Assembly (NCBI GenBank): GCA_965218695.1
Contig: OZ244651.1
Coordinates: forward strand, 2,272,001-2,336,000
From: Nitrosopumilus sp.
GTDB taxonomy: Archaea; Thermoproteota; Nitrososphaeria; Nitrososphaerales; Nitrosopumilaceae
Length of the DNA: 64,000 bases
Direction: 5' to 3'
In this document: positions 1 to 64,000 of the stretch, in pieces
Layout of the letters: each line of letters begins with the position of its first letter
Position numbering within the stretch: position 1 is the first letter of the stretch
The notes under the pieces: model-generated
What the model was told of the DNA's origin: nothing
The model's input: only the letters and a program-made list of their open reading frames with translations
Database searches by the model: none
Program-made: the position numbers and the translations under genes

Positions 1-540
1 GCCGCTTGAAAGTGAAAATCCTCCAATCGACCACGTGTTTGGGATGGTCTTTCCTGCGTGTATGGTGTACTGGTCCAGCGAATGGCCGCTGAGGTTTATG
101 ATGGGTTTGGCCCCCATCTGCTTTATCGTCGACTCGATGGTCCGTCCGATATCCCTTGCCTTTACGTCTGCCTTTATCATCGCCATCGCGTTCTTCAGTG
201 CCTTCTCGGATGCCTCAACAAGGCCGTCATATCGGGTATCATAGCACACAGTCACTGCCGTGTCTGCAATGTATCCGTTTATCTGCGCCCCAAGGTCAAT
301 CTTAACCAGATCGGTGTCCTTGATGGTGATTGGATCGTTTGGTTCTGCCGTATAGTGTGCTGCAACCTCGTTGATGCTGGTGTTTACCGGAAACGCACAC
401 TTTGCGCCCCTGCTTCTAATCTGGCCTTCCACCTCCTCACATATCTCATAAACTGTCATTCCAGTCCAGTCTTTTGCCCTGACCATCTCCCTTACCTGGG
501 ATGCAATCTTTCCGGCCTTGAGATAGTCGTCTGTCTGCAT
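1..540 (-). CDS. map: Type II methionine aminopeptidase (runs off window start)
   Basis: Manual translation MQTDDYLKAGKIASQVREMV...PIINLSGHSLDQYTIHAGKTIPN matches type II MAP motifs; absent from the ORF track because it is truncated by the window. Confidence 0.92.
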   Translation of the reverse strand, partial: MQTDDYLKAGKIASQVREMVRAKDWTGMTVYEICEEVEGQIRSRGAKCAFPVNTSINEVAAHYTAEPNDPITIKDTDLVKIDLGAQINGYIADTAVTVCYDTRYDGLVEASEKALKNAMAMIKADVKARDIGRTIESTIKQMGAKPIINLSGHSLDQYTIHAGKTIPNTWSIGGFSLSSG

Positions 541-612
541 ATCATGGATTCCCTGCATGCCATTAAAATGATTATCTGTGAGGCTTAAATTGGGTTGTTT
601 TTAGGATTCGTT

Positions 613-686
613 GGGATCGTGGTCTAGCTTGGTATGATTCTGCGTTTGGGACGCAGAGGTCGCGCGTTCAAATCTCGCCGATCCCA
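613..686 (+). tRNA. tRNA-Pro (TGG)
   Basis: GGGATCG/CGATCCC acceptor stem, anticodon arm CTGCG-TTTGGGA-CGCAG, GTTCAAATC T-loop; no intron. Confidence 0.95.
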
Positions 687-829
687 TATGTTATAACCGA
701 GCCAAGACGTGGTGTGGGTGCCGGGCAATGAAGAAGAGTTAGAGTGATGATGATGATTATACAGTGAAATAACCCAATTGGCACTGAGCTCCGGCATGTT
801 TTTATGAATTCCAGCATCCATTACTCCTG

Positions 830-1075
830 TTGAATTTTGAAAGACGAGACATAATCCTGATTGTGGGGCTTTTGCTGTTCATGATTGGGTTGATGCCGTT
901 CATGCCTCCAATTTATGCGGTCCTCATAGTGATTGCCATGTATTTTGGAATCAAGGTGTACGTGGGACAGCGGAAACGGTCGATACTGCGCGACACAGGA
1001 GAGGGAATATGCATGGAGTGCGGCTCCAAGGTATCCGGCAAGAAGTGTCCTGTCTGCGACGCAGAGGAACAATGA
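830..1075 (+). CDS. Small membrane protein with C-terminal zinc ribbon
   Basis: Two hydrophobic helices followed by CMEC...CPVC. Confidence 0.75.
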   Translation: MNFERRDIILIVGLLLFMIGLMPFMPPIYAVLIVIAMYFGIKVYVGQRKRSILRDTGEGICMECGSKVSGKKCPVCDAEEQ

Positions 1076-1190
1076 GCTTGCAGGGAAGCCATGCCGGTCA
1101 GAATCCGAATCATTCCCCCATTATGGGGGAAAGATGTATAACTTTAACAACAAGCTCAATTTTTACTATTTCTATTTTAAAATGATATTG

Positions 1191-3338
1191 ATGGTACAAA
1201 AAACAATGATGGCTCGGAGTCTGTATGTGATACCCTTTCTGATCCTGTTTGGGGCCGTAGCGTATGCCCAGACCGGGGAGGCACCTGCAGACGATGCCTC
1301 ACAGTCGCCCTTGATGGTGGATACGGACATGTCCGAGTATATCCATGGCGACACAATCATAATGTCTGCCCATACGTCGGTGCCCATTCCAGACGAGTTC
1401 CTGTCGTACTACGTCAGTGATCCCAACGGTCAGGTGATCCACAGGGAAACGATAGGTGGTTCTGGCGGCAATTTTGACAACCGCATATTTCTCACCGGCA
1501 ATCTTGTATACGGGACCTATGTGATCACGGCCGACTACGGCGACCAGCACGCCTCTGCAACCTTTGAGGTGACAGGCCCCGTGGTTCCCGACGTCATCCA
1601 GGTGGCAGCCTCACTGACTGTTGACTCAGACGTGGACGTTTACGTGACAGGAGACACCATGCTATTTAGCGGGGTAGTCGAGGACATCGATTCCTACAGC
1701 GCCAGCACCCCGGTAAGGATCACCATATCCTACGACGCTGCTGCGTCTGCCGGCATCAGCAGGCAGACTGGCAGCACATCCGATTATATCGTTACGTCCT
1801 TCCCTGACGGCACGGGCAGTTTTTCAGCACAGGTCAAGGCAGTCTCAAACCTCTTTGGTACAGGAAACTATGTTGTCACTGCCACATATATTGACGGCAC
1901 TGCCACAGACGCGTTCCAGGTTGTAGAACCCCTGGATCTGGACAATGCTGCAATTACTACTGACAGAGACGTGTACGGGTATGGACAGGCAGTACACCTG
2001 AACGGCACGATTCCACCAAGCGCAGTCACCTCGCTTGACATCACGCTGACGCGCCCTGACGGGACAGTCGAGGAGCATCAGGCAGACATCAGCGACCAGA
2101 GATTCTCATGGTCATGGACCGTTCCAATCACCCAGCCCGCAGGCGGCTCTGACCCCCTGGGCATTCTTGGCTTTTACACCATAGGCATCTCCGCGGAGGA
2201 CACCGACAGGGAGATCATCTTCAAGGTATCAGAAGATCCCGAAAACGACTCACTCACAGAGATTCCAATCCTTGTCCGCACCGACAAACCCGTGTATCTG
2301 GTGGAGGAGACGTTCAGCGTAACCGGAAATGTGATCGTGGGCGACCAGGGAGACGCACTTGCGCCGGACAGGGTCACAATACAGGTAAATGACGGGGTGT
2401 TCTCGTTCAGGCACATCTATGAGGCACAGGTATATCCTGATCAGGGCGGCAAGTTCTCAAGCGTCTTTGACATACCGATAACGGTGTTTGAGGAAGGCAC
2501 GTACTTTGTAAGGGCAATTTATGGGGATTCGCGGGCAGAGACCTCGTTTGATGTAGTCAGCGAGATTGACCTTGATGCCGGGGAACACGTCTCGGTGTTT
2601 GCATCCCCGGACAAATCCAGGTACAATCCCGGAGATGCCATCGTAATCACTGGGGGCACGAACAAGCCTGCGGACATAACAGAGTTTGATGTGAGCATAA
2701 TTCAGATATCAGGGACCACGTGCGAGCCCGATGTCTGCCAGACGGCATCTGCAGCTCCGGGCGAATCCGGACTGTTCACACACACGTTCGTCATTCCGGA
2801 CACCGAATCGGCCATAGGAAAGTACGCAGTTGTCGTGGATGCCGGGGTTGACACAGTATCGACCCAGTTCCAGATAGTCGGGGAGACGCCTGACCCCAGG
2901 GTAATATTTGAAAAGGGCCACAGGATACCCGAAAGAATGATTACCGTCACCACAGGAGAGAGGACGGTAGACGGCACCGCATTTGAGCCCAGGGTTGTCT
3001 TTGGCTCGGTGGTCACTGCAACCGGAAGCAGCACGTCTGATGTAAACCTCAGGGTTCTAAGCGATGCGGGAACGTGCATCATAGGCACGGCAGACGACTG
3101 TCTTGTGTCCGAGTCCACCCGAAGGCCAGGGCAGATATATGACACTGTGGATGTCGACGGGATGATGCTCAACGTGCGGTACAGCGGTCCGGACGTGCAG
3201 GTGGAAAAGTTTACGATTCTGCCTGAATCCGACGATGCCTCCCTGCCGGATGCCGGCTGGAATGTCGAGGTGGTAAAGGCCGACGAACAGGTCTCGCGGT
3301 TCTACTACAAGGTCACGTACAGGACGGCGGCACAGTAA
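1191..3338 (+). CDS. Secreted/surface protein with repeated Ig-like beta-sandwich domains
   Basis: Signal-peptide-like N-terminus (SLYVIPFLILFGAVAYA); recurring TDxxxYxxGxT motifs; start re-estimated downstream of the ORF-track start. Confidence 0.7.
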   Translation: MVQKTMMARSLYVIPFLILFGAVAYAQTGEAPADDASQSPLMVDTDMSEYIHGDTIIMSAHTSVPIPDEFLSYYVSDPNGQVIHRETIGGSGGNFDNRIFLTGNLVYGTYVITADYGDQHASATFEVTGPVVPDVIQVAASLTVDSDVDVYVTGDTMLFSGVVEDIDSYSASTPVRITISYDAAASAGISRQTGSTSDYIVTSFPDGTGSFSAQVKAVSNLFGTGNYVVTATYIDGTATDAFQVVEPLDLDNAAITTDRDVYGYGQAVHLNGTIPPSAVTSLDITLTRPDGTVEEHQADISDQRFSWSWTVPITQPAGGSDPLGILGFYTIGISAEDTDREIIFKVSEDPENDSLTEIPILVRTDKPVYLVEETFSVTGNVIVGDQGDALAPDRVTIQVNDGVFSFRHIYEAQVYPDQGGKFSSVFDIPITVFEEGTYFVRAIYGDSRAETSFDVVSEIDLDAGEHVSVFASPDKSRYNPGDAIVITGGTNKPADITEFDVSIIQISGTTCEPDVCQTASAAPGESGLFTHTFVIPDTESAIGKYAVVVDAGVDTVSTQFQIVGETPDPRVIFEKGHRIPERMITVTTGERTVDGTAFEPRVVFGSVVTATGSSTSDVNLRVLSDAGTCIIGTADDCLVSESTRRPGQIYDTVDVDGMMLNVRYSGPDVQVEKFTILPESDDASLPDAGWNVEVVKADEQVSRFYYKVTYRTAAQ

Positions 3339-3372
3339 GTTCCAAATACTGCCTGCCACGTACTCTGGTAAG

Positions 3373-3870
3373 ATGAATCTTCAGGTTCTGATGTTCCATC
3401 AGGACGACCCAAGAAAGTGCACGGCTGCAAAGATGGTAAGGTTTGGCCTTGCCAGAAGCATCCAAAGGATTGGCAGGAGGGGGCTCGTGCTGGACCCGTT
3501 CTCAGACCAGGTACTGCTTCCCCGGGACAGGTTCCTGGTCAACGCCATAATCGGGATCGACTGCTCCTGGAGCCTTGCAGAACGGGAGTTTTCAAGACGG
3601 TTTGGCCGCATCCGCAGAAGGCTTCCGCCACTGCTTGCAGGAAACCCTGTCAACTATTCCAAACTCGGCAAGCTGACAACTGTCGAGGCACTGTCTGCGG
3701 CCCTGACAATTATGGGATTTCAGGAGCAGGCCGCCGACCTGCTTGGCAAGTTCAAGTGGGGCCACACGTTTCTTGATCTCAACAGGCACCTCCTCGAGGA
3801 GTACTCTGGGCTTGAAGACCAGGCACAGATAGAGGAAATCCTGAAAGAGTACCGCCTCGTGCAGACATGA
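3373..3870 (+). CDS. tsr3: SSU rRNA aminocarboxypropyltransferase Tsr3 (DUF367)
   Basis: HQDDPRKCT, IDCSW, LPPLLAGNPVNY, LTTVEALSAAL and FKWGHTFL motifs. Confidence 0.93.
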   Translation: MNLQVLMFHQDDPRKCTAAKMVRFGLARSIQRIGRRGLVLDPFSDQVLLPRDRFLVNAIIGIDCSWSLAEREFSRRFGRIRRRLPPLLAGNPVNYSKLGKLTTVEALSAALTIMGFQEQAADLLGKFKWGHTFLDLNRHLLEEYSGLEDQAQIEEILKEYRLVQT

Positions 3871-3956
3871 TGGTTGCCTCCTTGCCAGACCGAGGGGGCA
3901 TGTGGCATCAAAATATTCATAAGCAATATCTATGAGGAAGGACGGAGTTATTCCAG

Positions 3957-4922
3957 ATGAGATATGTACTTGCCCTGGCTCTGATACCGCTCCTTGCATA
4001 CACTCCGAACGCGTTTTCAGAGGGTCTTGAGGTGTTTACATCAAGCTCGGTGTACTCTCCCGTGCACAACCTGCAGATCTACGGAACCGCGCTTCCAGAA
4101 GAGAACCTGATAATACGCCTCTTTGCCCCGGACGGCTCGATTGCAAAGTTTGACCAGATAACGACAGAGCACGACGGCAGATTCAACTACAACCTGCTGG
4201 AGTGGCCCGAGCCCACCGTCGGATTCCCCTACGGAACGTACACGGTGGAGGTGATCAGCACGGTGCAAAACGGCCTGTCAGAGAGCGTCGATGTAAAGTT
4301 TTCATCCACAGCAGAGCTGCGCGATGTGCCGGTGGAAAGGCACGTCACGGTGTCGGTGTTTGCGCCCGAGACTGCCGCAATCAACCAGCCAATCAGGGTG
4401 TTTGTACAGACTACCAGCGACGGCCTGTTGCTTGGGAACAGCCCGGAAGACCTGCTTGATGATACGCACGTCCATCTGCCGTCAGGCGTCTCAGTCAAAC
4501 TCTCAGACTCCTTTGAGACGCTGCACCGGGGACTGCACTTTGTGGATTACGTCCCGGTAGAGGAGGGCACGCATGTCTTTCATGTCGTGGCATTCACTCA
4601 GGGAACCACCTCGCACGGCTCTACTGCCACCAACGTACTCAGACAGGATCTTGGCGGAATATCCGATCAGATAGTCCGGCTCAACTCCGTACTTGACGAG
4701 ACCTCAGCCGAGCTTGACGTGCTAAAGTCCCAGATTGCAGACTTTGATGTGACCCTTGACCAGGCAAGCGACACCATAAACAACAGTACCGGGGCCATCA
4801 GGGACTCGGTGGACTTTATCAGCGAGGCCTCAACCCAGCTCAACTCGCTGCTCTTCCCAATCATTGCATCAATAGGAATCATAGTGGCGCTGCAGATAGC
4901 CATCATTGCCAGAAGAAGATAG
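3957..4922 (+). CDS. Membrane-anchored secreted protein with C-terminal coiled coil
   Basis: Signal peptide, heptad-like region, C-terminal TM helix followed by RRR. Confidence 0.7.
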   Translation: MRYVLALALIPLLAYTPNAFSEGLEVFTSSSVYSPVHNLQIYGTALPEENLIIRLFAPDGSIAKFDQITTEHDGRFNYNLLEWPEPTVGFPYGTYTVEVISTVQNGLSESVDVKFSSTAELRDVPVERHVTVSVFAPETAAINQPIRVFVQTTSDGLLLGNSPEDLLDDTHVHLPSGVSVKLSDSFETLHRGLHFVDYVPVEEGTHVFHVVAFTQGTTSHGSTATNVLRQDLGGISDQIVRLNSVLDETSAELDVLKSQIADFDVTLDQASDTINNSTGAIRDSVDFISEASTQLNSLLFPIIASIGIIVALQIAIIARRR

Positions 4923-4949
4923 TTATACCAACACCTACAAAAGGATGAC

Positions 4950-7900
4950 GTGCACCGGTTCATTCTCATGCTGACAGCACTTGTGCTTTTTGTAGCTGCT
5001 GCAGCTGATGCAGCTGATGCGTATGCCATCTCGATAGACGAGGTGCCCGGCGCGCTCCAGCAGGACATCATACTTCCCGACAGCCGGATCATCCAGATGG
5101 AGTACGAGTTCAACCCCAATGCCGCAAAGAGATACATAGTGTTTGGCGGATGGCAGGCAGACGCGCCGCTGCTGCCGTACGGGACAGGTTATGATGCAGG
5201 GTTCCTTACAGTCTCGGTGCTGTCCGAGGAGGAGGCCCTGTTTCTGGCAAGACAGGGGTACCACGTGATCGAGGACTTTAAGCTGGACTTTCACGCCGGG
5301 GGCGTGCTACAGGACGGATCAAGGACGGTCCAGATAGCCGGCCTTGATAGGCCGGAGTACGATGCGGCAGGGGCCGGGGTGACAGTTGCAATAATTGATA
5401 CCGGAGTCGACTTTTCAAATCCGGACATACGGCACTCGCTTGCACGCGACGGCATAGGCCACCCGGTAATGCTCGACCCGGACGGACAGGGGATAGTGAT
5501 CACCAACTCCACGTTCTTTGGGAACATAGATGACAACGGAATAATCAGGAACTACGACAGGGCGCTTCCCGAAAACGTGACCTCGTCTGTGTATGTCAAT
5601 GACGATGGGGTGTTTTTGGATTTATCGCAGGGCGGCAGGGGCACGACGATCCAGGTGTACAACTCGTTTTATCCGGACATAGGGTCATCGCCGGTACTTG
5701 ACGGCACCATCATCAATGACATGAAGATCGGCGATGACAACAGGGACTACATAAGATCGATGAGCGGGATGTACCATCTTGGCGCCATGTACCAGGGGTA
5801 CCTGTCCGGATCGCTTGCAGGGATGCAGGTGGTGCCGGTGCTGGTGGTGGATTCGGTGGTGCCCGGGGTGTACGATACGGTAATTCCCGATCTGAGCACG
5901 TCATGGAGCGACTATACCCGGAACAGCCTGGAGGACGGCCAGATGCCAGAGTACGACTTTGACTTTACTGACGAAAAGCCAATAGTGCTTGGGAGCGGAA
6001 ACGAGTTTCTGGTGTATGACTCGGACGAGGACGGCATGGATGATTACAGTGCAGGCACCGTGGGGGCACGGGTCCTGGACATATACGATGTGATGGATAT
6101 GAACGTGACTGACTTTGATGATGTCCTGGGGGCCGTAAACGGGACACTGCTGCCTGCGCTGGATCCTGACGGGATGTTCTTTGGAGTGATGACTGACTTT
6201 GCAGGCCACGGGACGGCCAGCGCATCAGTCATAGCCTCAAGCGGCCAGATGTCCTACGACCTCTACAATGACACCCAAAAGTACTCGCTGCCCGGAGTGG
6301 CGCCGGATGCAAGCATACTGCCGGTCAAGGTGCTGTGGTTTGGGGACGTGGTGTATGGCTGGCTGTGGGCGGCAGGATTTGAAGAGAACGACGGTGCATG
6401 GAAGTTTTCAGGAGCGCCAAGGGCAGACATACTCTCAAACAGCTGGGGGATCTCGGCATTCCCGCGAATCGGGGTGTTTCCGGGGTATGATTCGTTGTCC
6501 CTGCTGCTAGGAATACTTGCAACCCCGCACTCGCTGGACGATGACTATCCGGGGGTGCTGATGGTCACAAGCGCAGGAAACGCGGGGCACGGATACGGCA
6601 CCATGGGTCCGTCTGCATCGTCGCCGCTGGCTGTAACTGTTGGCGCCACAAACAACAACGTCATAGTGGGGTACAGCACGCTCAAGGACCAGCCGCGGTT
6701 TGGAAACACCACCGAGCACCTGAACCACATAATAGACTTTTCAAGCAGGGGTCCTGGCGCCATAGGGTTTCCCAAGCCTGACACTGTGAGTGTCGGGGCA
6801 TACGGGTTCGTCCCAAAGACTGTAACCAGCATCGAGATAGAGTCGACTGCCGGGCCGTTTTCAACGTATGGCGGGACCAGCATGGCAGCGCCGATGGTTG
6901 CCGGAATTGCCGCAGTCGTGATGGGGGAGATGACTGCGCAGTCACATGACCACGACCCGCTCCTGATTAAGAGCATACTCATGTCGACTGCGACTGATCT
7001 GGGCAATGATCCGTTTGTACAGGGATCAGGCCTGGCAGACGCAGGAACGGCCCTTGACTACGTCCACGGGAACCGGGGCGTGTTTGTGGTGGACAATACT
7101 GCCTCGTATGACAATATTCGGAACGTGCTTGATCCTGCAATGACACAGTTCAATATGACAGCAGCGCACATTGAGGAGTTTGAGTTTCCGACGCGTCCTG
7201 CCCCCATGACCAGCTGGTTTGCAGGGCATCTCCTGCCAGGCGATCGGACGACTGCCTCATTTACCATACGGAACCCGGGAGACGAGGAGCTGTCAGTCAG
7301 GGTGATTCCCCAGGAACTGTCGCTGATCGAGAGCGGGTTCTACAAGGGGGACACGGCAGTGCGCAAGCTGGACCCCGTACTGGAGGCGACTGACGGGTAT
7401 GCTCCAAACTATATCCGGCTTGCCGACATACAAAACCAGACAAGCACTGCAGACTTTTTCGACAGGAGCGATCCGATTCCCGAAGAGACCTCGCTGATGG
7501 TGCTAAACGTGCACTTTCCGTTTGGCGAATTCATGAACAAGACGGCAGACGTCTATGCCGATGATCTGAGGATCTCGTCTTTGTACGTGTATGACTGGGT
7601 GGATGCAGACGCAGACTCCAAGGTGGCAAGCAGCGAACTGTCGCTTGTGAACAGGGGCGGCTCCTGGGGCACGGTACAGGAACTGAGGGTGTCGGATCCT
7701 GCAGAAAAGTTCGAGGGGACTCCACTGGTGGGGGTGTATCCTGTTCCTGAAAAGTACTCTTACTGGGTCGGCGCCATAAACCAGAACGCGACATCGATGG
7801 AGTATACCATCTCTGCAAGCTACTACGAAAGGGACGACTGGTCCATGGTGTGGCCCGGACAGGACACGGTGAATGTTCCGCCCGGGGGGTCTACAACAGT

Positions 7901-9062
7901 CGATGTGACGCTGGTGGTCCCCGATGATACGGAGACGGGGGTGTATCAGGGATTTGTGCGGTTTGAGGGGGACACGCACGTGGCAAACGCGCCGGTCTCA
8001 TTTGCAGTCAGGAACCCCGTGTCAGAAGACGACCCGTCGATGCTGATCATGGGAGTCGAAGGCGGCGATCCAATGTACGGGAACGGGTACACAAAGGGCG
8101 CATTTGACATGACAGGCCGCTACATGACAGGCGACTGGCGGCAGTACTATTTTGACGTGCAAGACGAGTCCATCAACTCTGCGGCAATCAAGATATCGTG
8201 GGCAAGTGAGGATACAAGCATTGCAGCGTTTGTAGCGGATCCGACAGGCCAGATAATACACACAAACGTCCCATCAGGAGTATTCGGGCACTTCCTCAAC
8301 TGGCCCTCAATTGACTGGCTGGGCACATCACCGTTCAGCGGCGGAGGCGGATTCTTCCCGGTGGACGACAACAACGAACATCTAACCGTTCTGCACGTGC
8401 CGATAAACCAGACCGGCACATACACGCTGCTGACACACTCGACCCTGTTTGGCGGGGATGCCATTACCGAACCCGTCACGCTTGCAGCCCTGTTTACAAG
8501 CATCTTTGAAAATGATATTCCGGAGGATGTGGCTGAGGATGTGGCTGAGGATGTGGCTGAGGATACGGTAGAAGACACCCCAACGGATATCCCGGACAAT
8601 GCAGGGAACACAAGCAGTTCTGAGGTTGACACGGATGAGGCTGTAGGTGATGAGACTGCAACCCGGCAGGATGACGACGGGGTGATAAGGGAGTCTGATG
8701 ATTCGGATACAATATCCAAGGACGTAACCGGGGAATCTGGAATGCCGGAACTGGAATCAGGCCTGCTGACAATAGAGCCAGAGGCAGTCACGGAGCCTAG
8801 TGCGGTGGAGAGGCCCGATGGGGCGGTGGAGCCGGACACGTCCGGCATTGGCGACAGGCCTGATGATAATGACGTGGCACCAGAGGACGGCGTAGTAGAA
8901 TCTGGAAGCGACGCAGGCTCTGAATCAGGATTTGATGGGAATTCATCTGAACCGTATCTGATTGGGATTGCCGTTGGTGCAGGGGTTACGATTGCAGTGG
9001 TGGTCGGCATTGTTCTGGTGCTTAAAGAAAGAAAGGCCAAGTGGCTGCCTGCAGCGAAATAA
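4950..9062 (+). CDS. S8 subtilisin-like serine protease, membrane anchored
   Basis: Catalytic triad motifs IIDTG, GHGT, GGTSMAAP; SAGN oxyanion motif; acidic linker and C-terminal TM anchor. Confidence 0.92.
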   Translation: MHRFILMLTALVLFVAAAADAADAYAISIDEVPGALQQDIILPDSRIIQMEYEFNPNAAKRYIVFGGWQADAPLLPYGTGYDAGFLTVSVLSEEEALFLARQGYHVIEDFKLDFHAGGVLQDGSRTVQIAGLDRPEYDAAGAGVTVAIIDTGVDFSNPDIRHSLARDGIGHPVMLDPDGQGIVITNSTFFGNIDDNGIIRNYDRALPENVTSSVYVNDDGVFLDLSQGGRGTTIQVYNSFYPDIGSSPVLDGTIINDMKIGDDNRDYIRSMSGMYHLGAMYQGYLSGSLAGMQVVPVLVVDSVVPGVYDTVIPDLSTSWSDYTRNSLEDGQMPEYDFDFTDEKPIVLGSGNEFLVYDSDEDGMDDYSAGTVGARVLDIYDVMDMNVTDFDDVLGAVNGTLLPALDPDGMFFGVMTDFAGHGTASASVIASSGQMSYDLYNDTQKYSLPGVAPDASILPVKVLWFGDVVYGWLWAAGFEENDGAWKFSGAPRADILSNSWGISAFPRIGVFPGYDSLSLLLGILATPHSLDDDYPGVLMVTSAGNAGHGYGTMGPSASSPLAVTVGATNNNVIVGYSTLKDQPRFGNTTEHLNHIIDFSSRGPGAIGFPKPDTVSVGAYGFVPKTVTSIEIESTAGPFSTYGGTSMAAPMVAGIAAVVMGEMTAQSHDHDPLLIKSILMSTATDLGNDPFVQGSGLADAGTALDYVHGNRGVFVVDNTASYDNIRNVLDPAMTQFNMTAAHIEEFEFPTRPAPMTSWFAGHLLPGDRTTASFTIRNPGDEELSVRVIPQELSLIESGFYKGDTAVRKLDPVLEATDGYAPNYIRLADIQNQTSTADFFDRSDPIPEETSLMVLNVHFPFGEFMNKTADVYADDLRISSLYVYDWVDADADSKVASSELSLVNRGGSWGTVQELRVSDPAEKFEGTPLVGVYPVPEKYSYWVGAINQNATSMEYTISASYYERDDWSMVWPGQDTVNVPPGGSTTVDVTLVVPDDTETGVYQGFVRFEGDTHVANAPVSFAVRNPVSEDDPSMLIMGVEGGDPMYGNGYTKGAFDMTGRYMTGDWRQYYFDVQDESINSAAIKISWASEDTSIAAFVADPTGQIIHTNVPSGVFGHFLNWPSIDWLGTSPFSGGGGFFPVDDNNEHLTVLHVPINQTGTYTLLTHSTLFGGDAITEPVTLAALFTSIFENDIPEDVAEDVAEDVAEDTVEDTPTDIPDNAGNTSSSEVDTDEAVGDETATRQDDDGVIRESDDSDTISKDVTGESGMPELESGLLTIEPEAVTEPSAVERPDGAVEPDTSGIGDRPDDNDVAPEDGVVESGSDAGSESGFDGNSSEPYLIGIAVGAGVTIAVVVGIVLVLKERKAKWLPAAK
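8523..8564 (+). repeat. 12-bp in-frame tandem repeat GAGGATGTGGCT x3.5 (EDVA)
   Basis: Directly visible in the acidic linker of the protease. Confidence 0.85.
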
Positions 9063-9255
9063 GCCCAGGATTATACACAGTCATGCATCCGCGCTGTAGG
9101 TGTCTCTGACAAAGATCTCCGCGAGCAGGTTGTTGTCAATGTGGATCCGCCCTTCCCGAGCAGTCCATGCAGGTCACGCTGACGTCTGCGCAAACACGAA
9201 CTTTGACGCATGTGCCTTGCGCGGCAAAGTTGCTGCTGTGAGAGAATGTGGGAAT

Positions 9256-11733
9256 TTATACCTTCACGGATTGCCGTCTCTTGTAGACGCCAAGATATAT
9301 GCCAATTCCGACTGTTATTGCAACCAGGAGGGCGATCCATATCCCGTACTCGGGTCCGGTCTCCACAACCTCAATTTCAGTGACGGTTTGGGTGGGCAGA
9401 CTGGTGCTGTCATCAACCACAAGAAAACTCGACTCGTAAAAGTCGGGTTTTAGGACCGACTCTGACACTGCAAATATCTTGATGTTGCCTGCGCCGATTC
9501 CAAGGCTTTGCGTATCCTCTGCAGCCACCGTGATCACGGTACGGTCTGCACTTATCTCCTGGGTCTGGGACATCACCTCCCCACTGCTGCTTGTCAGAAA
9601 GTAGATGATTGAATCTGCGCCATCGGTACCTATCTCGATCTCAAGGGCCTCTCCCTTTTGAACGATGTCTGCTACATCGGCATATTGGATGGTGGGGAAC
9701 TTGACCTCCTCAAACTTTGACCACTGGCCTGCCGGGAACGGGTATGACTCGTCATCAAATGCGCTGACACGGATTGTCCTTGCCTCCGGACTGTATGAAT
9801 TCAGGTAGAACGGGCCGTTGCTTATCACTGCATGATCATTTTCTGCAATCCATGCTGCAGACGCGCCGTACCGGTCCTGAAGGTATTCTGTATCCAAGCC
9901 ATCCAGTGCGGCAGGCACATGTCCCTCATCGTTGAACTCCAGCAGGGACTCCCTTACGAGGCCTGCATCGTTTGGAATCAGCAGTGAAAGCCAGCTGATG
10001 CCCTTGCTTGTGGCAGCTGATCTTGAAAATGACGCCTTTCCGTCAATCACCACGTCTTCCATGGCTGCTGTGATCTCCCACGGTACGGAGCTCCACAACG
10101 AGGCCCAGTCTGCAATCTCGTTTTCATCAAAGTGCCAATAGTCCACGTAGACCTCGATGGTGTCATCATCGACAGGATTTACGCCGATTATTGTCTGGGT
10201 GTACTGGGAGGCCCTTGGCGTAAATGACGAGTCAAACGTCTTGTCGTTTTCACCGGCCTCGCTTCCCCATTCCATCACAAAATAAAGCGAGTACATGATA
10301 TCGTTCATGTCCATCCATTCCCCGTTGTGCCATTTGCTGAACTTGAAGTCAAATGTAGCCTTGCTTGTGGCAGACGCGTTGTGTGGCACATTGGTCCACT
10401 CCTGCAGCAGCGGATCCCATGTTATTGCCCCGTCCGGAAGATCCAGCTTGCCGTCCGGCCCTGCAGTCTCAACCTGGTAGTCTGCCCTTACCGGAAACGT
10501 CTCCCCGGTGTACGGATGCTTGAATGTTGCAGGATCCGACAGGATGCCCCATATGTGATTGCTGTAGACGTCTGTCAGGCCGGCCACCGGATTCCACGAA
10601 CCCTGGTAGATGTGCTTGACTCCTATGGCGATGTCCCCGTCATCGCTTCTTGCATTAATCGGGGTGAACCTGGTTGGAATTCCTGCGCCAAAGTCGTTGA
10701 TTATGCCCGAGGTGCCCTCATTTACCACATACTGGTCAGTATTGCTTGCAAGAAAGACCCTCACAGACTCTGAAATGCCCTCGGTAACCCCGTCCTGAAT
10801 CAGGGAGGCCCTCTCTTCGGCGTCCGAATAGTTTCCGGTGTATATGTTCTGGGTCAGCAAATCCAGCTTTTCATTTTCATAGTTCCAGTACGTCGGATCG
10901 TTGAATCCTGGCATGTTTGAGAACCACGGGGCATACATCTGTCCGATTCCGACGGAGTCATACCTTACAAATGCAGAACTGCCCCATCCTTCCGTGTACA
11001 GGTGCCATTGCAGGCCGGCCGGATCCGAGCCATAGACCACGGCAAAGGCCTTGTTGAGATCACCAAAATCCCTGTTGACTGTGAATCCCATTCTTTCCAG
11101 CTCTGATGCCAGAATCTCGCCTATGGATTTTCTGATCGGATCATCGCTTCTGATAAATATCGTAACCTCGACTGGCACAGAGTCTGCCAACCACACGCCA
11201 TCTGTCTTGACTGCCCCACGCTCAATCATGGATTTTGAGATAATCTCTTCTGCAAGCGCCGGATTGTATACAAAGTTAAACCCCTCCACCTGCTCAATGA
11301 CTGTCAGGTACTCCGGGTGTGACGGATCATAGTATGACACGGTTGGCGCACCAAACCCCCCCATCAGCTCGTTTACAAACAGCTTCCTATCGACCAGATA
11401 GTTCAGTGCAAATCTGGCATCCCTGTCGGCAAATGGGTTGAGCTGTTCGGTTTCGGCCGGATTTACAAGCATGCTAAACGAACCGCCAGTAGAGTTAAAC
11501 ACGTGCAGCCCCCGCTGGGCATCCTTTCCCTCCAGCCTGTCTGAGGGAATGGCCCAGTAGTAGATGTCCAGGTTCCCGTTCCGGACCTCCTCCAGCGCTA
11601 TGTTCTCATCCAGATACTGGATAAACTTGATGGAATCCACGTACGTGCCCTGGTCTGCAAACGCCTCTCCAAACACGGCCACACTAAGAATAATCGGTAC
11701 TGCCACCAGCCACTTCATCATAGTGTCATCCAC
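9256..11733 (-). CDS. ABC transporter substrate-binding protein, family 5 (peptide/nickel)
   Basis: Signal peptide, NPFADRDARFALNYLVDR, ISNGPFYL, C-terminal TM anchor. Confidence 0.85.
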   Translation of the reverse strand: MDDTMMKWLVAVPIILSVAVFGEAFADQGTYVDSIKFIQYLDENIALEEVRNGNLDIYYWAIPSDRLEGKDAQRGLHVFNSTGGSFSMLVNPAETEQLNPFADRDARFALNYLVDRKLFVNELMGGFGAPTVSYYDPSHPEYLTVIEQVEGFNFVYNPALAEEIISKSMIERGAVKTDGVWLADSVPVEVTIFIRSDDPIRKSIGEILASELERMGFTVNRDFGDLNKAFAVVYGSDPAGLQWHLYTEGWGSSAFVRYDSVGIGQMYAPWFSNMPGFNDPTYWNYENEKLDLLTQNIYTGNYSDAEERASLIQDGVTEGISESVRVFLASNTDQYVVNEGTSGIINDFGAGIPTRFTPINARSDDGDIAIGVKHIYQGSWNPVAGLTDVYSNHIWGILSDPATFKHPYTGETFPVRADYQVETAGPDGKLDLPDGAITWDPLLQEWTNVPHNASATSKATFDFKFSKWHNGEWMDMNDIMYSLYFVMEWGSEAGENDKTFDSSFTPRASQYTQTIIGVNPVDDDTIEVYVDYWHFDENEIADWASLWSSVPWEITAAMEDVVIDGKASFSRSAATSKGISWLSLLIPNDAGLVRESLLEFNDEGHVPAALDGLDTEYLQDRYGASAAWIAENDHAVISNGPFYLNSYSPEARTIRVSAFDDESYPFPAGQWSKFEEVKFPTIQYADVADIVQKGEALEIEIGTDGADSIIYFLTSSSGEVMSQTQEISADRTVITVAAEDTQSLGIGAGNIKIFAVSESVLKPDFYESSFLVVDDSTSLPTQTVTEIEVVETGPEYGIWIALLVAITVGIGIYLGVYKRRQSVKV

Positions 11734-11799
11734 ATGTAATCATATATTAATGCCGCTGAATCCCGCGGGTAGTTGGAACTTGCCAGCACCCAAAGCCTA

Positions 11800-12931
11800 C
11801 GTTGTACAAAAAGTAGTTCCTCCCCTAGCCAATGGAGCCGGCGTGTTTGGAAGCAAGATCAGCCTGGTGTTGAGTGGAAGCAGGGGTGTGTGGGCAAGAA
11901 CGATGTACTCCAATCGGTGGCGGCATATGGGAACCCGGAGAGTACGCATCATGAAAAAGCTGGACGAATCGAAGGTAAGGTGGATACTTTCGGAGAAGGA
12001 CAAGGGATCCACCAATTCATGCATCTCCAAGGCCATGGGTGTGTCGCCGCGGTGGATAAGGAGGCTGTATTCCAGGTACAGGGGACAGGAACGCAGCAGC
12101 GTGGCATATCCGATGCACACGGGCAGGCCCGCATGCGGCCTTCCCGGCCGGAAGGAACACTCCGCGGTACTGTGCGCCAAGGGCAATGACCATGTTGGGG
12201 CCGTACGCCTGCACGGGTGCATAAGGGACGTCACCGGAATAAATATTCCATACAACCGCATACACATGGTATTGCGTGACGAGGATCTGGCTGCCAGACA
12301 GCCCAACAAGAGCAAGCGCCGCAAGTGGATCCGCTTTGAGCGCACCTACTCCAACTCGATGTGGCACACCGACTACAAGCTGCTTGACGACGGCAGGTGG
12401 TTCCTGTGTTACGAGGACGACGCCTCGCGGTTCGTGACTGCGTACGGCACGTTTGAGCGCGCAACGGCAGAAAACGCCCTGTCGGTATTGGACGAGGCGA
12501 TAAGAAACCACGGCAAGCCTGCATCCATAATGACTGACCGCGGATCCCAGTTCTACGCCACCGCATCAGAGGCAAAGAAAAAGGGTGCATCCGAGTTCGA
12601 AAAGAGGCTGGCAGAGCTTGGCATCAAGCAGATTCTGGCAGGCGTGAGGCACCCGCAGACCAACGGCAAGCTGGAGAGGCTGCACGGGGAGATCCAGCGG
12701 AAGCTGCCCGAATTTGAGGCGATAATGATGCGCAAGAGCGACCCGGTGGACCTCTTCATGCAGTGGTACAATTACGACAGACCGCACATGTCACTTGGCC
12801 TAGACGGGGAGGAGACGCCAGCCCAGGCGTTTGTGCGCAAGATGCCACCCAAAGGAGAGATAGTAATAGACGAGCAGACAGGGGAGGAGTATCATGTGGA
12901 GTAAGGGAGGAACTACTTTTCGTATTCCACA
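11800..12931 (+). mobile_element. IS481-family element (type A)
   Basis: TIRs share AAAAGTAGTTCCTCCC; right end ...CCACA; flanking direct repeat AGCACCCAAAGCC (13 of 15 bp). Confidence 0.88.
11951..12904 (+). CDS. IS481-family DDE transposase
   Basis: N-terminal HTH, WHTDYK, DDASR, TDRGSQF, HPQTNGKLER, YNYDRPH. Confidence 0.93.
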   Translation: MKKLDESKVRWILSEKDKGSTNSCISKAMGVSPRWIRRLYSRYRGQERSSVAYPMHTGRPACGLPGRKEHSAVLCAKGNDHVGAVRLHGCIRDVTGINIPYNRIHMVLRDEDLAARQPNKSKRRKWIRFERTYSNSMWHTDYKLLDDGRWFLCYEDDASRFVTAYGTFERATAENALSVLDEAIRNHGKPASIMTDRGSQFYATASEAKKKGASEFEKRLAELGIKQILAGVRHPQTNGKLERLHGEIQRKLPEFEAIMMRKSDPVDLFMQWYNYDRPHMSLGLDGEETPAQAFVRKMPPKGEIVIDEQTGEEYHVE

Positions 12932-13150
12932 AGCACCCAAAGCCACCCACACATGTTTGATGCGTCTGCACCGTCTCCAATTGAACTCGGACAGGCAATA
13001 ATCAAGATGCAGTTTCCAAGACATGGGGCTTTGAATTTGGACTACGATGTTTGTTGTTCCAAAGTCGCAACCGGCAGATCCGGCAACGCACGAAGCAGAA
13101 ACGGCAGGTACGCTCAAAGGAGATGGCGCAGGTACCGCAACCGCAAAGTT

Positions 13151-13519
13151 CTACCCTTTGTCTCTTTCAATACCCCTCTTCCTGTCGTAGCGACGGATAA
13201 TTATTGACAGGACGGCGCCTGTTATGAAAAGCGGGCTGGCAGTGACCAAGAATGTGAGAAAGAATACGAACCTTTCGGTTTTTATCTCGCATGGCCACGT
13301 GATTCCGTCCACCGGACATGGTGGAATCTGCGTTTCCCATGGGGGGCAAGGCTGCATGATCCCGTTTACCTCATACCAGCAGTTGTCAGAATTGTACGTG
13401 GCGGCAGGCTCCAGAGGGAGCACCAGCGCAAGAGATGCGATCGTAGCTGACGGGAGCAAAAAGAAGACCCCCAGGACAAGAATAATTTTGTGCCTAGTTT
13501 TCATTTTCTGATTCCCCAC
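13151..13519 (-). CDS. Hypothetical membrane protein with Cys/Pro-rich loop
   Basis: Two TM segments flanking a C/P/W-rich segment; directly follows the DUF192 gene. Confidence 0.55.
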   Translation of the reverse strand: MGNQKMKTRHKIILVLGVFFLLPSATIASLALVLPLEPAATYNSDNCWYEVNGIMQPCPPWETQIPPCPVDGITWPCEIKTERFVFFLTFLVTASPLFITGAVLSIIIRRYDRKRGIERDKG

Positions 13520-13523
13520 TAGC

Positions 13524-14015
13524 CTAGATTGAAATGATGCTCAATACGGAATCCTTGGTGATGTTGTTCTGCTGGACAAACCCGGCTGTGACTTCAAGGA
13601 CATAGAATGCATTACCGTCGGGGACGATGCTTGTGCATGTCGTAATCTCAAGGGCGGTCTTGCACGGGGGAACGTCCTCTGCTATATGGACCACCATGCC
13701 GTCCTGATCAAACCAGATCATGTCAAGGGCGAACTGCATGTTGAGCATCCAGATGGAATGGGGGCCCGGGTCATCAAAGACAAATATCATGCCCTGATCA
13801 GACGGGAGTGGGTCCTGGAACATCAGTCCCCGAACCCGCCTTGGGTCAGTGTCTGCAATCTGGACCTCAAGGGGGATGTCGTCTATCAGGATTGTTCCCC
13901 TGGGAAACTCGACGGATTCGAGCTTGCTTTCGCTTGGGATGGATATCAGCCCCACGATGCCAATGATTACAGCGGCAATCGAGATTGGCACCAGTGCCTG
14001 CGTCCTGGTGGTCAC
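13524..14015 (-). CDS. DUF192 family protein
   Basis: IADTDPRRVRGLMF, GMIFVF, WMLNMQFALDMIW, YVLEVTAG. Confidence 0.9.
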   Translation of the reverse strand: MTTRTQALVPISIAAVIIGIVGLISIPSESKLESVEFPRGTILIDDIPLEVQIADTDPRRVRGLMFQDPLPSDQGMIFVFDDPGPHSIWMLNMQFALDMIWFDQDGMVVHIAEDVPPCKTALEITTCTSIVPDGNAFYVLEVTAGFVQQNNITKDSVLSIISI

Positions 14016-14116
14016 AAACTAGGTTGGGGTGCCTCCTTTTTAAAACTAGGCTGTCAGGGCGTATGTGCAGTCGGCATGCCGTCCTGCAGGGGTTTGGGAT
14101 GAGCATGCAGGACTGG

Positions 14117-14482
14117 TCAGAGTACCGATTCCTTGAAGCTGCGAATGGTGCCGATTGTGTTTTTTGTCTCATGTCCTATATCGGTAATGGTTGTACCGTT
14201 GTACTTTTTGTCAAAATACCTGCCTGTTGCAATCATGGCGCCGCCTACTGCGCAGCTGACAAACGTTGGCTCCGGAATCCAGATCATGGCCAGTCCGAGC
14301 TTTTGGAGTTTCTTGCCAGGTGCCGGGGCCTTTTGAAGTGCGCCAAGCGAGCCGGCCACGTGCCGGTCGCCCACCTGGGCAACATCAGAGTACATGCTTG
14401 CCATTCTGTGCACAGACGCAGAATGCCGTCTGAGTTTGTCCAGTCGTTCCTTTAGGAGATCTGTCATACAGTGTGCCATCAT
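14117..14482 (-). CDS. Hypothetical protein
   Basis: Coherent ORF with an IPEPT motif and a hydrophobic hairpin. Confidence 0.55.
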   Translation of the reverse strand: MMAHCMTDLLKERLDKLRRHSASVHRMASMYSDVAQVGDRHVAGSLGALQKAPAPGKKLQKLGLAMIWIPEPTFVSCAVGGAMIATGRYFDKKYNGTTITDIGHETKNTIGTIRSFKESVL

Positions 14483-14767
14483 GGAATGAATAGTTAAGAT
14501 TCAATGATCAAATACGATCACTACGAGGTCAATAAAGGATAACAAAATTTCCAGAGCGTCACTGTACAGCCCGTCCGGGAAACACGTGCATGCTGGTCTG
14601 GAGGGAGTCGCCAGAGGAAGAGGCACCATGCAGGAGAAGGGCTCATCCATTGGACCAAGGCAGGTACGGCCAATTCTGCAAGCAGTCATGCCCGGTTTTG
14701 GGGAATGCCTGAATATGCACGACTGAAGGGGACATCCAATTATACTAGAATCAGCCAAAGGGATTAG

Positions 14768-15232
14768 ATGAGCGACAAGAGCGTAAGAAGGCTTGACTCA
14801 ATCAAGGCCGCCCACCGTCTGGAGAGGACCAAGTCAAGCGCCAGGATGGAGGACTATCTGGAGATAATCTCCGAGCTGATAGAGCTGAAGGGGTATGCGA
14901 CCATGCAGGATGTCTCAATGTACATGAACGTCAGCGCGCCAAGCGTGACCAAGATGCTCAAGCGGCTTGACGAGAACGGGTTTCTAGAGTATGAAAAGTA
15001 TCACGGCATCAACCTGACACGCAAGGGAGCGCAGGTGGCAGAGGGAATCAGGCAGAGGCACAGTACGCTGCTGGAGTTTTTTGAGATACTGGGAATAGAG
15101 TATGACATGGCAAGCCAGGATGCCGAGGGAATCGAGCACCACCTCAACCCAGAGACGACAAGGCAGCTGGGAAAGTTTGTTGCGTTTCTGAAATCAAACC
15201 CGGAGATCATCAAGGAGTTCAATAGTCTCTAA
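14768..15232 (+). CDS. DtxR/MntR-family metal-dependent repressor
   Basis: MEDYLE, VSAPSVTKMLKRL, RHSTLLEFF, DAEGIEH. Confidence 0.92.
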   Translation: MSDKSVRRLDSIKAAHRLERTKSSARMEDYLEIISELIELKGYATMQDVSMYMNVSAPSVTKMLKRLDENGFLEYEKYHGINLTRKGAQVAEGIRQRHSTLLEFFEILGIEYDMASQDAEGIEHHLNPETTRQLGKFVAFLKSNPEIIKEFNSL

Positions 15233-17066
15233 GGCAGACCCGGATGTCGTCAGACGACTTCAGGCCGGTGATCTTGTGGGCAGTCTCAGAGCGGCGCGGT
15301 ATCTTTATCTGTCCCCGCCTGCCTATCCGCACAGGTCCCAGGGATTCATCGCCTGCATAGAGGTCTGCATGCATCGAGGCGTACCTCTTGCTGACAGTCA
15401 GGAATACTGCACCCCGCGACTCCGAGAAGGCGAACGGAAGGTCGCCGGACTCTGTAGCAGCAGCAGCATCATCATCATCCCCGGACTCCCTCTTGACGAT
15501 ATCAACATGGATGTTGAGGATCTTTTGAATCGACTCGATGTTGGAGCCGCCGCGGCCGATGATTGACCTGATGGACCGCTCATCCACTGACACCCTTGCC
15601 CTGTTCTCAGATACCAGTTCCACCTGCACGCCCGGATCATACATTCGAAAGGTGTCCTTGATCCTCTCTTCTGCAAGCTTTTGGAGGCCCGCCTTCTGGG
15701 ACTTGCCTGCAACCGGCACGATTACGTTCTCCTCGCCAAACGTATAGATCTCGTGCTCAAGCGTGTTGTCATCAAAGTCCCGTACCTCTATTACCGGCCT
15801 TGCCAGATCAGACTCGGTCATCCCCGAGGGGACCTTCACCTTCAGCTCCAGGTCGTAGACCTTTTTGATTCTGCCGTCCATCACAAAGATTACAGTATCC
15901 AAAACGTTGGGGATTATTCCAAGTTCGATCTTGCCTATGAAGCGCTGGATTGCGTCTAGGGGCGAGTTTGCATGGATCACCCCCACCAGTCCTACCCCGG
16001 ACATCCTCATGTCTGCAAACGTTCCAAAGTCCTCCCGCCGCCTTACCTCGTCAAATATGGTATAGTCCGGACGCACGAGCAGCAGGATGTCGGCTGCATT
16101 CTCAAAGCTTCCGTCGAGCTTGCCGTACTGGGTTACTCCCGAGTCAACCTGCAGATCCCTTGGGGACTCGAATGTCTTGACTATCTTGCCTTGCTGGTGG
16201 TAAAAGTTTCCGATGCTCGAGGCAAACGTGCTCTTCCCGGAACCGGGTGCGCCCGATATCACGATTCCCTCTGCCCTGTCAGTAAGGCGCACCATCAGCT
16301 TGTCAGATACCGAATAGTCCTCAAGGGTGAGTCTTGCTATCGGGTGCACTATTGTTATCTCGATCGATTCTGAAAACGGCGGACGCGTTATGGCTATGCG
16401 GTAGTCCAGGTACTGTACGACAGATGCCCCGGTCTTTGAGATCTCGACTGTGCCGTCGTCTGAGGCGTCAGCCAGGTCCAGTATCTGCGAGGAGATGAGG
16501 TTCAGGTACTCTGCAGACAGCGTCTCGTCGCCTATGACGGCCAGCAGGAACGCGCCAGGCCGTCCCCTCTTTGCCATGGGCTTCTGGTTCTCCTTGAGGT
16601 GCACGCTCATGGTCTCAGAGTCAAAGAACTTTAGGAATTCCAGGGTTGTGCTGTGGCCGGCATCCCTCAAAAGGACGGTCCGTATTCCCTGCGCCCGGGC
16701 CACCAGGTGCTGGACACGGTCTGACGTGTAGAGTACCGCCCCGCTGTCCCTGGCCATGTCTATGACAAGGGCGTCTATTCTTCCCCCGGCGGCAAGCACG
16801 ATGTCGTCGCCTGAGGGATGATCCCCCCTTGTCGCAACCTGCAGGCCGTAGCTGCCGGATATGTCTGCAAGCCTCTGCATCTTCTTGAGCCCCTCAAACC
16901 CCTGCTCCCTGTTCATGGACGCCTGGGACTGCAGCTCGTCGACGACTGCCTGCGGTATGATAATCTCGGAGTTGCGTATGGAGCCGGACTCGATCTGGGC
17001 GATGAGCTGGCCGTTGATTATGACGCTTGTGTCTGCCACTATCTTGGACATTATGCTCATGAGCAC
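15219..17066 (-). CDS. PINA-type ATPase (PIN domain + P-loop ATPase + KH domain)
   Basis: VADTSV PIN start, GAPGSGKST Walker A, FDEVR Walker B, IIGRGG KH motif. Confidence 0.9.
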   Translation of the reverse strand: MLMSIMSKIVADTSVIINGQLIAQIESGSIRNSEIIIPQAVVDELQSQASMNREQGFEGLKKMQRLADISGSYGLQVATRGDHPSGDDIVLAAGGRIDALVIDMARDSGAVLYTSDRVQHLVARAQGIRTVLLRDAGHSTTLEFLKFFDSETMSVHLKENQKPMAKRGRPGAFLLAVIGDETLSAEYLNLISSQILDLADASDDGTVEISKTGASVVQYLDYRIAITRPPFSESIEITIVHPIARLTLEDYSVSDKLMVRLTDRAEGIVISGAPGSGKSTFASSIGNFYHQQGKIVKTFESPRDLQVDSGVTQYGKLDGSFENAADILLLVRPDYTIFDEVRRREDFGTFADMRMSGVGLVGVIHANSPLDAIQRFIGKIELGIIPNVLDTVIFVMDGRIKKVYDLELKVKVPSGMTESDLARPVIEVRDFDDNTLEHEIYTFGEENVIVPVAGKSQKAGLQKLAEERIKDTFRMYDPGVQVELVSENRARVSVDERSIRSIIGRGGSNIESIQKILNIHVDIVKRESGDDDDAAAATESGDLPFAFSESRGAVFLTVSKRYASMHADLYAGDESLGPVRIGRRGQIKIPRRSETAHKITGLKSSDDIRVCLRDY

Positions 17067-17235
17067 GGCAGGCGCCCTAAATTACTTTTCTAAGGCCGTC
17101 TCGCGAGGGGCCGGGGAGTCATGCCCCCAGAAGGTGCGCCTGCCGGGCCACTCCCTGGAATGCTTGAAGAAAACAGACCTGTCAGACTAAAATAACTTAC
17201 ACTGTCAGAAAAAACCTCATTCCAGAATACATGCC

Positions 17236-17370
17236 ATGCAACCAGACAGAAACCACCGGTTCTACAAGGATTGCGCAGAATACTTTGAGTACCTGCGGAA
17301 GAAATGCGCCACCGACTACGGCTTTGAGGACGAGTATTACTTTACCATGCCTGCCATATCGGGCAGGTGA
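17236..17370 (+). CDS. Small protein (44 aa), below the ORF-track cut-off
   Basis: MQPDRNHRFYKDCAEYFEYLRKKCATDYGFEDEYYFTMPAISGR; aromatic-rich, lies in the intergenic space ahead of tldD. Confidence 0.6.
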   Translation: MQPDRNHRFYKDCAEYFEYLRKKCATDYGFEDEYYFTMPAISGR

Positions 17371-17407
17371 GCAAAAGACTTACCAGTGCATGCATTCCAC
17401 GTAGGAT

Positions 17408-18817
17408 ATGAACCAGGACCTACAGGAGATGGCAGACAGGGCAGTAAGGTATGCTGCAGACTCTGGTGCCAGGTACTGCGACGCCAGGGCAGAAGAGTAC
17501 GAGATGGGTGCAGTGCGGATTGAAGACGGCCAGACCGACCATGCCAACATCACCAGGGACAGCGGCGTCGGGGTGAGGCTGACAGGATCCGGCTCTTGGG
17601 GGTTCTTCTCGGTTACGTGCCCGCAGTCATTCGAGCAGATTAGGCGCGGCATAGACGGCATCCTGGAAAGGTCATCAGGTTCCGGAATAGGCCTGTATCC
17701 GGGTACCGCCGCAAAGGCCGGGGTGGTGGACTATCCGGTCTTGAAGAGGCCGGACATGGAGGAGATGATACGGGTCGGGGTACAGTGCGGCAAGACGATG
17801 CTTGGCGTTCCGGGGGTCATAAAGTCGACTGTGGTCCCGCAGTACTCCAGGTGTTCAAAATACTTTGCAAGCAGCGAGGGTGCAGAGATTCTGCAGAACT
17901 TTACCGACGTGACGGTACACATGGCTGCCACCGCACACGATTCCGGACTGACGCAGTCAGTGGATGCGGTCGAGGGCGGAAGGGGAGGAATGGAGATGAT
18001 TACAGACCATGACAGGGCATACCAGACCGCACAGGACATTGCACAAAAGGCATCGCAGCTGACCGGCGCAAGGCCGGCAGCAGAGTCCAAGGCCACGACG
18101 GTGGTGATGAATCCGGACTTTGTAGCGCTGCTTGCCCATGAGATATTGGGCCACCCTTCAGAGGCCGACAGGGTGCTTGGAAGGGAGATGGCATGGGCCG
18201 GCGGCGCATGGTGGAAGGGCATGACGGGCCAGAGGATCGGCTCAGAGGAGCTCAACGTGTTTGATGATCCCACCATCAGCGGAAGCCTGGGATGGTACCG
18301 GTTTGACGACGAGGGGGTCAGGACAGAGAGGACTCCCCTCGTGCAGGACGGGGTCCTGACAGGCCACATGCAGAGCAGGGAGACGGGGAGCGTCTTTGGC
18401 ACAAGGCCGACGGGAAACATGAGGGCTGCAGACTACAGGCACATGCCGCTCATCCGCATGGCCTGCACCTGCATCGGGGGCGGCACCCAGAGCCCAGAGG
18501 AGATAATAAGAGGAGTCAAAAGCGGATACCTGATATCGAACATGAAGGTGCCGTCAATCGACATGAGGCGGCACAACTGGAGCATCTCGTGCCAGTATGC
18601 GCACAGGATAGAGGACGGCGTCATAACGGACCTGTGCAGGGACGTGATAGTGGTGGGGAATGCGCCGGAGTTCTTCAAGTCGATTGATGCGTGCGGGAGT
18701 GACTTTGCCGTAAGGCCGATCACCAACTGCGGCAAGGGCGATCCGATGCAGGCTATGGGGATGGGAAACGGCGGCCCCACGATCCGGGGAACGGCGACAG
18801 TCAGGAGTGCAGGCTAG
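17408..18817 (+). CDS. tldD: TldD/PmbA family metalloprotease
   Basis: HEILGHPSEADR, FDDEG, CGKGDP. Confidence 0.9.
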   Translation: MNQDLQEMADRAVRYAADSGARYCDARAEEYEMGAVRIEDGQTDHANITRDSGVGVRLTGSGSWGFFSVTCPQSFEQIRRGIDGILERSSGSGIGLYPGTAAKAGVVDYPVLKRPDMEEMIRVGVQCGKTMLGVPGVIKSTVVPQYSRCSKYFASSEGAEILQNFTDVTVHMAATAHDSGLTQSVDAVEGGRGGMEMITDHDRAYQTAQDIAQKASQLTGARPAAESKATTVVMNPDFVALLAHEILGHPSEADRVLGREMAWAGGAWWKGMTGQRIGSEELNVFDDPTISGSLGWYRFDDEGVRTERTPLVQDGVLTGHMQSRETGSVFGTRPTGNMRAADYRHMPLIRMACTCIGGGTQSPEEIIRGVKSGYLISNMKVPSIDMRRHNWSISCQYAHRIEDGVITDLCRDVIVVGNAPEFFKSIDACGSDFAVRPITNCGKGDPMQAMGMGNGGPTIRGTATVRSAG

Positions 18818-19408
18818 ATGGACAGGCTGGAGATCCTAAGGCAGGAGGTGGTATCCTGTACAGGATGCAAGCTTCACAAGACCAGGATCCGCGCAGTCCC
18901 GGGCGTCGGGAATCCTGCATCAGATGTCATATTTATCGGGGAGGCCCCCGGGAGGACAGAGGACATGAGAGGCCAGCCGTTTGTCGGGGCCGCAGGCCAG
19001 AGGCTCTCCCAAGCACTGGAGGCTGCAGGAACGTCAAGGGACGCAGTATACATTACAAACGTTGTAAAGTGCAGGCCGCCGGACAACAGGGTTCCGGATG
19101 CCGCAGAGAGGGAGGCGTGCAGGAGGCACCTTGACGAGGAGATGCAGGCAATAAGGCCGAGGATAGTCTGCATCATGGGCAATACCGCGTTTGGCTCCAT
19201 ACTGGGCAGGACCGGCATAGGCAAGGTCAGAGGCAAGATGTGCAGAATGGGTGATCAGCTGTACTTTCTCACCGTGCATCCGGCAGCCACCCTGTACAAG
19301 CAGGAACTGGTCGGCGTGCTGAACGGGGACATTGCAAGGCTCTTTGAGATAGTCAAGGATATGAGGAGGGGCATAGATGTCAGGGCGGACATTGAATATC
19401 CTTCCTAG
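18818..19408 (+). CDS. udg: Uracil-DNA glycosylase family 4
   Basis: CTGCKL, IGEAPG, FVGAAG, NVVKCRPP, HPA. Confidence 0.93.
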   Translation: MDRLEILRQEVVSCTGCKLHKTRIRAVPGVGNPASDVIFIGEAPGRTEDMRGQPFVGAAGQRLSQALEAAGTSRDAVYITNVVKCRPPDNRVPDAAEREACRRHLDEEMQAIRPRIVCIMGNTAFGSILGRTGIGKVRGKMCRMGDQLYFLTVHPAATLYKQELVGVLNGDIARLFEIVKDMRRGIDVRADIEYPS

Positions 19409-19946
19409 GGAGTTTTACATGCAGGGTACGGTCCTGGCCGCAAGAAGCCTTCTGGGAAAGAGGCTGGTCAGGAGGACAGGCGGCGGCGAGATCTCAGGAA
19501 TCATCACGGAGACTGAAGCCTACGGGCACGCAGATGATCCGGCAAGCCATGCATTCAGGGGCGCCACCGAGAGGAACAGGGTGATGTTCGGAGAGGTTGG
19601 CACGGCATATGTCTACTTTACGTATGGAATGCACTTTTGCTTTAACGTGGTGGCAAGGGACGGGGCGGCCAAGGCAGGCGCGGTCCTCATCCGCGCAATC
19701 AGGCCCGAGAGTGGCATGGAGATAATGCTTCAGAACAGAAGGGTCCGCGATGTAAGGATTCTTTCAGACGGGCCTGCAAAGCTGACGCAGGCGCTGTGCA
19801 TCACACGGGAACACTCCGGGATCGACCTGACAGCAGGCCCCCTCCTGTTCATTGCAGAGGGCATCAGGGCAGACAGGATTGCAGCCTCGCCGCGCGTGGG
19901 GATCAGAAAGGCGACAGACAGGCTCTGGAACTTTAAGATGGGCTAG
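19377..19946 (+). CDS. mpg: DNA-3-methyladenine glycosylase (MPG/AAG family)
   Basis: ETEAY, AYVYFTYGMH, AVLIRA, GPAKLTQAL, RVGI. Confidence 0.93.
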   Translation: MSGRTLNILPREFYMQGTVLAARSLLGKRLVRRTGGGEISGIITETEAYGHADDPASHAFRGATERNRVMFGEVGTAYVYFTYGMHFCFNVVARDGAAKAGAVLIRAIRPESGMEIMLQNRRVRDVRILSDGPAKLTQALCITREHSGIDLTAGPLLFIAEGIRADRIAASPRVGIRKATDRLWNFKMG

Positions 19947-20581
19947 TTGCGATCATCGGCATCATCATCAAGAGTCCACGGGGCGACCCTCCCAAGGATT
20001 CTATGCCAGTCCAGCTTTAGGAGCAGTATTACGACTGCGCTCATCGAGGCACCAAATATTATGATGCCGATGTATACTGGTGTTGCGTCGTTGACGTTTG
20101 CCAGGAACGGCTCTGCAAGGGACAGGCCGAGGTGGTGGGATACAAACACGATGACATAACTCAGGACAATCTTTCCTGTAAGGGTAGCCACAAAGAAGCG
20201 TACAGGGTTGTACCGGGCAAGTCCCAGCGGGACGTATACCAGATCGTCAGGGATGGGCGTGGCTGCTGCAAAGAATGCAGCCCCCGCACCATACCTCTTG
20301 ACCAGCCTCTCAAACGGCCGCATCCGGTGCCTGGTATTTTCGTTGATTATTCGCCGTCCCCCGTAGCTTGCATAGAAGATTATCTGCTTTGCAGCAGTGG
20401 CAGTAACAGCAGAGAGTATCGCCAGGACGTGCAGGTCGTACTGGTCGCCCACCGACATGGTCGCAAGCAGCAGGAATCCGGGCAGCGGGACAAACGGGAC
20501 AAGCGAGCCGATAAAGTTTACAAGCCCGAGACTCAGATAGCCGACCTCGGGGGCAAACGGGAACAGATCGACAAGGTCCAC
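19943..20581 (-). CDS. DedA/VTT-domain membrane protein
   Basis: ATPIPDD motif and multiple TM helices. Confidence 0.85.
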   Translation of the reverse strand: MDLVDLFPFAPEVGYLSLGLVNFIGSLVPFVPLPGFLLLATMSVGDQYDLHVLAILSAVTATAAKQIIFYASYGGRRIINENTRHRMRPFERLVKRYGAGAAFFAAATPIPDDLVYVPLGLARYNPVRFFVATLTGKIVLSYVIVFVSHHLGLSLAEPFLANVNDATPVYIGIIIFGASMSAVVILLLKLDWHRILGRVAPWTLDDDADDRN

Positions 20582-20882
20582 AATCAGATCTCTTTCATGT
20601 GTTAATTAAAAGACTCTATGTGCAGGTGTTCTGCAAAGGCTGCAGATGGCCGAATGCCTCTCCCGGCTGACGCTGCGTGCAGGTGTCATGAGCCTCCCTC
20701 CTCCCCCTAGAGAGCGTCTGCCGGACAGTCCCGGATGCGGCCATGGCCTGCTTTGGGGGCAGTACCGCGCCGTCATGCACGGTTCTGATCTGCATGCACT
20801 GCCAAAGGCGATCTGGCATATCATCCAGGACAGCATGGGCAAGGGAAGCACTTTTTACCATATGCCATTTTTGCAAGAAACC

Positions 20883-21254
20883 ATGAGGATACTTGCAGTG
20901 GATGACGATCCGGACATCACACAGATGTTGGAAATGATCGTCAAGTCCCTTGGGCACGAGTTTGACTCGGCATACGGAGGCAGGGAGGGTTTTGAGAAGA
21001 TCCGCAATGGGGCGTATGACCTGGTATTCCTGGATCTCTCGATGCCGGACTTTATGGGATCGGACGTGGTAGAGACCTTGATCGAGCATGACCTGATGAA
21101 CCGACAAAAGATAGTACTGTTTACGGCCTTTTATCTCGGAACGGGGCATCTGGAGAGGGAACTACAAAAAAAGGGCATCCACTCAGTCATGACAAAGCCT
21201 GCCGACATAGACCAGATCATAGACAAGATAAACGAGGTAGGGAAAGGGGCATAG
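20883..21254 (+). CDS. Stand-alone response regulator receiver domain
   Basis: ILAVDDD, FLDLSMP, FTA and KP motifs; start re-estimated. Confidence 0.9.
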   Translation: MRILAVDDDPDITQMLEMIVKSLGHEFDSAYGGREGFEKIRNGAYDLVFLDLSMPDFMGSDVVETLIEHDLMNRQKIVLFTAFYLGTGHLERELQKKGIHSVMTKPADIDQIIDKINEVGKGA

Positions 21255-21521
21255 CCGCCGTTTGAGGTGGTGGTGGTGGTGGTGGTGGCCGGACACGGGT
21301 CATGCATGGCCGCCTCGTGCGTTGCACCATACGAATTCGGTCTGGACACTAAAAGAACGGACGCATCTGTTCACAATACCGGTGGTCAGGCCAGGTTTTT
21401 GCGTGTCCCGGAGATCACCGGAACCGCGCCAAAGCGGTATGATCTTGAGGCATTTTCGGCAACATCTGCAGACCCGTCTCCTTGGATAAGGATTAAAATA
21501 TTATGCCCTGATGGGAATGGT

Positions 21522-21899
21522 ATGATAGGGCAGACCTTTGATGGCATCTGCAGCGAGATAGCTACATTCAGCCCGTACATCAGGTTTGTGGGCGTCATAG
21601 ACGGGGATGGCCATCTTTTGGCGTACAGGAGGAGGTCGAACATGGTGCCGCTGCTGAACCAGCAGAATACCACGCGCCAGTTTACGCACATTGCCGTAAA
21701 GACGGGCATGGAAAAGTCCTTTGACACGAGTCTTGGAGAGGTGGAGTTTGTCTGGGAGGAGAGAAGAAGGGTTCAGACTATCTCCTTTGGGGTAGGATCC
21801 TTGAGGGTGTGGCTGTCAATTGACAAGAAGGTAATCAGATCAGAGGTGCTCAGAATCATCGACTCCTGCCTGCCAATAGTAAGAAAGTTTTCAGAATAG
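21522..21899 (+). CDS. Hypothetical protein, profilin/roadblock-like small domain
   Basis: IRFVGVIDGDG...LGEVEF pattern seen in thaumarchaeal small proteins; start re-estimated. Confidence 0.55.
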   Translation: MIGQTFDGICSEIATFSPYIRFVGVIDGDGHLLAYRRRSNMVPLLNQQNTTRQFTHIAVKTGMEKSFDTSLGEVEFVWEERRRVQTISFGVGSLRVWLSIDKKVIRSEVLRIIDSCLPIVRKFSE

Positions 21900-21956
21900 T
21901 CCTGCTGCAGGATCATCCCCCGTATATCATGCACCGGGCATCACGGATATGCGGAT

Positions 21957-22928
21957 TTATTCTGCAGCAGGGCTCTTCTCTTCAAGCCAGCAGCGCACGT
22001 ATCCGGTACCGGTCTTGAACTTTGGCGGAACCTCCTTGCATTTTTCAACTGCCAGGGGGCACCTGTCAATGAACCTGCACATGGTGGGGGCATCAAGCAG
22101 GCTCGGGGGTATTCCGGGGATTGATTTTGGCCTGTCGCCCCTCAGCCTCGGAATCGACTGCAGCAGCCCCTGCGTGTACGGGTGTCTTGGGTTATTGTAG
22201 ACCTCTTCTGAGGTGCCAAACTCTACAATGTGCCCGCCGTACATCACTGCAACCTTGTCTGCAATCTCGGAGAGGACTGCCAGGTCATGCGTGATGAGTA
22301 TGAACGAGACGCCCTGTTTCTTTAGGGATTTTAGCAGGTTGACTATCTGGGCCTGAATCAGGACGTCAAGGGCGGTGGTAGGCTCGTCGGCAATCACTAT
22401 GCTCGGCTTGAGCAGCAGGGCCATTGCAATGACTACGCGCTGCTTCATTCCGCCGCTAAGCTCGTGCGGGTACTTGCGGAGGACGGCCGGGTCAAGGCGG
22501 ACGGACTGGACTGCATCAGATATTGCGCCGTCAAAGTCGCCTTCGAACCTGTGCCGCTGCAGGATCTCTATGAACTGATCCCGGATCGTAAAGACCGGAT
22601 CCAAGGAGTTCATTGCGCCCTGGAACATCATGGAGATCTTCTTCCACCTGTACCCAGAATCAAACGCAGACTCCTCCATGTCCAGAAGCGAGCGTCCGTC
22701 GAGGGTTATCCTGCCCTGCACCGTTCCGCCCGAGATCATCCGGATTACCGACAGGCCCAGCGTGCTCTTTCCGCATGCGCTCTCGCCTGCGATTCCCATC
22801 GACTCCCCGTCGTGCAGATCAAAGTCTGCATCATCTACTGCATATACCGGGCCTCCGGACGTGGCATACGTTACGCAGAGTCCGCGGGCATCTAGCAGTG
22901 CCATGTCCTCAGATCCAAGTTGTAGCAT
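21957..22928 (-). CDS. Oligopeptide/dipeptide ABC transporter ATP-binding protein (OppD/DppD-like)
   Basis: GESACGKST, LSGGMKQR, ADEPTT, HPYT, C-terminal Cys motif. Confidence 0.92.
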   Translation of the reverse strand: MLQLGSEDMALLDARGLCVTYATSGGPVYAVDDADFDLHDGESMGIAGESACGKSTLGLSVIRMISGGTVQGRITLDGRSLLDMEESAFDSGYRWKKISMMFQGAMNSLDPVFTIRDQFIEILQRHRFEGDFDGAISDAVQSVRLDPAVLRKYPHELSGGMKQRVVIAMALLLKPSIVIADEPTTALDVLIQAQIVNLLKSLKKQGVSFILITHDLAVLSEIADKVAVMYGGHIVEFGTSEEVYNNPRHPYTQGLLQSIPRLRGDRPKSIPGIPPSLLDAPTMCRFIDRCPLAVEKCKEVPPKFKTGTGYVRCWLEEKSPAAE

Positions 22929-23049
22929 CTGCCTTCATTAAGGGATATAAACAACACCGTCAGAGACTGATTGGATTGGAACATTTAGCATGCATGGAGG
23001 AGTGGTCTGCAGCGTACCCGGTACCGGGACGCCTCGGGGGCGGCAGGCC

Positions 23050-24336
23050 ATGACGTTTGTCAAGACGCACGACATAGCAGATATCGGCGCAGGGATGATC
23101 GGGGAGCGCGTGGTCCTCGGGGGCTGGGTCGAGGATCTTAGGAAGATGGGCAAGATGTCATTCATCACGCTCCGGGACGTGTCGGGAATATCCCAGGTGA
23201 TCGTAAAGGGGGAGACAAACGAGGGCATGGGAGAGATCAACAGGCAGAGCACAGTCAGGGTGAGCGGAACGGTCCAGGAGACAAGGGCCAGGGACTATTC
23301 GTTTGAGATTAATGCAGATGCCGTGGAGGTGCTGGGAAGGGCCGTCCATCCGCTTCCGGTCGACCCGATTGGCAGGCTGGAGAGCAACATCGATACTAGG
23401 CTGAACCATCGCGCCCTGGACATGAGAAACCAAAAGACTGCATCAATATTCAAGATGAGGCACCACGTGCTGCAGTCCCTGCGCAGCACCCTGACACAAA
23501 AAAAATTCATAGAGATAACGACGCCCAAGATCATCGGCAGCGCAAGCGAAGGGGGCGCCAACCTGTTCTCGCTGGAATACTTTGGAAAGACGGCATACCT
23601 GGCACAAAGCCCGCAGCTGTACAAGGAGCAGATGACCATCGGGCTGGAGAGGGTCTTTGAGATATCAAACTTTTACCGTGCAGAAAACTCCCACACGGGC
23701 AGGCACCTGAGCGAGTTTACCAGCATAGACATAGAGGCAGCATTCATGGACTATGACGATGTCATGGACGTGCTGGAGGGCCTGGTGACTGCAGTGTACA
23801 AGTCTGCATCAGAGAACTGCAGGGCAGAGCAGGAGGCCATCGGGAATACCATCAGCGTCCCAAAATCTCCGTTTGAGAGGATCACGTACGGGCAGTGCGT
23901 CGAGGAGCTCCGCGTGGAGGATCAGAAGGTGGAGTTTGGAGACGACCTGCTGGATTCGCATCTGAGAATAATAGGAAAGAGGCATCCGGGATTCTTCTTT
24001 TTGACGGACTGGCCGATACGGCTCAAGCCGTTTTACATCATGGAGAAGGACGAGGATGCCACCGTCTCCCGCTCCTTTGACCTGCAGTACGGGTACCTGG
24101 AGCTGTCGTCCGGAGGCACGAGGCTTCACGATCCCGAGGTGCTAAAGGGCAGGCTGAAGGAGCAGGGGCTTGACCCGGCCCAGTTTACAGACCACCTCAA
24201 GGCCTTTGACTGGGGGATGCCGCCGCATTCCGGATGGGGGATGGGGCTGGACAGGCTGATGGCCACCATAATCGGGGTGGACAACGTCCGCGAGGTCGTG
24301 CTGTATCCGAGGGATCCGGACAGGCTCAGGCCGTAA
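23050..24336 (+). CDS. aspS: Aspartate-tRNA ligase (archaeal type)
   Basis: OB fold, LAQSPQLYK, YRAE, RHLSEFT, GMPPHSGWGMG, YPRD. Confidence 0.95.
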   Translation: MTFVKTHDIADIGAGMIGERVVLGGWVEDLRKMGKMSFITLRDVSGISQVIVKGETNEGMGEINRQSTVRVSGTVQETRARDYSFEINADAVEVLGRAVHPLPVDPIGRLESNIDTRLNHRALDMRNQKTASIFKMRHHVLQSLRSTLTQKKFIEITTPKIIGSASEGGANLFSLEYFGKTAYLAQSPQLYKEQMTIGLERVFEISNFYRAENSHTGRHLSEFTSIDIEAAFMDYDDVMDVLEGLVTAVYKSASENCRAEQEAIGNTISVPKSPFERITYGQCVEELRVEDQKVEFGDDLLDSHLRIIGKRHPGFFFLTDWPIRLKPFYIMEKDEDATVSRSFDLQYGYLELSSGGTRLHDPEVLKGRLKEQGLDPAQFTDHLKAFDWGMPPHSGWGMGLDRLMATIIGVDNVREVVLYPRDPDRLRP

Positions 24337-24526
24337 TGCAGTCGTGTATATTCGGCAAGGCATCGTCTGCAACAGTCATCGTTATCATCATCATCACATT
24401 CCGAATTACACAAAAAAATTCATGCAAAATTTAACCAGTCAGACTGAATCATGGATCACGCTATCCCTTGACGCAGTACGGGCAGGACAAAGCAGAAAAA
24501 CCCAAGACAGGAAATGGCTGCCGCGA

Positions 24527-26446
24527 CTAGGATTTCTTGATCTTTTTTTGCTTATTTCTGCATATTATTGCAGCAGTCCCAAACGCCGGAGAACCGACAT
24601 ACATTCCAAGATTCAGCAAGACTATGGAGACTCCATAGCCTAGCATCTCCCCTTCAGAGTCGATATCTGCATGATTCAGCAGGGACAGGGATGCCAGCAT
24701 CGGGGTCAGTGCTATCCTTACTGTCTCCCTGAATACCGGATGCTCTCTTTGCAGATCAGCTATTGCAGGAGAGAACGAATAATACACCTGGTTGAATGAT
24801 GCCATGAATGCAGCACCCGACCCTGTTGACAGAACCGCATTGTCCCTGAGCTCCCTCAACTGCTGTACCTGCGGTGCAAGCTCCGAGCCGTATGCTGCAG
24901 TCGCAATCAGACAGCCGCCGCCTCCTCCGTTGGATTCTCCAGTCGAATCATCCGGCGGCGGGACTTCCAGTAGGTCAGTCGGAGGCTGGATTTCCAGTAG
25001 ATCAGTCGGAGGCGTGGACGGGGCCTCAGCAAGGGCAGATATCTGATCCGGCCCTACCTCTACAAGTGCAGAGCCGATTCCCGAGTAGGTGGCATCATAA
25101 TCCAGTCCGGTTCCCACCACCAAAACGTCAATCCTGAGCAGGCCCTCTGATGGGACATGAATATTCTGTACATCGATTCCCTCAGAGGAGAGGATTGCAG
25201 GGTTGTCAGGATCGCGTGTAACAGACGAGGAGAGTTCCTGCCCGAATTCGTCAGATACAGAATATGCGTACCAGACATCCCGGATAAGTTGCCTGTCAGA
25301 ATCAAAGAACGCAAACTCGAACGGAATTGTCTGGCCTGCACCGTACGTGCTGTCCCATGAAAGCTGGACGGTATTAGGGGTCGGTTCGAAGTTTACTGTA
25401 TCCGCAAGATAAAACTCTGCAAAGTTCTTTGAGGCTCCGTCTGATGGAACCAGTTTAAAGTTCATGTTCTTGTTGGCATGGTGTTCCGGACCCAGGGCAT
25501 CATTGATCCTTAGCAGTTCGGTCTGGGATACTAGGAAATGAATGATGTTTGTGTCGTCCATTGTGTATGGATCGTTGAGCAGTGCCCTCTGGCCAATCTC
25601 AATCCCGTTGACATATCCCTTAAACTGCGTTCCGCTGACATATGGTGCAAAGCTTGACGGAATCTGAATCTCCTCGTGCACCACAGGAACCAGATCCACA
25701 TAGTCTGGACTCCAGTCAAACGGCATGTCAAACGTAATGGAGTTGTCAGAGGCATCAAATGCAAAGTTTTTCACATCGTCATAGTATGTCTTGACGACTA
25801 CGGGAACTTCCTGTGCGTGCGCCGTGCTGATTAAAAAGTCCTGTTCCTGCGCGATGCTGACAAACGTATCGTAGCTTAGTCTCTCTGCAACCAGTGCCTT
25901 CGGACTGGTTGCGCCATCGATGTCTATCTTGATGTTATACAGGCCGCCCCTGTCAAATACCGGTCCTGTGATAGTGGGCCTTGCGCAGGCATCTAGGTTG
26001 TCGTCGTCGCATTCTGGCCCGTACACATAAAGTGCTTCAGGGGCACTCGGATGCTCGGATCCGCCATAAACGGTACATCGCCAGAGATCCACAGCATCGC
26101 AATCAGCAGTCGGGCGAACCTCCACGTAGAGTATCCCGTCATCATCATAAAAGAAACTGCCTGCAAGCAGTTCGTTCTTCCAGATTTCTACCCTGTACGT
26201 CACCTTCTCCAACGTATTATCGGTCTCAAGATCAAAGAACCTAATCTTCAGGTTGACATCATCAATACTTCCAACTGTAAGATCAGCCGGGGTGATGTCA
26301 GTGCGTACCGTGACGTTCATGCCCTCAAAGCTGATGGGCTCGGCCTGATCACCTCCGATTCCGTGTCCAAAGGCAGTTGGAAGAGCAACAGAAATAGCAA
26401 GTACGCCGACTGCCATCGCAAGCAGCCCAGGCACATAATACAACAA
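24527..26446 (-). CDS. Secreted protein with CFI-box-CTERM domain
   Basis: Signal peptide; [27 protein letters not shown]; C-terminal TM; duplicated PPTDLLE linker. Confidence 0.85.
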
Positions 26447-26949
26447 AAGAATTATGCAAAAACCATATTTAAATCTGAACGCTGTAATTTATTTCCGGTA
26501 TTTTTCATGCCGGGGGTGGTATTCGGACGGTATCAGATATTCTAATCGCCGGCAAGTCATAACTTACAAAGCATGGTCTTTGTTTGCACGGTGGCAGCAG
26601 ACGCCCTGAGAATTCCGATGTCATCGCGCCACAATTTTGAATTATCGGATATATTGGTCAAATATTCTGATTTACTAAAATGTTGTATTGTGATTATTTA
26701 TGATTCCTTGTTCGCATGCAGCCGTCATTTCAAAACTAATCAGTGGCATAAACCGCAGACATGGCGACAATACAGCGTTCGTTTTGAATCAGATACGCCA
26801 TGCGTTGATAAATAATTGTGAGGTTTTACAATTAATTTGATAGTGCCAGGGTTATGATCAACATGCGGATACAGGAATTTGCGTCATAACCCGGCAGTAG
26901 GTTGACAGACGCAACTCAGACTTTTATGCCACCCGGATTATGCCAATTC

Positions 26950-27186
26950 ATGATTGAAAAGGAAAGCGCAAAGAAGGTTCTGGAGGTAATAGGCAACAAC
27001 CTCATAGGCGTGTCCCATGACGGAAAAAACTTTGCCAAGCTGCCTGATGCCTACTGGGGATATTTTGCAAGGGGCCATGACAGCAAGGGGGCGTTTGGCG
27101 TGATCGTCACGTATGCAGAGGACGGCAAGGATGTCGATGATCTCATCGGCATGTATGAGGAATGGGTCAAAAAGAACAAGTCCTGA
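26950..27186 (+). CDS. Small hypothetical protein
   Basis: MIEKESAKKVLEVIGNNL...; coherent codon usage. Confidence 0.55.
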   Translation: MIEKESAKKVLEVIGNNLIGVSHDGKNFAKLPDAYWGYFARGHDSKGAFGVIVTYAEDGKDVDDLIGMYEEWVKKNKS

Positions 27187-27453
27187 ATGTTATTTTGTTT
27201 CCCGTAACAGTGTTCGGTACCCCTGACACTCCTTGCATATCGGTTTTCCCTTGTATTTGGGATTGCCATCGCGGATCTTCAGCGTGCCGGGGTTCTTCTT
27301 GCAGATACAGCATACTACTACCATGGGTGACATGAAATGATGTAACTAATAAAACATACAGAGGCGCACTCTGAACTTAGCGTTGGTAATTCTCCGTGTT
27401 AACTACCGTTTGGTATGGTTCGAACCCGTCAGACAGCACGCGTCCGAACGTTC

Positions 27454-28146
27454 TCATGGAAGGGCAGACGGTCTGTATATCTCAACCATCCCCCCGGTTC
27501 TGTTTTCGACCCACTCATCGAATATGAGATGATCCCCGTCATTCGATACAAAGTAAACCTTCCTCTCATTCTATAACCACATCGCCTTGGCCAGCATCTT
27601 CGCGTCGTTTCTCTTTGCCTCTCTCCCCAGATACCTAAGTTTCCGTCGTGTCCATATGTCTTCTTTCTCGGCTTCCTTTCTCGCACATTTATCGTGCAGC
27701 ATCGTTCTTTTGAGTCTTAGCCACCTCCTTGCCGTCTTGCTGTCCGGCATCTCCACAATCCTGTCCATCATAGATAGCATTGCCTTCAAGTGTTTCTCGT
27801 AATCCATTCTCCTGACATCTATCTTTTCATATTCTTACGGCAGAACATCATTCACCATTCTGATAATCTCGGCTGATGATTTTAGCTGATAATCCTCTCC
27901 CAGCGTACCTGCGTTGCACTTGGCGAGGACGACGTTGGTGATCTCTGTGAGAACAGTGCCTGCTACCGTCAAGTTTTTTCCGTCCATGAAACCACGTACC
28001 TTTGTGACTTCGAATCCGGAGCACTGTCTGAGTCCCATCCCGTCCAATACCACGAAGAGAAGGGCACTGGTATCAAATATCACCGTGGCCTGACTTGAAT
28101 TACTGCCACCTGCATGTACGTCACCTTGATCTCGATTGTCCGTCAT
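27454..28146 (-). pseudogene. PIN-domain protein pseudogene with two in-frame stops
   Basis: One frame carries IFDTSAL...VLTE...(TAA 27835-27837)...DAKMLAKA...(TAG 27571-27573)...FVSNDGDH. Confidence 0.7.
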
Positions 28147-28357
28147 CGTAACTATAATTTTCCAGTCCGAGCGGTCCCGAACATATCCCATATCTGACTG
28201 CTCAAACCCTTTATGAATTTCGATAGGTGTGCACTGGTAACTTATCTGGGTATGATTCTGCTTGGAAAGCATCGGGGTACAGGCTCTGTAAATATGGTGA
28301 TCTCGTTTTAGAACAGTTAATTCTGCAAGATCTGGATAAGATCAACAAATCTCACTT

Positions 28358-28570
28358 TTGAACGGCAAATTCCTCAGATCATCATATTTGAACAGAGTCG
28401 CGACGCCGAAGATCAGCGCAGTAGAGTCGGTATGGAAGGATGCAAAGTACAGGCTTGTCACTTCCGAACACTACGAGACGTTGGAGAACCTGACTCATGC
28501 GGTGTCCGAGTATTTCAGGACGTGTTCAATCAGGCTTGACATCTACAAGTTCCTGTACCGCTACGTATGA
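28358..28570 (+). pseudogene. IS630-family transposase C-terminal remnant
   Basis: ATPKISAVESVWKDAK resembles the SPxLNPIExxWxxxK motif. Confidence 0.6.
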
Positions 28571-28610
28571 AGCAAAATTTTCACTGATCGTTACTCTAGG
28601 ATGTGCCCTC

Positions 28611-31600
28611 TCAGTTGGCAGCGCTGACGGTGTAGGACTGGTCGGAGCCTGAGGGGATGAGGCTGGACAGCGAGTTGTTTGCAGAGTCCGTGATGTCGTT
28701 GTCTTGAGTTACGTCAAGATTGTACGTGCCTTCCTGGGAAGAGTCTACCGTGACATAATACTGGCTGCCGGAGCCTGTCACGGACGTGATGGGGTCGACG
28801 CCCTCGCCTAACGCAAGGGACCAGCTGTTCAGGGTGCCCTCATCAGCGTCATAGTTATCATGGATTCGCAGCTGCCAGTCGCCGTTGATCGAGACGCTTC
28901 CAAAGTCGGGAGCGTATGTCGCGACGATGTCGCGTGACGAGCCGCCGGTGCGGTTGTGGAGCGTCTCGGTCGTGCCGTCAGGCGCGACGAGATCCACCTT
29001 GAGATCGCCTATGTAGGCGTGTGTGATGTTTACAGACACTGACACCGATGCGGCAATGGCAGAGTCAGAGACGGCGATCGTGTCTGCCTTGCTAACGTTA
29101 AATGGTACAAAGAGGGACGGCGAACTGGAATACGTAAACGTCTGGGAGTCCGTACCAGGGCTGCCCGGGGACAGCTCAAAGTCATCAGTGCCCACGCCGG
29201 TCACGGTCTCGCTGAAGGCCACCTTGAACTGGAGCGTGTCACCGTCAGTATCCTCCGCGGCAGGATCGTACCTCGTGATGGAGGCGACAGTAGGTGCCAA
29301 GTCTGCGACGGTGACTGTTCTGGTTACTTGGGTGGCAGGATTGCCGGCGTCGTCTGTGCACGTAAAGGTCACCTCGTATGTCTGGGCAACGTTGGTGTTC
29401 ACGTCGTTGGACACGGCGATCCGAGACGAGATGTCGCCGTCGGTGTCGTCTTCACACGTTGCACCATCGTCAACGTACGTTGTGCCCACGCCCACGCTTA
29501 CTGCAGACTGGCCCACAAGTGTGATTACCGGCGGTGTGTCGTCGACTGGGGCCGTAACGGTGTAGGGTTGGTCGGAGCCTGAGGGGATGAGGCTGGACAG
29601 CGAGGTGTTTGCAGAGTCCGTGATGTCGTTGTCTTGAGTTACGTCAAGATTGTACGTGCCTTCCTGGGAAGAGTCTACCGTGACATAATACTGGCTGCCG
29701 GAGCCTGTCACGGACGTGATGGGGTCGACGCCCTCGCCTAACGCAAGGGACCAGCTGTTCAGGGTGCCCTCATCAGCGTCATAGTTATCATGGATTCGCA
29801 GCTGCCAGTCGCCGTTGATCGAGACGCTTCCAAAGTCGGGAGTGTATGTCGCGACGATGTCGCGTGACGAGCCGCCGGTGCGGTTGTGGAGCGTCTTGGT
29901 CGTGCCGTCAGGCGCGATGAGATCCACCTTGAGATCGCCTATGTAGGCGTGTGTGATGTTTACAGACACTGACACCGATGCGGCAATGGCAGAGTCAGAG
30001 ACGGCGATCGTGTCTGCCTTGCTAACGTTAAATGGTACAAAGAGGGACGGCGCGCTGGAATACGTGAACGTATTGGAGACAGCGGCGCTTGGGCCGTCAG
30101 GGGACAGCTCAAAGTCATCAGTGCCCACGCCGGTCACGGTCTCGCTGAAGGCCACCTTGAACTGGAGCGTTTCGCTGTCAGTAACCTGCGTTGCAGGATC
30201 GTACCTCGTGATGTGGGTAATGGTAGGCACTGTTTCAGAAGATGGATTGACCTTGATGCTGGCGGAAATAGATGGCTTTACGTCAAGTCCAATCGTGCGT
30301 ATATTTGCAGTGTCGGCAGTTATTGTTATGTCATATCTGGATTTAGTAGAATAGTCAGAGACGGAATTGAGGACAAGCCGTCCGTCCGTGATTGTAAAGT
30401 AGCTAGCGTCTGTACCTGTAATGTTGTAATTGTCAATACCTGTATCAAACCCTACCAGTGTTGATATGTCAGCGACTGATGTTTGGCCGTTATCAACTGA
30501 CGTATCTTCCAGAACAATAAACCACGATCCCAGATTCCCATCGAATTCGATGGCATTGTAGAACATTTCAAACATATTATGATAGTGGATTACAGAAGAG
30601 ACGTCCCAGTTGGACAGGTCGCCGTTGAAGGAGCTGGCGTAAGAGAACATGCCGTACATGTCTTTCGCGGAGGAGACGTCCCAGTTGGACAGGTCGCTGT
30701 TGAAAGAAGTAGCAAGTAGGAAAGTTTGAGTCATATATTGCACAGAAGAGACGTTCCAGTTGGACAGGTCGCCGTTGAAGGAGTTGGCGTTAACGAACAT
30801 GTAGGTCATGTCCGTTACTTTGGATACGTCCCAGTTGGACAGGTTGCCGTTGAAGGAGTCGGCGTCAACGAACATGTAGATCATGTCCGTTACTTTGGAT
30901 ACGTCCCAGTTGGACAGGTTGCCGTTGAAGGAGCTGGCGCTAGCGAACATGTAACGCAGGTTGGTCATTTGAGAGACGTCCCAGTTGGACAGGTCGCCGT
31001 TGAAGGAGGAATTCCTGAACATGTAGGTCACGCGCGGGTTGGAGGATAGATTAGGGGCATCATCTGCCTCATATTGCATGTTTACTGTACCGCTGAACAT
31101 GTATGACATATCAGACCATGCGGTGTCTCCCCACTGATCTAGGGATATGAGCAATTCAGGGGAATCTTCGGTCCATCTAGGATTATTATAGTGAAAATAG
31201 AAACGTTCCAAGTCGCCTGAGATTGCAACAGTAGTGGTTATTGGCGAAGAGGGCTGCTGGGTGTATAGATAATATGTAGACACCGGTCCGCTTTTGGTGA
31301 CGTTCTGGACGGCACTGCCATCCCCCCAGTCTATTGACACCTGGCCTCCGGATGCCACGTCAATGTGGAATCTTATAGACGCGTAACTGTGCTGGGGCTG
31401 ATCTGTAGGTGCTCCAGTAATATTCCACGTGGTGACAAAAGAAGAAGTGTCAGATACTTGAGCATACGCCTGTGGCAGTAGCATCGAATACACCTTCGCA
31501 TCTGCCAGGCCAGGCCAGTTATAGAACGGGGGATGTGGCAGCTGGTTCGTCTCTGCCTGCGAGGCCTCATCGTAAGGTCCTGCCAGCAGTCCAAACATCA

Positions 31601-31697
31601 GCACCGCACCCAGCAACACAGCATATGCGATAGGCCTTCTGTGTGACTTGGAGCTGTGGCCCTCCCCACAGTATGGAGACAAGCTAGTATCAGACAT
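28611..31697 (-). CDS. Surface protein: DUF285/BspA-like LRRs, cadherin-like domain, two proprotein-convertase P domains, DUF5011-like Ig domain
   Basis: FNGDLSNWDVS repeats; HAYIGDLKVDLxAPDG...GDWQLRIHD...GTLNSWSL twice; DDTPPVITLVG. Confidence 0.88.
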   Translation of the reverse strand: MSDTSLSPYCGEGHSSKSHRRPIAYAVLLGAVLMFGLLAGPYDEASQAETNQLPHPPFYNWPGLADAKVYSMLLPQAYAQVSDTSSFVTTWNITGAPTDQPQHSYASIRFHIDVASGGQVSIDWGDGSAVQNVTKSGPVSTYYLYTQQPSSPITTTVAISGDLERFYFHYNNPRWTEDSPELLISLDQWGDTAWSDMSYMFSGTVNMQYEADDAPNLSSNPRVTYMFRNSSFNGDLSNWDVSQMTNLRYMFASASSFNGNLSNWDVSKVTDMIYMFVDADSFNGNLSNWDVSKVTDMTYMFVNANSFNGDLSNWNVSSVQYMTQTFLLATSFNSDLSNWDVSSAKDMYGMFSYASSFNGDLSNWDVSSVIHYHNMFEMFYNAIEFDGNLGSWFIVLEDTSVDNGQTSVADISTLVGFDTGIDNYNITGTDASYFTITDGRLVLNSVSDYSTKSRYDITITADTANIRTIGLDVKPSISASIKVNPSSETVPTITHITRYDPATQVTDSETLQFKVAFSETVTGVGTDDFELSPDGPSAAVSNTFTYSSAPSLFVPFNVSKADTIAVSDSAIAASVSVSVNITHAYIGDLKVDLIAPDGTTKTLHNRTGGSSRDIVATYTPDFGSVSINGDWQLRIHDNYDADEGTLNSWSLALGEGVDPITSVTGSGSQYYVTVDSSQEGTYNLDVTQDNDITDSANTSLSSLIPSGSDQPYTVTAPVDDTPPVITLVGQSAVSVGVGTTYVDDGATCEDDTDGDISSRIAVSNDVNTNVAQTYEVTFTCTDDAGNPATQVTRTVTVADLAPTVASITRYDPAAEDTDGDTLQFKVAFSETVTGVGTDDFELSPGSPGTDSQTFTYSSSPSLFVPFNVSKADTIAVSDSAIAASVSVSVNITHAYIGDLKVDLVAPDGTTETLHNRTGGSSRDIVATYAPDFGSVSINGDWQLRIHDNYDADEGTLNSWSLALGEGVDPITSVTGSGSQYYVTVDSSQEGTYNLDVTQDNDITDSANNSLSSLIPSGSDQSYTVSAAN
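28627..30213. repeat. Near-identical ~650-bp intragenic duplication (about 28627-29280 and 29557-30213)
   Basis: Long identical nucleotide runs at an offset of 930-933 bp. Confidence 0.9.
30598..31010. repeat. Six 75-bp tandem repeats encoding 25-aa DUF285 units
   Basis: ACGTCCCAGTTGGACAGGTYGCCGTTGAAGGA-like motif recurs every 75 bp. Confidence 0.9.
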
Positions 31698-31967
31698 TTA
31701 GCAAATTCTACAAAATTGCATATAACTGGATACAGATCAAAGATTTTACACCTCCTGTAGGGTGTGTAACCTTATGTGTCTCGATCAAAGCATTCAGAAG
31801 GTATCACTCATGAACCCGTCGCCGGAAAGATGCATCTGAGAGGATAAAACAAGATCCGAAGAAGGATAACAGTACGAAGAAGGATCCGCATTCACGATCG
31901 GATCCGGCATGAACCTTCACGGCACGACTATACCTGAAATGCACGGAGCTGACCCACACACACAGCG

Positions 31968-32990
31968 TCAGAGGGATTTTACGATCCGTTCTGTAAATTC
32001 CGAGGTGGTCATGTTCCCCCCGATGTCCCTAGTCGTTGCACCCGACTTTACAAGGTCAAATATTGCAGATTCCAGTTTTGCGCCGGCGTTGATGCATGCC
32101 GAATCGTTGTGCTTTGAGCCGAGCCAGTCCAGCATCATCTTAATTGAGAGCAAAAACGAGGACGGATTCACTATGTTCCTTCCTGCAATGTCAAATGCGG
32201 CCCCGTGGACCGGCTCAAATAGCGCAAAGGAGTCGCCGATGTTGGCAGCAGGGGCCATTCCCAGCCCCCCCACCACCTGCGACGACTCGTCAGAGAGTAT
32301 GTCCCCGAACAGGTTCGTAGTGACTATCACGTCAAACTCCTGCGGCCGGCGGATCAGGTTCATGGCGCACGCATCAACGTACATCTCCTCAAAGGAGACG
32401 TCAGGGTAGTCCTTGGAGACATCGGCACACGCGCCTGCAAACAGCCCGTCAGTTATCCTCATCACGTTTGACTTGTGGACGCATGTCACTTTTTTTTTGC
32501 CATCCCGCCTCCGGGCAACCTCAAATGCATGCCTTGCAATCCTTCTAGACGCCTTTTCTGATATTATTCTCAGTGCCACAGCAGACCCACCCAGGTCAAA
32601 CTCCTTTCCCGTGTAGAGATCCTCGGTGTTCTCCCGGACTATCACCATGTCTATGTCATCGCGCAACGCAGGCATGCCCGGGTATGACTTTGCGGGCCTG
32701 ATATTGGCATAAAGGTCAAGCATCCTCCTCAGCACCACGATCACGTCTGCAGCACTCTCCCCCACGGGTGCCTTTAGGCAGGCATCGGATTTTTTTATGT
32801 GGGATATGGTGTCGCCTGGAAGCGCCCTGCCGGTATCGGCAAGCGCGCCATCGCCTGCAGGCAGTTGCGTAATCTCAAACTTTGGGCCCATCCTGTCGTC
32901 GCTGTCGCTAATCGCACCAAGCACCGACACTGCGGATTCGGACAGTTCGGGGCCCACACCGTCACCGGTAATCAGCGAGAGGTTATACAT
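31968..32990 (-). CDS. leuB: 3-isopropylmalate dehydrogenase (isocitrate/isopropylmalate family)
   Basis: GDGVGPE, RENTEDLY, HKSNV, NLFGDILSD, EPVHGAAFDIAG; operon context. Confidence 0.88.
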   Translation of the reverse strand: MYNLSLITGDGVGPELSESAVSVLGAISDSDDRMGPKFEITQLPAGDGALADTGRALPGDTISHIKKSDACLKAPVGESAADVIVVLRRMLDLYANIRPAKSYPGMPALRDDIDMVIVRENTEDLYTGKEFDLGGSAVALRIISEKASRRIARHAFEVARRRDGKKKVTCVHKSNVMRITDGLFAGACADVSKDYPDVSFEEMYVDACAMNLIRRPQEFDVIVTTNLFGDILSDESSQVVGGLGMAPAANIGDSFALFEPVHGAAFDIAGRNIVNPSSFLLSIKMMLDWLGSKHNDSACINAGAKLESAIFDLVKSGATTRDIGGNMTTSEFTERIVKSL

Positions 32991-33022
32991 GATGTCACAC
33001 CGGAACGGGGGGATTTTAGGAT

Positions 33023-34534
33023 TTAGTCTTCCTTTTCCTGCACCATCTTTTTGAGCATGATGCGGTTGATGCCGTCAACTACTGCCTGCACGCTGGTAGT
33101 GACGATGTCCTCGCCGACGGACTTTGAGGAGACCGTGTTCCCGTGCACGTCCTCGACTGTTATGGTTACCTTGCAGAGTGCAGAGGCGCCGCCTGAAATT
33201 GATGCCAGGTTGTAGTTTTTGATCTTAATCTCGGATACCTTTCCGGTGATATTCTGGATCGCCTTGAGGGCAGCATCCACCGGCCCCACGCCGTGGTCGG
33301 TGCTGACAAAGTCCTTGCCGTCGATGTTGAGTTTCACAAACGCGTACGGCATTGCGCCTATTCCCGTGGATACTGAGAATCCTGCCAGCTGCACTATTCT
33401 CTTGATTCCGCCCCCGTCTAGGATCTCGCCTGCAATCGAGAGCAGTTCGACGTCAGTTATCTGCTCTCCCCGGTCGCCGAGCGTCTTGACCCTATCAAGA
33501 ATCTGCTGTGACTGCTTGTCAGTCGGTTTGAGGCCGTATTCCTCAAGCATGGCATTCATCCCGTGAATGCCTGCATGCTTTCCCACCTGGAGCCATCGCT
33601 TCCGTCCCACCAGTTCGGGGCTTATCGGTTCATATGTCAGGGGGTTGTTGAGGATTCCATGGGTGTGGATGCCGGACTCGTGCCCAAATGCGTTGTCGCC
33701 CACTATCGCTTTGTTTGGCTGCACCTGGATCCCCACAAGCCTCGAGACGTACCGTGACGTATCATAGATCAGTTCTGACTTTATGCCGGTCTCGTACTTT
33801 TGATCAAACGGCAGGCACTGCAGTGCCATGGAGAACTCCTCCAGGGACGCGTTGCCTGCGCGCTCGCCGATTCCGTTTATGGTGACATGCGCGCACGAGG
33901 CTCCTGCGCGAATTCCGGACAGCGCGTTTGCCACTGCCAGCCCAAAATCATTGTGGCAGTGGACGCTTATCGGAAGGCCGGTGGCATCTATCGCATCCCG
34001 GGTAATTGCGGCCATGTATTCCGGCGTAGAGTACCCCACGGTGTCCGGAATGTCAATCCTGTCAGCACCCGCCCCTGCAACATCGCCAAACACCTTTTTG
34101 AGAAACTCCCTGTCAGTCCTTGTGGCGTCCTCTGCCGAAAACTCCACTTGAAGGCCGCGCGACTTTCCATACTCCACTGCAGTGACTGCCTTTTCAAGGG
34201 CCTGCTCCCGGGTCATCTTGAGCTTGTACTTGAGGTGGATGTCAGATGTCGCAATGAAGGCATGGATGTACTCCAAGCCGCCGTCCACTGCAGCATCAAT
34301 GTCCTCCCTGCGGGTTCGCGCAAGTCCGGCAATCTCACAGGACAGCCCGGCGCCAGTAATGAGTTTGACTCCGGCCATCTCGCCTTCGGATATTACCGGA
34401 AACCCCGCCTCGATTGCATCCACTCCCAGTTCGTCAAGCCTTCTTGCAATGGCAAGCTTGTTTTCTGGCGTCAGTGATATTCCGGGCGTCTGCTCCCCGT
34501 CCCGCAGCGTGGTGTCAAATATTCTAACCCTCAT
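33023..34534 (-). CDS. leuA: 2-isopropylmalate synthase (LeuA/CimA family)
   Basis: DTTLRDGEQ, HCHND, GERAGNA, HESGIH, GPVDA regulatory domain. Confidence 0.9.
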   Translation of the reverse strand: MRVRIFDTTLRDGEQTPGISLTPENKLAIARRLDELGVDAIEAGFPVISEGEMAGVKLITGAGLSCEIAGLARTRREDIDAAVDGGLEYIHAFIATSDIHLKYKLKMTREQALEKAVTAVEYGKSRGLQVEFSAEDATRTDREFLKKVFGDVAGAGADRIDIPDTVGYSTPEYMAAITRDAIDATGLPISVHCHNDFGLAVANALSGIRAGASCAHVTINGIGERAGNASLEEFSMALQCLPFDQKYETGIKSELIYDTSRYVSRLVGIQVQPNKAIVGDNAFGHESGIHTHGILNNPLTYEPISPELVGRKRWLQVGKHAGIHGMNAMLEEYGLKPTDKQSQQILDRVKTLGDRGEQITDVELLSIAGEILDGGGIKRIVQLAGFSVSTGIGAMPYAFVKLNIDGKDFVSTDHGVGPVDAALKAIQNITGKVSEIKIKNYNLASISGGASALCKVTITVEDVHGNTVSSKSVGEDIVTTSVQAVVDGINRIMLKKMVQEKED

Positions 34535-35013
34535 GCCCCGCTTCGCTCCAGGGCGGCAACGCCGGTCCTTGCAATGCCGGCTATGCCAAAGGGCTTTACA
34601 AGTTCCTCAAAGGCACGAATCTGCGCGGGCGTGGCGGTAAGCTCCACCATGATGGAATCCTCCCTCGCATCGTGCACCCTGCCGCCGTAGGCGTTTGCAA
34701 TCTTGTTGACCTCCATGCTCTGGCCGGCACTGGCAAGCTTTATCCTAAAGATGCACAGTTCCCTGTATACGGTCTTGTGCTCGTCGAGATGAACCACCTT
34801 TACTGTGTCGATCATCTTGTCAAGCTGCTTTACTATCTGGTCTATCTGGCGCGCATCACCGTCCGTGGTGATAGTCATCCTGGAATAATCCGGATTCTCA
34901 GTAATCCCGACAGAGATGCTCTCAATGTTGAAGTTTCTGGAACGGAACAGGTGAGTCACCTTGAAGAGGATTCCCGGCTTGTTTTCAACGAGTATTGATA
35001 GAATTGCCCACAT
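34531..35013 (-). CDS. ilvN: Acetolactate synthase small subunit
   Basis: ENKPGIL...FNIESISV...ARTG ACT domain. Confidence 0.93.
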   Translation of the reverse strand: MWAILSILVENKPGILFKVTHLFRSRNFNIESISVGITENPDYSRMTITTDGDARQIDQIVKQLDKMIDTVKVVHLDEHKTVYRELCIFRIKLASAGQSMEVNKIANAYGGRVHDAREDSIMVELTATPAQIRAFEELVKPFGIAGIARTGVAALERSGA

Positions 35014-35022
35014 GATCAATCA

Positions 35023-36735
35023 CTATGACGGGAGTATCATCTCCGTAAGCGGGGTTCCCGGGGCCACAAACGGCAATACGTCTTCTTCGGGATCGATTGG
35101 AATGTCTATTACGGTTGCAACATCGCTGCCCAGCGCGGTTCGGACTGCTCGGTCCAGTTCGTCCATGGACTGTGCCCGGATTCCCTGGGCCCCGTAGGAT
35201 TCGGCAAGCTTGACATAGTCCGGGCACCGGCCCTGGTCCACCCCTATCATCCTCCGGTCGTAAAACGTCCTCTGCCACTGGGCCACCATCCCCAGCGTAA
35301 AGTTGTTCATTATGAATACTATTACCGGAATGTCCTCAAGGACTGCAGTCGCAAGGGAGTTTTCAGTCATGCTAAAGCTTCCGTCCCCTGCAATGTCCAC
35401 CACCGGGACATCCGGCCTTGCCACCTTGGCACCGATTGCAGCGGGGAACCCCCAGCCCATGGTGCCAAGGCCGGTGGAACTGAAGAATGTTCCAGGCTGG
35501 ATCACGTCATAGAACAGCGATGCCCACATCTGGTGCTGGCCCACCTCGGTGGTAATTATGGACTCAGGCGGCAGGAGCTGGCGCAGCTTGCGCAGAATCT
35601 TGGCTGCCCCCATCTCGCCTGGATGAATCTTGAGGTTCTCCTTCCAGTAGGCCTTTGTCTCCTTGACGTGCTTTACCCACGGGGACTCCTCTGTCTTTCT
35701 GATTGCCCTTTGGAGCAGCAGCTTTACCATGATTCTAAGCGAGGCCCGGACATCTCCCACCACGGCAACATGGGCAGTCTGGTTCTTGCCGATCTCTGCG
35801 GGGTCAACGTCGATGTGGATAATCTTGAGCCGCTTCTCAAAGGCCGCAAAGGTTCCAACGGAGCGGTCAGAGAACCTGGTTCCCACCGCCAGCACGCAGT
35901 CAGCCTCGGTCATTATCCGGTTTGCCTCTGCGTGTCCGTGCATTCCTATCGGACCCAGCGAGAGGGGGTGGTTTTCAGGAAACGCGCCCTTGCCCTTGAA
36001 TGTGGTCACCACGGGCAGCATGAGGGCCTCTGCCACTGCCTGCAGTTCGGCAAACGCAGACGATATGACCGTTCCCCCTCCTGCAAGGATTACCGGTTTT
36101 TCGGAGTGGAGTATTACATCGATTGCCTTTTCCACGTTTATGACGTCAGGATCAGTCCACGGGTGATACCCCTGGATTCCAAACTCGTTTGGAAATACCA
36201 TCTCGGCCTTGTTCTCCTGAACGTCCTTTGGAATGTCAATCAGGACAGGTCCCGGCCGTCCCGTCTCTGCAATAAAGAAGCCCTTTGCCACGGCATCAGG
36301 AATCTCGGCTGCGGTTCTTGGCTGGAACGCGTACTTGATTACGGGATTTGCCATGCCAATGATATCACTTTCCTGGAATGCGTCCCTTCCTATCATTCTC
36401 ACAGGCACCTGCCCCGTAACTGCCACCATCGGGGCAGAATCGGCCTGTGCTGTCGCGATGCCAGTCAGGATGTTTGTCGCCCCTGGACCGGATGTTGCAA
36501 AGCACACGCCGGGCTTTCTGCTGACACGCCCAAAGCCGTCGGCCATGTGGGCTGCAGACTGCTCGTGCCGTACCAGAATGTGTCTTATGTCGCATCGGGC
36601 AAACTCGTCATACATTGGAAGGTTTGCGCCGCCCGGGAGTCCAAAGACTTGTTTGACTCCCTCACGCTCCATTGCCACCATCAGTGCCTTTGCGCCACTC
36701 ATTTTTTCCATTTTATTCATCAAACCAATCGCCAT
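35023..36735 (-). CDS. ilvB: Acetolactate synthase large subunit
   Basis: FGLPGGA, RHEQ, TSGPGATN, GQHQMW, GDGSF TPP motif. Confidence 0.95.
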   Translation of the reverse strand: MAIGLMNKMEKMSGAKALMVAMEREGVKQVFGLPGGANLPMYDEFARCDIRHILVRHEQSAAHMADGFGRVSRKPGVCFATSGPGATNILTGIATAQADSAPMVAVTGQVPVRMIGRDAFQESDIIGMANPVIKYAFQPRTAAEIPDAVAKGFFIAETGRPGPVLIDIPKDVQENKAEMVFPNEFGIQGYHPWTDPDVINVEKAIDVILHSEKPVILAGGGTVISSAFAELQAVAEALMLPVVTTFKGKGAFPENHPLSLGPIGMHGHAEANRIMTEADCVLAVGTRFSDRSVGTFAAFEKRLKIIHIDVDPAEIGKNQTAHVAVVGDVRASLRIMVKLLLQRAIRKTEESPWVKHVKETKAYWKENLKIHPGEMGAAKILRKLRQLLPPESIITTEVGQHQMWASLFYDVIQPGTFFSSTGLGTMGWGFPAAIGAKVARPDVPVVDIAGDGSFSMTENSLATAVLEDIPVIVFIMNNFTLGMVAQWQRTFYDRRMIGVDQGRCPDYVKLAESYGAQGIRAQSMDELDRAVRTALGSDVATVIDIPIDPEEDVLPFVAPGTPLTEMILPS

Positions 36736-36761
36736 AATTTTAATGTGTTAGGACTGAGGAA

Positions 36762-36812
36762 TCAGTTCAGCAGATCCAGCAGAAGAACATCAAGTAGTAC
36801 TGGAACTGTCAT
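36762..36812 (-). CDS. Putative Leu/Val-rich leader peptide MTVPVLLDVLLLDLLN
   Basis: 10 of 16 codons are Leu or Val; ATG lies ~22 nt after a TTATAAA box; directly upstream of ilvB. Confidence 0.7.
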   Translation of the reverse strand: MTVPVLLDVLLLDLLN

Positions 36813-36834
36813 GATATATCAAATTGTATAATTG

Positions 36835-36842
36835 TTTATAAG
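36835..36842 (-). promoter_or_regulatory. TATA box of the ilv-leu operon
   Basis: CTTATAAA on the minus strand at leaderless-transcript spacing from the uORF ATG. Confidence 0.6.
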
Positions 36843-36856
36843 ATTAACTGATCATG

Positions 36857-38828
36857 CAGTTAACGCAGAAGTAATAGCAAATTAATACATAATTGGATCG
36901 AATACATATTCTAATATCCATGTTGGAAGCCCAAACAAGACAAATCCCGCATGGCCCGGATTGCCGGCACGGGCATGACGGTGCCTGATACATACGACAG
37001 GCACCGCATGATGCAAAAAGGCGGATGTCCCGTGGCAGAACAGTGCCATTCAAGATCTTCAGGCATGGCAGCGCAGCGTCCCTGCCAATCCCCGCGGCAG
37101 GCGGCAAGGCATGGCCTACTGCAGGGGCCGGCCGGTGTTTTGGATGCGGCCTGCCGTGCATCCGTCCGTACGGCAGCAGCAGCAGGGGCAGTGCCTGTCC
37201 GGCGGCTTGCGCTTGGCAAGATGCCATGGAACGACCATCAGCAGGAGAATCAGCTTCATGTCAGTCTGCCTCACCTTGGCGTAGACGCCGCCCGGATTGC
37301 GCGTCAGCCCGGCGTTTGCAAGGATCCATACGTTGAACAGGATCACAGAGTAGAGAAAGCAGAACAGCCTGGCGGTGCTGTTGCTGCTGCGCGTCCTTGC
37401 CCTTTGGTTCTCTATCATCCTGTATCCCGTTTCTATTACCCATCTCTTGGAGTACAGGTCGATGTTGATTCCGGGCACGCTTGTGGCAAACGCGATGTAT
37501 CTCTCCTCGGGCTTTTTGCTGTCCGATTTCCTGCCCTTTCTTTTGCGATTTGTTATTATCATGGTGTATTCCTCGTAATCCTTCTTGGTCTTTGCTATGC
37601 GGAACCTGGACACTGTCATGCGCTCCCCGCGGTCAAACTGCGCGATGGCCCGGACCACGTTGGGCGTGTTGACGCACGGCATCAGGTAGTCCACGCCCAT
37701 CTCATTGAGCGCCCTGATGACGTCGGTGGAAAAGAATTCCCGGTCAAGCATGGCGATCCCGATCTTGATCCTGTTGTCCATGCATGTCCGGATTATCCGG
37801 CGCACAAAATCAGAGGCGTCCTCGAGGGCTGGCATGTGAAGCACCCCCAACGCGATGTGCATTCCCCCGTTGACGCACTGCGCCGTGATGTACCGCTCAA
37901 AAAGGCCGGTCTTGCCCTTGCTCTTTGAGCGCACCACCTCGGCCCCGTGCTTGCGGTCCCAGCGCGGTATCAGGTGCATGTCTATGGCAACGTCCATCTT
38001 CCTGCCTGCAAGCATGCCCAGCTCCTGCAGCCTGTCCAGTTGAGATCCTACCTTTTTGTTAAACGCCCCCATCAGCCTGTCCCTCTCGATCCTGGAGATC
38101 ATGTCGCGGATCCACTCGCCGCTGGCTGCGCGGCGGTGTGATTTCCCAAGCCCGTGCAGCAGGGCCGCGGCGTTGCGCAGGGCCGACGCGCATCCGAATA
38201 CCGAGACGCCAAGCACGGCAGCTGCAATCAGGATTCTGTGAAAATCTGCAGGTCCGTACGTGGCGTTGTTCCTTTTGGGGGATGGAAGGCCCGGATCAAA
38301 CACCCCGGATATCTCGTCCATGACGTGTCCGCCCATGTCCGGATTGTTTTTCAGGGAACGCTGCATGCGGCCTGGCAGGCGGGGCGCGTCTGCACCTCCA
38401 GGCGCATCCTGTCTGACCGGGTCCCGTTTCAGGCAACCCGGCAAGCCTTAAATTCCAATTCCGTGAAGCCGATATGGGTGTGAGCCCGTTTCTGGTAGTG
38501 CATTGACGGGTACTCTCACTCCATTCTTTTAAGCTGCAATGGCATGCGATTTGCACCTGCTGGCAACTATTTTTGGCAACGCCTGCAGGCTCATTGCAGA
38601 TACGCACGGGACGGCGCGGGCGTGTCCTGCCTGTCAGGCTGGATCTTTTACTTCTGTGTTAACTGCATGGGCACTGCCACCGACACCCGGTACCGCCATG
38701 CCCACGCCATGCATCTAGATCATGCAGGCAGGACAAGACATTGGCATGTTTGAGGCTTTCAACATGGGTATTGGAATAGGCATTCTATCCAATCATGCAC
38801 TAAATTGTTGCTACTTCTGCGTTAACTG
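36857..38828 (-). mobile_element. ISH3-like (IS4 superfamily) element with an extra terminal segment
   Basis: TIR CAGTTAACGCAGAAGTA at both ends; 5-bp TSD TCATG; a third TIR copy ends at 38665. Confidence 0.85.
37116..38444 (-). CDS. ISH3/IS4-like DDE transposase
   Basis: VAIDMH, MLDREF and YSKRWVIETGYR (YREK-type) motifs; true start may be ~38321. Confidence 0.85.
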   Translation of the reverse strand: MPGCLKRDPVRQDAPGGADAPRLPGRMQRSLKNNPDMGGHVMDEISGVFDPGLPSPKRNNATYGPADFHRILIAAAVLGVSVFGCASALRNAAALLHGLGKSHRRAASGEWIRDMISRIERDRLMGAFNKKVGSQLDRLQELGMLAGRKMDVAIDMHLIPRWDRKHGAEVVRSKSKGKTGLFERYITAQCVNGGMHIALGVLHMPALEDASDFVRRIIRTCMDNRIKIGIAMLDREFFSTDVIRALNEMGVDYLMPCVNTPNVVRAIAQFDRGERMTVSRFRIAKTKKDYEEYTMIITNRKRKGRKSDSKKPEERYIAFATSVPGINIDLYSKRWVIETGYRMIENQRARTRSSNSTARLFCFLYSVILFNVWILANAGLTRNPGGVYAKVRQTDMKLILLLMVVPWHLAKRKPPDRHCPCCCCRTDGCTAGRIQNTGRPLQ

Positions 38829-38920
38829 TCATGATGATTTGATCCCATATTTCTTTGGATGAGGCCAGACCAGAGACGACGCACCACAGAAGACTTAACT
38901 CATTGCCCGCATCAGTACAG

Positions 38921-39328
38921 ATGGCTGTTTTGTCAGATAGTGAGGATATCATCAACGTTATTGAGACCCTGTTTCAGGCTGGAATCACAAAGGACGTCAC
39001 CCCGCTAAGGGGAATTCATCTTGATGATTCCAGGTTTTCAAGCTTTAGCGACCTGCCGCCATACGACCTCAAGGACTACCAAACCACCATAGAGCTTGAG
39101 GAGCTGAGGTTTGTGAGCATATCAGACTACCAGTACGAGATCAAAAACCCCAAGATCAGCATATTCGGGGACGCCGCAGTGGTTGCAATCGAGTTGGTCC
39201 AGAAGGGAATGCTGGTTGACAACAAGGCGTACACGGGAGAGCACGTGGTGATCAACGGCAGGGCGACATTTGTACTGGTAAGGCAGCCCACGTGGAAGAT
39301 TGCACACATACACCTGTCAAGGATATAG
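38921..39328 (+). CDS. NTF2/SnoaL-like family protein
   Basis: FGDAAVV...GRATFVLV...WKIAHIHLS. Confidence 0.82.
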   Translation: MAVLSDSEDIINVIETLFQAGITKDVTPLRGIHLDDSRFSSFSDLPPYDLKDYQTTIELEELRFVSISDYQYEIKNPKISIFGDAAVVAIELVQKGMLVDNKAYTGEHVVINGRATFVLVRQPTWKIAHIHLSRI

Positions 39329-39330
39329 CG

Positions 39331-40146
39331 CTATTTGCCGGAATCCTTTGCCTTTTCGGATTCTGCCGAGACCAGATTCTGGTACAGATCGTAGGCGTGT
39401 TCCACATCGGAGTTGCCGTGGACGATGCTCCTTACTGCACGAATCATGGATACCGGGTGATCTGACTGCCATATGTTTCGGCCCATGTCCACCCCGACTG
39501 CGCCGCCCTGGATTGAGTTGTATGTAAGTTCCAGCGCGTCGCGTTCTGGAATCTTCTTTCCGCCCGCTACAATGATTGGGGCCGGGCACGAGTTGACGAC
39601 CTTTTCAAAGTTTTCACAATAGTACGTCTTGACAATGTGTGCGCCCTGCTCGGCTGCAATCCTGCACGCAAGGGAGAGATACCGGGCATCCTTGCCTAGT
39701 TCTTTTCCCACTGCCGTAACTACAAGTACGGGAAGTCCATATTCCTGGGCTTCTCCTACCAGTTTTCCAAGGTTTACTATAGTTTGGTACTCGTACTTTG
39801 AGCCGACAAATATGGACATTGCAAGCGCGCTGGCATTGAGCCTGATGGCATCCTGGATGGATACTGTAATGTCCTCCTGGGACAGATCATCGCCTATTAT
39901 GCTGGAGCCACCGGATACCCTAAGCACCATGGGAGTGCGGGTGGCAGGCGGAACCGATGTCCGCTGAACGCCTCGTGTCAGCATCAGAGAGTCGCAGTAC
40001 TTGAGCAGCGGGGCGATTACCTTCCTTGGGTTCTCCAGCCTCTCGGTGGGGCCAAGAAAGTATCCGTGATCCACTGCCAGCATGAGGGCGCGGTTGTGTG
40101 GCGGCCTTATGATGGATGACAGCCGATTTTCCAGTCCCCAGTCCAT
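39331..40146 (-). CDS. lsrF: DhnA/LsrF-type class I aldolase/thiolase
   Basis: AVDHG, AEQGAHIVKTYY, AGGKK, DMGRNIWQ. Confidence 0.8.
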   Translation of the reverse strand: MDWGLENRLSSIIRPPHNRALMLAVDHGYFLGPTERLENPRKVIAPLLKYCDSLMLTRGVQRTSVPPATRTPMVLRVSGGSSIIGDDLSQEDITVSIQDAIRLNASALAMSIFVGSKYEYQTIVNLGKLVGEAQEYGLPVLVVTAVGKELGKDARYLSLACRIAAEQGAHIVKTYYCENFEKVVNSCPAPIIVAGGKKIPERDALELTYNSIQGGAVGVDMGRNIWQSDHPVSMIRAVRSIVHGNSDVEHAYDLYQNLVSAESEKAKDSGK

Positions 40147-40591
40147 TTCTAACGGAGTAGGGGCGCCTTTCTTAATTCTTTCTCACAAGATGGATCCAAA
40201 GAGCATCAGGGTAATGGCAAGAGGGAGCCGCTTGCGGGCCTGCCCACGCGCCCGGACCACAGATTACGTACCAGCTGCGGCGATGCCCCCGTGGTTTGGG
40301 GGATGCATGCATTGGCAGATCCCTCGACCCCCTCTGAAAGTATCCGCCCCGTCTTTGGTTCGTCTGGTTTTCCCATCAGGCGTGCTTGCCAGGCTCCCGT
40401 ATGCTGCTGTTGCTGCCGCCACCTGCCGGAACACGCCGGCATTGGCCACGCGCCCTTGTCTTCATTTGGCATCATGCCGGTCCTGCCGCCCGGCAGTCCT
40501 GCCCCTCAACGGGAAAGGGACCGCTTTTCACACAACATGCCTGTTTTGAACAGTCTAAAGGTTTTTTTAATTTCAGTGGAGTGTACCCTCA

Positions 40592-41821
40592 TTGGTTACC
40601 GAGTTTGACGTAATTCCGACAATCATAGGCGTATTATTCTTAGTCATTCCCGCGTTACTGCTTGGAAGGATCTGTTCCCATTTTAAAATACCAGAAATAA
40701 TCGGATTCGTGATTGCAGGAATTGCCCTGGGGCCGTCCGCAATAGGAGGAATAGTCCCGATTTTTGGAAAGCCCATAGTGGAACTAAACGAGGTAATGCT
40801 TGCGTTATGGCAGATCTCCGGAATCGTAATTTTATTTTCTGCAGGACTGCATTTTACGTTCCGTGATCTCATCAAGGCGGGTCCAAAAGCTGCAATAGTC
40901 GGACTGTGCGGGGTCATCGTGCCGCTTGGGACAGTATATCTTGTGATGGTTTGGATGGGGCTGGACTGGACTGCCGCGATGCTGATAGGGGCGACATTCG
41001 GGGCCACAAGCATAGCCGTGTCGGTCATAATTCTGGAGGAATTGGGCAAGGAAAAAACAACGGAAGGAAATATTTTGATAAACGCCGCAGTGCTAGACGA
41101 CGTCATAGGTCTTGCAATTCTTTCTGCAGTGATTTCGCTGGTCACGTTGGAGACAGTCCCAACGATCGAGTCGGTGGCAATTACAACCATTGTCCAAATA
41201 GGGTTTTGGTTTTTGATGCTGCTTGGCGCAGTGTATTTCCTGCCAAAAATCGTCCGGGGGTTGGGACAGACCCATCCGACGACACTGGAGGGAAGAGGAG
41301 CCAGGCAGGGGGTTGCCCTGGGATCCGCGTTCGGACTGGCCGCAATCGCGTCAGGCCTTGGCCTGAATCCGATTGTAGGGGCATTTGCAGCCGGGATGGG
41401 GCTGGCAGGATCAAACCTGGTGCTCCAAATACGCGAATTTGTAGGCAAGCTCAAAGTGATCGTCGCGCCGCTGTTCTTTGTCATAATTGGAACCCACGTA
41501 GACATAACACAAATCTCATCAATAAACTGGGTTTTGTTCGGGGTGATTCTTTGCGTGGCAGTATTCTCAAAGGTTTTGGGATGCGGCATTCCCGCATCCC
41601 TGTTACTAAAAAACAGGAAGAGCGGGTTCAGAATCGGGTATGGCATGGTAGCAAGGGGGGAGGTGGCGTTCATCGTGGCCGGGATTGGGCTGGCGTTTGA
41701 AATCCTTTCAGAAGAGATTTACTCCACGGTCATTTTTGTGATTTTGGCAACGATCATCATTACGCCCGTTTTGGTCAAGAGGTCATTTAAGGAAAATCCG
41801 TCAAAATCGGTTGAAAAGTGA
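40592..41821 (+). CDS. CPA2-family cation:proton antiporter
   Basis: About 12 TM helices; ATSIAV, AAVLDDVIG, RGEVAF. Confidence 0.9.
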   Translation: MVTEFDVIPTIIGVLFLVIPALLLGRICSHFKIPEIIGFVIAGIALGPSAIGGIVPIFGKPIVELNEVMLALWQISGIVILFSAGLHFTFRDLIKAGPKAAIVGLCGVIVPLGTVYLVMVWMGLDWTAAMLIGATFGATSIAVSVIILEELGKEKTTEGNILINAAVLDDVIGLAILSAVISLVTLETVPTIESVAITTIVQIGFWFLMLLGAVYFLPKIVRGLGQTHPTTLEGRGARQGVALGSAFGLAAIASGLGLNPIVGAFAAGMGLAGSNLVLQIREFVGKLKVIVAPLFFVIIGTHVDITQISSINWVLFGVILCVAVFSKVLGCGIPASLLLKNRKSGFRIGYGMVARGEVAFIVAGIGLAFEILSEEIYSTVIFVILATIIITPVLVKRSFKENPSKSVEK

Positions 41822-42594
41822 AAGAACCGTTCAGGGCTAAATCGTGCCAATGTTTGAAACATGCAAATAAAAAATAAATGGGAAATGTTGAGTGCCGCTG
41901 TGCAGGATGTCTGTTGACGGGATTTTTGAATTAATGATGCCGTACGTCTTGCCGGTGCCTTGATCTTGTTGTTTTGGTGCCACCGTACGGCCTGTGGGCT
42001 TCTGGCCTGGCGTGGAACTGACTTGTATGATACCACCATACGCAGGCGTGTCATTCAAAGGCATGCCGCAAGTCATTATCAATTGCTATATAATTATATG
42101 CGTGCTCAGGGGCAATGGGATTAAAGAGAGCAAAAACGGTTTTGTGTGCTTCCTTGATCGATGTTGCCGCAATTGCATGGTGGGGTAAATTCTGCATATG
42201 CATTTACTTACGGCAGCAGCAGCAGCATAGTCAAAACGACAGAAGCAGAAAGGATTGCATCGCCGGCGAGGTCAGTCTATTGTGTGGACATTTTAACATA
42301 TGAATTGGTGGGGGAGGGTCCGGTTGGATGGTAATGTGTGGCGACGATCAAAAGTTCCTGCAAGATGATTCGGTCTTTCTGTTAATGGACTTGGGCGGCT
42401 CCGGATCAAATCGTGCGGTTCCATAATACCGGGAGATTGCGCTGCGCATGCCTGGGAGATATTCCAAAACAGGCAGAATCCGTCTTCCCCGATGTCAGCA
42501 GCAGCAGCAGCAGCAGCAGCAGCATCACCATTCCCCAGACCGGCGTATACGGCGGTGCGCCATGTCAGTTGACCGGACACGCCCAATTCGGGTG

Positions 42595-43623
42595 TTATCC
42601 GGTAATGATTATCTTCATGGCGCGATCCCCGCTGCGGGCATGATCAAATGCCTGCTGTGAATCGGAGATCCCGTACGTATGGGTGATCAACCCCCCGACA
42701 TCAATCTGTGAGGATTCGATCATCTGAAGTGCCTCTGCCGTGTCTCTGTCCGAAGCTGCATAACTTGTAACCAGCGCAATCTCCCGGGAGTAGATTCTGC
42801 CCATGTCCAGGCTTATCGTGGCGCCCTTTGATGGGACGCCAAACATCATGACGGTGCCGCCACGTCTTGTCACGCATATTGCATCCTCAAGGGCTGCAAG
42901 GCTGCTTGTTGCAACCACTGCAACATCCACGCCCTCCCCACCGGTACCGTCCATGATTATCTTCTGCCTGTCTTTGTAGGTGGCATTTATCGCCCCGGTG
43001 ACTCCGAATTTTTTTGCAAAGTCCAGTCGGAAGTCATTTACGTCAAGGCAGAATGTCCTTGAGAACTCCTTTGCCCGGGCAAGCAGCAGGTGCATCATTC
43101 CGGTTGGCCCTGCCCCAAAGACTGCAATCGAATCACCCTTCTGATAGCTGCACTTTCTCCAGGCCCGGATGCAGCATGCAAGGGGCTCAATCATCGCAGC
43201 GTCCTCAAAGCTCGTAGAATCAGACAGTTTCAGTACGCCCCCGTGCAGTACGTTCCATGCAGGCACCACGTACTCCTCGGACAGGCCGCACGGGGAGAGG
43301 TTTGTCTCGTAGTATCGGGGGCACATCGTCTCGCTTCCGTGACGGCACAGATGGCAGTCATAGCACGGCACGTGGTGGTGCGTAAACACCCGATCCCCCA
43401 CCTCAAACCCTTTTACATCAGAGCCCATCTGAGATATCACGCCGGCAGGCTCGTGGCCCAGCCGCGTTGACGGCTGCCCGTACTGCCCGTAGACCTTTTC
43501 CAGGTCGGATCCGCATATTCCACACGCGTGCATCCGGACCAGTATGTCGCCTGGACCGGGAACGGATCCCTGGACGTCATCGACAGACACCACGGACGGC
43601 TCCCTGACAGACACGCTCTTCAT
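42595..43623 (-). CDS. Zn-dependent alcohol dehydrogenase (MDR family)
   Basis: CGICGSD, GHE, CxxCxxC...C, GAGPTG. Confidence 0.92.
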   Translation of the reverse strand: MKSVSVREPSVVSVDDVQGSVPGPGDILVRMHACGICGSDLEKVYGQYGQPSTRLGHEPAGVISQMGSDVKGFEVGDRVFTHHHVPCYDCHLCRHGSETMCPRYYETNLSPCGLSEEYVVPAWNVLHGGVLKLSDSTSFEDAAMIEPLACCIRAWRKCSYQKGDSIAVFGAGPTGMMHLLLARAKEFSRTFCLDVNDFRLDFAKKFGVTGAINATYKDRQKIIMDGTGGEGVDVAVVATSSLAALEDAICVTRRGGTVMMFGVPSKGATISLDMGRIYSREIALVTSYAASDRDTAEALQMIESSQIDVGGLITHTYGISDSQQAFDHARSGDRAMKIIITG

Positions 43624-43656
43624 CGCCGGATGTTACAGGGGATGATTATAAGTAGA

Positions 43657-45015
43657 TTATAGGGAATTATATACAAAAGTAGGCCAGCCGCCGATTGATG
43701 GCGGCAGCCTACACATGTTTCTTTCTGAAGGCAGTGAAACCCTTTGATTGGCTCTCTCATTCACGGCGATTTCCCGCATACATGCGCGGGGCGCCGCGTG
43801 TTTCTTCCTCCTAACGACGACCTTCCCGGCCGCCTCCGCACAACGTGCGGCTATGTTGACAGACGCATTCTTGTCTGCGTGGTCTTCATGCCCACACTTT
43901 ACGCAGACAAACACCGACTGCGAGCGCCTGGAATTCCTGTCCGTGTTGTGGCATTCGGCGCACGTGATGCTGGTGTTGTGCGGCCTTACCCTGCAGAATT
44001 CCTTGTTGTGTTTTTCTGAAAACCATTCAATGTACGATAATACCTCGCCTATCGCGGCGTGCTTTATGACGCGGTTCAACCCGGTCTTGCCCCGGCCTTT
44101 CCTGGCCATCTGTTTTGGGTGGAGATCCTCGACTGCCATGGTTTTGGCGCCTGTAAGTTCATTCTTGACGCTCTTTTTCATGAAATCAGTCCGGCGGTTC
44201 CTGATCTTTTCGACGGCTTTTGCAATCCGTCTCCGCTCCTTCTTCCACGAATTGCCGCCTTTTTTGCGCCCGGACTGCGCGGACTTTCTCTTGTCTATGT
44301 CGTCTTTCTTGTACCGTCTGGCATTTTCAGGCAGCGTGGCAAGCACGGTGGTGTTTTTGTCCAGGTTGTGGATTGCCATCATGTTGACTGCGCCGACGTC
44401 GATCCCGACGAGGTTGCCATCGCGGCGTTCGGGTTTGGCCACATGCACCTGGACGTGCAGCTCGTACGTGCGGTCACATGGCTTGGTATCTTTGGTGATT
44501 TTTTTGGTGGTTTCTATTATTTGGAAAGATTTGATTTGGTCGCGTTCTATCGGGGTGCTTTTGGGCACGATGTTGCAGATGCCGCCGATATTCCAGGAGC
44601 CGTCTGCGCGGCCTGCCGGATGCCCGTAGCACCCGATTGCCGGCAGTCGACGTTTGGCATTATTGCTCTTCTTCCTGAACAGGCTGTCCGGGGACGTGTA
44701 TTTGCGCTTGTGTTTTGGCATCCGGCGCTTGGCGGCGTTGGATTCCAGGAATAGTTTGACTGCCTTTCGGCCGCAATCCATGGCATGTCTGTGAACATTC
44801 ACGTTGGCATCCAGCCAGCCGTGTTCTGCCCGCTTCTTTGTGAGTGTGCTGTACAGGCCGAACCTTCCCGGATTGTCCTCCAGCACCTGCCTGACGCCCT
44901 CGTTGTAACACCAGTCTGCCTGCGGCCGCGTCTCCCAAATCAGGCGGGAAATCTCCCGTGACTGGTAAAATGGAATCGTGAATGTCTGCGTCGTGTATGG
45001 GAGGTTTTGTTTCAT
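43657..45015 (-). CDS. tnpB: TnpB RNA-guided endonuclease
   Basis: RuvC-I GIDVG, RuvC-II AVEDL, Zn finger CAEC...CVKC, RuvC-III HADKNASVNI all intact; ORF reads through the element end. Confidence 0.92.
   Translation of the reverse strand: MKQNLPYTTQTFTIPFYQSREISRLIWETRPQADWCYNEGVRQVLEDNPGRFGLYSTLTKKRAEHGWLDANVNVHRHAMDCGRKAVKLFLESNAAKRRMPKHKRKYTSPDSLFRKKSNNAKRRLPAIGCYGHPAGRADGSWNIGGICNIVPKSTPIERDQIKSFQIIETTKKITKDTKPCDRTYELHVQVHVAKPERRDGNLVGIDVGAVNMMAIHNLDKNTTVLATLPENARRYKKDDIDKRKSAQSGRKKGGNSWKKERRRIAKAVEKIRNRRTDFMKKSVKNELTGAKTMAVEDLHPKQMARKGRGKTGLNRVIKHAAIGEVLSYIEWFSEKHNKEFCRVRPHNTSITCAECHNTDRNSRRSQSVFVCVKCGHEDHADKNASVNIAARCAEAAGKVVVRRKKHAAPRACMREIAVNERANQRVSLPSERNMCRLPPSIGGWPTFVYNSL
43683..43850 (-). 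ncRNA. Putative omega/reRNA scaffold overlapping the tnpB 3' end
   Basis: Position inferred from known TnpB biology; terminal hairpin visible; 5' boundary approximate. Confidence 0.5.
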
Positions 45016-45058
45016 CAGGTATGGTATTGTACGGTACCGTGCGTTAAAAGGGTATCAG
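43683..45058 (-). mobile_element. tnpB-only element (IS200/605 or IS607 derivative) inside the left TIR of the IS5
   Basis: Removing it restores the TIR; AG/CT dinucleotide at both junctions; right-end hairpin GCCGCC-ATCAATC-GGCGGC; no tnpA. Confidence 0.82.
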
Positions 45059-45258
45059 ATGTCTTAGTTAGTTGCACAACTATGTCCAGATACGAGGCAG
45101 TTCGGCAGCAGTCACGTTCGGAATCATCCGGACTGTCTGCCGGATGCTCCAAGGATCGCCATTACACGTACCGTGCTGCCTGGCATCTCTTGGATCAATT
45201 GTGATCAGCTAAAAGATCAATTGTATTTGTTCTATATGCACAAAGATCAGTACATGCT

Positions 45259-46323
45259 GTGCGTGTGATAATGGGCAAGATGGATGCTGCAAAACCCGCC
45301 AAGCAGAAATCACGGCTACACATCACGCATGCGCAAAACGACGCAAGGTATGTGGACCGTGGAATGACGCTGTACCTCTGCGCTGATCCGGACTGGATCA
45401 ACGAGGTTGCGAGGATGAACCACAAGAAGAACGGCCGTCCGTTCGAATATGCCGAGGGCCTGTTTGAGCTGCTGGCAGGAATAAAAGCAGCATGCGGAAT
45501 TTCCTATCGCGCATGCGAGGGACTGGCAATAAAGGCACTGGAACGCGGCAACGCGCCTGACTACACCACGATATACAGGAGAATCAACGCCCTCAAAGTG
45601 GAGGATGACGGCAGCATGGTCATGGTCCACGGCAGGAAGGGGGCCCTGTGCCTGATTCCAGACGGCACCGGACTGTCGCCTACCAAGCGCAGCGAGTGGA
45701 TACGCAAAACGCACAAGGTAAAGCACGGCTTTATCAGGCTGGGAATAATGATAGACCAGGACACGCGCGAGATTCTGGCATTTAGCATTACAGACGAGCA
45801 CACCGGAGACTCTCCGCAGTTTGAGGGACTGCTTGAGGGTTCCCTGGAGAAGATTGGCATCGGAGGCACGGAATCGGAAGGGCAGGATGCGGCGGCCAGG
45901 AATCCGGACATAACGGTAAAGGCAGACGGCGGATACGACTCCCGCAAGATCTTTTCGTACTGCAAAAAGCGCGGCGTAGAGCCCCTCATACGGATACGCG
46001 GCAACTCCAACACGCGTTCGAACGGCGTGGACAGGTCCCGCACCAACGCCGTGCTGGATCAGCTTGGAGGCGGCATCACCGACCCCAAAAAGTTCGCGGC
46101 CCTGAACACGGGGAAGCGCGAGGAGAACAGGGAACAATGGAAGATTCGCGTAGGCTTTGGCAAGCGGTGGAATGTGGAGATTGTATTCTCGGCATTCAAG
46201 AGGATATTTGGTGATGCTGTTTGGGCTGCAAAGTGGAAGAACATAAAACAGGAAATCCGGATCAAGATTTGGCTGTACAACCGCATGCTGCGCGCATCAC
46301 AGGAGGCAATCGCAAGGACGTGA
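45259..46323 (+). CDS. IS5-family DDE transposase
   Basis: PDYTTIYRR, PDGTG, KADGGYD, RWNVEIVFSAFKR. Confidence 0.9.
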   Translation: MRVIMGKMDAAKPAKQKSRLHITHAQNDARYVDRGMTLYLCADPDWINEVARMNHKKNGRPFEYAEGLFELLAGIKAACGISYRACEGLAIKALERGNAPDYTTIYRRINALKVEDDGSMVMVHGRKGALCLIPDGTGLSPTKRSEWIRKTHKVKHGFIRLGIMIDQDTREILAFSITDEHTGDSPQFEGLLEGSLEKIGIGGTESEGQDAAARNPDITVKADGGYDSRKIFSYCKKRGVEPLIRIRGNSNTRSNGVDRSRTNAVLDQLGGGITDPKKFAALNTGKREENREQWKIRVGFGKRWNVEIVFSAFKRIFGDAVWAAKWKNIKQEIRIKIWLYNRMLRASQEAIART

Positions 46324-46793
46324 GGCAAGGATACGTCTTGGGCCATACTGTCTTGATCATGAAGGTGGAACTGTAGGGAGGTTGTGCAACTCCCATGTGT
46401 TACGGGTATCCAAACCCGTTGATGTCATGTGTTGGCAATGCGTCTGATCCAGTCCGATTTGGGTTGGTCGGGCTGTTTTTTAAAGATTTGTGGGCAGGTT
46501 CGACGTAAATCGGATATTTTGATCATTATTGCCCCCGATCCTGCAGAATCCGATGCAAATGTCATGGCTCGTGTGCAGGTACAGGCAGGCGTTGCGCGCG
46601 GATTTGGATGAATGGCACACAGCTACCGCTAGGAATCTCTCCGTATCCGGAGGAAAAGCAGGCCAAACTCCTACAGTCAATATCGTTTTCGGCAAGCCGG
46701 AGGGGGACAAGAGGGGGCGTTGAGCCGCCCCTCATCTGTGCAGGGGCGGCAAAACACACCCGGGGTTGTTTAATCTCCCCATGGCGCCCAGAC

Positions 46794-47861
46794 TCAGGAT
46801 TCGGCGATGCGCTTTATTCTCTGGAATTTTCGTCTGACAAAATCCCTGTCCTGGGTCCTGTACTCGGCGTCGTGTTCAAGCATCTCCCAGACCCATTCGA
46901 GCATCTGCCTGGCCACGGCAACCCTTGCCTTCATGGGCCCTATGCGGGCTGCCAGTCTCTGGTAGCGTGCCCCTATCCGGGCATCGTGCCGGACTGCGAC
47001 GAAGGCGGCCTCGACCATGGCGCGGCGCAGCCAGACAGAACCGCGCTTTGTGATGCCACCGGTCCTGACTGTCTCCCCGCTGTTGCGGTGTTTTGGCGCC
47101 AGGCCTGCATACGAGACCAGCTTTTCGGCGTTGGCGAACCTCTTGTGGTCGACTATTTCGGCAAGTATGGTTACTGCCGTGACGTATCCTATTCCGGGTA
47201 TGGTCATGATCAGTCGTGCCCGCCTGTCGCTCATCGCAATCCCGGCTATCTTTTTTTCAAATTTTGACACCTGCTTTAGTATGGTGTCGATGATGGCTAG
47301 GTGCGACTGCACCGCCATGCAGTCAACCTCCCTCAGGGGCACGTCCTGCAGCCACTCGATGCCCTGCTCCGTAAACAGCCCCCCTTTGGGCTGCTCGTGC
47401 GGGTATTTGGCCAGGATCGCGTGGATGCGGTTCTTGGGGCCTGAGGCGGACATCTTCATGCCCAGGCGGGTGCGGGTCAGTTCGCGCAGATCCCGCGCGG
47501 GCTTGTCGGCCACGAACGATTCGGGGATCATGTCCAGCCTGCACAGGTCTGCCAGCTTTTCCGAGTCGGCCTTGTCGTTTTTGTACACGGTTTCGGTTAT
47601 TATCTTCGTGTTGTGCGGGTGGGCCAGCAGGGTGTCGATGCCCGCATCCTCGAGCATGTCGTGCACGACTATCCAGTAGTTGGCCGTGGATTCGCAGACG
47701 GCCGTGGCCGGCACGTACCCTTCCTTGTGGATCATCTTGATGAATCCGGTTATTCCCCGAACGTTGTTGTCAAATTCAGTCTGCTTTAGTATGTCCTTGG
47801 TACTTCCCTTGATCGTTGTAACGCATTTCTTTTTGTGAACGTCTATTCCAACGTAATACGT
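46794..47861 (-). CDS. IS110-family DEDD (bridge) recombinase
   Basis: YVGIDVH, VCESTA, KNDKAD and RNSG catalytic Ser; SD-like GGAGGTGA followed by ACG; the ORF-track start (47945) lies inside IS481. Confidence 0.9.
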   Translation of the reverse strand, partial: TYYVGIDVHKKKCVTTIKGSTKDILKQTEFDNNVRGITGFIKMIHKEGYVPATAVCESTANYWIVVHDMLEDAGIDTLLAHPHNTKIITETVYKNDKADSEKLADLCRLDMIPESFVADKPARDLRELTRTRLGMKMSASGPKNRIHAILAKYPHEQPKGGLFTEQGIEWLQDVPLREVDCMAVQSHLAIIDTILKQVSKFEKKIAGIAMSDRRARLIMTIPGIGYVTAVTILAEIVDHKRFANAEKLVSYAGLAPKHRNSGETVRTGGITKRGSVWLRRAMVEAAFVAVRHDARIGARYQRLAARIGPMKARVAVARQMLEWVWEMLEHDAEYRTQDRDFVRRKFQRIKRIAES

Positions 47862-47882
47862 GTTATCACCTCCTTTGCAGTG

Positions 47883-49314
47883 TGTATAGTCCCGAAAGTT
47901 GTTCACCCCCCACATGAGGCTCCGGCCCGGGGTGGACATGCCCAATGAAGGACATTATCCGCGGCATGGCATCGCGTGCAAGATTACTGGGAAATGCAGT
48001 CAGCCTGTCCCTTACCAGAAACGACGGTGTGTGGGTTTCCCGTCGGTGGAGACGCTCGGCCGTGTGGCGTCATATAGGAAGACGGAGAGTGCGAGTGATG
48101 AAAAAGCTTGACCAGTCCAAAGTCGAATGGATCATACAAGAAAAGCGCAAGAATTCCCGCAACAAAGAGATTGCAGCAAGCATGGGAGTGTCGGTCCGCT
48201 GGGTCCAAAAGCTGTGGAAGAGGTACAGGGACAAGGATCGGATCGCGTATCCTGCTCCCATGGGCAGGCCCAAAAAGTGCGCGCCCGGGAGGCGGGATCA
48301 TTCGGCGGTTTTATCGGCTGCGTCCACTGCAGTCCACGGGGCAGCGTCCCTGGAGCGCATCATAAAGTCGCTTACAGGAATACATATCCCACACAACGTC
48401 CTGCACAGGATATTGAAGGATGCCGATTTTGCAGACACCCAGCCAAGGAAGAGCCAGCGCCGCAAGTGGATCCGCTACGAGCGCGAGCACTCCAACTCGA
48501 TGTGGCACACAGACTACAAACAGCTTGACGACGGCAGGTGGTTCCTGTGCTATGAAGACGACGCCTCGCGCTTCGTGACCGGATTTGGGGTATTTGAGGA
48601 GGCGACAACCGAAAACGCCCTGAAGGTGCTCGACGAGGCCATAAAAAATTACGGCAAGCCCGCATCGATCCTGACTGACCGCGGCGCCCAGTTCTATGCC
48701 ACGGAATCCGAGGTCAAGAAGAAGGGAGCCTCCAGGTTCGAGCAGAGGCTAGTCGAGCTTGGAATCAGGCACATACTGGCGCGCGTGCGGCACCCCCAAA
48801 CCAACGGCAAGCTGGAGCGCCTGCACGGGGAGATGCAGCGCAAGCTGCGCCGGTTCGAGGCGGCATCTTCTGCCAAGACCAGGCGCGGCGCCTCAGGGGA
48901 TTCCCACGTTGGAGGGCCGTTTTGCACCGCGCCAGCAAAGGATCCCGTGGAGCGGTTCATGGAGTGGTACAACCACGACCGGCCGCACATGTCCCTTGAC
49001 TGGGACAACCTCGAGACCCCGGCGCAGGCATTCGAAAGAAAGATGCCCCCTGCAGGAGAGATGGTAGTGGACGGCCAGACCGGTGAGGAATACCGCGCAG
49101 AATAGCTGTCCGGCACGACGTCACAACCGCGCCCCATCCTGGGGGATGTTGCGCACAATTTTTTGAAAGTCGCCATGCGTGGAGTGGAAATGACAAAAAT
49201 TCATGATTCCGGACGCAGGATCCAACACAAGACAATTATGCAACAGCCGGCAACATCAAACATGGAAGTACCTCCAAGTCTTGGAGGGGGGCGAACTACT
49301 TTCGGGATCCCACA
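47883..49314 (+). mobile_element. IS481-family element type B, copy 1 (1432 bp)
   Basis: TGT...ACA ends with imperfect TIRs; perfect 15-bp TSD ACCTCCTTTGCAGTG. Confidence 0.95.
48098..49105 (+). CDS. IS481-family transposase
   Basis: WHTDYK, TDRGAQF, HPQTNGKLER. Confidence 0.93.
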   Translation: MKKLDQSKVEWIIQEKRKNSRNKEIAASMGVSVRWVQKLWKRYRDKDRIAYPAPMGRPKKCAPGRRDHSAVLSAASTAVHGAASLERIIKSLTGIHIPHNVLHRILKDADFADTQPRKSQRRKWIRYEREHSNSMWHTDYKQLDDGRWFLCYEDDASRFVTGFGVFEEATTENALKVLDEAIKNYGKPASILTDRGAQFYATESEVKKKGASRFEQRLVELGIRHILARVRHPQTNGKLERLHGEMQRKLRRFEAASSAKTRRGASGDSHVGGPFCTAPAKDPVERFMEWYNHDRPHMSLDWDNLETPAQAFERKMPPAGEMVVDGQTGEEYRAE

Positions 49315-49330
49315 ACCTCCTTTGCAGTGT

Positions 49331-49455
49331 ATCGGACCCGACCAGCGGAAAACTCCCATTCACCGTCAAAGCGGTATTTGACCATCCGCATACCTTGAGT
49401 CACTCTAACTAACGCCCTCATACGTGGCAAGTTGCACTCGACTCTCAGGTCCAAC
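49331..49455 (-). ncRNA. Putative bridge RNA of the IS110 element
   Basis: 10-bp closing helix enclosing two stem/internal-loop/hairpin arms; loop sequences GTGCAACT, TTAGTTAG and ATGGGAG match the element junctions. Confidence 0.8.
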
Positions 49456-49536
49456 AGGGTAAATGCCATGATCGCCGCTATAACGGCAACACATGGCGTC
49501 TAACTAAGATGTCTACTTTTGTATATAATTCCCAGA

Positions 49537-49830
49537 TTATACGCCAAGGATCTTCTTGAGCATGGCCCGATAGTCCACGTCGCTCTTTCCGCTTCCCGCA
49601 GCGGGCAGCGCAAAGACCAGGGCGGATTTTTCCGTACGGAGCTCGGTCAGCTCGTCGCTGATCTTTTCTGTAATGTCGTCGCTGACCAGTACCAGCGCGA
49701 CGTCCGGGTCGTCAGTAAGCCTCCTGATCTCCCCGAGGGCAGTATCGGGGGTTTTGGTGATTACCCCGGGCACTCCTGCCAGCTGAAAACTGGTTACAAA
49801 CGACTTGCTGCCCACTGTCAGAACCCTCAC
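49537..49830 (-). CDS. atpF: A/V-type ATP synthase subunit F
   Basis: MRVLTVGSKSFVTSFQLAGV...MLKKILGV. Confidence 0.88.
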   Translation of the reverse strand: MRVLTVGSKSFVTSFQLAGVPGVITKTPDTALGEIRRLTDDPDVALVLVSDDITEKISDELTELRTEKSALVFALPAAGSGKSDVDYRAMLKKILGV

Positions 49831-50358
49831 GACTCCCACTCCTGTGCGTTCTAATTTAACCCTTTTTGGACTCGCGCCGACCCCGAAGGCTGCCATGCGC
49901 CTTCTCGTCCAGCCACGCGCCGGATGGAATCGCACCTTCTTGCGCGCACAGACTTTGGGTTCCAAGCGCGGCGGCTGCCGCCGGATCCGGCCTGCGGCTT
50001 AGTGCCAAGATGCAGGCAGCACGCAAAGATTGGTTAGGCCCCGTAGGACTGCATGCATCCGACGGTGCCGGCGGCGATCCGTCCAAAACCGCAAGGATCT
50101 GCCCCGCTGCCAGAAAAACCACGAGGGCCTGAATGCCGAACGAATCCCAAGGAGGAAGGGAATGCGGCGGGCATTCCTGCCGCGTATGATGAATCAGGGC
50201 AGTTGCCTCACCCGCAACAAAGGGATCGAATCCCACTTGCGAATTTCACGAGTTTCCCCGTTTTCGCTTTTGAAGCCTGACGGCCGTGCGGCAACCGAGG
50301 TCTGCCCGTAGATATAGGGACGGGGTGACTAATAGGTTTTTCATTCGGGAGGATGCGA

Positions 50359-51790
50359 TGTATAGTCCCGAAAGTTGTTCACCCCCCACATGAGGCTCCG
50401 GCCCGGGGTGGACATGCCCAATGAAGGACATTATCCGCGGCATGGCATCGCGTGCAAGATTACTGGGAAATGCAGTCAGCCTGTCCCTTACCAGAAACGA
50501 CGGTGTGTGGGTTTCCCGTCGGTGGAGACGCTCGGCCGTGTGGCGTCATATAGGAAGACGGAGAGTGCGAGTGATGAAAAAGCTTGACCAGTCCAAAGTC
50601 GAATGGATCATACAAGAAAAGCGCAAGAATTCCCGCAACAAAGAGATTGCAGCAAGCATGGGAGTGTCGGTCCGCTGGGTCCAAAAGCTGTGGAAGAGGT
50701 ACAGGGACAAGGATCGGATCGCGTATCCTGCTCCCATGGGCAGGCCCAAAAAGTGCGCGCCCGGGAGGCGGGATCATTCGGCGGTTTTATCGGCTGCGTC
50801 CACTGCAGTCCACGGGGCAGCGTCCCTGGAGCGCATCATAAAGTCGCTTACAGGAATACATATCCCACACAACGTCCTGCACAGGATATTGAAGGATGCC
50901 GATTTTGCAGACACCCAGCCAAGGAAGAGCCAGCGCCGCAAGTGGATCCGCTACGAGCGCGAGCACTCCAACTCGATGTGGCACACAGACTACAAACAGC
51001 TTGACGACGGCAGGTGGTTCCTGTGCTATGAAGACGACGCCTCGCGCTTCGTGACCGGATTTGGGGTATTTGAGGAGGCGACAACCGAAAACGCCCTGAA
51101 GGTGCTCGACGAGGCCATAAAAAATTACGGCAAGCCCGCATCGATCCTGACTGACCGCGGCGCCCAGTTCTATGCCACGGAATCCGAGGTCAAGAAGAAG
51201 GGAGCCTCCAGGTTCGAGCAGAGGCTAGTCGAGCTTGGAATCAGGCACATACTGGCGCGCGTGCGGCACCCCCAAACCAACGGCAAGCTGGAGCGCCTGC
51301 ACGGGGAGATGCAGCGCAAGCTGCGCCGGTTCGAGGCGGCATCTTCTGCCAAGACCAGGCGCGGCGCCTCAGGGGATTCCCACGTTGGAGGGCCGTTTTG
51401 CACCGCGCCAGCAAAGGATCCCGTGGAGCGGTTCATGGAGTGGTACAACCACGACCGGCCGCACATGTCCCTTGACTGGGACAACCTCGAGACCCCGGCG
51501 CAGGCATTCGAAAGAAAGATGCCCCCTGCAGGAGAGATGGTAGTGGACGGCCAGACCGGTGAGGAATACCGCGCAGAATAGCTGTCCGGCACGACGTCAC
51601 AACCGCGCCCCATCCTGGGGGATGTTGCGCACAATTTTTTGAAAGTCGTCATGCGTGGAGTGGAAATGACAAAAATTCATGATTCCGGACGCAGGATCCA
51701 ACACAAGACAATTATGCAACAGCCGGCAACATCAAACATGGAAGTACCTCCAAGTCTTGGAGGGGGGCGAACTACTTTCGGGATCCCACA
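50359..51790 (+). mobile_element. IS481-family element type B, copy 2 (1432 bp)
   Basis: Same ends as copy 1; perfect 15-bp TSD TTCGGGAGGATGCGA. Confidence 0.95.
50574..51581 (+). CDS. IS481-family transposase
   Basis: Protein identical to copy 1. Confidence 0.93.
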   Translation: MKKLDQSKVEWIIQEKRKNSRNKEIAASMGVSVRWVQKLWKRYRDKDRIAYPAPMGRPKKCAPGRRDHSAVLSAASTAVHGAASLERIIKSLTGIHIPHNVLHRILKDADFADTQPRKSQRRKWIRYEREHSNSMWHTDYKQLDDGRWFLCYEDDASRFVTGFGVFEEATTENALKVLDEAIKNYGKPASILTDRGAQFYATESEVKKKGASRFEQRLVELGIRHILARVRHPQTNGKLERLHGEMQRKLRRFEAASSAKTRRGASGDSHVGGPFCTAPAKDPVERFMEWYNHDRPHMSLDWDNLETPAQAFERKMPPAGEMVVDGQTGEEYRAE

Positions 51791-51816
51791 TTCGGGAGGA
51801 TGCGAGTCTGGATCCA

Positions 51817-51888
51817 GCACCGCGTGGACACGGCACCGCGTGGACACGGCACCGCGTGGACACGGCACCGCGTGGACACGACACCGCG
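51817..51888. repeat. 16-bp tandem repeat GCACCGCGTGGACACG x4.5
   Basis: Directly visible; no spacers. Confidence 0.92.
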
Positions 51889-51977
51889 CAGGCTGCAAAA
51901 TCAGCCCCATGCCAGAATCAGGCCCGGACACATCCGCCATAGGAAAGGTTGATTTAACCAGAGGGATCAGCAACATC

Positions 51978-52283
51978 ATGACTGACATTGATGCCCAGAA
52001 GGACGTCTACCTCTTCCTGCACGGAAGGATGGACCTCAGGGAAAAGGCAGCAGCTGCCCTTGCCACAAAAGGCTTTGCCGCAGACAAGATAGTCATGGCA
52101 ATGCCAGACAAGGTCGGGAAGGTGGGCGACTACATGGCAATGCTGTGGATGCCGCCAAATCCGGATCATATCAAGATCCAGCAGATTACGGGAGTCATCG
52201 ACGTGGAGCCAGAAGGCATGATCGGCCTCTGGAAGGGCGTCTCAAAGGATGACATAGACCAGGTTCCCCTTGGGGCTAGCTAG
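51978..52283 (+). CDS. Hypothetical protein
   Basis: MTDIDAQKDVYLFLHGRMDLREKA...; the longer ORF-track N-terminus is IS/repeat read-through. Confidence 0.7.
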   Translation: MTDIDAQKDVYLFLHGRMDLREKAAAALATKGFAADKIVMAMPDKVGKVGDYMAMLWMPPNPDHIKIQQITGVIDVEPEGMIGLWKGVSKDDIDQVPLGAS

Positions 52284-52295
52284 CTAGCTAGCTGG

Positions 52296-52547
52296 CTAAC
52301 TGAATCCCGCACCAAACTCGTTTCCTTTTTCCAGCACGTTACCTGATTCGGTGCTCCTGAGCTTTCTGTACAGCAGCGTCTCATAGACCAGCTTCATTGC
52401 AGCCTCGTCATCAAGATTGCAGTCGCTCTTCACCTGGTTCCGGTACTTTGCAAGCACCGCAACGTCATGCTCGTCGGCAGAGACGTGGTCATGAACCATT
52501 AGGTTGGCAATCTTTTCTATCTCGGCATTCAACAGATCATCATCCAT
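52296..52547 (-). CDS. Hypothetical protein
   Basis: Coherent ORF ending FGAGFS. Confidence 0.65.
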   Translation of the reverse strand: MDDDLLNAEIEKIANLMVHDHVSADEHDVAVLAKYRNQVKSDCNLDDEAAMKLVYETLLYRKLRSTESGNVLEKGNEFGAGFS

Positions 52548-52595
52548 GACAGTCCTCAGAATTCCGGGTTATTAACAGATTCTGTCAGAGGCAGG

Positions 52596-52898
52596 TTACA
52601 GGTCAGATACCAGCCCCAGTACAAAGTCGTAAAACTCATCATCAGAAAAGGTGATCCTCTCAACGACGCCTGTCCCCTCCATGGCAAGCCTTGCAGCATC
52701 CAGATGGTAGCAGGCCGGCCTCCCATGCATGTTGGCAAAGTAGAATCCCGGACACGAGCAGTAGCCTGCCTCGGGGTTTATCCAGCGCTCCTTTCTGCCC
52801 ACGACGGTCCAGACTCGCCTGTTGCTTGGCTCAAAGACGTGCATCTTTACCCTCCTTTGGGACACGATGGACTCGGCCTTTTTGGAATCCCTGCTCAC
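52596..52898 (-). CDS. SWIM zinc-finger protein
   Basis: YCSCPGF...CYH. Confidence 0.85.
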   Translation of the reverse strand: MSRDSKKAESIVSQRRVKMHVFEPSNRRVWTVVGRKERWINPEAGYCSCPGFYFANMHGRPACYHLDAARLAMEGTGVVERITFSDDEFYDFVLGLVSDL

Positions 52899-52929
52899 AA
52901 GTGTTTAATCGTGGGCGTACGGTATAACC

Positions 52930-53682
52930 TTGATGTCCCAGACAAGGATCGTTCCAGGCAAGCCGGCCCTGATTCTGGAGGGTCAGAAGAGGACCCTGAT
53001 AGTCTCAGACATCCACATAGGGTTTGAAGGCAACATGGCTGCAAACAACATCTTTGTGGGGAAAAACTCCACCATAAACCAGACGATACAGGAGGTGTCA
53101 GGCATGATAGATGCAGAGAGGCCGGATTCGGTGGTGCTGCTGGGGGACATAAAGTCAACCATCAGGGGCATCTCGAGGAGCGAGTGGGAGGAGGTTCCAA
53201 GGTTTCTTGATGAGATCAAGGCAAAGTGCGATGTGGTGGTGGTTCCTGGAAACCACGATGCAAACATCCAGAGGCTGGTCCCTGACGGCGTCACCATGAT
53301 CAGCCAGACAGGGATGGTCGAGGAGAACATCCTGCTGACCCACGGACACACGATGCCTTCTGGGAAGTTCTCGCACGTGGACGGGATCATCATGGGCCAC
53401 CTGCACCCGGTGTTCTTTGAGGAGGGATCGGTGGTCAACGGACAGAGGGTCTGGGTGTCCATAATGGCGCAAAAGGAGTGCATATTCCCGGACAGGTCAG
53501 GCCCGATGGAGATAATCGTCATGCCCTCGTTCAACAGGTACTTTTATGCGACACACAGGGGCGGACACAGAAGATCAATCTCGCCCATCATCGACAGGCT
53601 CGAGGGGTCGATCAGGGCAAGGATAGCGACCCTTGACGGAACCATAATAGGAAACGAGTCGGCCATCGGCCAGGTGCTATAG
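52930..53682 (+). CDS. Calcineurin-like metallophosphoesterase
   Basis: SDIHIG, LGD, PGNHD, THGH, GHLHP. Confidence 0.9.
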   Translation: MMSQTRIVPGKPALILEGQKRTLIVSDIHIGFEGNMAANNIFVGKNSTINQTIQEVSGMIDAERPDSVVLLGDIKSTIRGISRSEWEEVPRFLDEIKAKCDVVVVPGNHDANIQRLVPDGVTMISQTGMVEENILLTHGHTMPSGKFSHVDGIIMGHLHPVFFEEGSVVNGQRVWVSIMAQKECIFPDRSGPMEIIVMPSFNRYFYATHRGGHRRSISPIIDRLEGSIRARIATLDGTIIGNESAIGQVL

Positions 53683-53716
53683 CAGGACATGCCGCCCGCA
53701 GATTCCAAGATATTTT

Positions 53717-56700
53717 TTAGTCGAGCCTGTCGTATGGCTCGATGGGCTCCCTTGTGGTCTGGTTTGTCTTGAGCCACTCCAGCGTGTTTACAAACGACTC
53801 TGCAAGCTCGATCGTAGTCAGCACCGGAACGCCAAGCTCCAGGGACTTTCTCCTGATCTGGTACTCGTCTTCGAGCATCCCGACGTACTTTTCAAGCGTG
53901 GAGGTGCTTGGGATGTTTATGATAAAGTCTATGGTCCTCTCGTAGAGAAGATCCGCGATGTTGGGCTTCCTGTCAGGCTCGGATATCTTGTGTACAGTCT
54001 CCACGTCCCCGATCCTCTCCTGGAGAAACTCTGCAGTGTGCTCTGTGGCCAGGATCCGGAACCCCAGATCCCTGAGCTTGGCAACGGTTGCAACAAGGGC
54101 CTTCTTGTTCTGCACGCCGCCCACGGTTACGAGGGCCGCGCCGCTCTTGGGCAGGTTGTAGCCCACCGAGGTGAGCCCCTTGGAGAGGGCATCATAAAAG
54201 CTGTTTCCAAAGCACGCTGCCTCCCCTGTCGACTGCATCTCCACTCCCAGCGTGATGTCTGCCCCCTCAAGCTGCATGAACGAGAACTGCGGGACCTTGA
54301 TTCCGTAGTTGGTTATCTTTTGCCACTTGTTCTCGGGTATCGCAGGCAACGGCATGCCCAGAATCGCCTTGGATGCAAGGGATATCAGGTTGGTCCGGAC
54401 AAGCTTTGAGACAAACGGCATGGAGCGCGAGGCCCGGATGTTAAGCTCGATGACGTACACGTGGTCGTCGTGGATGAGAAACTGCAGGTTGAACGGGCCG
54501 CGCACGTTGAAGGTCAGGGCTATCTTTTTTGCATACTCGTTTATCGTCTCGACTATCTTGTTGCTCAGGCGCCACGGCGGGATGCACATCATTGCGTCGC
54601 CGGAGTGGACCCCGGCACTGTCAATGTGCTCGACTATCGCGCCTATCACTACGCGGCTCCCGTCGCAGACCCCGTCAACGTCCACCTCGAGGGAGTCGAG
54701 CATGAACTTGGATATCACCACGGGATGATCCGGCGAGACGTCGGTGGCCTCCTTGACGTACCTCTTCAGCTCGGCCTGTGACCAGACCGCCTTCATGGCC
54801 GCACCTGACAGGACGTACGAGGGACGGACTATCACGGGGAATCCCACGTCCTGTGCAAAGGATCTTGCCTCGTTCAGGCTCAGAAACTCCTGCCACCGCG
54901 GCTGCTGTATGTGGAGCTTGTCAAGCTCTCCGCTGAACCTTGAGCGGTTCTCTGCCATGTCCACATCACGCGCGCTTGTGCCCAGTATGGGCACGCCGTG
55001 CTCGGCGAGCCCGAGCGTGAGGTTGTTGGCAGTCTGTCCCCCGACACACGTGATGACGCCCTTTGGGTTCTCAAACTCGGTAATGTCCAGGATCCTCTCC
55101 TGGGTCAGCTCCTCAAAGTACAGCCTGGTGCATATGTCATAGTCAGTAGACACCGTCTCGGGATTGCAGTTGACCACGGAGACGTTCTTCTCCCCGTTCT
55201 CCTGGAGTCCCCAGACCATGTTGACTGTTCCCCAGTCAAACTCCACGCTGCTTCCTATCCGGTACGGCCCGGCACCGACTACGACTATTCCCTTCTCGTC
55301 AGGCGATACCCTGATGTCAGAAGAGTCCCCCCCGTACGTCATGTACAGGTAGTTGGTCACGGCAGGCCACTCTGCTGCAAGCGTGTCTATCTGCTTTACA
55401 GACGGCAGCACGCCAAGCCTTTTGCGCAGGGCGCGCACCGAATCCTGCGTGCTGTCCTGTGCACGCGCAATCTGCTTGTCGGCAAACCCCATCCTCTTTG
55501 CACTCCAGAGAAGGCCCGCATCAAGATCCCGGGACCCGAGGGCATCCCCCATGGCCACGATGTTCTTTATCTTTTCAATGAACCACGGATCTATCGCAGA
55601 CAGGTGGTAGATTCGGTCCACCGGTATGCCCATCCTCAGCGCAACGGCCACGTGGTACAGTATGGAGTCGTCATGGTGCGAGAGTTTCTCCTCTATCTCC
55701 TCCTCGTCGTACGTTTTGCCATTCTCCCGGTTCAGGACCAGCCCGTCGCGTCCGATGTCAAGCATGCGTATTGACTTTTGCAGTGACTCCTCAAACGTTC
55801 GGCCTACTGCCATCACCTCGCCTACGGACTTCATCGTGGGGCCAAGCCTCCTGTTGGCAAGCTCAAACTTTGAAAAGTCCCACCGCGGATGCTTGCACAC
55901 CACGTAGTCAAGGGACGGCTCAAAGCAGGCAGTGGTGCTCTTTGTGATTCGGTTGACCAGCTCAGACAGGTTGTAGCCGAGGCCTATCTTGGCAGACATG
56001 TACGCAAGGGGGTATCCTGTGGCCTTGCTTGCAAGGGCAGAGGAGCGCGAAAGGCGGGGGTTTATCTCGATTGCGACATATCTGTCCGAGTCGGGCGCCA
56101 GGGCATACTGTATGTTGCACTCCCCCACGATCCTGACATGCTTTGTGGCGCGCAGGGCAGCCGAGCGCAGCATGTGGTACTCGTGGTTGTCAATTGTCTG
56201 GGACGGGGCAACCACTATGTTGTCCCCCGTGTGCACCCGCATGGAGAGGACGTTTTCCATGTTGCAGACGACTATGTTGTTTCCGTCATAGTCCTGCATC
56301 ACCTCGTACTCTATCTGCTTCCAGTCCCCGATGTACTCCTCTATGAGCACCTGGCCTACCAGGCTTGCCTTGATGCCGCGCTCCACTATCTCGTACAGCT
56401 CGATCTCGTTGTGCGCCACTCCCCCGCCCCTGCCTCCAAGGGTGTAGGCCACACGAATAATCACAGGGTAGGACAGCGCCTCTGCGGCATTCTTGGCGTC
56501 TGCAAAGTTTGTGACCGTCCTGCTCTTGAGCACAGGCATCCCTATCCCGGTCATCGCATCCTTGAAGAGCTGCCGGTCCTCGGTCCTTTGGATCCCCTCT
56601 ACCTGGGTTCCAAGAACGCCGACGCCGTACTTTTGCAGTATGCCGGACTCGGAGAGCCTTACGCCGCAGTTCAGCGCAGTCTGCCCGCCGTATGCCAGCA

Positions 56701-56980
56701 TTATGCCGTCTGGCCTCTCCTTCTCTATGATCGATTCCACATACTCGGGAGTTACGGGAAGAAGGTACACCTGGTCTGCAAACCTGGTGTCAGTCTGAAT
56801 GGTGGCTATGTTCGGGTTGATAAGCACACTCTTCAGTCCGTCCTCACGTATTGCCTTGAGGCACTGGCTACCGGAGTAGTCAAATTGACGGTCGTTTTAG
56901 CGACTCTCGCCGGCTTCTCCGATTTTTATTGCCCCACTGCCCAGTACAAGAATCTTCCTTAGCGACTCATTCTTTGGCAG
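53717..56980 (-). CDS. carB: Carbamoyl-phosphate synthase large subunit, interrupted by a 21-nt putative intron
   Basis: PKNESLRKILVLGSGAIKIGEAGE|FDYSGSQCLKA...INPNIATIQTD; two ATP-grasp domains plus MGS domain; probable CTG start after GGAGGAGG. Confidence 0.93.
56885..56905 (-). other. Putative bulge-helix-bulge (tRNA-type) intron in carB mRNA
   Basis: GGCG-AG^A-GUCG-CUAAAA-CGAC-CGUC-AA^U; excision gives GGC GAG UUU GAC (GEFD). Confidence 0.85.
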
Positions 56981-58130
56981 AACATCCCTCCTCCTCTTCC
57001 ATAAGGCCTTTGAGCTCTTCAAAGACGAACCTGCAGTCGTACGGGCCTGGCGCGGCCTCGGGATGAAACTGCACAGCAATGCAGCTGCGCGTCTTGTGCC
57101 TTATCCCCTCGACTGTATTGTCGTCTGCGTTTGTAAACCACAAGTCAAACTCGGAACCCTCAAGGGACTCCGGTGTTATGCCGTAGCCATGGTTCTGGCT
57201 TGTGACATATACCTGGTTGTTATCCAGGTTGAGGCACGGCTTGTTCTGTCCCCGGTGCCCGTACTTTAGCTTGTATGTAGCGGCGTTTCCTGCAATTCCC
57301 ATTATCTGCGCACCCAGACATATTCCAAGGGTCGGAACGTCATTGCGTATCAGCTGCCGTACGGTGTCGATGGTCTCTGGACACCTCTGCGGATCCCCCG
57401 GGCCGCTGCTCAGCACCACGCCCCGCGGCCGGTATGACATTACCGTCTCGTACGGGGTGTTCCACGGGAGAAGTACTGCGCGGTATCCTATGTTGCGTAT
57501 GTTTCTCAGTATCGCGTTCTTTGCACCTGTGTCAATCACCACCACGCACTCGGACTCATCCCCGTAGGTCTTTGCCTGCCTTGTGGATACGGCATCCATG
57601 AACTGCTCAGAGCCGTAGTGCGCAGCAGACGCCAGGCCTTCTTGCACCTGCTTGACGTCTATCTCAGAGTCAGAGACTGCAAGTGCTGCCATCATCACGC
57701 CGCCGGTTCTGAGCTTTTTGGTAAGCTGGCGCGTGTCTATTCCAGATATTCCCGGGATTCCCTCCCTGTGCATCCATTGGTCAAGCGTCATGAAGAGGTT
57801 CCAATGGCTTGCGACAAGGGACAGCTCGTGGACCACCAGCCCCCGGACCTGTATCCGGTCAGACTCGAAGAACCTGGGGATTCCGTCGGCATCAACTGCG
57901 CCGGGATCCGGAACGCCATAGTTTCCAACCAGGGGGTACGTGAGTGTCAGGATCTGGCCGTTATACGAGGGATCAGTCAGCGCCTCGGGGTACCCGACCA
58001 TCCCGGTATTGAATACAATCTCGCCAAACCCTGTCGTGGAGCCGCCAAACCCATTACCGTCAAGAGCGGTCCCGTCGTCAAAAACCAGCTTTCCGAACTT
58101 TTGTGCGTGGTTTGATCTTTTTATAGTAAT
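56967..58130 (-). CDS. carA: Carbamoyl-phosphate synthase small subunit
   Basis: GEIVFNTGMVGY, TDPSY, LGICLG, QFHPE; conserved N-terminus extends upstream of the first ATG, so the start is uncertain (ATT/ATA). Confidence 0.92.
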   Translation of the reverse strand: MTIKRSNHAQKFGKLVFDDGTALDGNGFGGSTTGFGEIVFNTGMVGYPEALTDPSYNGQILTLTYPLVGNYGVPDPGAVDADGIPRFFESDRIQVRGLVVHELSLVASHWNLFMTLDQWMHREGIPGISGIDTRQLTKKLRTGGVMMAALAVSDSEIDVKQVQEGLASAAHYGSEQFMDAVSTRQAKTYGDESECVVVIDTGAKNAILRNIRNIGYRAVLLPWNTPYETVMSYRPRGVVLSSGPGDPQRCPETIDTVRQLIRNDVPTLGICLGAQIMGIAGNAATYKLKYGHRGQNKPCLNLDNNQVYVTSQNHGYGITPESLEGSEFDLWFTNADDNTVEGIRHKTRSCIAVQFHPEAAPGPYDCRFVFEELKGLMEEEEGCSAKE

Positions 58131-58192
58131 TTTAACCCTCGTTGAGTCCGCAATAATGTGAATTTAAGTTTTATGCCCGGGTTGCCGGCTTC

Positions 58193-59251
58193 TGTTGTAC
58201 AAAAATTAGTTCCGCCCAAGATCAAGCGAACCATGAAGGGTTGCTTGATGATGCTGTACCGCCCGCATCGTGTGAAGAGGACGAGGCTGACCGAGAATGC
58301 AGTCAGATACGCCATACGACGGCAGCAGCAGAAAGGCGAGAATCCCTCAAAGATAGCAGCAGAACTCGGCATGATCCCGGGATACGTGAGAATCCTGTGG
58401 GCCAGTCTCCAGAATACCGGCAGGATCCCGGTTCCGCGCAAGGCGGGACGTCCAAAAGGAACGATTACGCAAGACGCCGTCAGAACCGTGCTGGAGTGGC
58501 ACGGCAGGATGCCTGCAGGCGTGGTGCGCCCCGCCCGACGCCTCAAGGCAGCCAATCAAGGCAGCCAATCAAGGCATAAGCTACGGCGCAGCATACCACC
58601 ATGAAGTCAGAGAACGTGGCAACGCCTTCCCCTGCAAGATCAGGACGTCGCAGGCGGGCGCGATGCGAGCGCAGGTACTCCAATGCGATGCGGCACGTGG
58701 ACCGGCACCAGACCAAGGATCCGCGCCTGAAGGGGCTCAACCCCATAGCGTCTCCGGATGACGCATCCGGGCGCATATCGTGATTTGGCGTGTTCCAGGA
58801 CGCAACCTCAGAATGCCACGCCGGTACTGCGCAAGGCGATGCGCGAGTACGGAGCCCCCGCACAGATGCTGTCTGACAACGGCAGGTGCCTTGCCGCAGG
58901 CAGGATGGGCAGCGGCCCAAGGAAGAGGGGAATCCTACCACGTTCGAGCAGAATCTACTTGACGACGGCATCTTGCCGATAACCACCCGGGCCACACCGC
59001 CCCCGGACCAACGAAGAGATCGAGCGGTTCTTCCGGACATTCGAGGAGGAGTTTGTCCGCTTTGACAGGGCAGGTGAGTTCATGGAGTTCTACAATGAGC
59101 AAAGGACTCGCTCGTCACCTGACCTGAAACATGCCGAGACGCCTCCGAGGGCATTCCACAACAGAAAAGTGCCACATGAGATCAGGAGAGGCAACCCAAA
59201 TGGAGTGAGGGGGGTGCCAATGACTAGCGGAACTGATTTCCACATGATACA
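58193..59251 (+). pseudogene. Degenerate IS481-family element
   Basis: TGTTGTACAAAAATTAGTTCC left end and GGAACTGATTTCC...ACA right end; fragmented motifs (ERRYSNAM, DDASG, LSDNG, IERFFRTF); a 13-bp duplication near 58545-58575 shifts the frame. Confidence 0.85.
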
Positions 59252-59293
59252 AACCCCACACACACAATAAAACGTTAATACCAGTACCGCGTA

Positions 59294-59917
59294 ATGTGCT
59301 TATTGAACATTTCCAAGATGGATGAGATAATTCTGTCATGTCTCTCCAAGGATGCGAAAATTTCCACCAAGGAAATCGTGATTGAATTCAAGCGTAACGG
59401 CATAACCCGCACTGAGCGGGCTGTCTTGGGAAGAATTCATAGACTGGAACAGGAGGGGATCATCTCTGGGTATACGCTAAAGACCAAACCCCAAAACTAC
59501 GAGGGGAAGATCATCCGATTCGTACTGATATCCTTCAAGACGTCTGAACTGTTCGAGGAACGCGTGGCAATGTTCACAAACTATCTTCATGATGCCCCCT
59601 TTGCTGCCCTTGCAGCCAGGACCAGGGGGGAGTACGACTGGATCAACGTCAAGATCTTCCCAAATACAAAGGTGGCAAACATGGAGAGCGACTCTTTCAG
59701 AACTCTGTTTGGAGACATCATAGACAAGTACATGGCGTTTGACCTGACTCCGATCAAGGGACCGGATTTTGTTCGTGCCGTAAATTACACGATAAGGGAA
59801 TTTTATGAATTTGTAGAAAAATGCATAGGGGTTACTGCCGTAAAAGAAGAAATTTCTTTGAAAGACGTACCTCAGGGAAATAAATACGTCTCAAAGAGCA
59901 ATCTGGAGACAAATTAG
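59294..59917 (+). CDS. Lrp/AsnC-family transcriptional regulator
   Basis: DEIILSCLSKDAK...RIHRLEQEGIISGYT...RGEYD. Confidence 0.85.
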   Translation: MCLLNISKMDEIILSCLSKDAKISTKEIVIEFKRNGITRTERAVLGRIHRLEQEGIISGYTLKTKPQNYEGKIIRFVLISFKTSELFEERVAMFTNYLHDAPFAALAARTRGEYDWINVKIFPNTKVANMESDSFRTLFGDIIDKYMAFDLTPIKGPDFVRAVNYTIREFYEFVEKCIGVTAVKEEISLKDVPQGNKYVSKSNLETN

Positions 59918-60371
59918 TTCGAATATTACCATACATAATGCCAGATTGGAAGCATCGTCTGCCCACATTCTTTGATCCGAGCATGAGTAGAATCAAGATC
60001 GTGCCTGTCAAGGTGCCCATCAGTATCACCCTAAGGCAGCCAAAATGGTAGATTCACACGCGGGCAAGCCGGGGTTGGCGCGTAACTCGGATCCATCTTG
60101 CTCATGCCATGCCTCCTGTAGTGCCTTTGCCGGTACAGTCTGAATGTGCCTGGGCTTCCGTGGCGTGATCCCAGATGGCCTGTCGCCCCACAAAGTCTAC
60201 GCATATTTCAGATCCGATTCAAGTCCGCAGCAGGTACCGTCGTCATACATCATCAGACTACAGGCAAGGTCAATCTTTTCCTCGGAGTAGGCCAAAGACA
60301 CCCTAGCCACACATATTAAAAAACCAGAACAGGGACAAACCTTTAACATTCATTTCCTAGCGATTAGCCAT

Positions 60372-60563
60372 ATGAGTACAAATACTGAGGCGATTACTAA
60401 AAGGCTGGATGTAATAATCTATTTGCTCTTGAAGCAAAACACCCAAGAGAAGAGCACGCCTAAATCAGAAATGATTACCGAACTACGTGAGATGGGACTT
60501 GACCTAGACGTCGTAAAATTCTTTGAAGACACCGGCAGGAAGATACGATGGGGGCACCAATAA
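60372..60563 (+). CDS. Small hypothetical protein (possibly truncated)
   Basis: ATG ~24 nt after a TTTAA box; helical ITKRLDVIIYLLL segment. Confidence 0.45.
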   Translation: MSTNTEAITKRLDVIIYLLLKQNTQEKSTPKSEMITELREMGLDLDVVKFFEDTGRKIRWGHQ

Positions 60564-60788
60564 CACATCAGAGTTAAGAAAAACTCATTTTCTCATTTTT
60601 ACAACTACAGTCAGGATTATACTTTGCGGCATGCTGACAACAACAGTAGGCGGCATGGCCTTTGATTCCAACTGCCGATGATGCGTCCAGAAAACGCGCC
60701 TGATTGACACGTCTGGACAGTCATGAGGAGGACATGACAATCGCTTCACATGGTTGTAGGCAGAACGGTGAGGCTGGACTAGATGGCA

Positions 60789-62220
60789 TGTGGGATCCCG
60801 AAAGTAGTTCGCCCCCCTCCAAGACTTGGAGGTACTTCCATGTTTGATGTTGCCGGCTGTTGCATAATTGTCTTGTGTTGGATCCTGCGTCCGGAATCAT
60901 GAATTTTTGTCATTTCCACTCCACGCATGGCGACTTTCAAAAAATTGTGCGCAACATCCCCCAGGATGGGGCGCGGTTGTGACGTCGTGCCGGACAGCTA
61001 TTCTGCGCGGTATTCCTCACCGGTCTGGCCGTCCACTACCATCTCTCCTGCAGGGGGCATCTTTCTTTCGAATGCCTGCGCCGGGGTCTCGAGGTTGTCC
61101 CAGTCAAGGGACATGTGCGGCCGGTCGTGGTTGTACCACTCCATGAACCGCTCCACGGGATCCTTTGCTGGCGCGGTGCAAAACGGCCCTCCAACGTGGG
61201 AATCCCCTGAGGCGCCGCGCCTGGTCTTGGCAGAAGATGCCGCCTCGAACCGGCGCAGCTTGCGCTGCATCTCCCCGTGCAGGCGCTCCAGCTTGCCGTT
61301 GGTTTGGGGGTGCCGCACGCGCGCCAGTATGTGCCTGATTCCAAGCTCGACTAGCCTCTGCTCGAACCTGGAGGCTCCCTTCTTCTTGACCTCGGATTCC
61401 GTGGCATAGAACTGGGCGCCGCGGTCAGTCAGGATCGATGCGGGCTTGCCGTAATTTTTTATGGCCTCGTCGAGCACCTTCAGGGCGTTTTCGGTTGTCG
61501 CCTCCTCAAATACCCCAAATCCGGTCACGAAGCGCGAGGCGTCGTCTTCATAGCACAGGAACCACCTGCCGTCGTCAAGCTGTTTGTAGTCTGTGTGCCA
61601 CATCGAGTTGGAGTGCTCGCGCTCGTAGCGGATCCACTTGCGGCGCTGGCTCTTCCTTGGCTGGGTGTCTGCAAAATCGGCATCCTTCAATATCCTGTGC
61701 AGGACGTTGTGTGGGATATGTATTCCTGTAAGCGACTTTATGATGCGCTCCAGGGACGCTGCCCCGTGGACTGCAGTGGACGCAGCCGATAAAACCGCCG
61801 AATGATCCCGCCTCCCGGGCGCGCACTTTTTGGGCCTGCCCATGGGAGCAGGATACGCGATCCGATCCTTGTCCCTGTACCTCTTCCACAGCTTTTGGAC
61901 CCAGCGGACCGACACTCCCATGCTTGCTGCAATCTCTTTGTTGCGGGAATTCTTGCGCTTTTCTTGTATGATCCATTCGACTTTGGACTGGTCAAGCTTT
62001 TTCATCACTCGCACTCTCCGTCTTCCTATATGACGCCACACGGCCGAGCGTCTCCACCGACGGGAAACCCACACACCGTCGTTTCTGGTAAGGGACAGGC
62101 TGACTGCATTTCCCAGTAATCTTGCACGCGATGCCATGCCGCGGATAATGTCCTTCATTGGGCATGTCCACCCCGGGCCGGAGCCTCATGTGGGGGGTGA
62201 ACAACTTTCGGGACTATACA
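60789..62220 (-). mobile_element. IS481-family element type B, copy 3 (1432 bp)
   Basis: Same ends, inverted; perfect 15-bp TSD CTGGACTAGATGGCA. Confidence 0.95.
60998..62005 (-). CDS. IS481-family transposase
   Basis: Protein identical to copies 1 and 2. Confidence 0.93.
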   Translation of the reverse strand: MKKLDQSKVEWIIQEKRKNSRNKEIAASMGVSVRWVQKLWKRYRDKDRIAYPAPMGRPKKCAPGRRDHSAVLSAASTAVHGAASLERIIKSLTGIHIPHNVLHRILKDADFADTQPRKSQRRKWIRYEREHSNSMWHTDYKQLDDGRWFLCYEDDASRFVTGFGVFEEATTENALKVLDEAIKNYGKPASILTDRGAQFYATESEVKKKGASRFEQRLVELGIRHILARVRHPQTNGKLERLHGEMQRKLRRFEAASSAKTRRGASGDSHVGGPFCTAPAKDPVERFMEWYNHDRPHMSLDWDNLETPAQAFERKMPPAGEMVVDGQTGEEYRAE

Positions 62221-62247
62221 CTGGACTAGATGGCAAACAAGAGTTAA

Positions 62248-62433
62248 ATGAAACATTGCGCATTCCTGAACAGAGTCAAGGGAATGAAACGTGAAAAGGG
62301 GATTCCAAGCAAGGATGATCCAAGCAAGGATTATCCAAAGAAGAAGAAAACGCCGGGAAAGTTTTGGAAGATCTACGGGGCTGTTTTTGTCATAGGAGCC
62401 GTAATTTTCTTCCTGTTGGGCTGGGTACTGTAA
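62248..62433 (+). CDS. Small protein with C-terminal TM helix
   Basis: Basic N-terminus followed by a single hydrophobic helix. Confidence 0.45.
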   Translation: MKHCAFLNRVKGMKREKGIPSKDDPSKDYPKKKKTPGKFWKIYGAVFVIGAVIFFLLGWVL

Positions 62434-62757
62434 ATTGGAAGAACGCGCATGGCAGTAATTCGTAAAATCGGCTGACCTGATATGGCGGCCTGCAGGATCC
62501 CAACGGGGTTTGGCCGTCGAACACAACATGGAACATGAATCATGCGTCCATCACCCCTGATCAAAATGCCACAGTTGGATGCAGATGCCGTACACAGCCT
62601 ATCTTGACACGTTTCGCGCGTGTCTGACAATAACGAGAAATCCCGGTAGCATGTGATTGGTCCTGTCCGGGTGGTGGTGGTGGTGCTGCTGCCATGCACG
62701 ACTAGCCCGTTTTTACCGGCAAAATAATTTTTTAAATACTAAACGTGGGTACCTTCT

Positions 62758-63630
62758 TTGGGATTGGAATATGACATTTTGAAGAGGCAGGAGGATGTTG
62801 ATGTCTTATGGAGCGGCACGGTGAAGATGAGTCAAAGCTTTGTTGATTGCATGTCTGAGCCAGTTGTGCGGGACGATCTGAAAATTTATACAATCTCTGA
62901 CCACATATTTGGCAGGGGGGACAACGCCCAGCTTGACAATCCCGGATTAGCCAAGGATTTTCCAAACGAGGTAACAGTAGTTCTCAAGGGGAATAAGATC
63001 ATGGAGGTCATGAGATGCTCCGTGTTCACAAGACAGGAATACTTTGAATCGGGCGGAGGATTCATGCTAAAATCTGTTAAAAGAAGAAGAACAGTCATCA
63101 AGGGGTTCTTCTTGGAACCGTCAACGCATGCGGGCGTATCAGAGCATGCGTACCTGTCCGTATTCCAGTTTGATAACAAGAACTCAGGCAACCAGATAGC
63201 CATCCAATTTGACTCAGTAGAGTCAAAACCATCCCTGGTTGTAGAAAAATTAGGCTGCGTTGCCCTTGCCTCGGGTTCCCAAGGAACCAACATCACCTTC
63301 TCAAAGGATCCCCACAAATCTGTGACTATTTTCTATGTGGCAACAGACCAAAAACCATTCATTGCAAAACTGGAGACACACCAGGGCAAAAGTAAGACTA
63401 TTTGTAGAAGCGATGGAGCCAAAACAAAGGAGATCGAGATCCTAGATCCCACACAAAACATGAGTCCAGAGATGTATCAGTCGGTGTATGCGTCTGCGCT
63501 TGAGGAGCCGCTGAAAATCCTCAACACCAGGCTTGCCAAGGGAGAGATTACGATTTATGAGTATGAAAACCTTCGAAAAGTAATGGAGACCAAAGCAGGT
63601 CAGGTATCATCCACCAATTGGTGGGTATAG
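62758..63630 (+). CDS. Hypothetical protein with C-terminal SHOCT-like domain
   Basis: PLKILNTRLAKGEITIYEYENLRK. Confidence 0.7.
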   Translation: MGLEYDILKRQEDVDVLWSGTVKMSQSFVDCMSEPVVRDDLKIYTISDHIFGRGDNAQLDNPGLAKDFPNEVTVVLKGNKIMEVMRCSVFTRQEYFESGGGFMLKSVKRRRTVIKGFFLEPSTHAGVSEHAYLSVFQFDNKNSGNQIAIQFDSVESKPSLVVEKLGCVALASGSQGTNITFSKDPHKSVTIFYVATDQKPFIAKLETHQGKSKTICRSDGAKTKEIEILDPTQNMSPEMYQSVYASALEEPLKILNTRLAKGEITIYEYENLRKVMETKAGQVSSTNWWV

Positions 63631-63741
63631 ATGACCAAAATATTCCCAACCAGGGCATGAAATAATTCAGACTGCAGTTTTTCCAATTTGCAATGGTGTC
63701 TTAATAAAAAAATGTGTGTTTTAAAAAAAAAGAAGGGTGGG

Positions 63742-64000
63742 CTAGGTTGCTGGAACCTTGTACCATGGTTTTCTTGGCATCAGGCCCCACTTTACAATCA
63801 GCGCAGTGGCAACGAAGTAGACTGTGATCCCGATGGGTACTGTCCAGCCCGGATCGTTTGTCCCGGGAAGTACTCCCAGGGCAGGTTCAACTCCGTAGAC
63901 AAATATCAGGCCGGCCATCAGGGGTGCCATTGCAACAAAGAAGATCATAAGAGACCATGTGTCTCTGATTGCTCTTACCAAATCTTTGTATGTCCCATGT
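63742..64000 (-). CDS. Small membrane protein (5' end may lie beyond the window)
   Basis: Two TM helices. Confidence 0.5.
   Translation of the reverse strand, partial: HGTYKDLVRAIRDTWSLMIFFVAMAPLMAGLIFVYGVEPALGVLPGTNDPGWTVPIGITVYFVATALIVKWGLMPRKPWYKVPAT

Follow-up and report, generated by a model that had tools for sequence, protein, structure and literature searches.

A probable four-element transposon nest in a Nitrosopumilus genome, with a tnpB carrier outermost and an IS110 element in an IS5 terminal repeat

Elements of the IS200/IS605 group have subterminal hairpins and are moved by the Y1 transposase TnpA, which places them next to a 4-5-nt target. Members of the IS481 family encode a single rve-type DDE transposase, end in TG...CA and generate target-site duplications (TSDs) of up to about 15 bp. 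The IS621-type bridge RNAs, or seekRNAs, of IS110 and IS1111 elements contain an internal loop in which one strand sets the left half of the target and the other strand the right half, and IS4321 and IS5075, both of the IS110/IS1111 group, reportedly sit in the 38-bp terminal inverted repeats (TIRs) of Tn21-type transposons. Excerpts from three sources (PMC4810608, PMC3119063, PMC13565253) describe IS605-type elements without TIRs and without TSDs, and an excerpt from a fourth (PMC8101967) has members of the IS1595 family usually generating 8-bp TSDs. DDE-associated TnpB proteins, as the main text of Altae-Tran et al. 2023 (PMC10691335) presents them, are encoded inside inverted terminal repeats, with the 3' end of tnpB at most 250 bp from the end of the element and with ends like those of transposase-bearing elements.

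The window analysed here is a 64,000-nt stretch of a Nitrosopumilus sp. genome (contig OZ244651.1, positions 2,272,001 to 2,336,000 of the forward strand), in which an insert of 5.9 kb separates an ADH gene from atpF. As an initial annotation of the window had reported, the insert is bracketed by two copies of the 8-bp target duplication AGATTATA (43654-43661 on the left and 49534-49541 on the right) with 5872 bp between them, and its outer 21 bp are intact, the terminal repeat on the 3' side of tnpB (43662-43682) being the exact reverse complement of that on the 5' side (49513-49533). That annotation had further proposed looking for an empty ADH-atpF junction in relatives, and we found one in contigs of runs X5 and X7, which carry a single AGATTATA and skip from 43653 to 49534, with eight letters at the join that fit either side. 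The X5 contig differs from the window at 49 of 662 letters, and the two runs represent two related organisms. Pfam searches also bear out the four genes that had been named, which encode a TnpB, an IS5-type DDE transposase, an IS110-type DEDD recombinase and an rve-type transposase.

We consider it very probable that the insert is a linear four-element nest, in which a tnpB carrier, here termed X, contains an IS5-family element, which contains an IS110-family element, which in turn contains an IS481-like element. The 1.42-kb, non-autonomous X would have inserted between the ADH gene and atpF, duplicating AGATTATA; an IS5 with 16-bp TIRs would then have gone in 19-27 bp inside the tnpB-upstream end of X, duplicating part of the octamer AGATGTCT; the IS110 would have entered 5-6 bp inside the right TIR of the IS5, aimed by an RNA encoded in the left, non-coding end of the IS110 itself, with two loop segments that would pair with both halves of TTAGTT-AG-TTGCAC; and the IS481-like element would finally have inserted into the IS110 just past the start of the recombinase gene, with a 15-bp duplication. 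Our comparisons establish the order of nesting, the families of the elements, with the innermost assigned as IS481-like, the recurrence of the IS110 site, and the match and covariation of the IS110 guides with their targets.

X (43662-49533, minus strand) was delimited by comparison of its TIR tip and TSD with those of other elements, and after subtraction of the inner nest and one octamer its own DNA comprises 43662-45064 and 49515-49533, a total of 1422 bp with tnpB as the only gene. In nine genomes of this archaeal family we found TIR-bounded elements that carry tnpB alone and have 8-bp TSDs, a group of which X is a member. The two TSD copies agree at 8/8 positions in 31 of 47 such elements and at 7/8 or better in 40, with seven elements falling below 7/8. 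One relative lies in the host genome itself: element E (C1:1702012-1703466, 1455 bp) has X-type TIRs and a TSD that matches at 7/8, and carries tnpB without any IS5. Another genome of the genus, G110, holds copies of a 1503-bp element with 26-bp TIRs, the TnpB of which is 67-68% identical to that of the window and the 8-bp TSDs of which agree at 8/8 positions in three of the copies and at 7/8 in another. The 13-nt tip of the TIR was counted 23+23, 17+19, 15+14, 13+11 and 7+9 times in five genomes, against at most one occurrence of the reversed 13-mer that served as control. In the sister genomes G100 and G083, the same tip and 8-bp TSDs (8/8 in four of four) also enclose elements that encode IS1595-type transposases (PF12762/PF12760).

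Judged by its sequence, X is a non-autonomous relative of the IS1595 family and not IS1595 proper. It has the TIRs and 8-bp TSDs of that family (ISXO2-like DDE transposases with a zinc ribbon) and the identical TIR tip found in the sister genomes, but it lacks a transposase, with no DDE_Tnp_IS1595 domain within it, and it would have been moved in trans by an IS1595-type enzyme. A search for the PF12762 transposase in the host genome (G000) yielded no match, only fragments of 46-53 aa, and because the gene survives there in pieces only, X appears to be stranded. Among the elements compared, none combined an IS1595 transposase with tnpB inside one pair of TIRs. With the IS1341 group of the IS200/IS605 family X shares a length of about 1.4 kb, tnpB as its sole gene and an intact RuvC/zinc-finger nuclease; it differs from that group in its 21-bp TIRs (21-26 bp across the family), its 8-bp TSD and a genome without Y1 TnpA, since PF01797 gave no match in G000 or G110 and the control matched in six reference genomes.

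X also resembles the TnpB branches that the main text of PMC10691335 places inside inverted terminal repeats, with the 3' end of tnpB near the transposon end. Solo TnpB elements there have the ends of transposase-bearing elements, which implies mobilisation in trans; in X, likewise, the tnpB frame enters the TIR, and the tip of that TIR is common to elements that encode a transposase. What sets X apart is the IS1595-type partner, which is named neither in the main text of PMC10691335, although its supplements may name it, nor in the list of ISL2, IS630 and IS1031 given in an excerpt of PMC13565253. An orientation-specific signature in the flanks, described below for the X family, is likewise not among the features that we took from the main text of PMC10691335.

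The tnpB ORF (43657-45015, minus strand; 452 aa; PF07282 and PF01385) continues through the TIR into the TSD. Alignment to the best solved chain, 9yyg, identifies the motifs GIDVG, AVEDL, HADKNAS and CxxC...CxxC, which we take to be the RuvC D-E-D triad and the zinc finger. This best structural match is an AI-designed RNA-guided nuclease, and the ISDra2-type TnpB structures 8bf8 and 8exa are matched with E = 9.8e-10. From an alignment of 42 element tails, the presumed omega-RNA scaffold would span roughly 43662-43830 (minus strand) and comprise the 3' end of tnpB, a GC-rich hairpin and the tip of the TIR. The 3' arm of the hairpin extends into the inner TIR, and covariation can be seen by eye across the 42 tails; RNAalifold returned no consensus structure for the whole tail alignment, and Rfam contained no family matching this region or the presumed IS110 bridge RNA.

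Insertions of the X family are asymmetric in their flanks. Read in the orientation of tnpB, 31 of 40 insertions, all with different flanks, have G as the last base ahead of the TSD, whereas the mirror side has it in 11 of 40 (Fisher p = 1.4e-5); the window locus is among the 31. The G is found at 9/9 insertions in G110, 9/11 in G100, 6/6 in G006 and 3/4 in G065; little or no bias shows in the few insertions sampled from G135 (1/3), G083 (1/2), G113 (1/2) and G043 (0/1), and element E of the host genome has A at this position. In TnpB-less elements with the same TIR, G occupies the -1 position on 2 of 12 sides.

This asymmetry suggests a TAM and a guide drawn from the TSD and the adjoining flank. 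The guide would be the TSD plus the flank past the 3' TIR, and a TAM of the form R-N-N-G would stand right upstream of the TSD in the empty site. In the window, the TAM-like tetranucleotide is GGCG on the tnpB strand (49542-49545, minus), immediately preceding the TSD copy that lies 5' of tnpB, and the predicted guide-matching DNA consists of the TSD together with the adjoining 12 nt in the direction of the ADH gene (43642-43661, minus strand). Programmed in this way, TnpB would cleave empty alleles and so favour retention of the element. We give a little under even chances to a joint reading for this archaeal family, in which an entire TnpB clade left IS605-type elements for cut-and-paste IS1595-type ends, its omega-RNA reads through the TIR, the guide is the 8-bp TSD plus flank, the TAM is R-N-N-G, and the 31/40 bias reflects survivorship. 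Because the transposase cannot pick the orientation of an insertion, the bias would come about afterwards, insertions with an empty allele that TnpB can cut being retained and the rest lost. If true, this would be evidence from natural populations that RNA-guided 'restorative homing' also operates in DDE transposons that make target duplications.

Two other accounts bear on the same data. The asymmetry could lie in the way the transposase complex chooses its targets, or come from chance or from relatedness of the sites, and have no connection with TnpB, an explanation that we regard as rather unlikely. The per-genome samples are small and four genomes display no clear bias, as this account would allow, but a DDE transposase should not distinguish two ends whose TIRs agree completely over 21-26 bp, the mirror side stays at the background rate of 11/40, the TnpB-less elements with the same TIR reach only 2/12, and the flanks differ at all 40 sites. 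The second account, which concerns the TnpB mechanism alone and coincides with what the initial annotation assumed, makes the TIR itself the guide (approximately 17-21 nt past the last hairpin), so that TnpB would cleave X-type and IS1595-type element ends and not empty sites. In many subfamilies the hairpin does stop 13-21 nt short of the tip, leaving a single strand of TIR of guide size. We nonetheless think it improbable, given that it offers no account of why, beyond the TSD at the far side of the element, G at -1 and a purine at -4 should depend on orientation, that the inner TIR preceding the would-be protospacer varies among subfamilies and contains no constant TAM, and that each element would cut itself and its kin.

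Returning to the nest, the IS5-family element within X (45065-49506, plus strand; DDE_Tnp_1 and DDE_Tnp_1_5) has about 1332 bp of its own DNA and a short TIR of 16 bp that is common to its relatives. The left arm (45065-45080) is intact and unoccupied, which places tnpB outside the IS5 and not inside its left TIR as had been proposed, and the right arm is split by the IS110 into 46381-46391 and 49502-49506. Its transposase gene (45259-46323, plus strand; 354 aa) is intact, in agreement with the initial annotation. The octamer AGATGTCT directly adjoins the short IS5 on both sides (45057-45064 and 49507-49514) as a direct repeat from its insertion, and a true TSD of 4-8 bp fits, including one of 5 bp as in relatives. 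Two such relatives of 1343 bp in G110 end in TIRs of about 17 bp and are flanked by TSDs of 5 bp (AAATG and TTCGA), and the relics B and D in the host genome have the same short TIR at three of three ends. The Pfam-based assignment to the IS5 family draws on PF01609 and PF13737, together with the 16-bp TIR, the flanking direct repeat and the 5-bp TSDs of the relatives. Insertion of the IS5 would have parted tnpB from a TATA-like box in the TIR of X, and the IS110 would in turn have disabled one end of the IS5.

We attach very little credence to the notion that DDE transposase and TnpB together form a single autonomous outer transposon, after the model of TnpB branches reported alongside ISL2- or IS1031-type transposases, with the IS5-family transposase being a gene of X itself and not of a nested IS. 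Two of the groups ISL2, IS630 and IS1031 belong to the IS5 family. These three are listed as TnpB-associated transposase types in an excerpt of the review PMC13565253, the main text of PMC10691335 reports TnpB in inverted terminal repeats together with DDE transposases, one pair of TIRs encloses both genes in the window, and a DDE_Tnp_1 ORF also stands beside pieces of tnpB in the TIR-bounded elements L072 and L078. Against this, the IS5 has a perfect 16-bp TIR and a flanking direct repeat of its own within X, its TIR is unrelated to that of X, and it stands alone with its own TSDs in G110. None of the 47 family elements, which measure 1.4-2.0 kb, carries such a transposase, the X-type tip associates with IS1595-type transposases, and the tnpB of L072 is split by the DDE ORF, so that this ORF is an insertion as well. 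No copies of a unit combining tnpB with the IS5 transposase were found at other loci in the host genome.

The initial annotation had instead made the IS5 outermost. Removal of 43683-45058 and 46392-49501 does leave 1386 bp with terminal 43-mers that agree at 41 of 43 positions, but the 43 bp do not constitute one TIR. We read it as a composite of 19-21 bp of the X TIR, the 8-bp direct repeat AGATGTCT and the 16-bp true TIR of the IS5, and the two "mismatches" arise because AGATGTCT, a nearly palindromic direct repeat, is read as an inverted one. Within the window alone a 43-bp TIR fits equally well, and the choice depends on other loci and other genomes: since relatives and relics of the IS5 have short TIRs and the outer 21 bp bound separate tnpB-only elements with 8-bp TSDs, the IS5 went into the tnpB element and not the reverse. 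Stand-alone IS5 copies with short TIRs were the very observation that the annotation had said would count against it, and the genome search that it had suggested found neither the 43-mer nor its outer 31 bp anywhere else in the host. It is hardly credible, then, that an IS5 with 43-bp TIRs was invaded by tnpB on the left and IS110 on the right, both programmed against the same end, for although the 41/43 agreement, the 8-bp TSD around the entire insert and the adjacency of the tnpB 3' end to the outer 21 bp (by IS605 rules the guide) all accord with it, the 43-mer does not recur, all IS5 relatives and relics have short TIRs, the outer 21 bp bound IS5-free tnpB-only elements in nine genomes as well as IS1595-type transposons, the two mismatches are exactly those expected of AGATGTCT taken for an inverted repeat, and there is no Y1 transposase that could insert an IS605-type cassette.

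Targeting of the IS5 TIR is supported for the IS110 but not for tnpB. The IS110-family element (46392-49501, minus strand), recognised by Pfam and by comparison of copies, has its own DNA at 46392-47882 and 49330-49501, and its length of about 1663 bp is that of copy B. Its DEDD recombinase frame (46794-47945, minus strand; PF01548, E = 2e-18; PF02371, E = 2e-28) has had its first 15 or so codons removed by the IS481-like element; in the intact copy B the frame is 372 aa long and starts further upstream. The element has no TIRs, and CT precedes and ends copies A, B and C. Both invaders had been placed at a CT, which is confirmed for the IS110 (46390-46391 and 49500-49501). That the IS110 is aimed at the terminal repeat of the IS5 was correctly foreseen: two of the three copies in the genome, A and B, occupy an identical base position in two IS5 right ends, and the guides match both target halves. 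These two right ends are 94% identical over the flank, compared to 99.8% between the IS110 copies.

The non-coding left end of the IS110 (49315-49501, minus strand) has homologues in 12 of 201 genomes searched and is presumed to encode a bridge RNA, with a fold z of -2.56 and an internal loop bearing both guides on opposite strands in the predicted fold. The loop segment GUGCAACU (49430-49437, minus strand) is the reverse complement of AG + TTGCAC, which forms the right half of the target, and UUAGUUAG (49405-49412, minus strand) has the same sense as the left half (TTAGTT + AG). Both 8-nt segments match at 8/8 in copies A and B, and they are located exactly where the 86%-identical copy C differs; in that copy the left guide fits its flank at 6/7 and the right guide fits the right flank at 3/8. 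Across 21 distinct related loci, with five more left out for an unalignable loop, the loop segment corresponding to UUAGUUAG covaries with the left flank, matching it at 6/7 or better in 16 and falling short in five, whereas shuffles gave a mean of 1.22 such loci and a maximum of 6 in 5000. A second domain contains AUGGGAG, equal to the right end plus core, as a donor-loop match for one side; a donor-loop match to the left-end side was not found in the presumed RNA. These matches argue that the non-coding end encodes an RNA whose loop would pair with both halves of the target, and, read against the guides, an unoccupied and perfect 14-nt target, TTAGTT-AG-TTGCAC, is present at the left TIR of the IS5 (45064-45077).

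Like IS4321 and IS5075, this IS110 has one set site within a terminal repeat that belongs to a different transposon, and it is found again in independent copies of that repeat; unlike them, it has an archaeal host, its target is a 16-bp IS5-family TIR, and the guide segments in its own end can be read and covary with their targets. With the IS621-type bridge RNA systems (cf. PMC11187229) it shares a DEDD recombinase, the lack of TIRs, a CT core on both sides and a structured left-end RNA, here predicted, in which two strands of an internal loop specify the target halves; it differs from them in having no sequence or Rfam match and a donor-binding loop of which half is recognised.

The innermost element is IS481-like (47883-49314, plus strand; 1432 bp) and is one of 8-9 near-identical copies in the host genome. 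Pfam and sequence give it rve and rve_3 domains, a type that other rve families share, along with TGT...ACA ends and a 15-bp TSD, ACCTCCTTTGCAGTG, at 47868-47882 and 49315-49329. Its insertion would have disabled the IS110 copy of the window. Its position inside the IS110, already recognised in the initial annotation, is confirmed by the IS481-free copy B (C1:443550-445212), which is 99.8% identical, carries ACCTCCTTTGCAGTG once and represents the empty site.

The window is part of an archaeal chromosome, with archaeal SSU and LSU as the best-matching rRNA models, in a genome, G000, of 2.63 Mb in 9 contigs. Its insert consists of four insertion sequences, all of known kinds, packed into one another like Russian dolls, in which a tnpB carrier (43662-49533) holds an IS5, the IS5 an IS110 and the IS110 an IS481-like element. 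The nest is bracketed by two copies of the 8-bp target duplication AGATTATA (43654-43661 and 49534-49541), each with 21 bp of exact inverted repeat directly inside it, and the four open reading frames in between encode a minus-strand TnpB of 452 aa (PF07282, PF01385), a 354-aa DDE_Tnp_1 transposase of the IS5, an IS110-type recombinase (PF01548, PF02371) and an rve-type transposase. The initial annotation had suggested comparing this junction in relatives, and contigs from two public runs (X5 and X7) indeed connect 43653 to 49534, omitting 5880 bases, with eight letters that fit either side; the ADH-atpF junction thus exists with a single AGATTATA.

It had also been proposed that the nest represents an IS5 element whose two 43-bp terminal inverted repeats (TIRs) are each attacked by a different RNA-guided element. 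The underlying arithmetic holds: once 43683-45058 and 46392-49501 are taken out, 1386 bp remain, and the 43-mers at the two ends of this sequence are identical at 41 of 43 positions. To define the IS5 ends, we searched parts of the element against the whole genome by BLAST and recovered two further pieces, a 181-bp right-end fragment (relic B, C1:443369-443549) and a copy with an internal deletion (relic D, C1:1713434-1714213), all three ends of which lie at TAGTTGCACAAC or AGTTAGTTGCACAAC, short of the supposed TIR by 27-31 bp. Among 201 genomes of the family searched with the IS5 DNA, the nearest relatives belong to a member of the same genus, G110, which harbors two copies of 1343 bp that are 98.7% alike; comparison of their flanks delimits a TIR of approximately 17 bp, made up of TAGTTAGTCGCACAAC and one further base, and shows duplications of 5 bp (AAATG and TTCGA). 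The 43-bp IS5 TIR is thereby refuted on terms that the initial annotation itself had set. The outer 31 bp of the 43-mer have no other occurrence in the G000 genome, and its inner 15 bp recur in other elements of G000 with short TIRs.

In the window, the shorter IS5 occupies 45065-46391 plus 49502-49506, and the same octamer, AGATGTCT, adjoins both of its ends directly (45057-45064 and 49507-49514), permitting a duplication of 4 to 8 bp depending on the choice of tip, a range that includes the 5 bp of the relatives. Because AGATGTCT is palindromic except at its two central bases, reading it as part of an inverted repeat accounts for both mismatches of the 43-mer. A near-palindromic target duplication lying between two unrelated TIRs may therefore mimic one long TIR, which is a warning for annotation. 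The IS5 is not attacked at both ends: only the IS110 sits in an IS5 repeat, and the tnpB carrier hosts the nest. One of the two G110 IS5 copies (locus L063, G110:C1:876000-891500, at approximately 1759-3074) ends 26 bp from a degenerate carrier-type tip and lies outside that element, so that two of three full IS5 copies, the window's included, are within about 27 bp of such a tip; this closeness may reflect chance or a target preference.

G000 possesses three IS110 copies, namely the window copy carrying the IS481-like element (A), one that is 99.8% identical and lacks the IS481-like element (B, C1:443550-445212) and one that is approximately 86% identical and has a frameshifted recombinase gene (C, C1:1720107-1721763). 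CT precedes and ends all three. Copies A and B occupy an identical position in two IS5 right ends; since these ends share only 94% identity, two separate insertions are more plausible than the duplication of a single segment. The target, written in the orientation of the recombinase, is TTAGTT-AG-TTGCAC and lies 5-6 bp inside the IS5 tip; a perfect 14-nt target in the left IS5 TIR (45064-45077) is unoccupied. At 46340-46391, where contigs of the public runs X1 and X5 have loose ends at 46390, the IS110 lineage abuts other left flanks in related organisms, and its high contig depth there indicates that it is multicopy, with other targets.

The non-coding left ends of copies B and C, about 190 nt in length, are nearly identical and their differences are clustered. 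Two of these clusters correspond to UUAGUUAG (49405-49412, minus strand), which reads in the sense of the target's left half and core, and GUGCAACU (49430-49437), the reverse complement of the core plus the right half; in a predicted fold (z = -2.56) the two face one another across an internal loop closed by GAGUC/GACUC. Homologues of the left end were found in 12 of the 201 genomes searched, yielding 26 distinct aligned loci, five of which (L115, L116, L126, L127 and L131) were set aside on account of an insertion that renders the loop unalignable. At 16 of the 21 loci, at least six of the seven positions formed by six flank bases and the first core base match the loop, compared with a mean of 1.22 such loci and a maximum of 6 in 5000 loop-flank shuffles. 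For loci with a right end found, the other loop strand matches the right flank at 8/8 positions in copy B, at 7/8 in one locus and at 6/8 in four, three of which are copies of one element, and two loci show six contiguous matches after a one-base shift. The right guide of copy C does not fit its right flank (3/8); a 7-bp offset would give 5/6 and is not relied on here. A permissive Rfam scan of 43000-50200 returned no omega-RNA or bridge-RNA family and only a chance miRNA match (E = 0.86). Two solo left-end fragments of the lineage without recombinase are present at C1:747545-747698 and 754861-755006, of which the first alone is usable.

These sequence comparisons point to an IS110 that is aimed at the IS5 repeat by its own RNA. 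Of the proposal that two RNA-guided invaders converge on one transposon end, this half stands, given guides that match the IS5 repeat, and the half concerning the tnpB element, the host of the whole nest, falls away; two such parasites aimed at one end are absent from the insert. The IS110 case resembles the insertion of IS4321 and IS5075 into TIRs of the Tn21 type as well as the bridge-RNA mechanism of IS621. With an empty-site control and with guides that covary at some twenty loci, it is a clean natural case of an archaeal IS110 carrying an RNA programmed against another insertion sequence's terminal repeat.

The more interesting by-product of the analysis is a family of tnpB carriers with IS1595-type ends. 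The window tnpB cassette is single-copy in G000 by blastn, with one weak 89-bp match that led to a second tnpB-only element (element E, C1:1702012-1703466). A mismatch-tolerant genome scan identifies the same element as a second pair of the outer 21 bp, 1455 bp apart; it has a 23-bp TIR, an 8-bp duplication (CTGCATGT / CTGCATGC) and, as its only gene, a tnpB whose product is 39% identical to the window TnpB and whose 3' end abuts the TIR as in the window. G110 harbors four copies of a 1503-bp element with 26-bp TIRs and a TnpB 67-68% identical to that of the window, three of them with 8/8 duplications (TCATGTGG, TAATTATA and TAAGATAA) and the fourth with 7/8. In other genera, tnpB-only elements 1.4-2.0 kb long have this architecture and end in the tip GGGAATTAYATAC, even at approximately 30% TnpB identity. 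We assembled 47 such elements from nine genomes, comprising 28 TIR pairs with at most two mismatches per tip (loci L031-L069), 18 of 19 further pairs fetched by coordinate and the window's own element, leaving out L101, which has no TnpB match; duplications are 8/8 in 31, at least 7/8 in 40 and below 7/8 in seven. The 13-mer tip is strongly enriched in five genomes (counts of 23+23, 17+19, 15+14, 13+11 and 7+9, compared with 0-1 for a reversed control), and the tally of 37 of 201 genomes with the tip includes single matches in the unpublished G093, G077 and G092, on which nothing else depends.

The ends themselves belong to IS1595-type elements. Four wider-spaced pairs of the tip (2046-3869 bp, all with 8/8 duplications) enclose, beside one TIR, a protein of approximately 320 aa. 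Each of these proteins has a DDE_Tnp_IS1595 domain (E = 3e-35 to 3e-40), joined in three of four by the zinc ribbon typical of IS1595; some of the elements also bear a DNA methylase-HNH cargo or a nested IS630. Duplications of 8 bp are usual for the IS1595 family according to PMC8101967. Neither G000 nor G110 contains a Y1 TnpA, for which a control search was positive in six reference genomes, or a partner transposase with the carrier TIR; PF12762 has no match in G000 and one partial match in G110, in a 376-aa frame with no such TIR nearby. Given ends common to IS1595-type elements and the absence of other candidate transposases from G000, the outermost element of the window is a non-autonomous IS1595-type element carrying tnpB. 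Without the nest and one octamer it measures 1422 bp, within the family range. Three short stretches of 46-53 aa with similarity to transposases of the IS1595 type (C1:2269989-2270180, some 1.8-2.0 kb before the window, C1:747142-747279 and C1:452501-452641) are presumed relics of a helper, and the carrier is probably stranded in G000. The fragment at 747 kb adjoins the solo IS110 left-end fragment at 747545-747698.

IS605-type and ISC elements, as described in PMC4810608, PMC3119063 and PMC13565253, have neither TIRs nor duplications, whereas these carriers have both. The kind is already known: Altae-Tran et al. 2023 (PMC10691335) describe six TnpB branches with DDE transposases and inverted terminal repeats, and among these are solo TnpBs flanked by ends that also bound elements with a transposase. 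IS1595 is named neither in the main text of that paper nor in the list given by the review PMC13565253 (ISL2, IS630 and IS1031). A literature search by title and abstract turned up no account of tnpB elements of the IS1595 type; the supplements of PMC10691335 may contain them. A tnpB-only family with IS1595-type ends and 8-bp duplications, unlike the IS605-type tnpB elements of the papers cited, is a useful outcome.

Several further loci bear on this family. Autonomous IS1595-type elements with the same tip and DNA methylase cargo occur at L070, L071 and L073 (G083:C2:56448-59609), the methylase of L073 being fused to an HNH nuclease and L071 also holding a nested IS630-type transposase. A DDE_Tnp_1 frame splits tnpB in two in the TIR-bounded L072 (G083:C1:1891181-1894031), and another lies within the TIRs of L078 (G006:C1:870565-872715), where the C-terminal half of TnpB alone is left; tnpB carriers thus seem to be frequent landing sites. 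Carriers of genome G006 (e.g. L039, L052 and L105-L109) reach 1.84-2.02 kb, an excess of approximately 400 bp, and the TnpB match falls in two blocks of their 548-733-aa open frames; they represent a larger TnpB variant with the same ends. Geneless elements with the tip and 8-bp duplications (L076 in G083, 351 bp; L077 in G065, 318 bp), together with further tip pairs of 115-259 bp, are MITE-like derivatives of the IS1595-type family. A C-variant 13-mer, GGGAATTACATAC, occurs exactly once in each of about 25 genomes of other genera, many without tnpB carriers, and may mark a conserved site of the chromosome instead of the end of a transposon.

The window TnpB aligns to solved TnpB structures, with RuvC and zinc-finger motifs in the aligned region. 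We examined the flanks of 40 carrier insertions with good duplications, oriented by tnpB. On the 5' side, G immediately precedes the duplication in 31 of 40 (A in seven, C and T in one each), a purine occupies position -4 in 31/40, and the duplication itself begins with T in 26/40. Mirror positions on the 3' side are at background (G in 11/40; Fisher p = 1.4e-5), and TnpB-less elements with the same TIR have G at 2 of 12 sides. By genome, the G(-1) bias is strong in G110 (9/9 insertions), G100 (9/11), G006 (6/6) and G065 (3/4), and unclear in the small samples of the others; the window element, with GGCG before TATAATCT on the tnpB strand, fits the signature. Since a DDE transposase facing two identical TIRs should not sense the orientation of its cargo, this asymmetry points to TnpB. 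In an empty site the signature bases would lie directly 5' of the duplication plus 3' flank, where a TAM would be expected were the guide transcribed from sequence past the 3' TIR; we place roughly even confidence in this model of a duplication-plus-flank guide. That the TIR itself serves as the omega-RNA guide seems to us improbable. Common to the 3' tails of the carriers are a purine-rich motif and a hairpin that uses the inner TIR as its 3' arm, with compensating changes between subfamilies when read by eye; an RNAalifold consensus of 42 diverse tails gave an empty structure. Staggered cutting by TnpB as the source of the 8-bp duplications was dropped, as the sites lack a shared sequence of guide length. 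The orientation-specific signature makes a role for TnpB in a duplication-making DDE transposon directly testable.

The innermost IS481-like element (47883-49314) has TGT...ACA ends and a 15-bp duplication, ACCTCCTTTGCAGTG, of which IS110 copy B shows the uninterrupted site. Judged by the frame that copy B preserves, the insertion follows approximately codon 15 of the recombinase, so that copy A is probably inactive on its own; the left-end RNA region of copy A is intact. Eight or nine near-identical copies are present in G000, and the three in the window, identical and within 15 kb (47883-49314, 50360-51791 and, inverted, 60789-62220), indicate together with them that the element was recently active. 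A relative of roughly 75-78% lies near 12197-12721. The window also contains a 16-nt tandem repeat in four copies directly after the second IS481-like copy (51809-51888), a tandem array of five copies with a 75-nt period (30592-31007) and a 300-nt direct repeat, 99% identical and 930 bp apart (28627-28926 and 29557-29856).

Follow-up and report, generated by a model that had tools for sequence, protein, structure and literature searches.

A likely bridge RNA encoded by an archaeal IS110/IS1111-family insertion sequence within the inverted repeat of an IS5-family element

Introduction

What is the function of a short noncoding structure, carried by an insertion sequence in a Nitrosopumilus genome, whose loops spell out the DNA site that the insertion sequence interrupts? 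The structure lies on the minus strand of a 64,000-nt stretch of this genome (the window), where a first-pass annotation had read it as an archaeal bridge RNA belonging to an element of the IS110 family. The annotation described an outer helix enclosing two arms; arm 1 loops equal to the left target plus core and to the complement of the core plus right target; an arm 2 3' loop equal to the reverse complement of CT-CCCAT; a fourth guide that matches the other element end only in ATGG; a CT core; and symmetric guides of 8+8 nt. It placed the target in the inverted repeat of an IS5-family element, pointed to a second, unused perfect target in the window, and regarded the layout, with an upstream RNA and subterminal repeats, as a hybrid.

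The follow-up presented here leads us to a similar view. With a probability of roughly 0.88, the segment 49332-49454 (-) of an archaeal insertion sequence in the IS110/IS1111 family is its bridge (seek) RNA, which would work as proposed in the Discussion. The observations behind this reading are the anatomy of the locus, the covariation within the structure, and the covariation of guides with flanks in relatives.

Results

An IS110-family element nested in an IS5-family repeat

The features of the locus are collected in Table 1. On the minus strand, the gene for V-type ATPase subunit F is followed by the noncoding AACTA, the core AG, a 33-nt hairpin, the 123-nt structure, the Shine-Dalgarno-like GGAGGTGA, an IS481-like element, the recombinase open reading frame (ORF), and a right end of ~400 nt. 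This right end closes with ...AACACATGG-G-AG and gives way to TTGCAC, the remainder of the IS5 repeat. AACTA, which lies beyond the nested element at 49502-49506, forms the final 5 bp of the host IS5 element, whose 8-bp target duplication, AGATGTCT, is found at 45057-45064 and 49507-49514. The IS110-family element is thereby placed in the right inverted repeat of its host, and domain, profile and target-duplication evidence all uphold the annotated target as an IS5-family repeat. The two junctions read GTGCAACT followed directly by CCCAT (46384-46396) and ATGGCGT-CT-AACTAA (49493-49507), and the annotated core CT is present in both (46390-46391 and 49500-49501). Removing the element and one core restores the interrupted site, so that only the 2-bp core is duplicated, as in the IS110 family.

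Table 1. Features of the nested locus (window coordinates)
Feature	Position	Strand	Remarks
Host IS5-family element	45065..46389	+	ORF 45259-46323
Unoccupied perfect target GTGCAA-CT-AACTA(A)	45064..45077	-	Left inverted repeat of the same IS5 element
IS110/IS1111-family element	46390..49501	-	Includes both CT/AG core copies; 3112 bp here, natively 1665 bp
Right subterminal inverted repeat AACACATGG	46393..46401	-	9 bp
Conserved A/T-rich box TTTAAAAAA	46476..46484	-	Faces outward, ~85-95 nt inside right end
Recombinase ORF	46794..47861	-	355 aa from ACG at 47861-47859; domain and profile matches
IS481-like element	47883..49314	+	1432 bp; rve integrase ORF 47945-49105
Bridge RNA core (putative): closing helix, target-binding arm, donor-binding arm	49332..49454	-	Fold, covariance model
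Outer (closing) helix	TTGGACCTGA 49454-49445 / TCGGGTCCGA 49341-49332	-	
Arm 1 stem	GAGTC 49444-49440 / GACTC 49401-49397	-	
Arm 1 5' loop GTGCAACT	49430..49437	-	Left target + CT core on window + strand; effective guide TGCAA+CT
Arm 1 3' loop TTAGTTAG+AG	49403..49412	-	Right-target guide (effective TAGTT+AG), then 2-nt handshake
Arm 2 stem	GCGGA 49389-49385 / TCCGC 49349-49345	-	
Arm 2 5' loop (A)TGGTCAAA	49377..49385	-	Short left-donor guide; 4/6 vs ATGGCG of element end; no core complement
Arm 2 3' loop ATGGGAG+TT	49351..49359	-	Right-donor guide + 2-nt handshake; ATGGGAG = 49359-49353
Hairpin in left end, upstream of bridge RNA	49465..49497	-	Includes CCATGTGTT; conserved TTATAG loop 49483-49478
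Left subterminal repeat CCATGTGTT	49496-49488	-	Perfect 9-bp pair with AACACATGG

The window copy exceeds its native length because of a nested insertion: the IS481-like element splits it between the bridge RNA and the recombinase ORF and is flanked by a 15-bp target duplication, CACTGCAAAGGAGGT (49329-49315 and 47882-47868). Contigs assembled from sequencing runs have loose ends at the boundaries of this insertion (47882/47883 and 49314/49315). Its ORF carries an rve domain and scored 180.7 bits with the IS481 model, under the 224-bit cut-off, and a second IS481-like ORF copy is located at 50421-51581, ~1 kb further along the window. Adjoining the IS5 element is an ORF for a TnpB-family RNA-guided endonuclease (43657-45015, minus strand; NF040570, 139 bits against a cut-off of 100).

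The recombinase ORF contains the domains PF01548 and PF02371 (E-values, 2e-18 and 2e-28) and scored 240.2 bits with NF033542, "IS110 family RNA-guided transposase" (cut-off, 140). Archaeal Rfam models were the best in their clan for the SSU and LSU rRNA of the genome, and together these matches agree with the annotated assignment to an IS110-family element in an archaeon. We take S241 to be the catalytic serine of IS621. In the alignment with that protein (8wt6; 70 bits), NSG of the ORF fell on the ESG serine motif and GIDVHK on GIDTAK; pairwise scores were 25.8 bits for ISEc21 and 77-86 bits for plasmid-borne enterobacterial copies. A tblastn search of plasmids returned 2743 records, all with <60% identity, the best being Rhodococcus, rhizobial and haloarchaeal copies at 33-37% identity, and their annotation names do not distinguish IS110 from IS1111. 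The ORF has ACG (47859-47861, minus strand), 4 nt after GGAGGTGA, where relatives have ATG or TTG. The same ACG is found in all three full copies of the genome (the others being L002 and L003, the copies cp2 and cp3 below), including one that differs by 14%, and it may be a weak non-canonical start.

Structure of the RNA and its covariation

Every helix and loop named in the first-pass annotation was found, and the minimum free energy (MFE) fold of 125 nt gives the same two-arm architecture (-42.7 kcal/mol; z, -2.15; 5 of 200 shuffles were equally stable). With the context widened to 196 nt, the closing helix has other partners in the MFE fold, and the full architecture therefore rests on covariation and not on one fold. 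A covariance model (R1) built from 14 sequences and our own structure yielded 34 hits in 33 sources, that is, 34 copies from 16 genomes of one archaeal family, with one hit per element and always upstream of the ORF; its match in the window spans 49322-49457. Across these hits (31 distinct rows), and in an alignment that favors our structure by having been fitted to it, 88.2% of cells were paired and 19 of 29 base pairs showed compensatory changes on both sides, with the closing helix as the weakest helix (74.7% of cells). None of 500 shuffles reached the observed pairing or covariation values, and slid controls were 32-45% paired; because the sequences are related, the shuffle controls overstate the significance. 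Folding and covariation had been proposed in the annotation as the check on its reading, and both the compensatory pairs and the variation of the loops with the flanks (below) speak in its favor.

The closing-helix G-U pairs are compatible with the minus strand alone. An RNA from the plus strand was rejected: it would turn two closing-helix G-U pairs into A-C, and its loop/strand geometry would agree with the known model in neither orientation. In four copies (L023, L024, L029 and L030, from genomes G065 and G145), an extra G+C-rich hairpin of ~36 nt sits apically on the target-binding arm, with the guide loops and stems kept. No Rfam match was obtained in window positions 44000-52500 at E-values up to 1; bridge RNAs seem to be without an Rfam family.

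The RNA type has a narrow distribution. Of 200 other genomes in the family, 15 gave matches in a DNA search. In a phylum sample of 151 genomes, the model matched 4, including the window's own, all of this one family: it matched 3 of the 19 family members sampled and none of the 131 genomes from other families.

Guides and flanks of the target-binding arm

Both halves of the interrupted site are spelled by the arm 1 loops, and the junction sequences confirm this part of the annotation; TTAGTTAG itself occupies 49412-49405 within the 3' loop. A search of the window for GTGCAACTAACTAA, with up to 2 mismatches allowed, found one further site, at 45064-45077 (-), against a chance expectation of 0.20, which is the unused perfect target already annotated. 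The eighth matching base (A, 49507) does not belong to the repeat; the IS5 target duplication starts with it, and the sister copy has a C there.

Among the 34 copies from one archaeal family, the arm 1 loops are hypervariable and the arm 2 loops are conserved. The first 8 nt of the 3' target loop matched the copy's own upstream 110 nt at at least 7/8 positions in 22 of 34 hits. The match preceded the RNA by 39-47 nt in every case, a distance that places it at the element boundary. Among non-cognate loop/flank pairs, 44 of 1102 (4%) reached this level and none matched at 8/8. In the 24 distinct elements with a defined boundary, whose preselection at a match of at least 6/8 inflates the per-position identities, flank identity was 0.92-1.0 at positions -5 to -1 versus 0.22-0.41 in non-cognate pairs. 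Position -6 stood at 0.25, the chance level; since the match covers -5 to -1, the right-target guide comprises 5+2 nt. The symmetric 8+8-nt guides of the annotation were thus not upheld: the relatives give 5+2 nt on each side, with position six at chance. Chance as the origin of the loop/flank matches is ruled out by the position-specific matches in relatives.

For the left-target side, 22 loci were extended, 15 of which had a 3' end marked by their own right-donor 7-mer, and 14 of these were distinct; the count leaves out L042, L044, L047 and L049-L052 (7 of 22, 3' end unrecognizable) and L040, a duplicate of L039. The 5' target loop matched the other flank at at least 4/6 positions in 6 of 14 elements versus 11 of 182 non-cognate pairs, and it matched contiguously from the core over at least 4 nt (4-6) in 5 of 14 versus 2 of 182. 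Agreement on this side is at the chance level in 8 of 14 elements, including the 86%-identical sister cp3, which weighs against the bridge RNA reading. In the closest foreign copy (L006/L033, genome G006), the 5' loop matches the flank over 7 nt in a register shifted by one base (core CC), and the 3' loop matches its flank at 5/8 positions only.

Donor-binding arm and handshake bases

The sequence confirms that ATGGGAG in the arm 2 3' loop is the reverse complement of CT-CCCAT, the far end of the element at 46390-46396. Donor covariation was seen in L037, where the loop variant ATGGAAG is accompanied by an ATGGAAG element end. The annotated fourth guide does match the other end in ATGG only, which in the register of the relatives amounts to 4/6; this imperfect match and the missing core complement of the window copy's left-donor guide weigh against the bridge RNA reading. 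Among the relatives, the left-donor 6-mer, one base from the core, matched at at least 5/6 positions in 12 of 24 own pairs versus 46 of 518 non-cognate pairs. The base that follows AG in the arm 1 3' loop is the first base of the element in 24 of 24 elements, and the second base after AG is its second base in 18 of 24 (classes AC, AT, AA and CC); at the corresponding position of arm 2, TT is complementary to the AA of the left target. In these sequence comparisons, the core complement is followed by two bases that behave as handshake guides would.

Sister copies and reprogrammed targets

Bridge RNA sequences occur at five places in the genome: the window copy (cp1), cp2, cp3 and two fragments (cp4 and cp5). 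Copy cp2 (G000:C1:443548-445212) is intact, at 1665 bp, with an open 372-codon frame, and is 100% identical to the window element (99.8-100% in the cp1/cp2 comparison); in the intact copy the bridge RNA ends ~30 nt before the Shine-Dalgarno-like sequence. Copy cp3 (L003; G000:C1:1720105-1721763) is 86% identical, and the fragment cp4 (L004) is at 747545-747698. Copy cp2 sits at the same position of a 183-bp IS5 remnant that is only 94% identical to the IS5 sequence in the window. As the IS110 copies are identical in IS5 ends that are 94% alike, the window copy and cp2 are independent insertions. Spread of a composite IS5::IS110 element, or gene conversion, was rejected as the source of the identical copies, given the short length (only 183 bp) and the 94% identity of the IS5 remnant beside cp2.

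The loops of cp3 and cp4 spell ..CATA-AG-TTCGTG and TCAAA-A(G)-TTCTTG, sequences found in the terminal repeats of a multi-copy IS630-family element, with 15 exact genome copies of the cp4-type 13-mer and 3 of the cp3-type 14-mer. Judged by these matches, cp3 and cp4 carry guides that have been reprogrammed in nature toward another IS family. The 5' flank of cp3 fits at 7/8 positions, and its 3' flank does not match its 5' loop beyond the core, a mismatch that could reflect half-match insertion or later rearrangement. The ideal two-sided 14-mer for the cp3 loops was not found in the genome, even with 1 mismatch. A perfect two-sided ..ATCATA-AG-TTCGTG is present ~115 nt downstream of cp3 (G000:C1:1719976-1720104; L067), and a 107-bp unit that has a second copy at C1:538444-538549 lies between cp3 and this site.

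The genome also holds other material related to these elements. The IS110 transposase model has 18 matches, of which 12 exceed the cut-off, and about nine belong to a second group with no match to R1, so that the RNA of that group, if any, would be of another type; one second-group copy lies 1.8 kb from cp2. At G000:C1:1713435-1714213, an internally deleted IS5 element loses its right-end similarity exactly after GTGCAA-CT, the IS110 core, and the unrelated sequence that follows looks like the end of a tRNA gene. This deleted element may be a trace of target-site recombination. One contig joins the right end of the element (CAACTCCCAT onward, window 46387) to a different flank, and this single contig may represent another insertion site in the sampled population. 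Among the contigs of four runs, all of them fragmented repeat contigs, there was no circle junction, empty site or joint.

Candidate expression signals

All left ends carry TTAT(A/C) in the loop of the left-end hairpin, ~25 nt before the closing helix, and by eye the hairpin stems covary. Candidate roles for this hairpin are a 5' stem-loop belonging to the RNA and a TATA-like box. In each of 14 right ends, an A/T-rich box in G+C-rich surroundings was recognized by eye ~80-95 nt from the end, and this candidate for an archaeal TATA box would read across the circle junction. Either this box or the left-end TTAT(A/C) could serve as the archaeal TATA box. A search of RNA sequencing runs for window positions 49300-50300 found none that contains the sequence, which counts against the bridge RNA reading.

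Comparison with known IS110 and IS1111 systems

In IS621, as the accessible text of PMC11208160 describes it, the top strand is the sense strand of RNA and ORF and the core is CT. The present element resembles IS621 in a recombinase that is probably of the DEDD and Ser type, in an RNA upstream of the ORF, and in the pairing of a variable target-binding internal loop with a conserved donor-binding one. Read along the RNA, the 5' loop has the sequence of the left half with CT, and the 3' loop is complementary to CT with the right half; the guides overlap at the CT core, and handshake bases, described for IS621 in the accessible part of PMC11208158, would follow the core complement. The element differs from IS621 in that its CT-top strand is antisense to RNA and ORF, which reverses the guide order relative to the ORF. 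Its subterminal repeat measures 9 bp instead of 2-3 bp, and its target guides measure 5+2/5+2 nt, whereas the accessible text of PMC11208160 gives a nine-base left and a four-base right target guide. Here the two arms are joined by a closing helix, the short left-donor guide lacks a core complement, the host is an archaeon, in which any promoter must be of archaeal type, and the protein similarity is only 70 bits.

The element shares some features with each of the two groups. Its long upstream noncoding region with the RNA is a feature of the IS110 group and not of the IS1111 group, in which the RNA lies downstream. Subterminal repeats are absent or 2-3 bp long in the IS110 group, and the perfect 9-bp pair CCATGTGTT/AACACATGG falls instead in the 7-17 bp range that the accessible text of PMC11208160 gives for IS1111 elements, below the usual 11-13 bp of PMC11187229. 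Under the guide-order rule that can be drawn from the accessible portions of PMC11187229 and PMC11208160, IS110-group guides, in ORF orientation, place the bottom-strand match 5' of the top-strand complement. Here the order is the opposite, the 5' loop complementing the ORF-sense strand AGTTGCAC and the 3' loop equaling the ORF-sense strand; with respect to the ORF, the guides thus stand in the IS1111 order, opposite to that of IS621 and ISEc21, a point that the annotation overlooked. A two-loop RNA complementary to both strands, as in the IS110 family at large, is present, with the left-target side agreeing in 6 of 14 relatives only.

The likeness to the seekRNAs of the IS1111 elements ISEc11, ISKpn4 and ISPa11, as far as PMC11187229 is accessible, lies in subterminal inverted repeats, in target matches that overlap, in a top-strand complement (ORF orientation) that precedes the bottom-strand match, and in natural reprogramming between relatives. 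In contrast to those elements, the RNA is upstream instead of downstream and the right end is also long (~400 nt); no second RNA was found in that right end by the covariance model. The 9-bp repeat is shorter than the usual 11-13 bp, and the terminal extensions are unlike the 7 and 3 bp reported in the accessible text of PMC11187229. The same text mentions ISMtsp17 of the IS1111 cluster with an upstream noncoding region (NCR) and ISHvo10 and ISAcp5 with long NCRs on both sides. Compared by description, the likeness to these three is a long upstream noncoding region in an IS1111-like element. ISHvo10, to go by its name, presumably has a haloarchaeal host. The RNA, guides and targets of the three, which are described for our element, do not appear in the accessible text of PMC11187229. 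The hybrid layout of the annotation accordingly stands as an upstream RNA combined with a 9-bp subterminal repeat, but with these exceptions in print it is not unprecedented. A known IS110-family element has the inverted repeat of another transposon as its target and is alike by description; the victims here are archaeal IS5- and IS630-family elements.

Discussion

The bridge RNA reading can be put as follows. The RNA would form a three-way junction of closing helix, target-binding arm and donor-binding arm. In the target-binding arm, the 5' loop UGCAA-CU, which equals the left half-site plus core, would pair with the bottom strand, and the two loops would jointly specify the 12-bp TGCAA-CT-AACTA at the tip of the IS5-family inverted repeat. 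In the donor-binding arm, the 3' loop AUGGG-AG would pair with the core and the right donor end, and the short 5' loop would pair imperfectly with the left donor end. Once strands have been exchanged, the two bases that follow each AG would serve as handshake guides for the non-cognate DNA, and the putative DEDD/Ser recombinase encoded downstream would join the excised circle (junction ...ATGGG-AG-ACGCC...) to the target at the CT core. Transcription, binding by the recombinase, circle formation and catalysis we infer, and programmability is suggested by the natural covariation of guides with targets. Because the IS481-like insertion cuts the recombinase gene off from the RNA, the window copy could act only with protein from the intact sister copy. 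This split, the ACG at the position of the start codon, and the weak closing helix with its other pairing in the longer fold also weigh against the reading.

It is possible, if rather unlikely, that the RNA is a bridge RNA in which target choice depends mainly on one half-guide, the 3' loop with its handshake, and the 5' loop is dispensable or used only occasionally in what has been called half-match. The right-target side matches in 22 of 34 copies and the left-target side in 6 of 14, cp3 fits at 7/8 on one side and in the core only on the other with a perfect two-sided site ~115 nt downstream, and a 2026 preprint, in its accessible part, treats half-match recombination. However, where left matches exist they run without a break from the core over 4-6 nt (5 of 14 elements versus 2 of 182 non-cognate pairs), the two target loops are equally hypervariable, and the 5' loops of the sister copies match IS630 ends perfectly; a dispensable loop is improbable because it would not track targets. 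Some of the mismatched 3' flanks may also be later rearrangements or misplaced ends. We consider it equally doubtful that the window copy, and perhaps every copy in the genome, is an inactive relic whose RNA gene is intact but disused. Such a history would suit the IS481-like insertion between RNA and ORF, the ACG in place of a start codon in all three full copies, the fragments cp4 and cp5, and the perfect target that persists unused 1.3 kb away. Against it, the 99.8-100% identity of cp1 and cp2 within IS5 ends 94% alike points to recent transposition, cp2 is intact with its open 372-codon frame, and an ACG common to copies 14% apart is no recent lesion.

Far less probable than either is a cis-acting leader, or a region bound by the recombinase at the DNA level, with the loop/flank identity explained as captured junction sequence. 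The structure does have a 5' untranslated position directly before the Shine-Dalgarno-like GGAGGTGA, but its loops change with the flanks over >20 insertion sites and its stems keep pairing through compensatory changes, and the loops cover both strands of the target with an overlap at the core, a feature shared with IS621 and the IS1111 seekRNAs (accessible text of PMC11208160 and PMC11187229). The bridge RNA reading may also be extended, speculatively and with little confidence, to the whole archaeal clade as a specialized hyperparasite of other insertion sequences. Its RNAs would have been naturally reprogrammed to IS5 and IS630 repeats and would act mainly through the 3' half-guide and handshake at half-matched sites, and a complete archaeal promoter in the right end would fire outward; in the integrated state it would read into the victim, and only once a circle has formed would it read into the bridge RNA.

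A count of 662 archaeal IS110 recombinases, with several horizontal transfers inferred, has been reported (10.1101/2024.06.21.599552), and archaeal IS110 recombinases and mixed layouts are already in print. Among the literature matches listed, no title or start of an abstract described an archaeal bridge RNA; supplementary files may hold predictions. The mechanism is already familiar from bacteria, and the locus provides a clear natural example of it: on the bridge RNA reading, the mechanism of IS110/IS1111 elements would be seen in an archaeon, itself unchanged. What the locus adds is a natural reprogramming series of >20 guide/flank pairs in one archaeal family, and three guide variants in one genome that would be aimed at IS5 and IS630 ends. 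It also makes testable the guide rules of an IS1111-like layout with an upstream RNA, namely guides of 5+2 nt, handshake bases and a weak left-donor guide, and it offers a candidate programmable recombinase native to archaea.

Follow-up and report, generated by a model that had tools for sequence, protein, structure and literature searches.

The carB frame and its insert

How could a full-length CarB be made from a gene that meets a stop codon soon after its first 25 codons? In the window analysed here (the whole 64,000-nt stretch of Nitrosopumilus sp. DNA, in whose coordinates positions are given unless a genome position is named), a 21-nt insert at 56885..56905 on the minus strand splits the carB codons for Gly-Glu from those for Phe-Asp and brings in an in-frame UAA, just as a preliminary description of this DNA had stated; the UAA (56897-56899, minus strand) is its third codon. 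We hold with high confidence that the insert is an archaeal tRNA-type mRNA intron spliced by EndA and RtcB. In the mechanism that we propose, the carAB transcript would fold into an outer exon helix, an internal loop, a 4-bp central helix, a 3-nt bulge and an intron hairpin; the broad-specificity (alpha-beta)2 EndA would cut the bulge behind its second base and the loop at the corresponding position; and RtcB would join the exons to give G-E-F-D and a full-length CarB. Left unspliced, the carB mRNA would yield a dead peptide of ~27 residues.

We found carB sequence on both sides of the insert, which lies in phase 0 at the Glu25/Phe26 boundary. Exon 1 (56906..56980, minus strand; 25 codons, start inferred from alignment) matches the beginning of the CarB preATP-grasp domain in a profile search (E 0.0015, below the cut-off) and aligns to residues 1-25, in the first domain, of E. 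coli CarB; its last residue is Glu25, which in E. coli CarB lines the carbamate tunnel. Exon 2 (53717..56884, minus strand) is open for 1055 codons plus a stop and matches TIGR01369 from profile position 25 onward at 1366 bits (cut-off 1027), which bears out the earlier statement that the rest of carB is intact. A second intact carB, whose presence could have left this copy to decay, was looked for, and the window copy proved to be the only carB in the genome (2.63 Mb, rated 99.99% complete). Even with up to 4 mismatches allowed, the genome gave no second copy of the intron, bar one chance match with 4 mismatches, and Rfam gave 0 matches within 56500-59300 at E up to 1. A self-splicing group I or group II intron was rejected, the insert being 21 nt against a ribozyme core of hundreds of nucleotides.

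The carA gene (56967..58130, minus strand; start inferred) belongs to the same operon and lies directly upstream, its 3' end overlapping the carB start by 14 nt. The carB start is CUG (56978-56980, minus strand), where intronless relatives have AUG or UUG. Among loci with Pro at position 2, CUG stands at the carB Met position in 58 intron-bearing loci and in 0 intronless ones; it is also kept in three loci of putative recent intron loss, which fall outside that count. The start of carA is likely AUU (58128-58130, minus strand), behind a conserved SD-like GAGGG; the first AUG (58001) would miss ~30 profile positions. An AUU or AUA start of carA with a conserved SD-like motif was seen in most of the family loci shown, intron-bearing or intronless. 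Both genes of the operon thus appear to begin at weak codons, and ORF callers would truncate both. The promoter scan was of the sigma-70 type and is uninformative here.

Around the operon, an Lrp/AsnC-like regulator gene with weak matches (59294-59917, plus strand) is divergent from carAB and separated from it by ~1.1 kb with transposase-like remnants; it is possibly a car regulator. Two identical IS481-family transposase copies (50421-51581, plus strand; 60998-62158, minus strand) face each other around carAB, and the genome is IS-rich. An 877-nt stretch elsewhere (G000:C1:31984-32860), part of a transposase-like frame, gives 26 blast matches, and ARAGORN mis-calls it ~20 times as tRNA-Tyr with a 783-nt intron. 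The ORF at 51639-52283 holds short tandem repeats at 51700-51900, with TAWTRHR-type units in its translation.

Recurrence of the insert at the same codon

Ten of 30 loci of the genus carry an insert at the same codon boundary (five of 21 nt, four of 22 nt and one of 23 nt), and the 23-nt insert has a wholly different hairpin. The alignment of Nitrosopumilaceae carB that had been suggested as a check gave the same-codon insert in 260 of the 367 family genomes with the site (8-38 nt; draw of 401), and these carriers span 25 of 27 genera; both helices covary among the distinct units compared below. In the window genus the insert is patchy, present in 26 of the 97 other genomes that have the site, as it is in g45 (7/35); it was found in none of g35 (0/5). 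Other families of the same order have it in 9 of 20 genomes (17-30 nt), with three further matched genomes left out. In the family of locus L102 it occurs in 138 of 143 genomes with the site (136/141 minus the unpublished G848 and G870). In Nitrosocosmicus, the genus of L102, all 33 genomes with the site have it.

Farther afield, a phylum draw outside the family had 47 genomes with the site; the insert was found in 2 of them, which belong to another class where 3 of 4 with the site have it. In the class to which a Woesearchaeota record belongs, one of seven carB matches has its break at the site. A scan of GTDB contigs returned at least 116 insert-bearing loci, with titles naming Nitrosopumilus, Nitrosarchaeum, Nitrosotenuis, Nitrosotalea, Cenarchaeum, Nitrosopelagicus, Nitrososphaera, Nitrosocosmicus and Nitrosomirales; further loci are one Woesearchaeota, two labelled Methanosarcinales (L135 and L164; labels as given) and one unlabelled archaeon. 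The carB of a Heimdallarchaeota-labelled contig with the insert groups with Nitrosopumilaceae. Overall, intron length ranges from 17 to about 50 nt, and the intron is common to most ammonia-oxidising archaea examined. Cultured carriers include Ca. Nitrosotenuis chungbukensis MY2, Ca. Nitrosopumilus salarius BD31 and Nitrosopumilus sp. b1.

Frame, selection and the need for CarB

Among the compared loci, where lengths run from 17 to 38 nt, 63 of 102 distinct inserts are not divisible by 3. Hence, the insert cannot be a protein loop. An in-frame stop is present in 39/39 distinct inserts of 3n length vs 42/63 of the others, and in the other frames of the 3n inserts in 1/39 and 4/39; related inserts in this count are not independent, and 26 share one position. 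Excision at the predicted cut sites restores the frame in 165/165 loci, with G/A-E followed by F-D; for this locus the EndA cut rule had been expected to give G-E-F-D.

Exon 2 is under purifying selection, with pN/pS of 0.08-0.12 vs four intron bearers and 0.10 vs intronless copies (the values for L029, L055 and L072 are unreliable owing to unaligned indels). Exon 1 shows conservation at the protein level (pN 0.02-0.06), and its synonymous divergence is 0.23-0.29, compared with ~0.98 in exon 2.

We found carbamate kinase in just 4 of 121 family genomes. Hence, most carriers depend on CarB. The window genome is one of the four: its arcC-like gene (L213, G000:C1:960784-961731; 343.7 bits, cut-off 358) lies in a low-GC island beside an IS and was probably acquired. 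Carbamate kinase can replace CPS, according to the available text of PMC6245113. With the arcC-like gene present, CarB need not be essential in the window genome, so that the proposed dependence of arginine and pyrimidine synthesis on splicing stands for most relatives and is weaker for the window organism itself.

The same arcC-like gene would suit a carB in decay, or an artefact of assembly, if carbamoyl phosphate came from carbamate kinase instead, and one distant carrier (G611) does have further stops and breaks in its carB. We give this reading practically no chance: the same-site insert recurs with compensatory changes in hundreds of independent assemblies, which disposes of the artefact that the preliminary description had allowed for, exon 2 is intact and under purifying selection, and arcC is missing from G018, the closest relative, as it is from most of the family. 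It is this recurrence in hundreds of genomes, and not the folding energy, that excludes chance and assembly error.

Structure and covariation of the intron RNA

At minimum energy (frequency 0.73) the 33-nt core folds into the helix of 4 bp, the 3-nt bulge and the inner hairpin with its 4-bp stem that were seen at the outset. On the minus strand, the exon strand of the central helix (56908..56911) pairs with intron positions 56887-56890, and the 3-nt 5' bulge occupies 56905..56907, with the cut predicted after its second base, between 56906 and 56905, by the rule given in the available text of PMC2738675. The inner hairpin (56891..56904), which shows covariation, has a 4-bp stem and a 6-nt loop holding the UAA. 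The intron strand of the central helix and the 3' cut site, between 56885 and 56884, together make up 56884..56890. Two details of the first description had to be revised. The 3' cut site lies in a 2x7 internal loop, and the canonical second 3-nt bulge of a strict hBHBh' motif is absent; and the outer exon-exon helix (56870..56923, pairing 56914-56923 with 56870-56879), taken to be loosely formed, is a conserved 7+2 bp. The order of outer helix, 2x7 loop, central helix, bulge and hairpin is the relaxed HBh'/BHL form. By itself the folding energy does not stand out (z -0.15 to -1.94), and longer folding windows adopt a slightly different register, with the splice-competent form 1.9 kcal/mol above the minimum.

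Comparison across loci was more telling than energy. The outer helix keeps at least 6 of its 7 pairs in 155/159 intron-bearing flanks vs 8/45 intronless flanks; the GTDB contig scan pattern fixed five outer-helix letters, and the genus, family and order sets, in which these were unfixed, gave the same outcome. The synonymous codon positions of the exon flanks are thus locked into this helix. In the central helix, the inner three pairs hold in all 107 distinct helix-plus-intron units and the first pair is mismatched in 12 of them; its two-sided changes track a synonymous Gly change in G037 and G038 and a Gly-to-Ala change in G570, G576 and G615. In the inner stem, the first four positions pair in 422 of 428 cells; shuffles averaged 325 and peaked at 340, and slid registers gave 67-170. 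Among 35 variants of 21 nt, pairing is 96%, with 27 two-sided changes vs 5.5 in shuffled sets, and 0/500 shuffles reached as high, kinship among genomes inflating these covariation counts as it does the stop counts.

The hairpin and the stop could also serve a ribosome that hops the insert on an uncut RNA. Translational bypass needs matching take-off and landing codons. Here a hairpin and a stop follow the upstream codon nearly always, with the first stop within 1-6 codons in 86/107 units, and the RNA contigs described below are unspliced; against bypass, the last codon of the insert differs from the take-off Glu codon, the next codon is mostly a sense Ser codon, the conserved geometry is of the EndA type (a 4-bp helix with a 3-nt bulge, the insert ends falling two bases into bulge and loop), and near-identical intronless contigs exist. 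We consider bypass very improbable.

Splicing machinery and RNA evidence

The window genome encodes the two EndA subunits, alpha and beta, and an intact RtcB gene. In alignment with crenarchaeal alpha chains, the 184-aa EndA alpha shows the lysine-bearing YYGKP loop and the catalytic Tyr/His/Lys, and CSL-bearing (alpha-beta)2 EndA removes HBh' and BHL introns, according to the available text of PMC5829648. We infer that EndA and RtcB are the acting enzymes and that splicing takes place in the window organism. Several tRNA genes of this genome appear to hold introns outside the canonical position.

We scanned 241 million metagenome records for the intron-type exon codons minus the insert and obtained 11 matches. 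Eight were set aside as distant lineages (62-69%) and one, L221, as only 80% identical to its nearest locus. The two others, L224 and L227 from one assembly, match L102 and L146 at 374/378 nt (99%) and lack exactly the predicted 32- and 25-nt introns of these two Nitrosocosmicus matches; in a 300-nt tree they are sister rows of the matched genomes at 100/98-99. On the simplest reading L224 and L227, whose library type is unstated, are probably spliced cDNA. Precise genomic loss exists as well: L234-L236 (G274, G245, G341) are intronless, 95% identical to an intron bearer, and keep the intron-type exon codons and the CUG start. As far as sequence comparison goes, these three represent recent, precise intron loss.

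Four RNA runs from four studies, chosen from six small-share matches, gave contigs of relatives at 80% likeness with no splice joint and no 21-nt gap. Only the unspliced form was seen, at a depth of up to about 90-200 in X21; since rarer variants are lost in such contigs and some of them may stem from DNA, this is weak but real counter-evidence. The intronless L224 and L227 and the unspliced RNA contigs both fit partial splicing, and both come from relatives.

Abundant unspliced RNA would also suit EndA cleavage without ligation, which would destroy or silence the mRNA and leave CarB to an internal start in exon 2 or a minor route. Yeast TSEN cleaves mRNAs for decay without splicing (in the available text of PMC10485636), and exon 2 has a GUG, 19 codons in, from which a frame of 1036 codons runs. 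Yet exon 1 is conserved as protein and aligns to the first 25 residues of E. coli CarB, the predicted cuts restore the frame at every one of the 165 loci, which decay would not need, and precisely joined contigs were found; cleavage for decay is, in our judgement, hardly credible.

A scan by motif and coding score for more introns was discarded, having little power (25,515 candidates, with carB at rank 336). Under a six-feature filter on the genome-wide candidates, carB was the sole 6/6 case and no other among 14 was convincing; this filter is circular, since the carB family supplied its features, and it cannot see other types of motif.

Overall, the tRNA-type intron reading first put forward from this DNA draws strong support from several sides: the insert recurs at one site with lengths that shift the frame, both helices covary, the exons are under synonymous constraint, a suitable EndA and RtcB are encoded, and near-identical contigs lack the intron.

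Evolutionary history

The 300-nt tree has rough support and GC bias, and order-level loci of <270 nt were excluded from it. Its intronless copies fall within groups of carriers, for a total of 12 changes, 9 of them forced (three being metagenome rows). The tree supports several putative intron losses, but no donor or date. No homing endonuclease was found near the window carB, the only LAGLIDADG_3 matches being in two long frames 1.7 Mb away, nor was a homing nuclease found near carB in G570, G576 and G615, where carA is directly upstream.

A LAGLIDADG gene lies directly before carB in three of four low-GC carriers that are not ammonia oxidisers (G611, G612 and G613, not G610), and the LAGLIDADG proteins of L208, L266 and L267 are 430-450 aa and lie directly before or overlap carB. 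A second HBh' intron, about six codons upstream, is present in L135 (G610; 29 nt), L164 (G612; 29 nt) and L178 (G613; 31 nt), and its removal restores GSGA-L-K. These observations suggest that a neighbouring LAGLIDADG nuclease may have spread the intron in small low-GC archaea. In ammonia-oxidising archaea the intron appears to be early, vertically inherited with no nearby homing nuclease, and precisely lost several times; nuclease-driven spread followed by long vertical retention would describe the whole.

Comparison with known spliced RNAs

The carB intron shares the testable features of the cbf5 intron class. As given in the available text of Yokobori 2009 (PMC2738675), the cbf5 pre-mRNA intron of Desulfurococcales and Sulfolobales is also short (16-44 nt, vs 17 to ~50 nt for carB), has a relaxed BHB cut by (alpha-beta)2 EndA between bulge bases two and three, lies near the coding 5' end, shows lineage-specific precise losses and was missed by annotation. 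The two differ in lineage and in gene, a metabolic enzyme here and an RNA modification gene there; the carB intron is in phase 0, whereas that of cbf5 lies inside a catalytic codon; and some cbf5 introns keep frame, whereas all 39 of the 3n carB inserts hold a stop. Unlike cbf5, some carB carriers have a second intron and an adjoining LAGLIDADG gene. In the window genome cbf5 is intact and no intron was found in it.

The BHB intron of Haloferax HVO_1309 is likewise an mRNA substrate of the tRNA splicing endonuclease whose removal is linked to expression, but it lies in a 5' UTR, is cut by an alpha2 enzyme and breaks no frame (Schwarz 2020, PMC7714728; PMC10485636; available text). Non-canonical archaeal tRNA introns of the HBh' and BHL types, processed by CSL-bearing (alpha-beta)2 EndA in the available text of PMC5829648, have the same motif class and enzyme type as carB. 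Unlike them, carB offers an mRNA as substrate, with an outer helix drawn from synonymous codon positions. In HAC1/XBP1, the endonuclease IRE1 and a tRNA ligase remove a frame-breaking intron, switching the protein on. IRE1 cuts there, not EndA, and regulation is proven there and hypothetical for carB. HAC1/XBP1 is named as non-spliceosomal mRNA splicing in the available text of PMC13149111.

The available text of PMC7714728 and PMC10485636 names no archaeal spliced mRNAs other than cbf5 and HVO_1309; PMC10485636, a 2023 review, puts the number of archaeal mRNAs that the tRNA endonuclease splices at two and anticipates further cases. We found no carB intron in print among the openly available papers that our searches covered, and the available text of PMC3082918, PMC4836417, PMC4839502 and PMC6245113 makes no mention of one. 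CarB is probably mis-annotated, as truncated or as a pseudogene, in most of these genomes; the detection of carB in just one genus of Nitrosocaldaceae, given in the available text of PMC7819960, may reflect such mis-annotation.

Implications for ammonia-oxidising archaea

Why the intron was kept invites a tentative proposal, which we think less probable than its opposite: as a domesticated remnant of a nuclease-spread mini-intron, it may act as a switch, with incomplete, regulated carB splicing gating carbamoyl-phosphate synthesis. Candidate inputs would be EndA load, competition from pre-tRNA, ribosome traffic from the overlapping carA frame, and nitrogen or pyrimidine status; hints that could point this way are long retention with no nuclease, the obligatory early stop, the abundant unspliced RNA and the CUG starts in intron bearers. 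If the switch reading is true, carB would be an archaeal counterpart of HAC1/XBP1.

Very probably, then, a core metabolic mRNA of these abundant archaea has to be spliced. The finding adds a central metabolic gene of a highly abundant archaeal group to the small class of spliced archaeal mRNAs, and the cultured carriers, together with natural intronless relatives, make the persistence and regulation of an archaeal mRNA intron directly testable.
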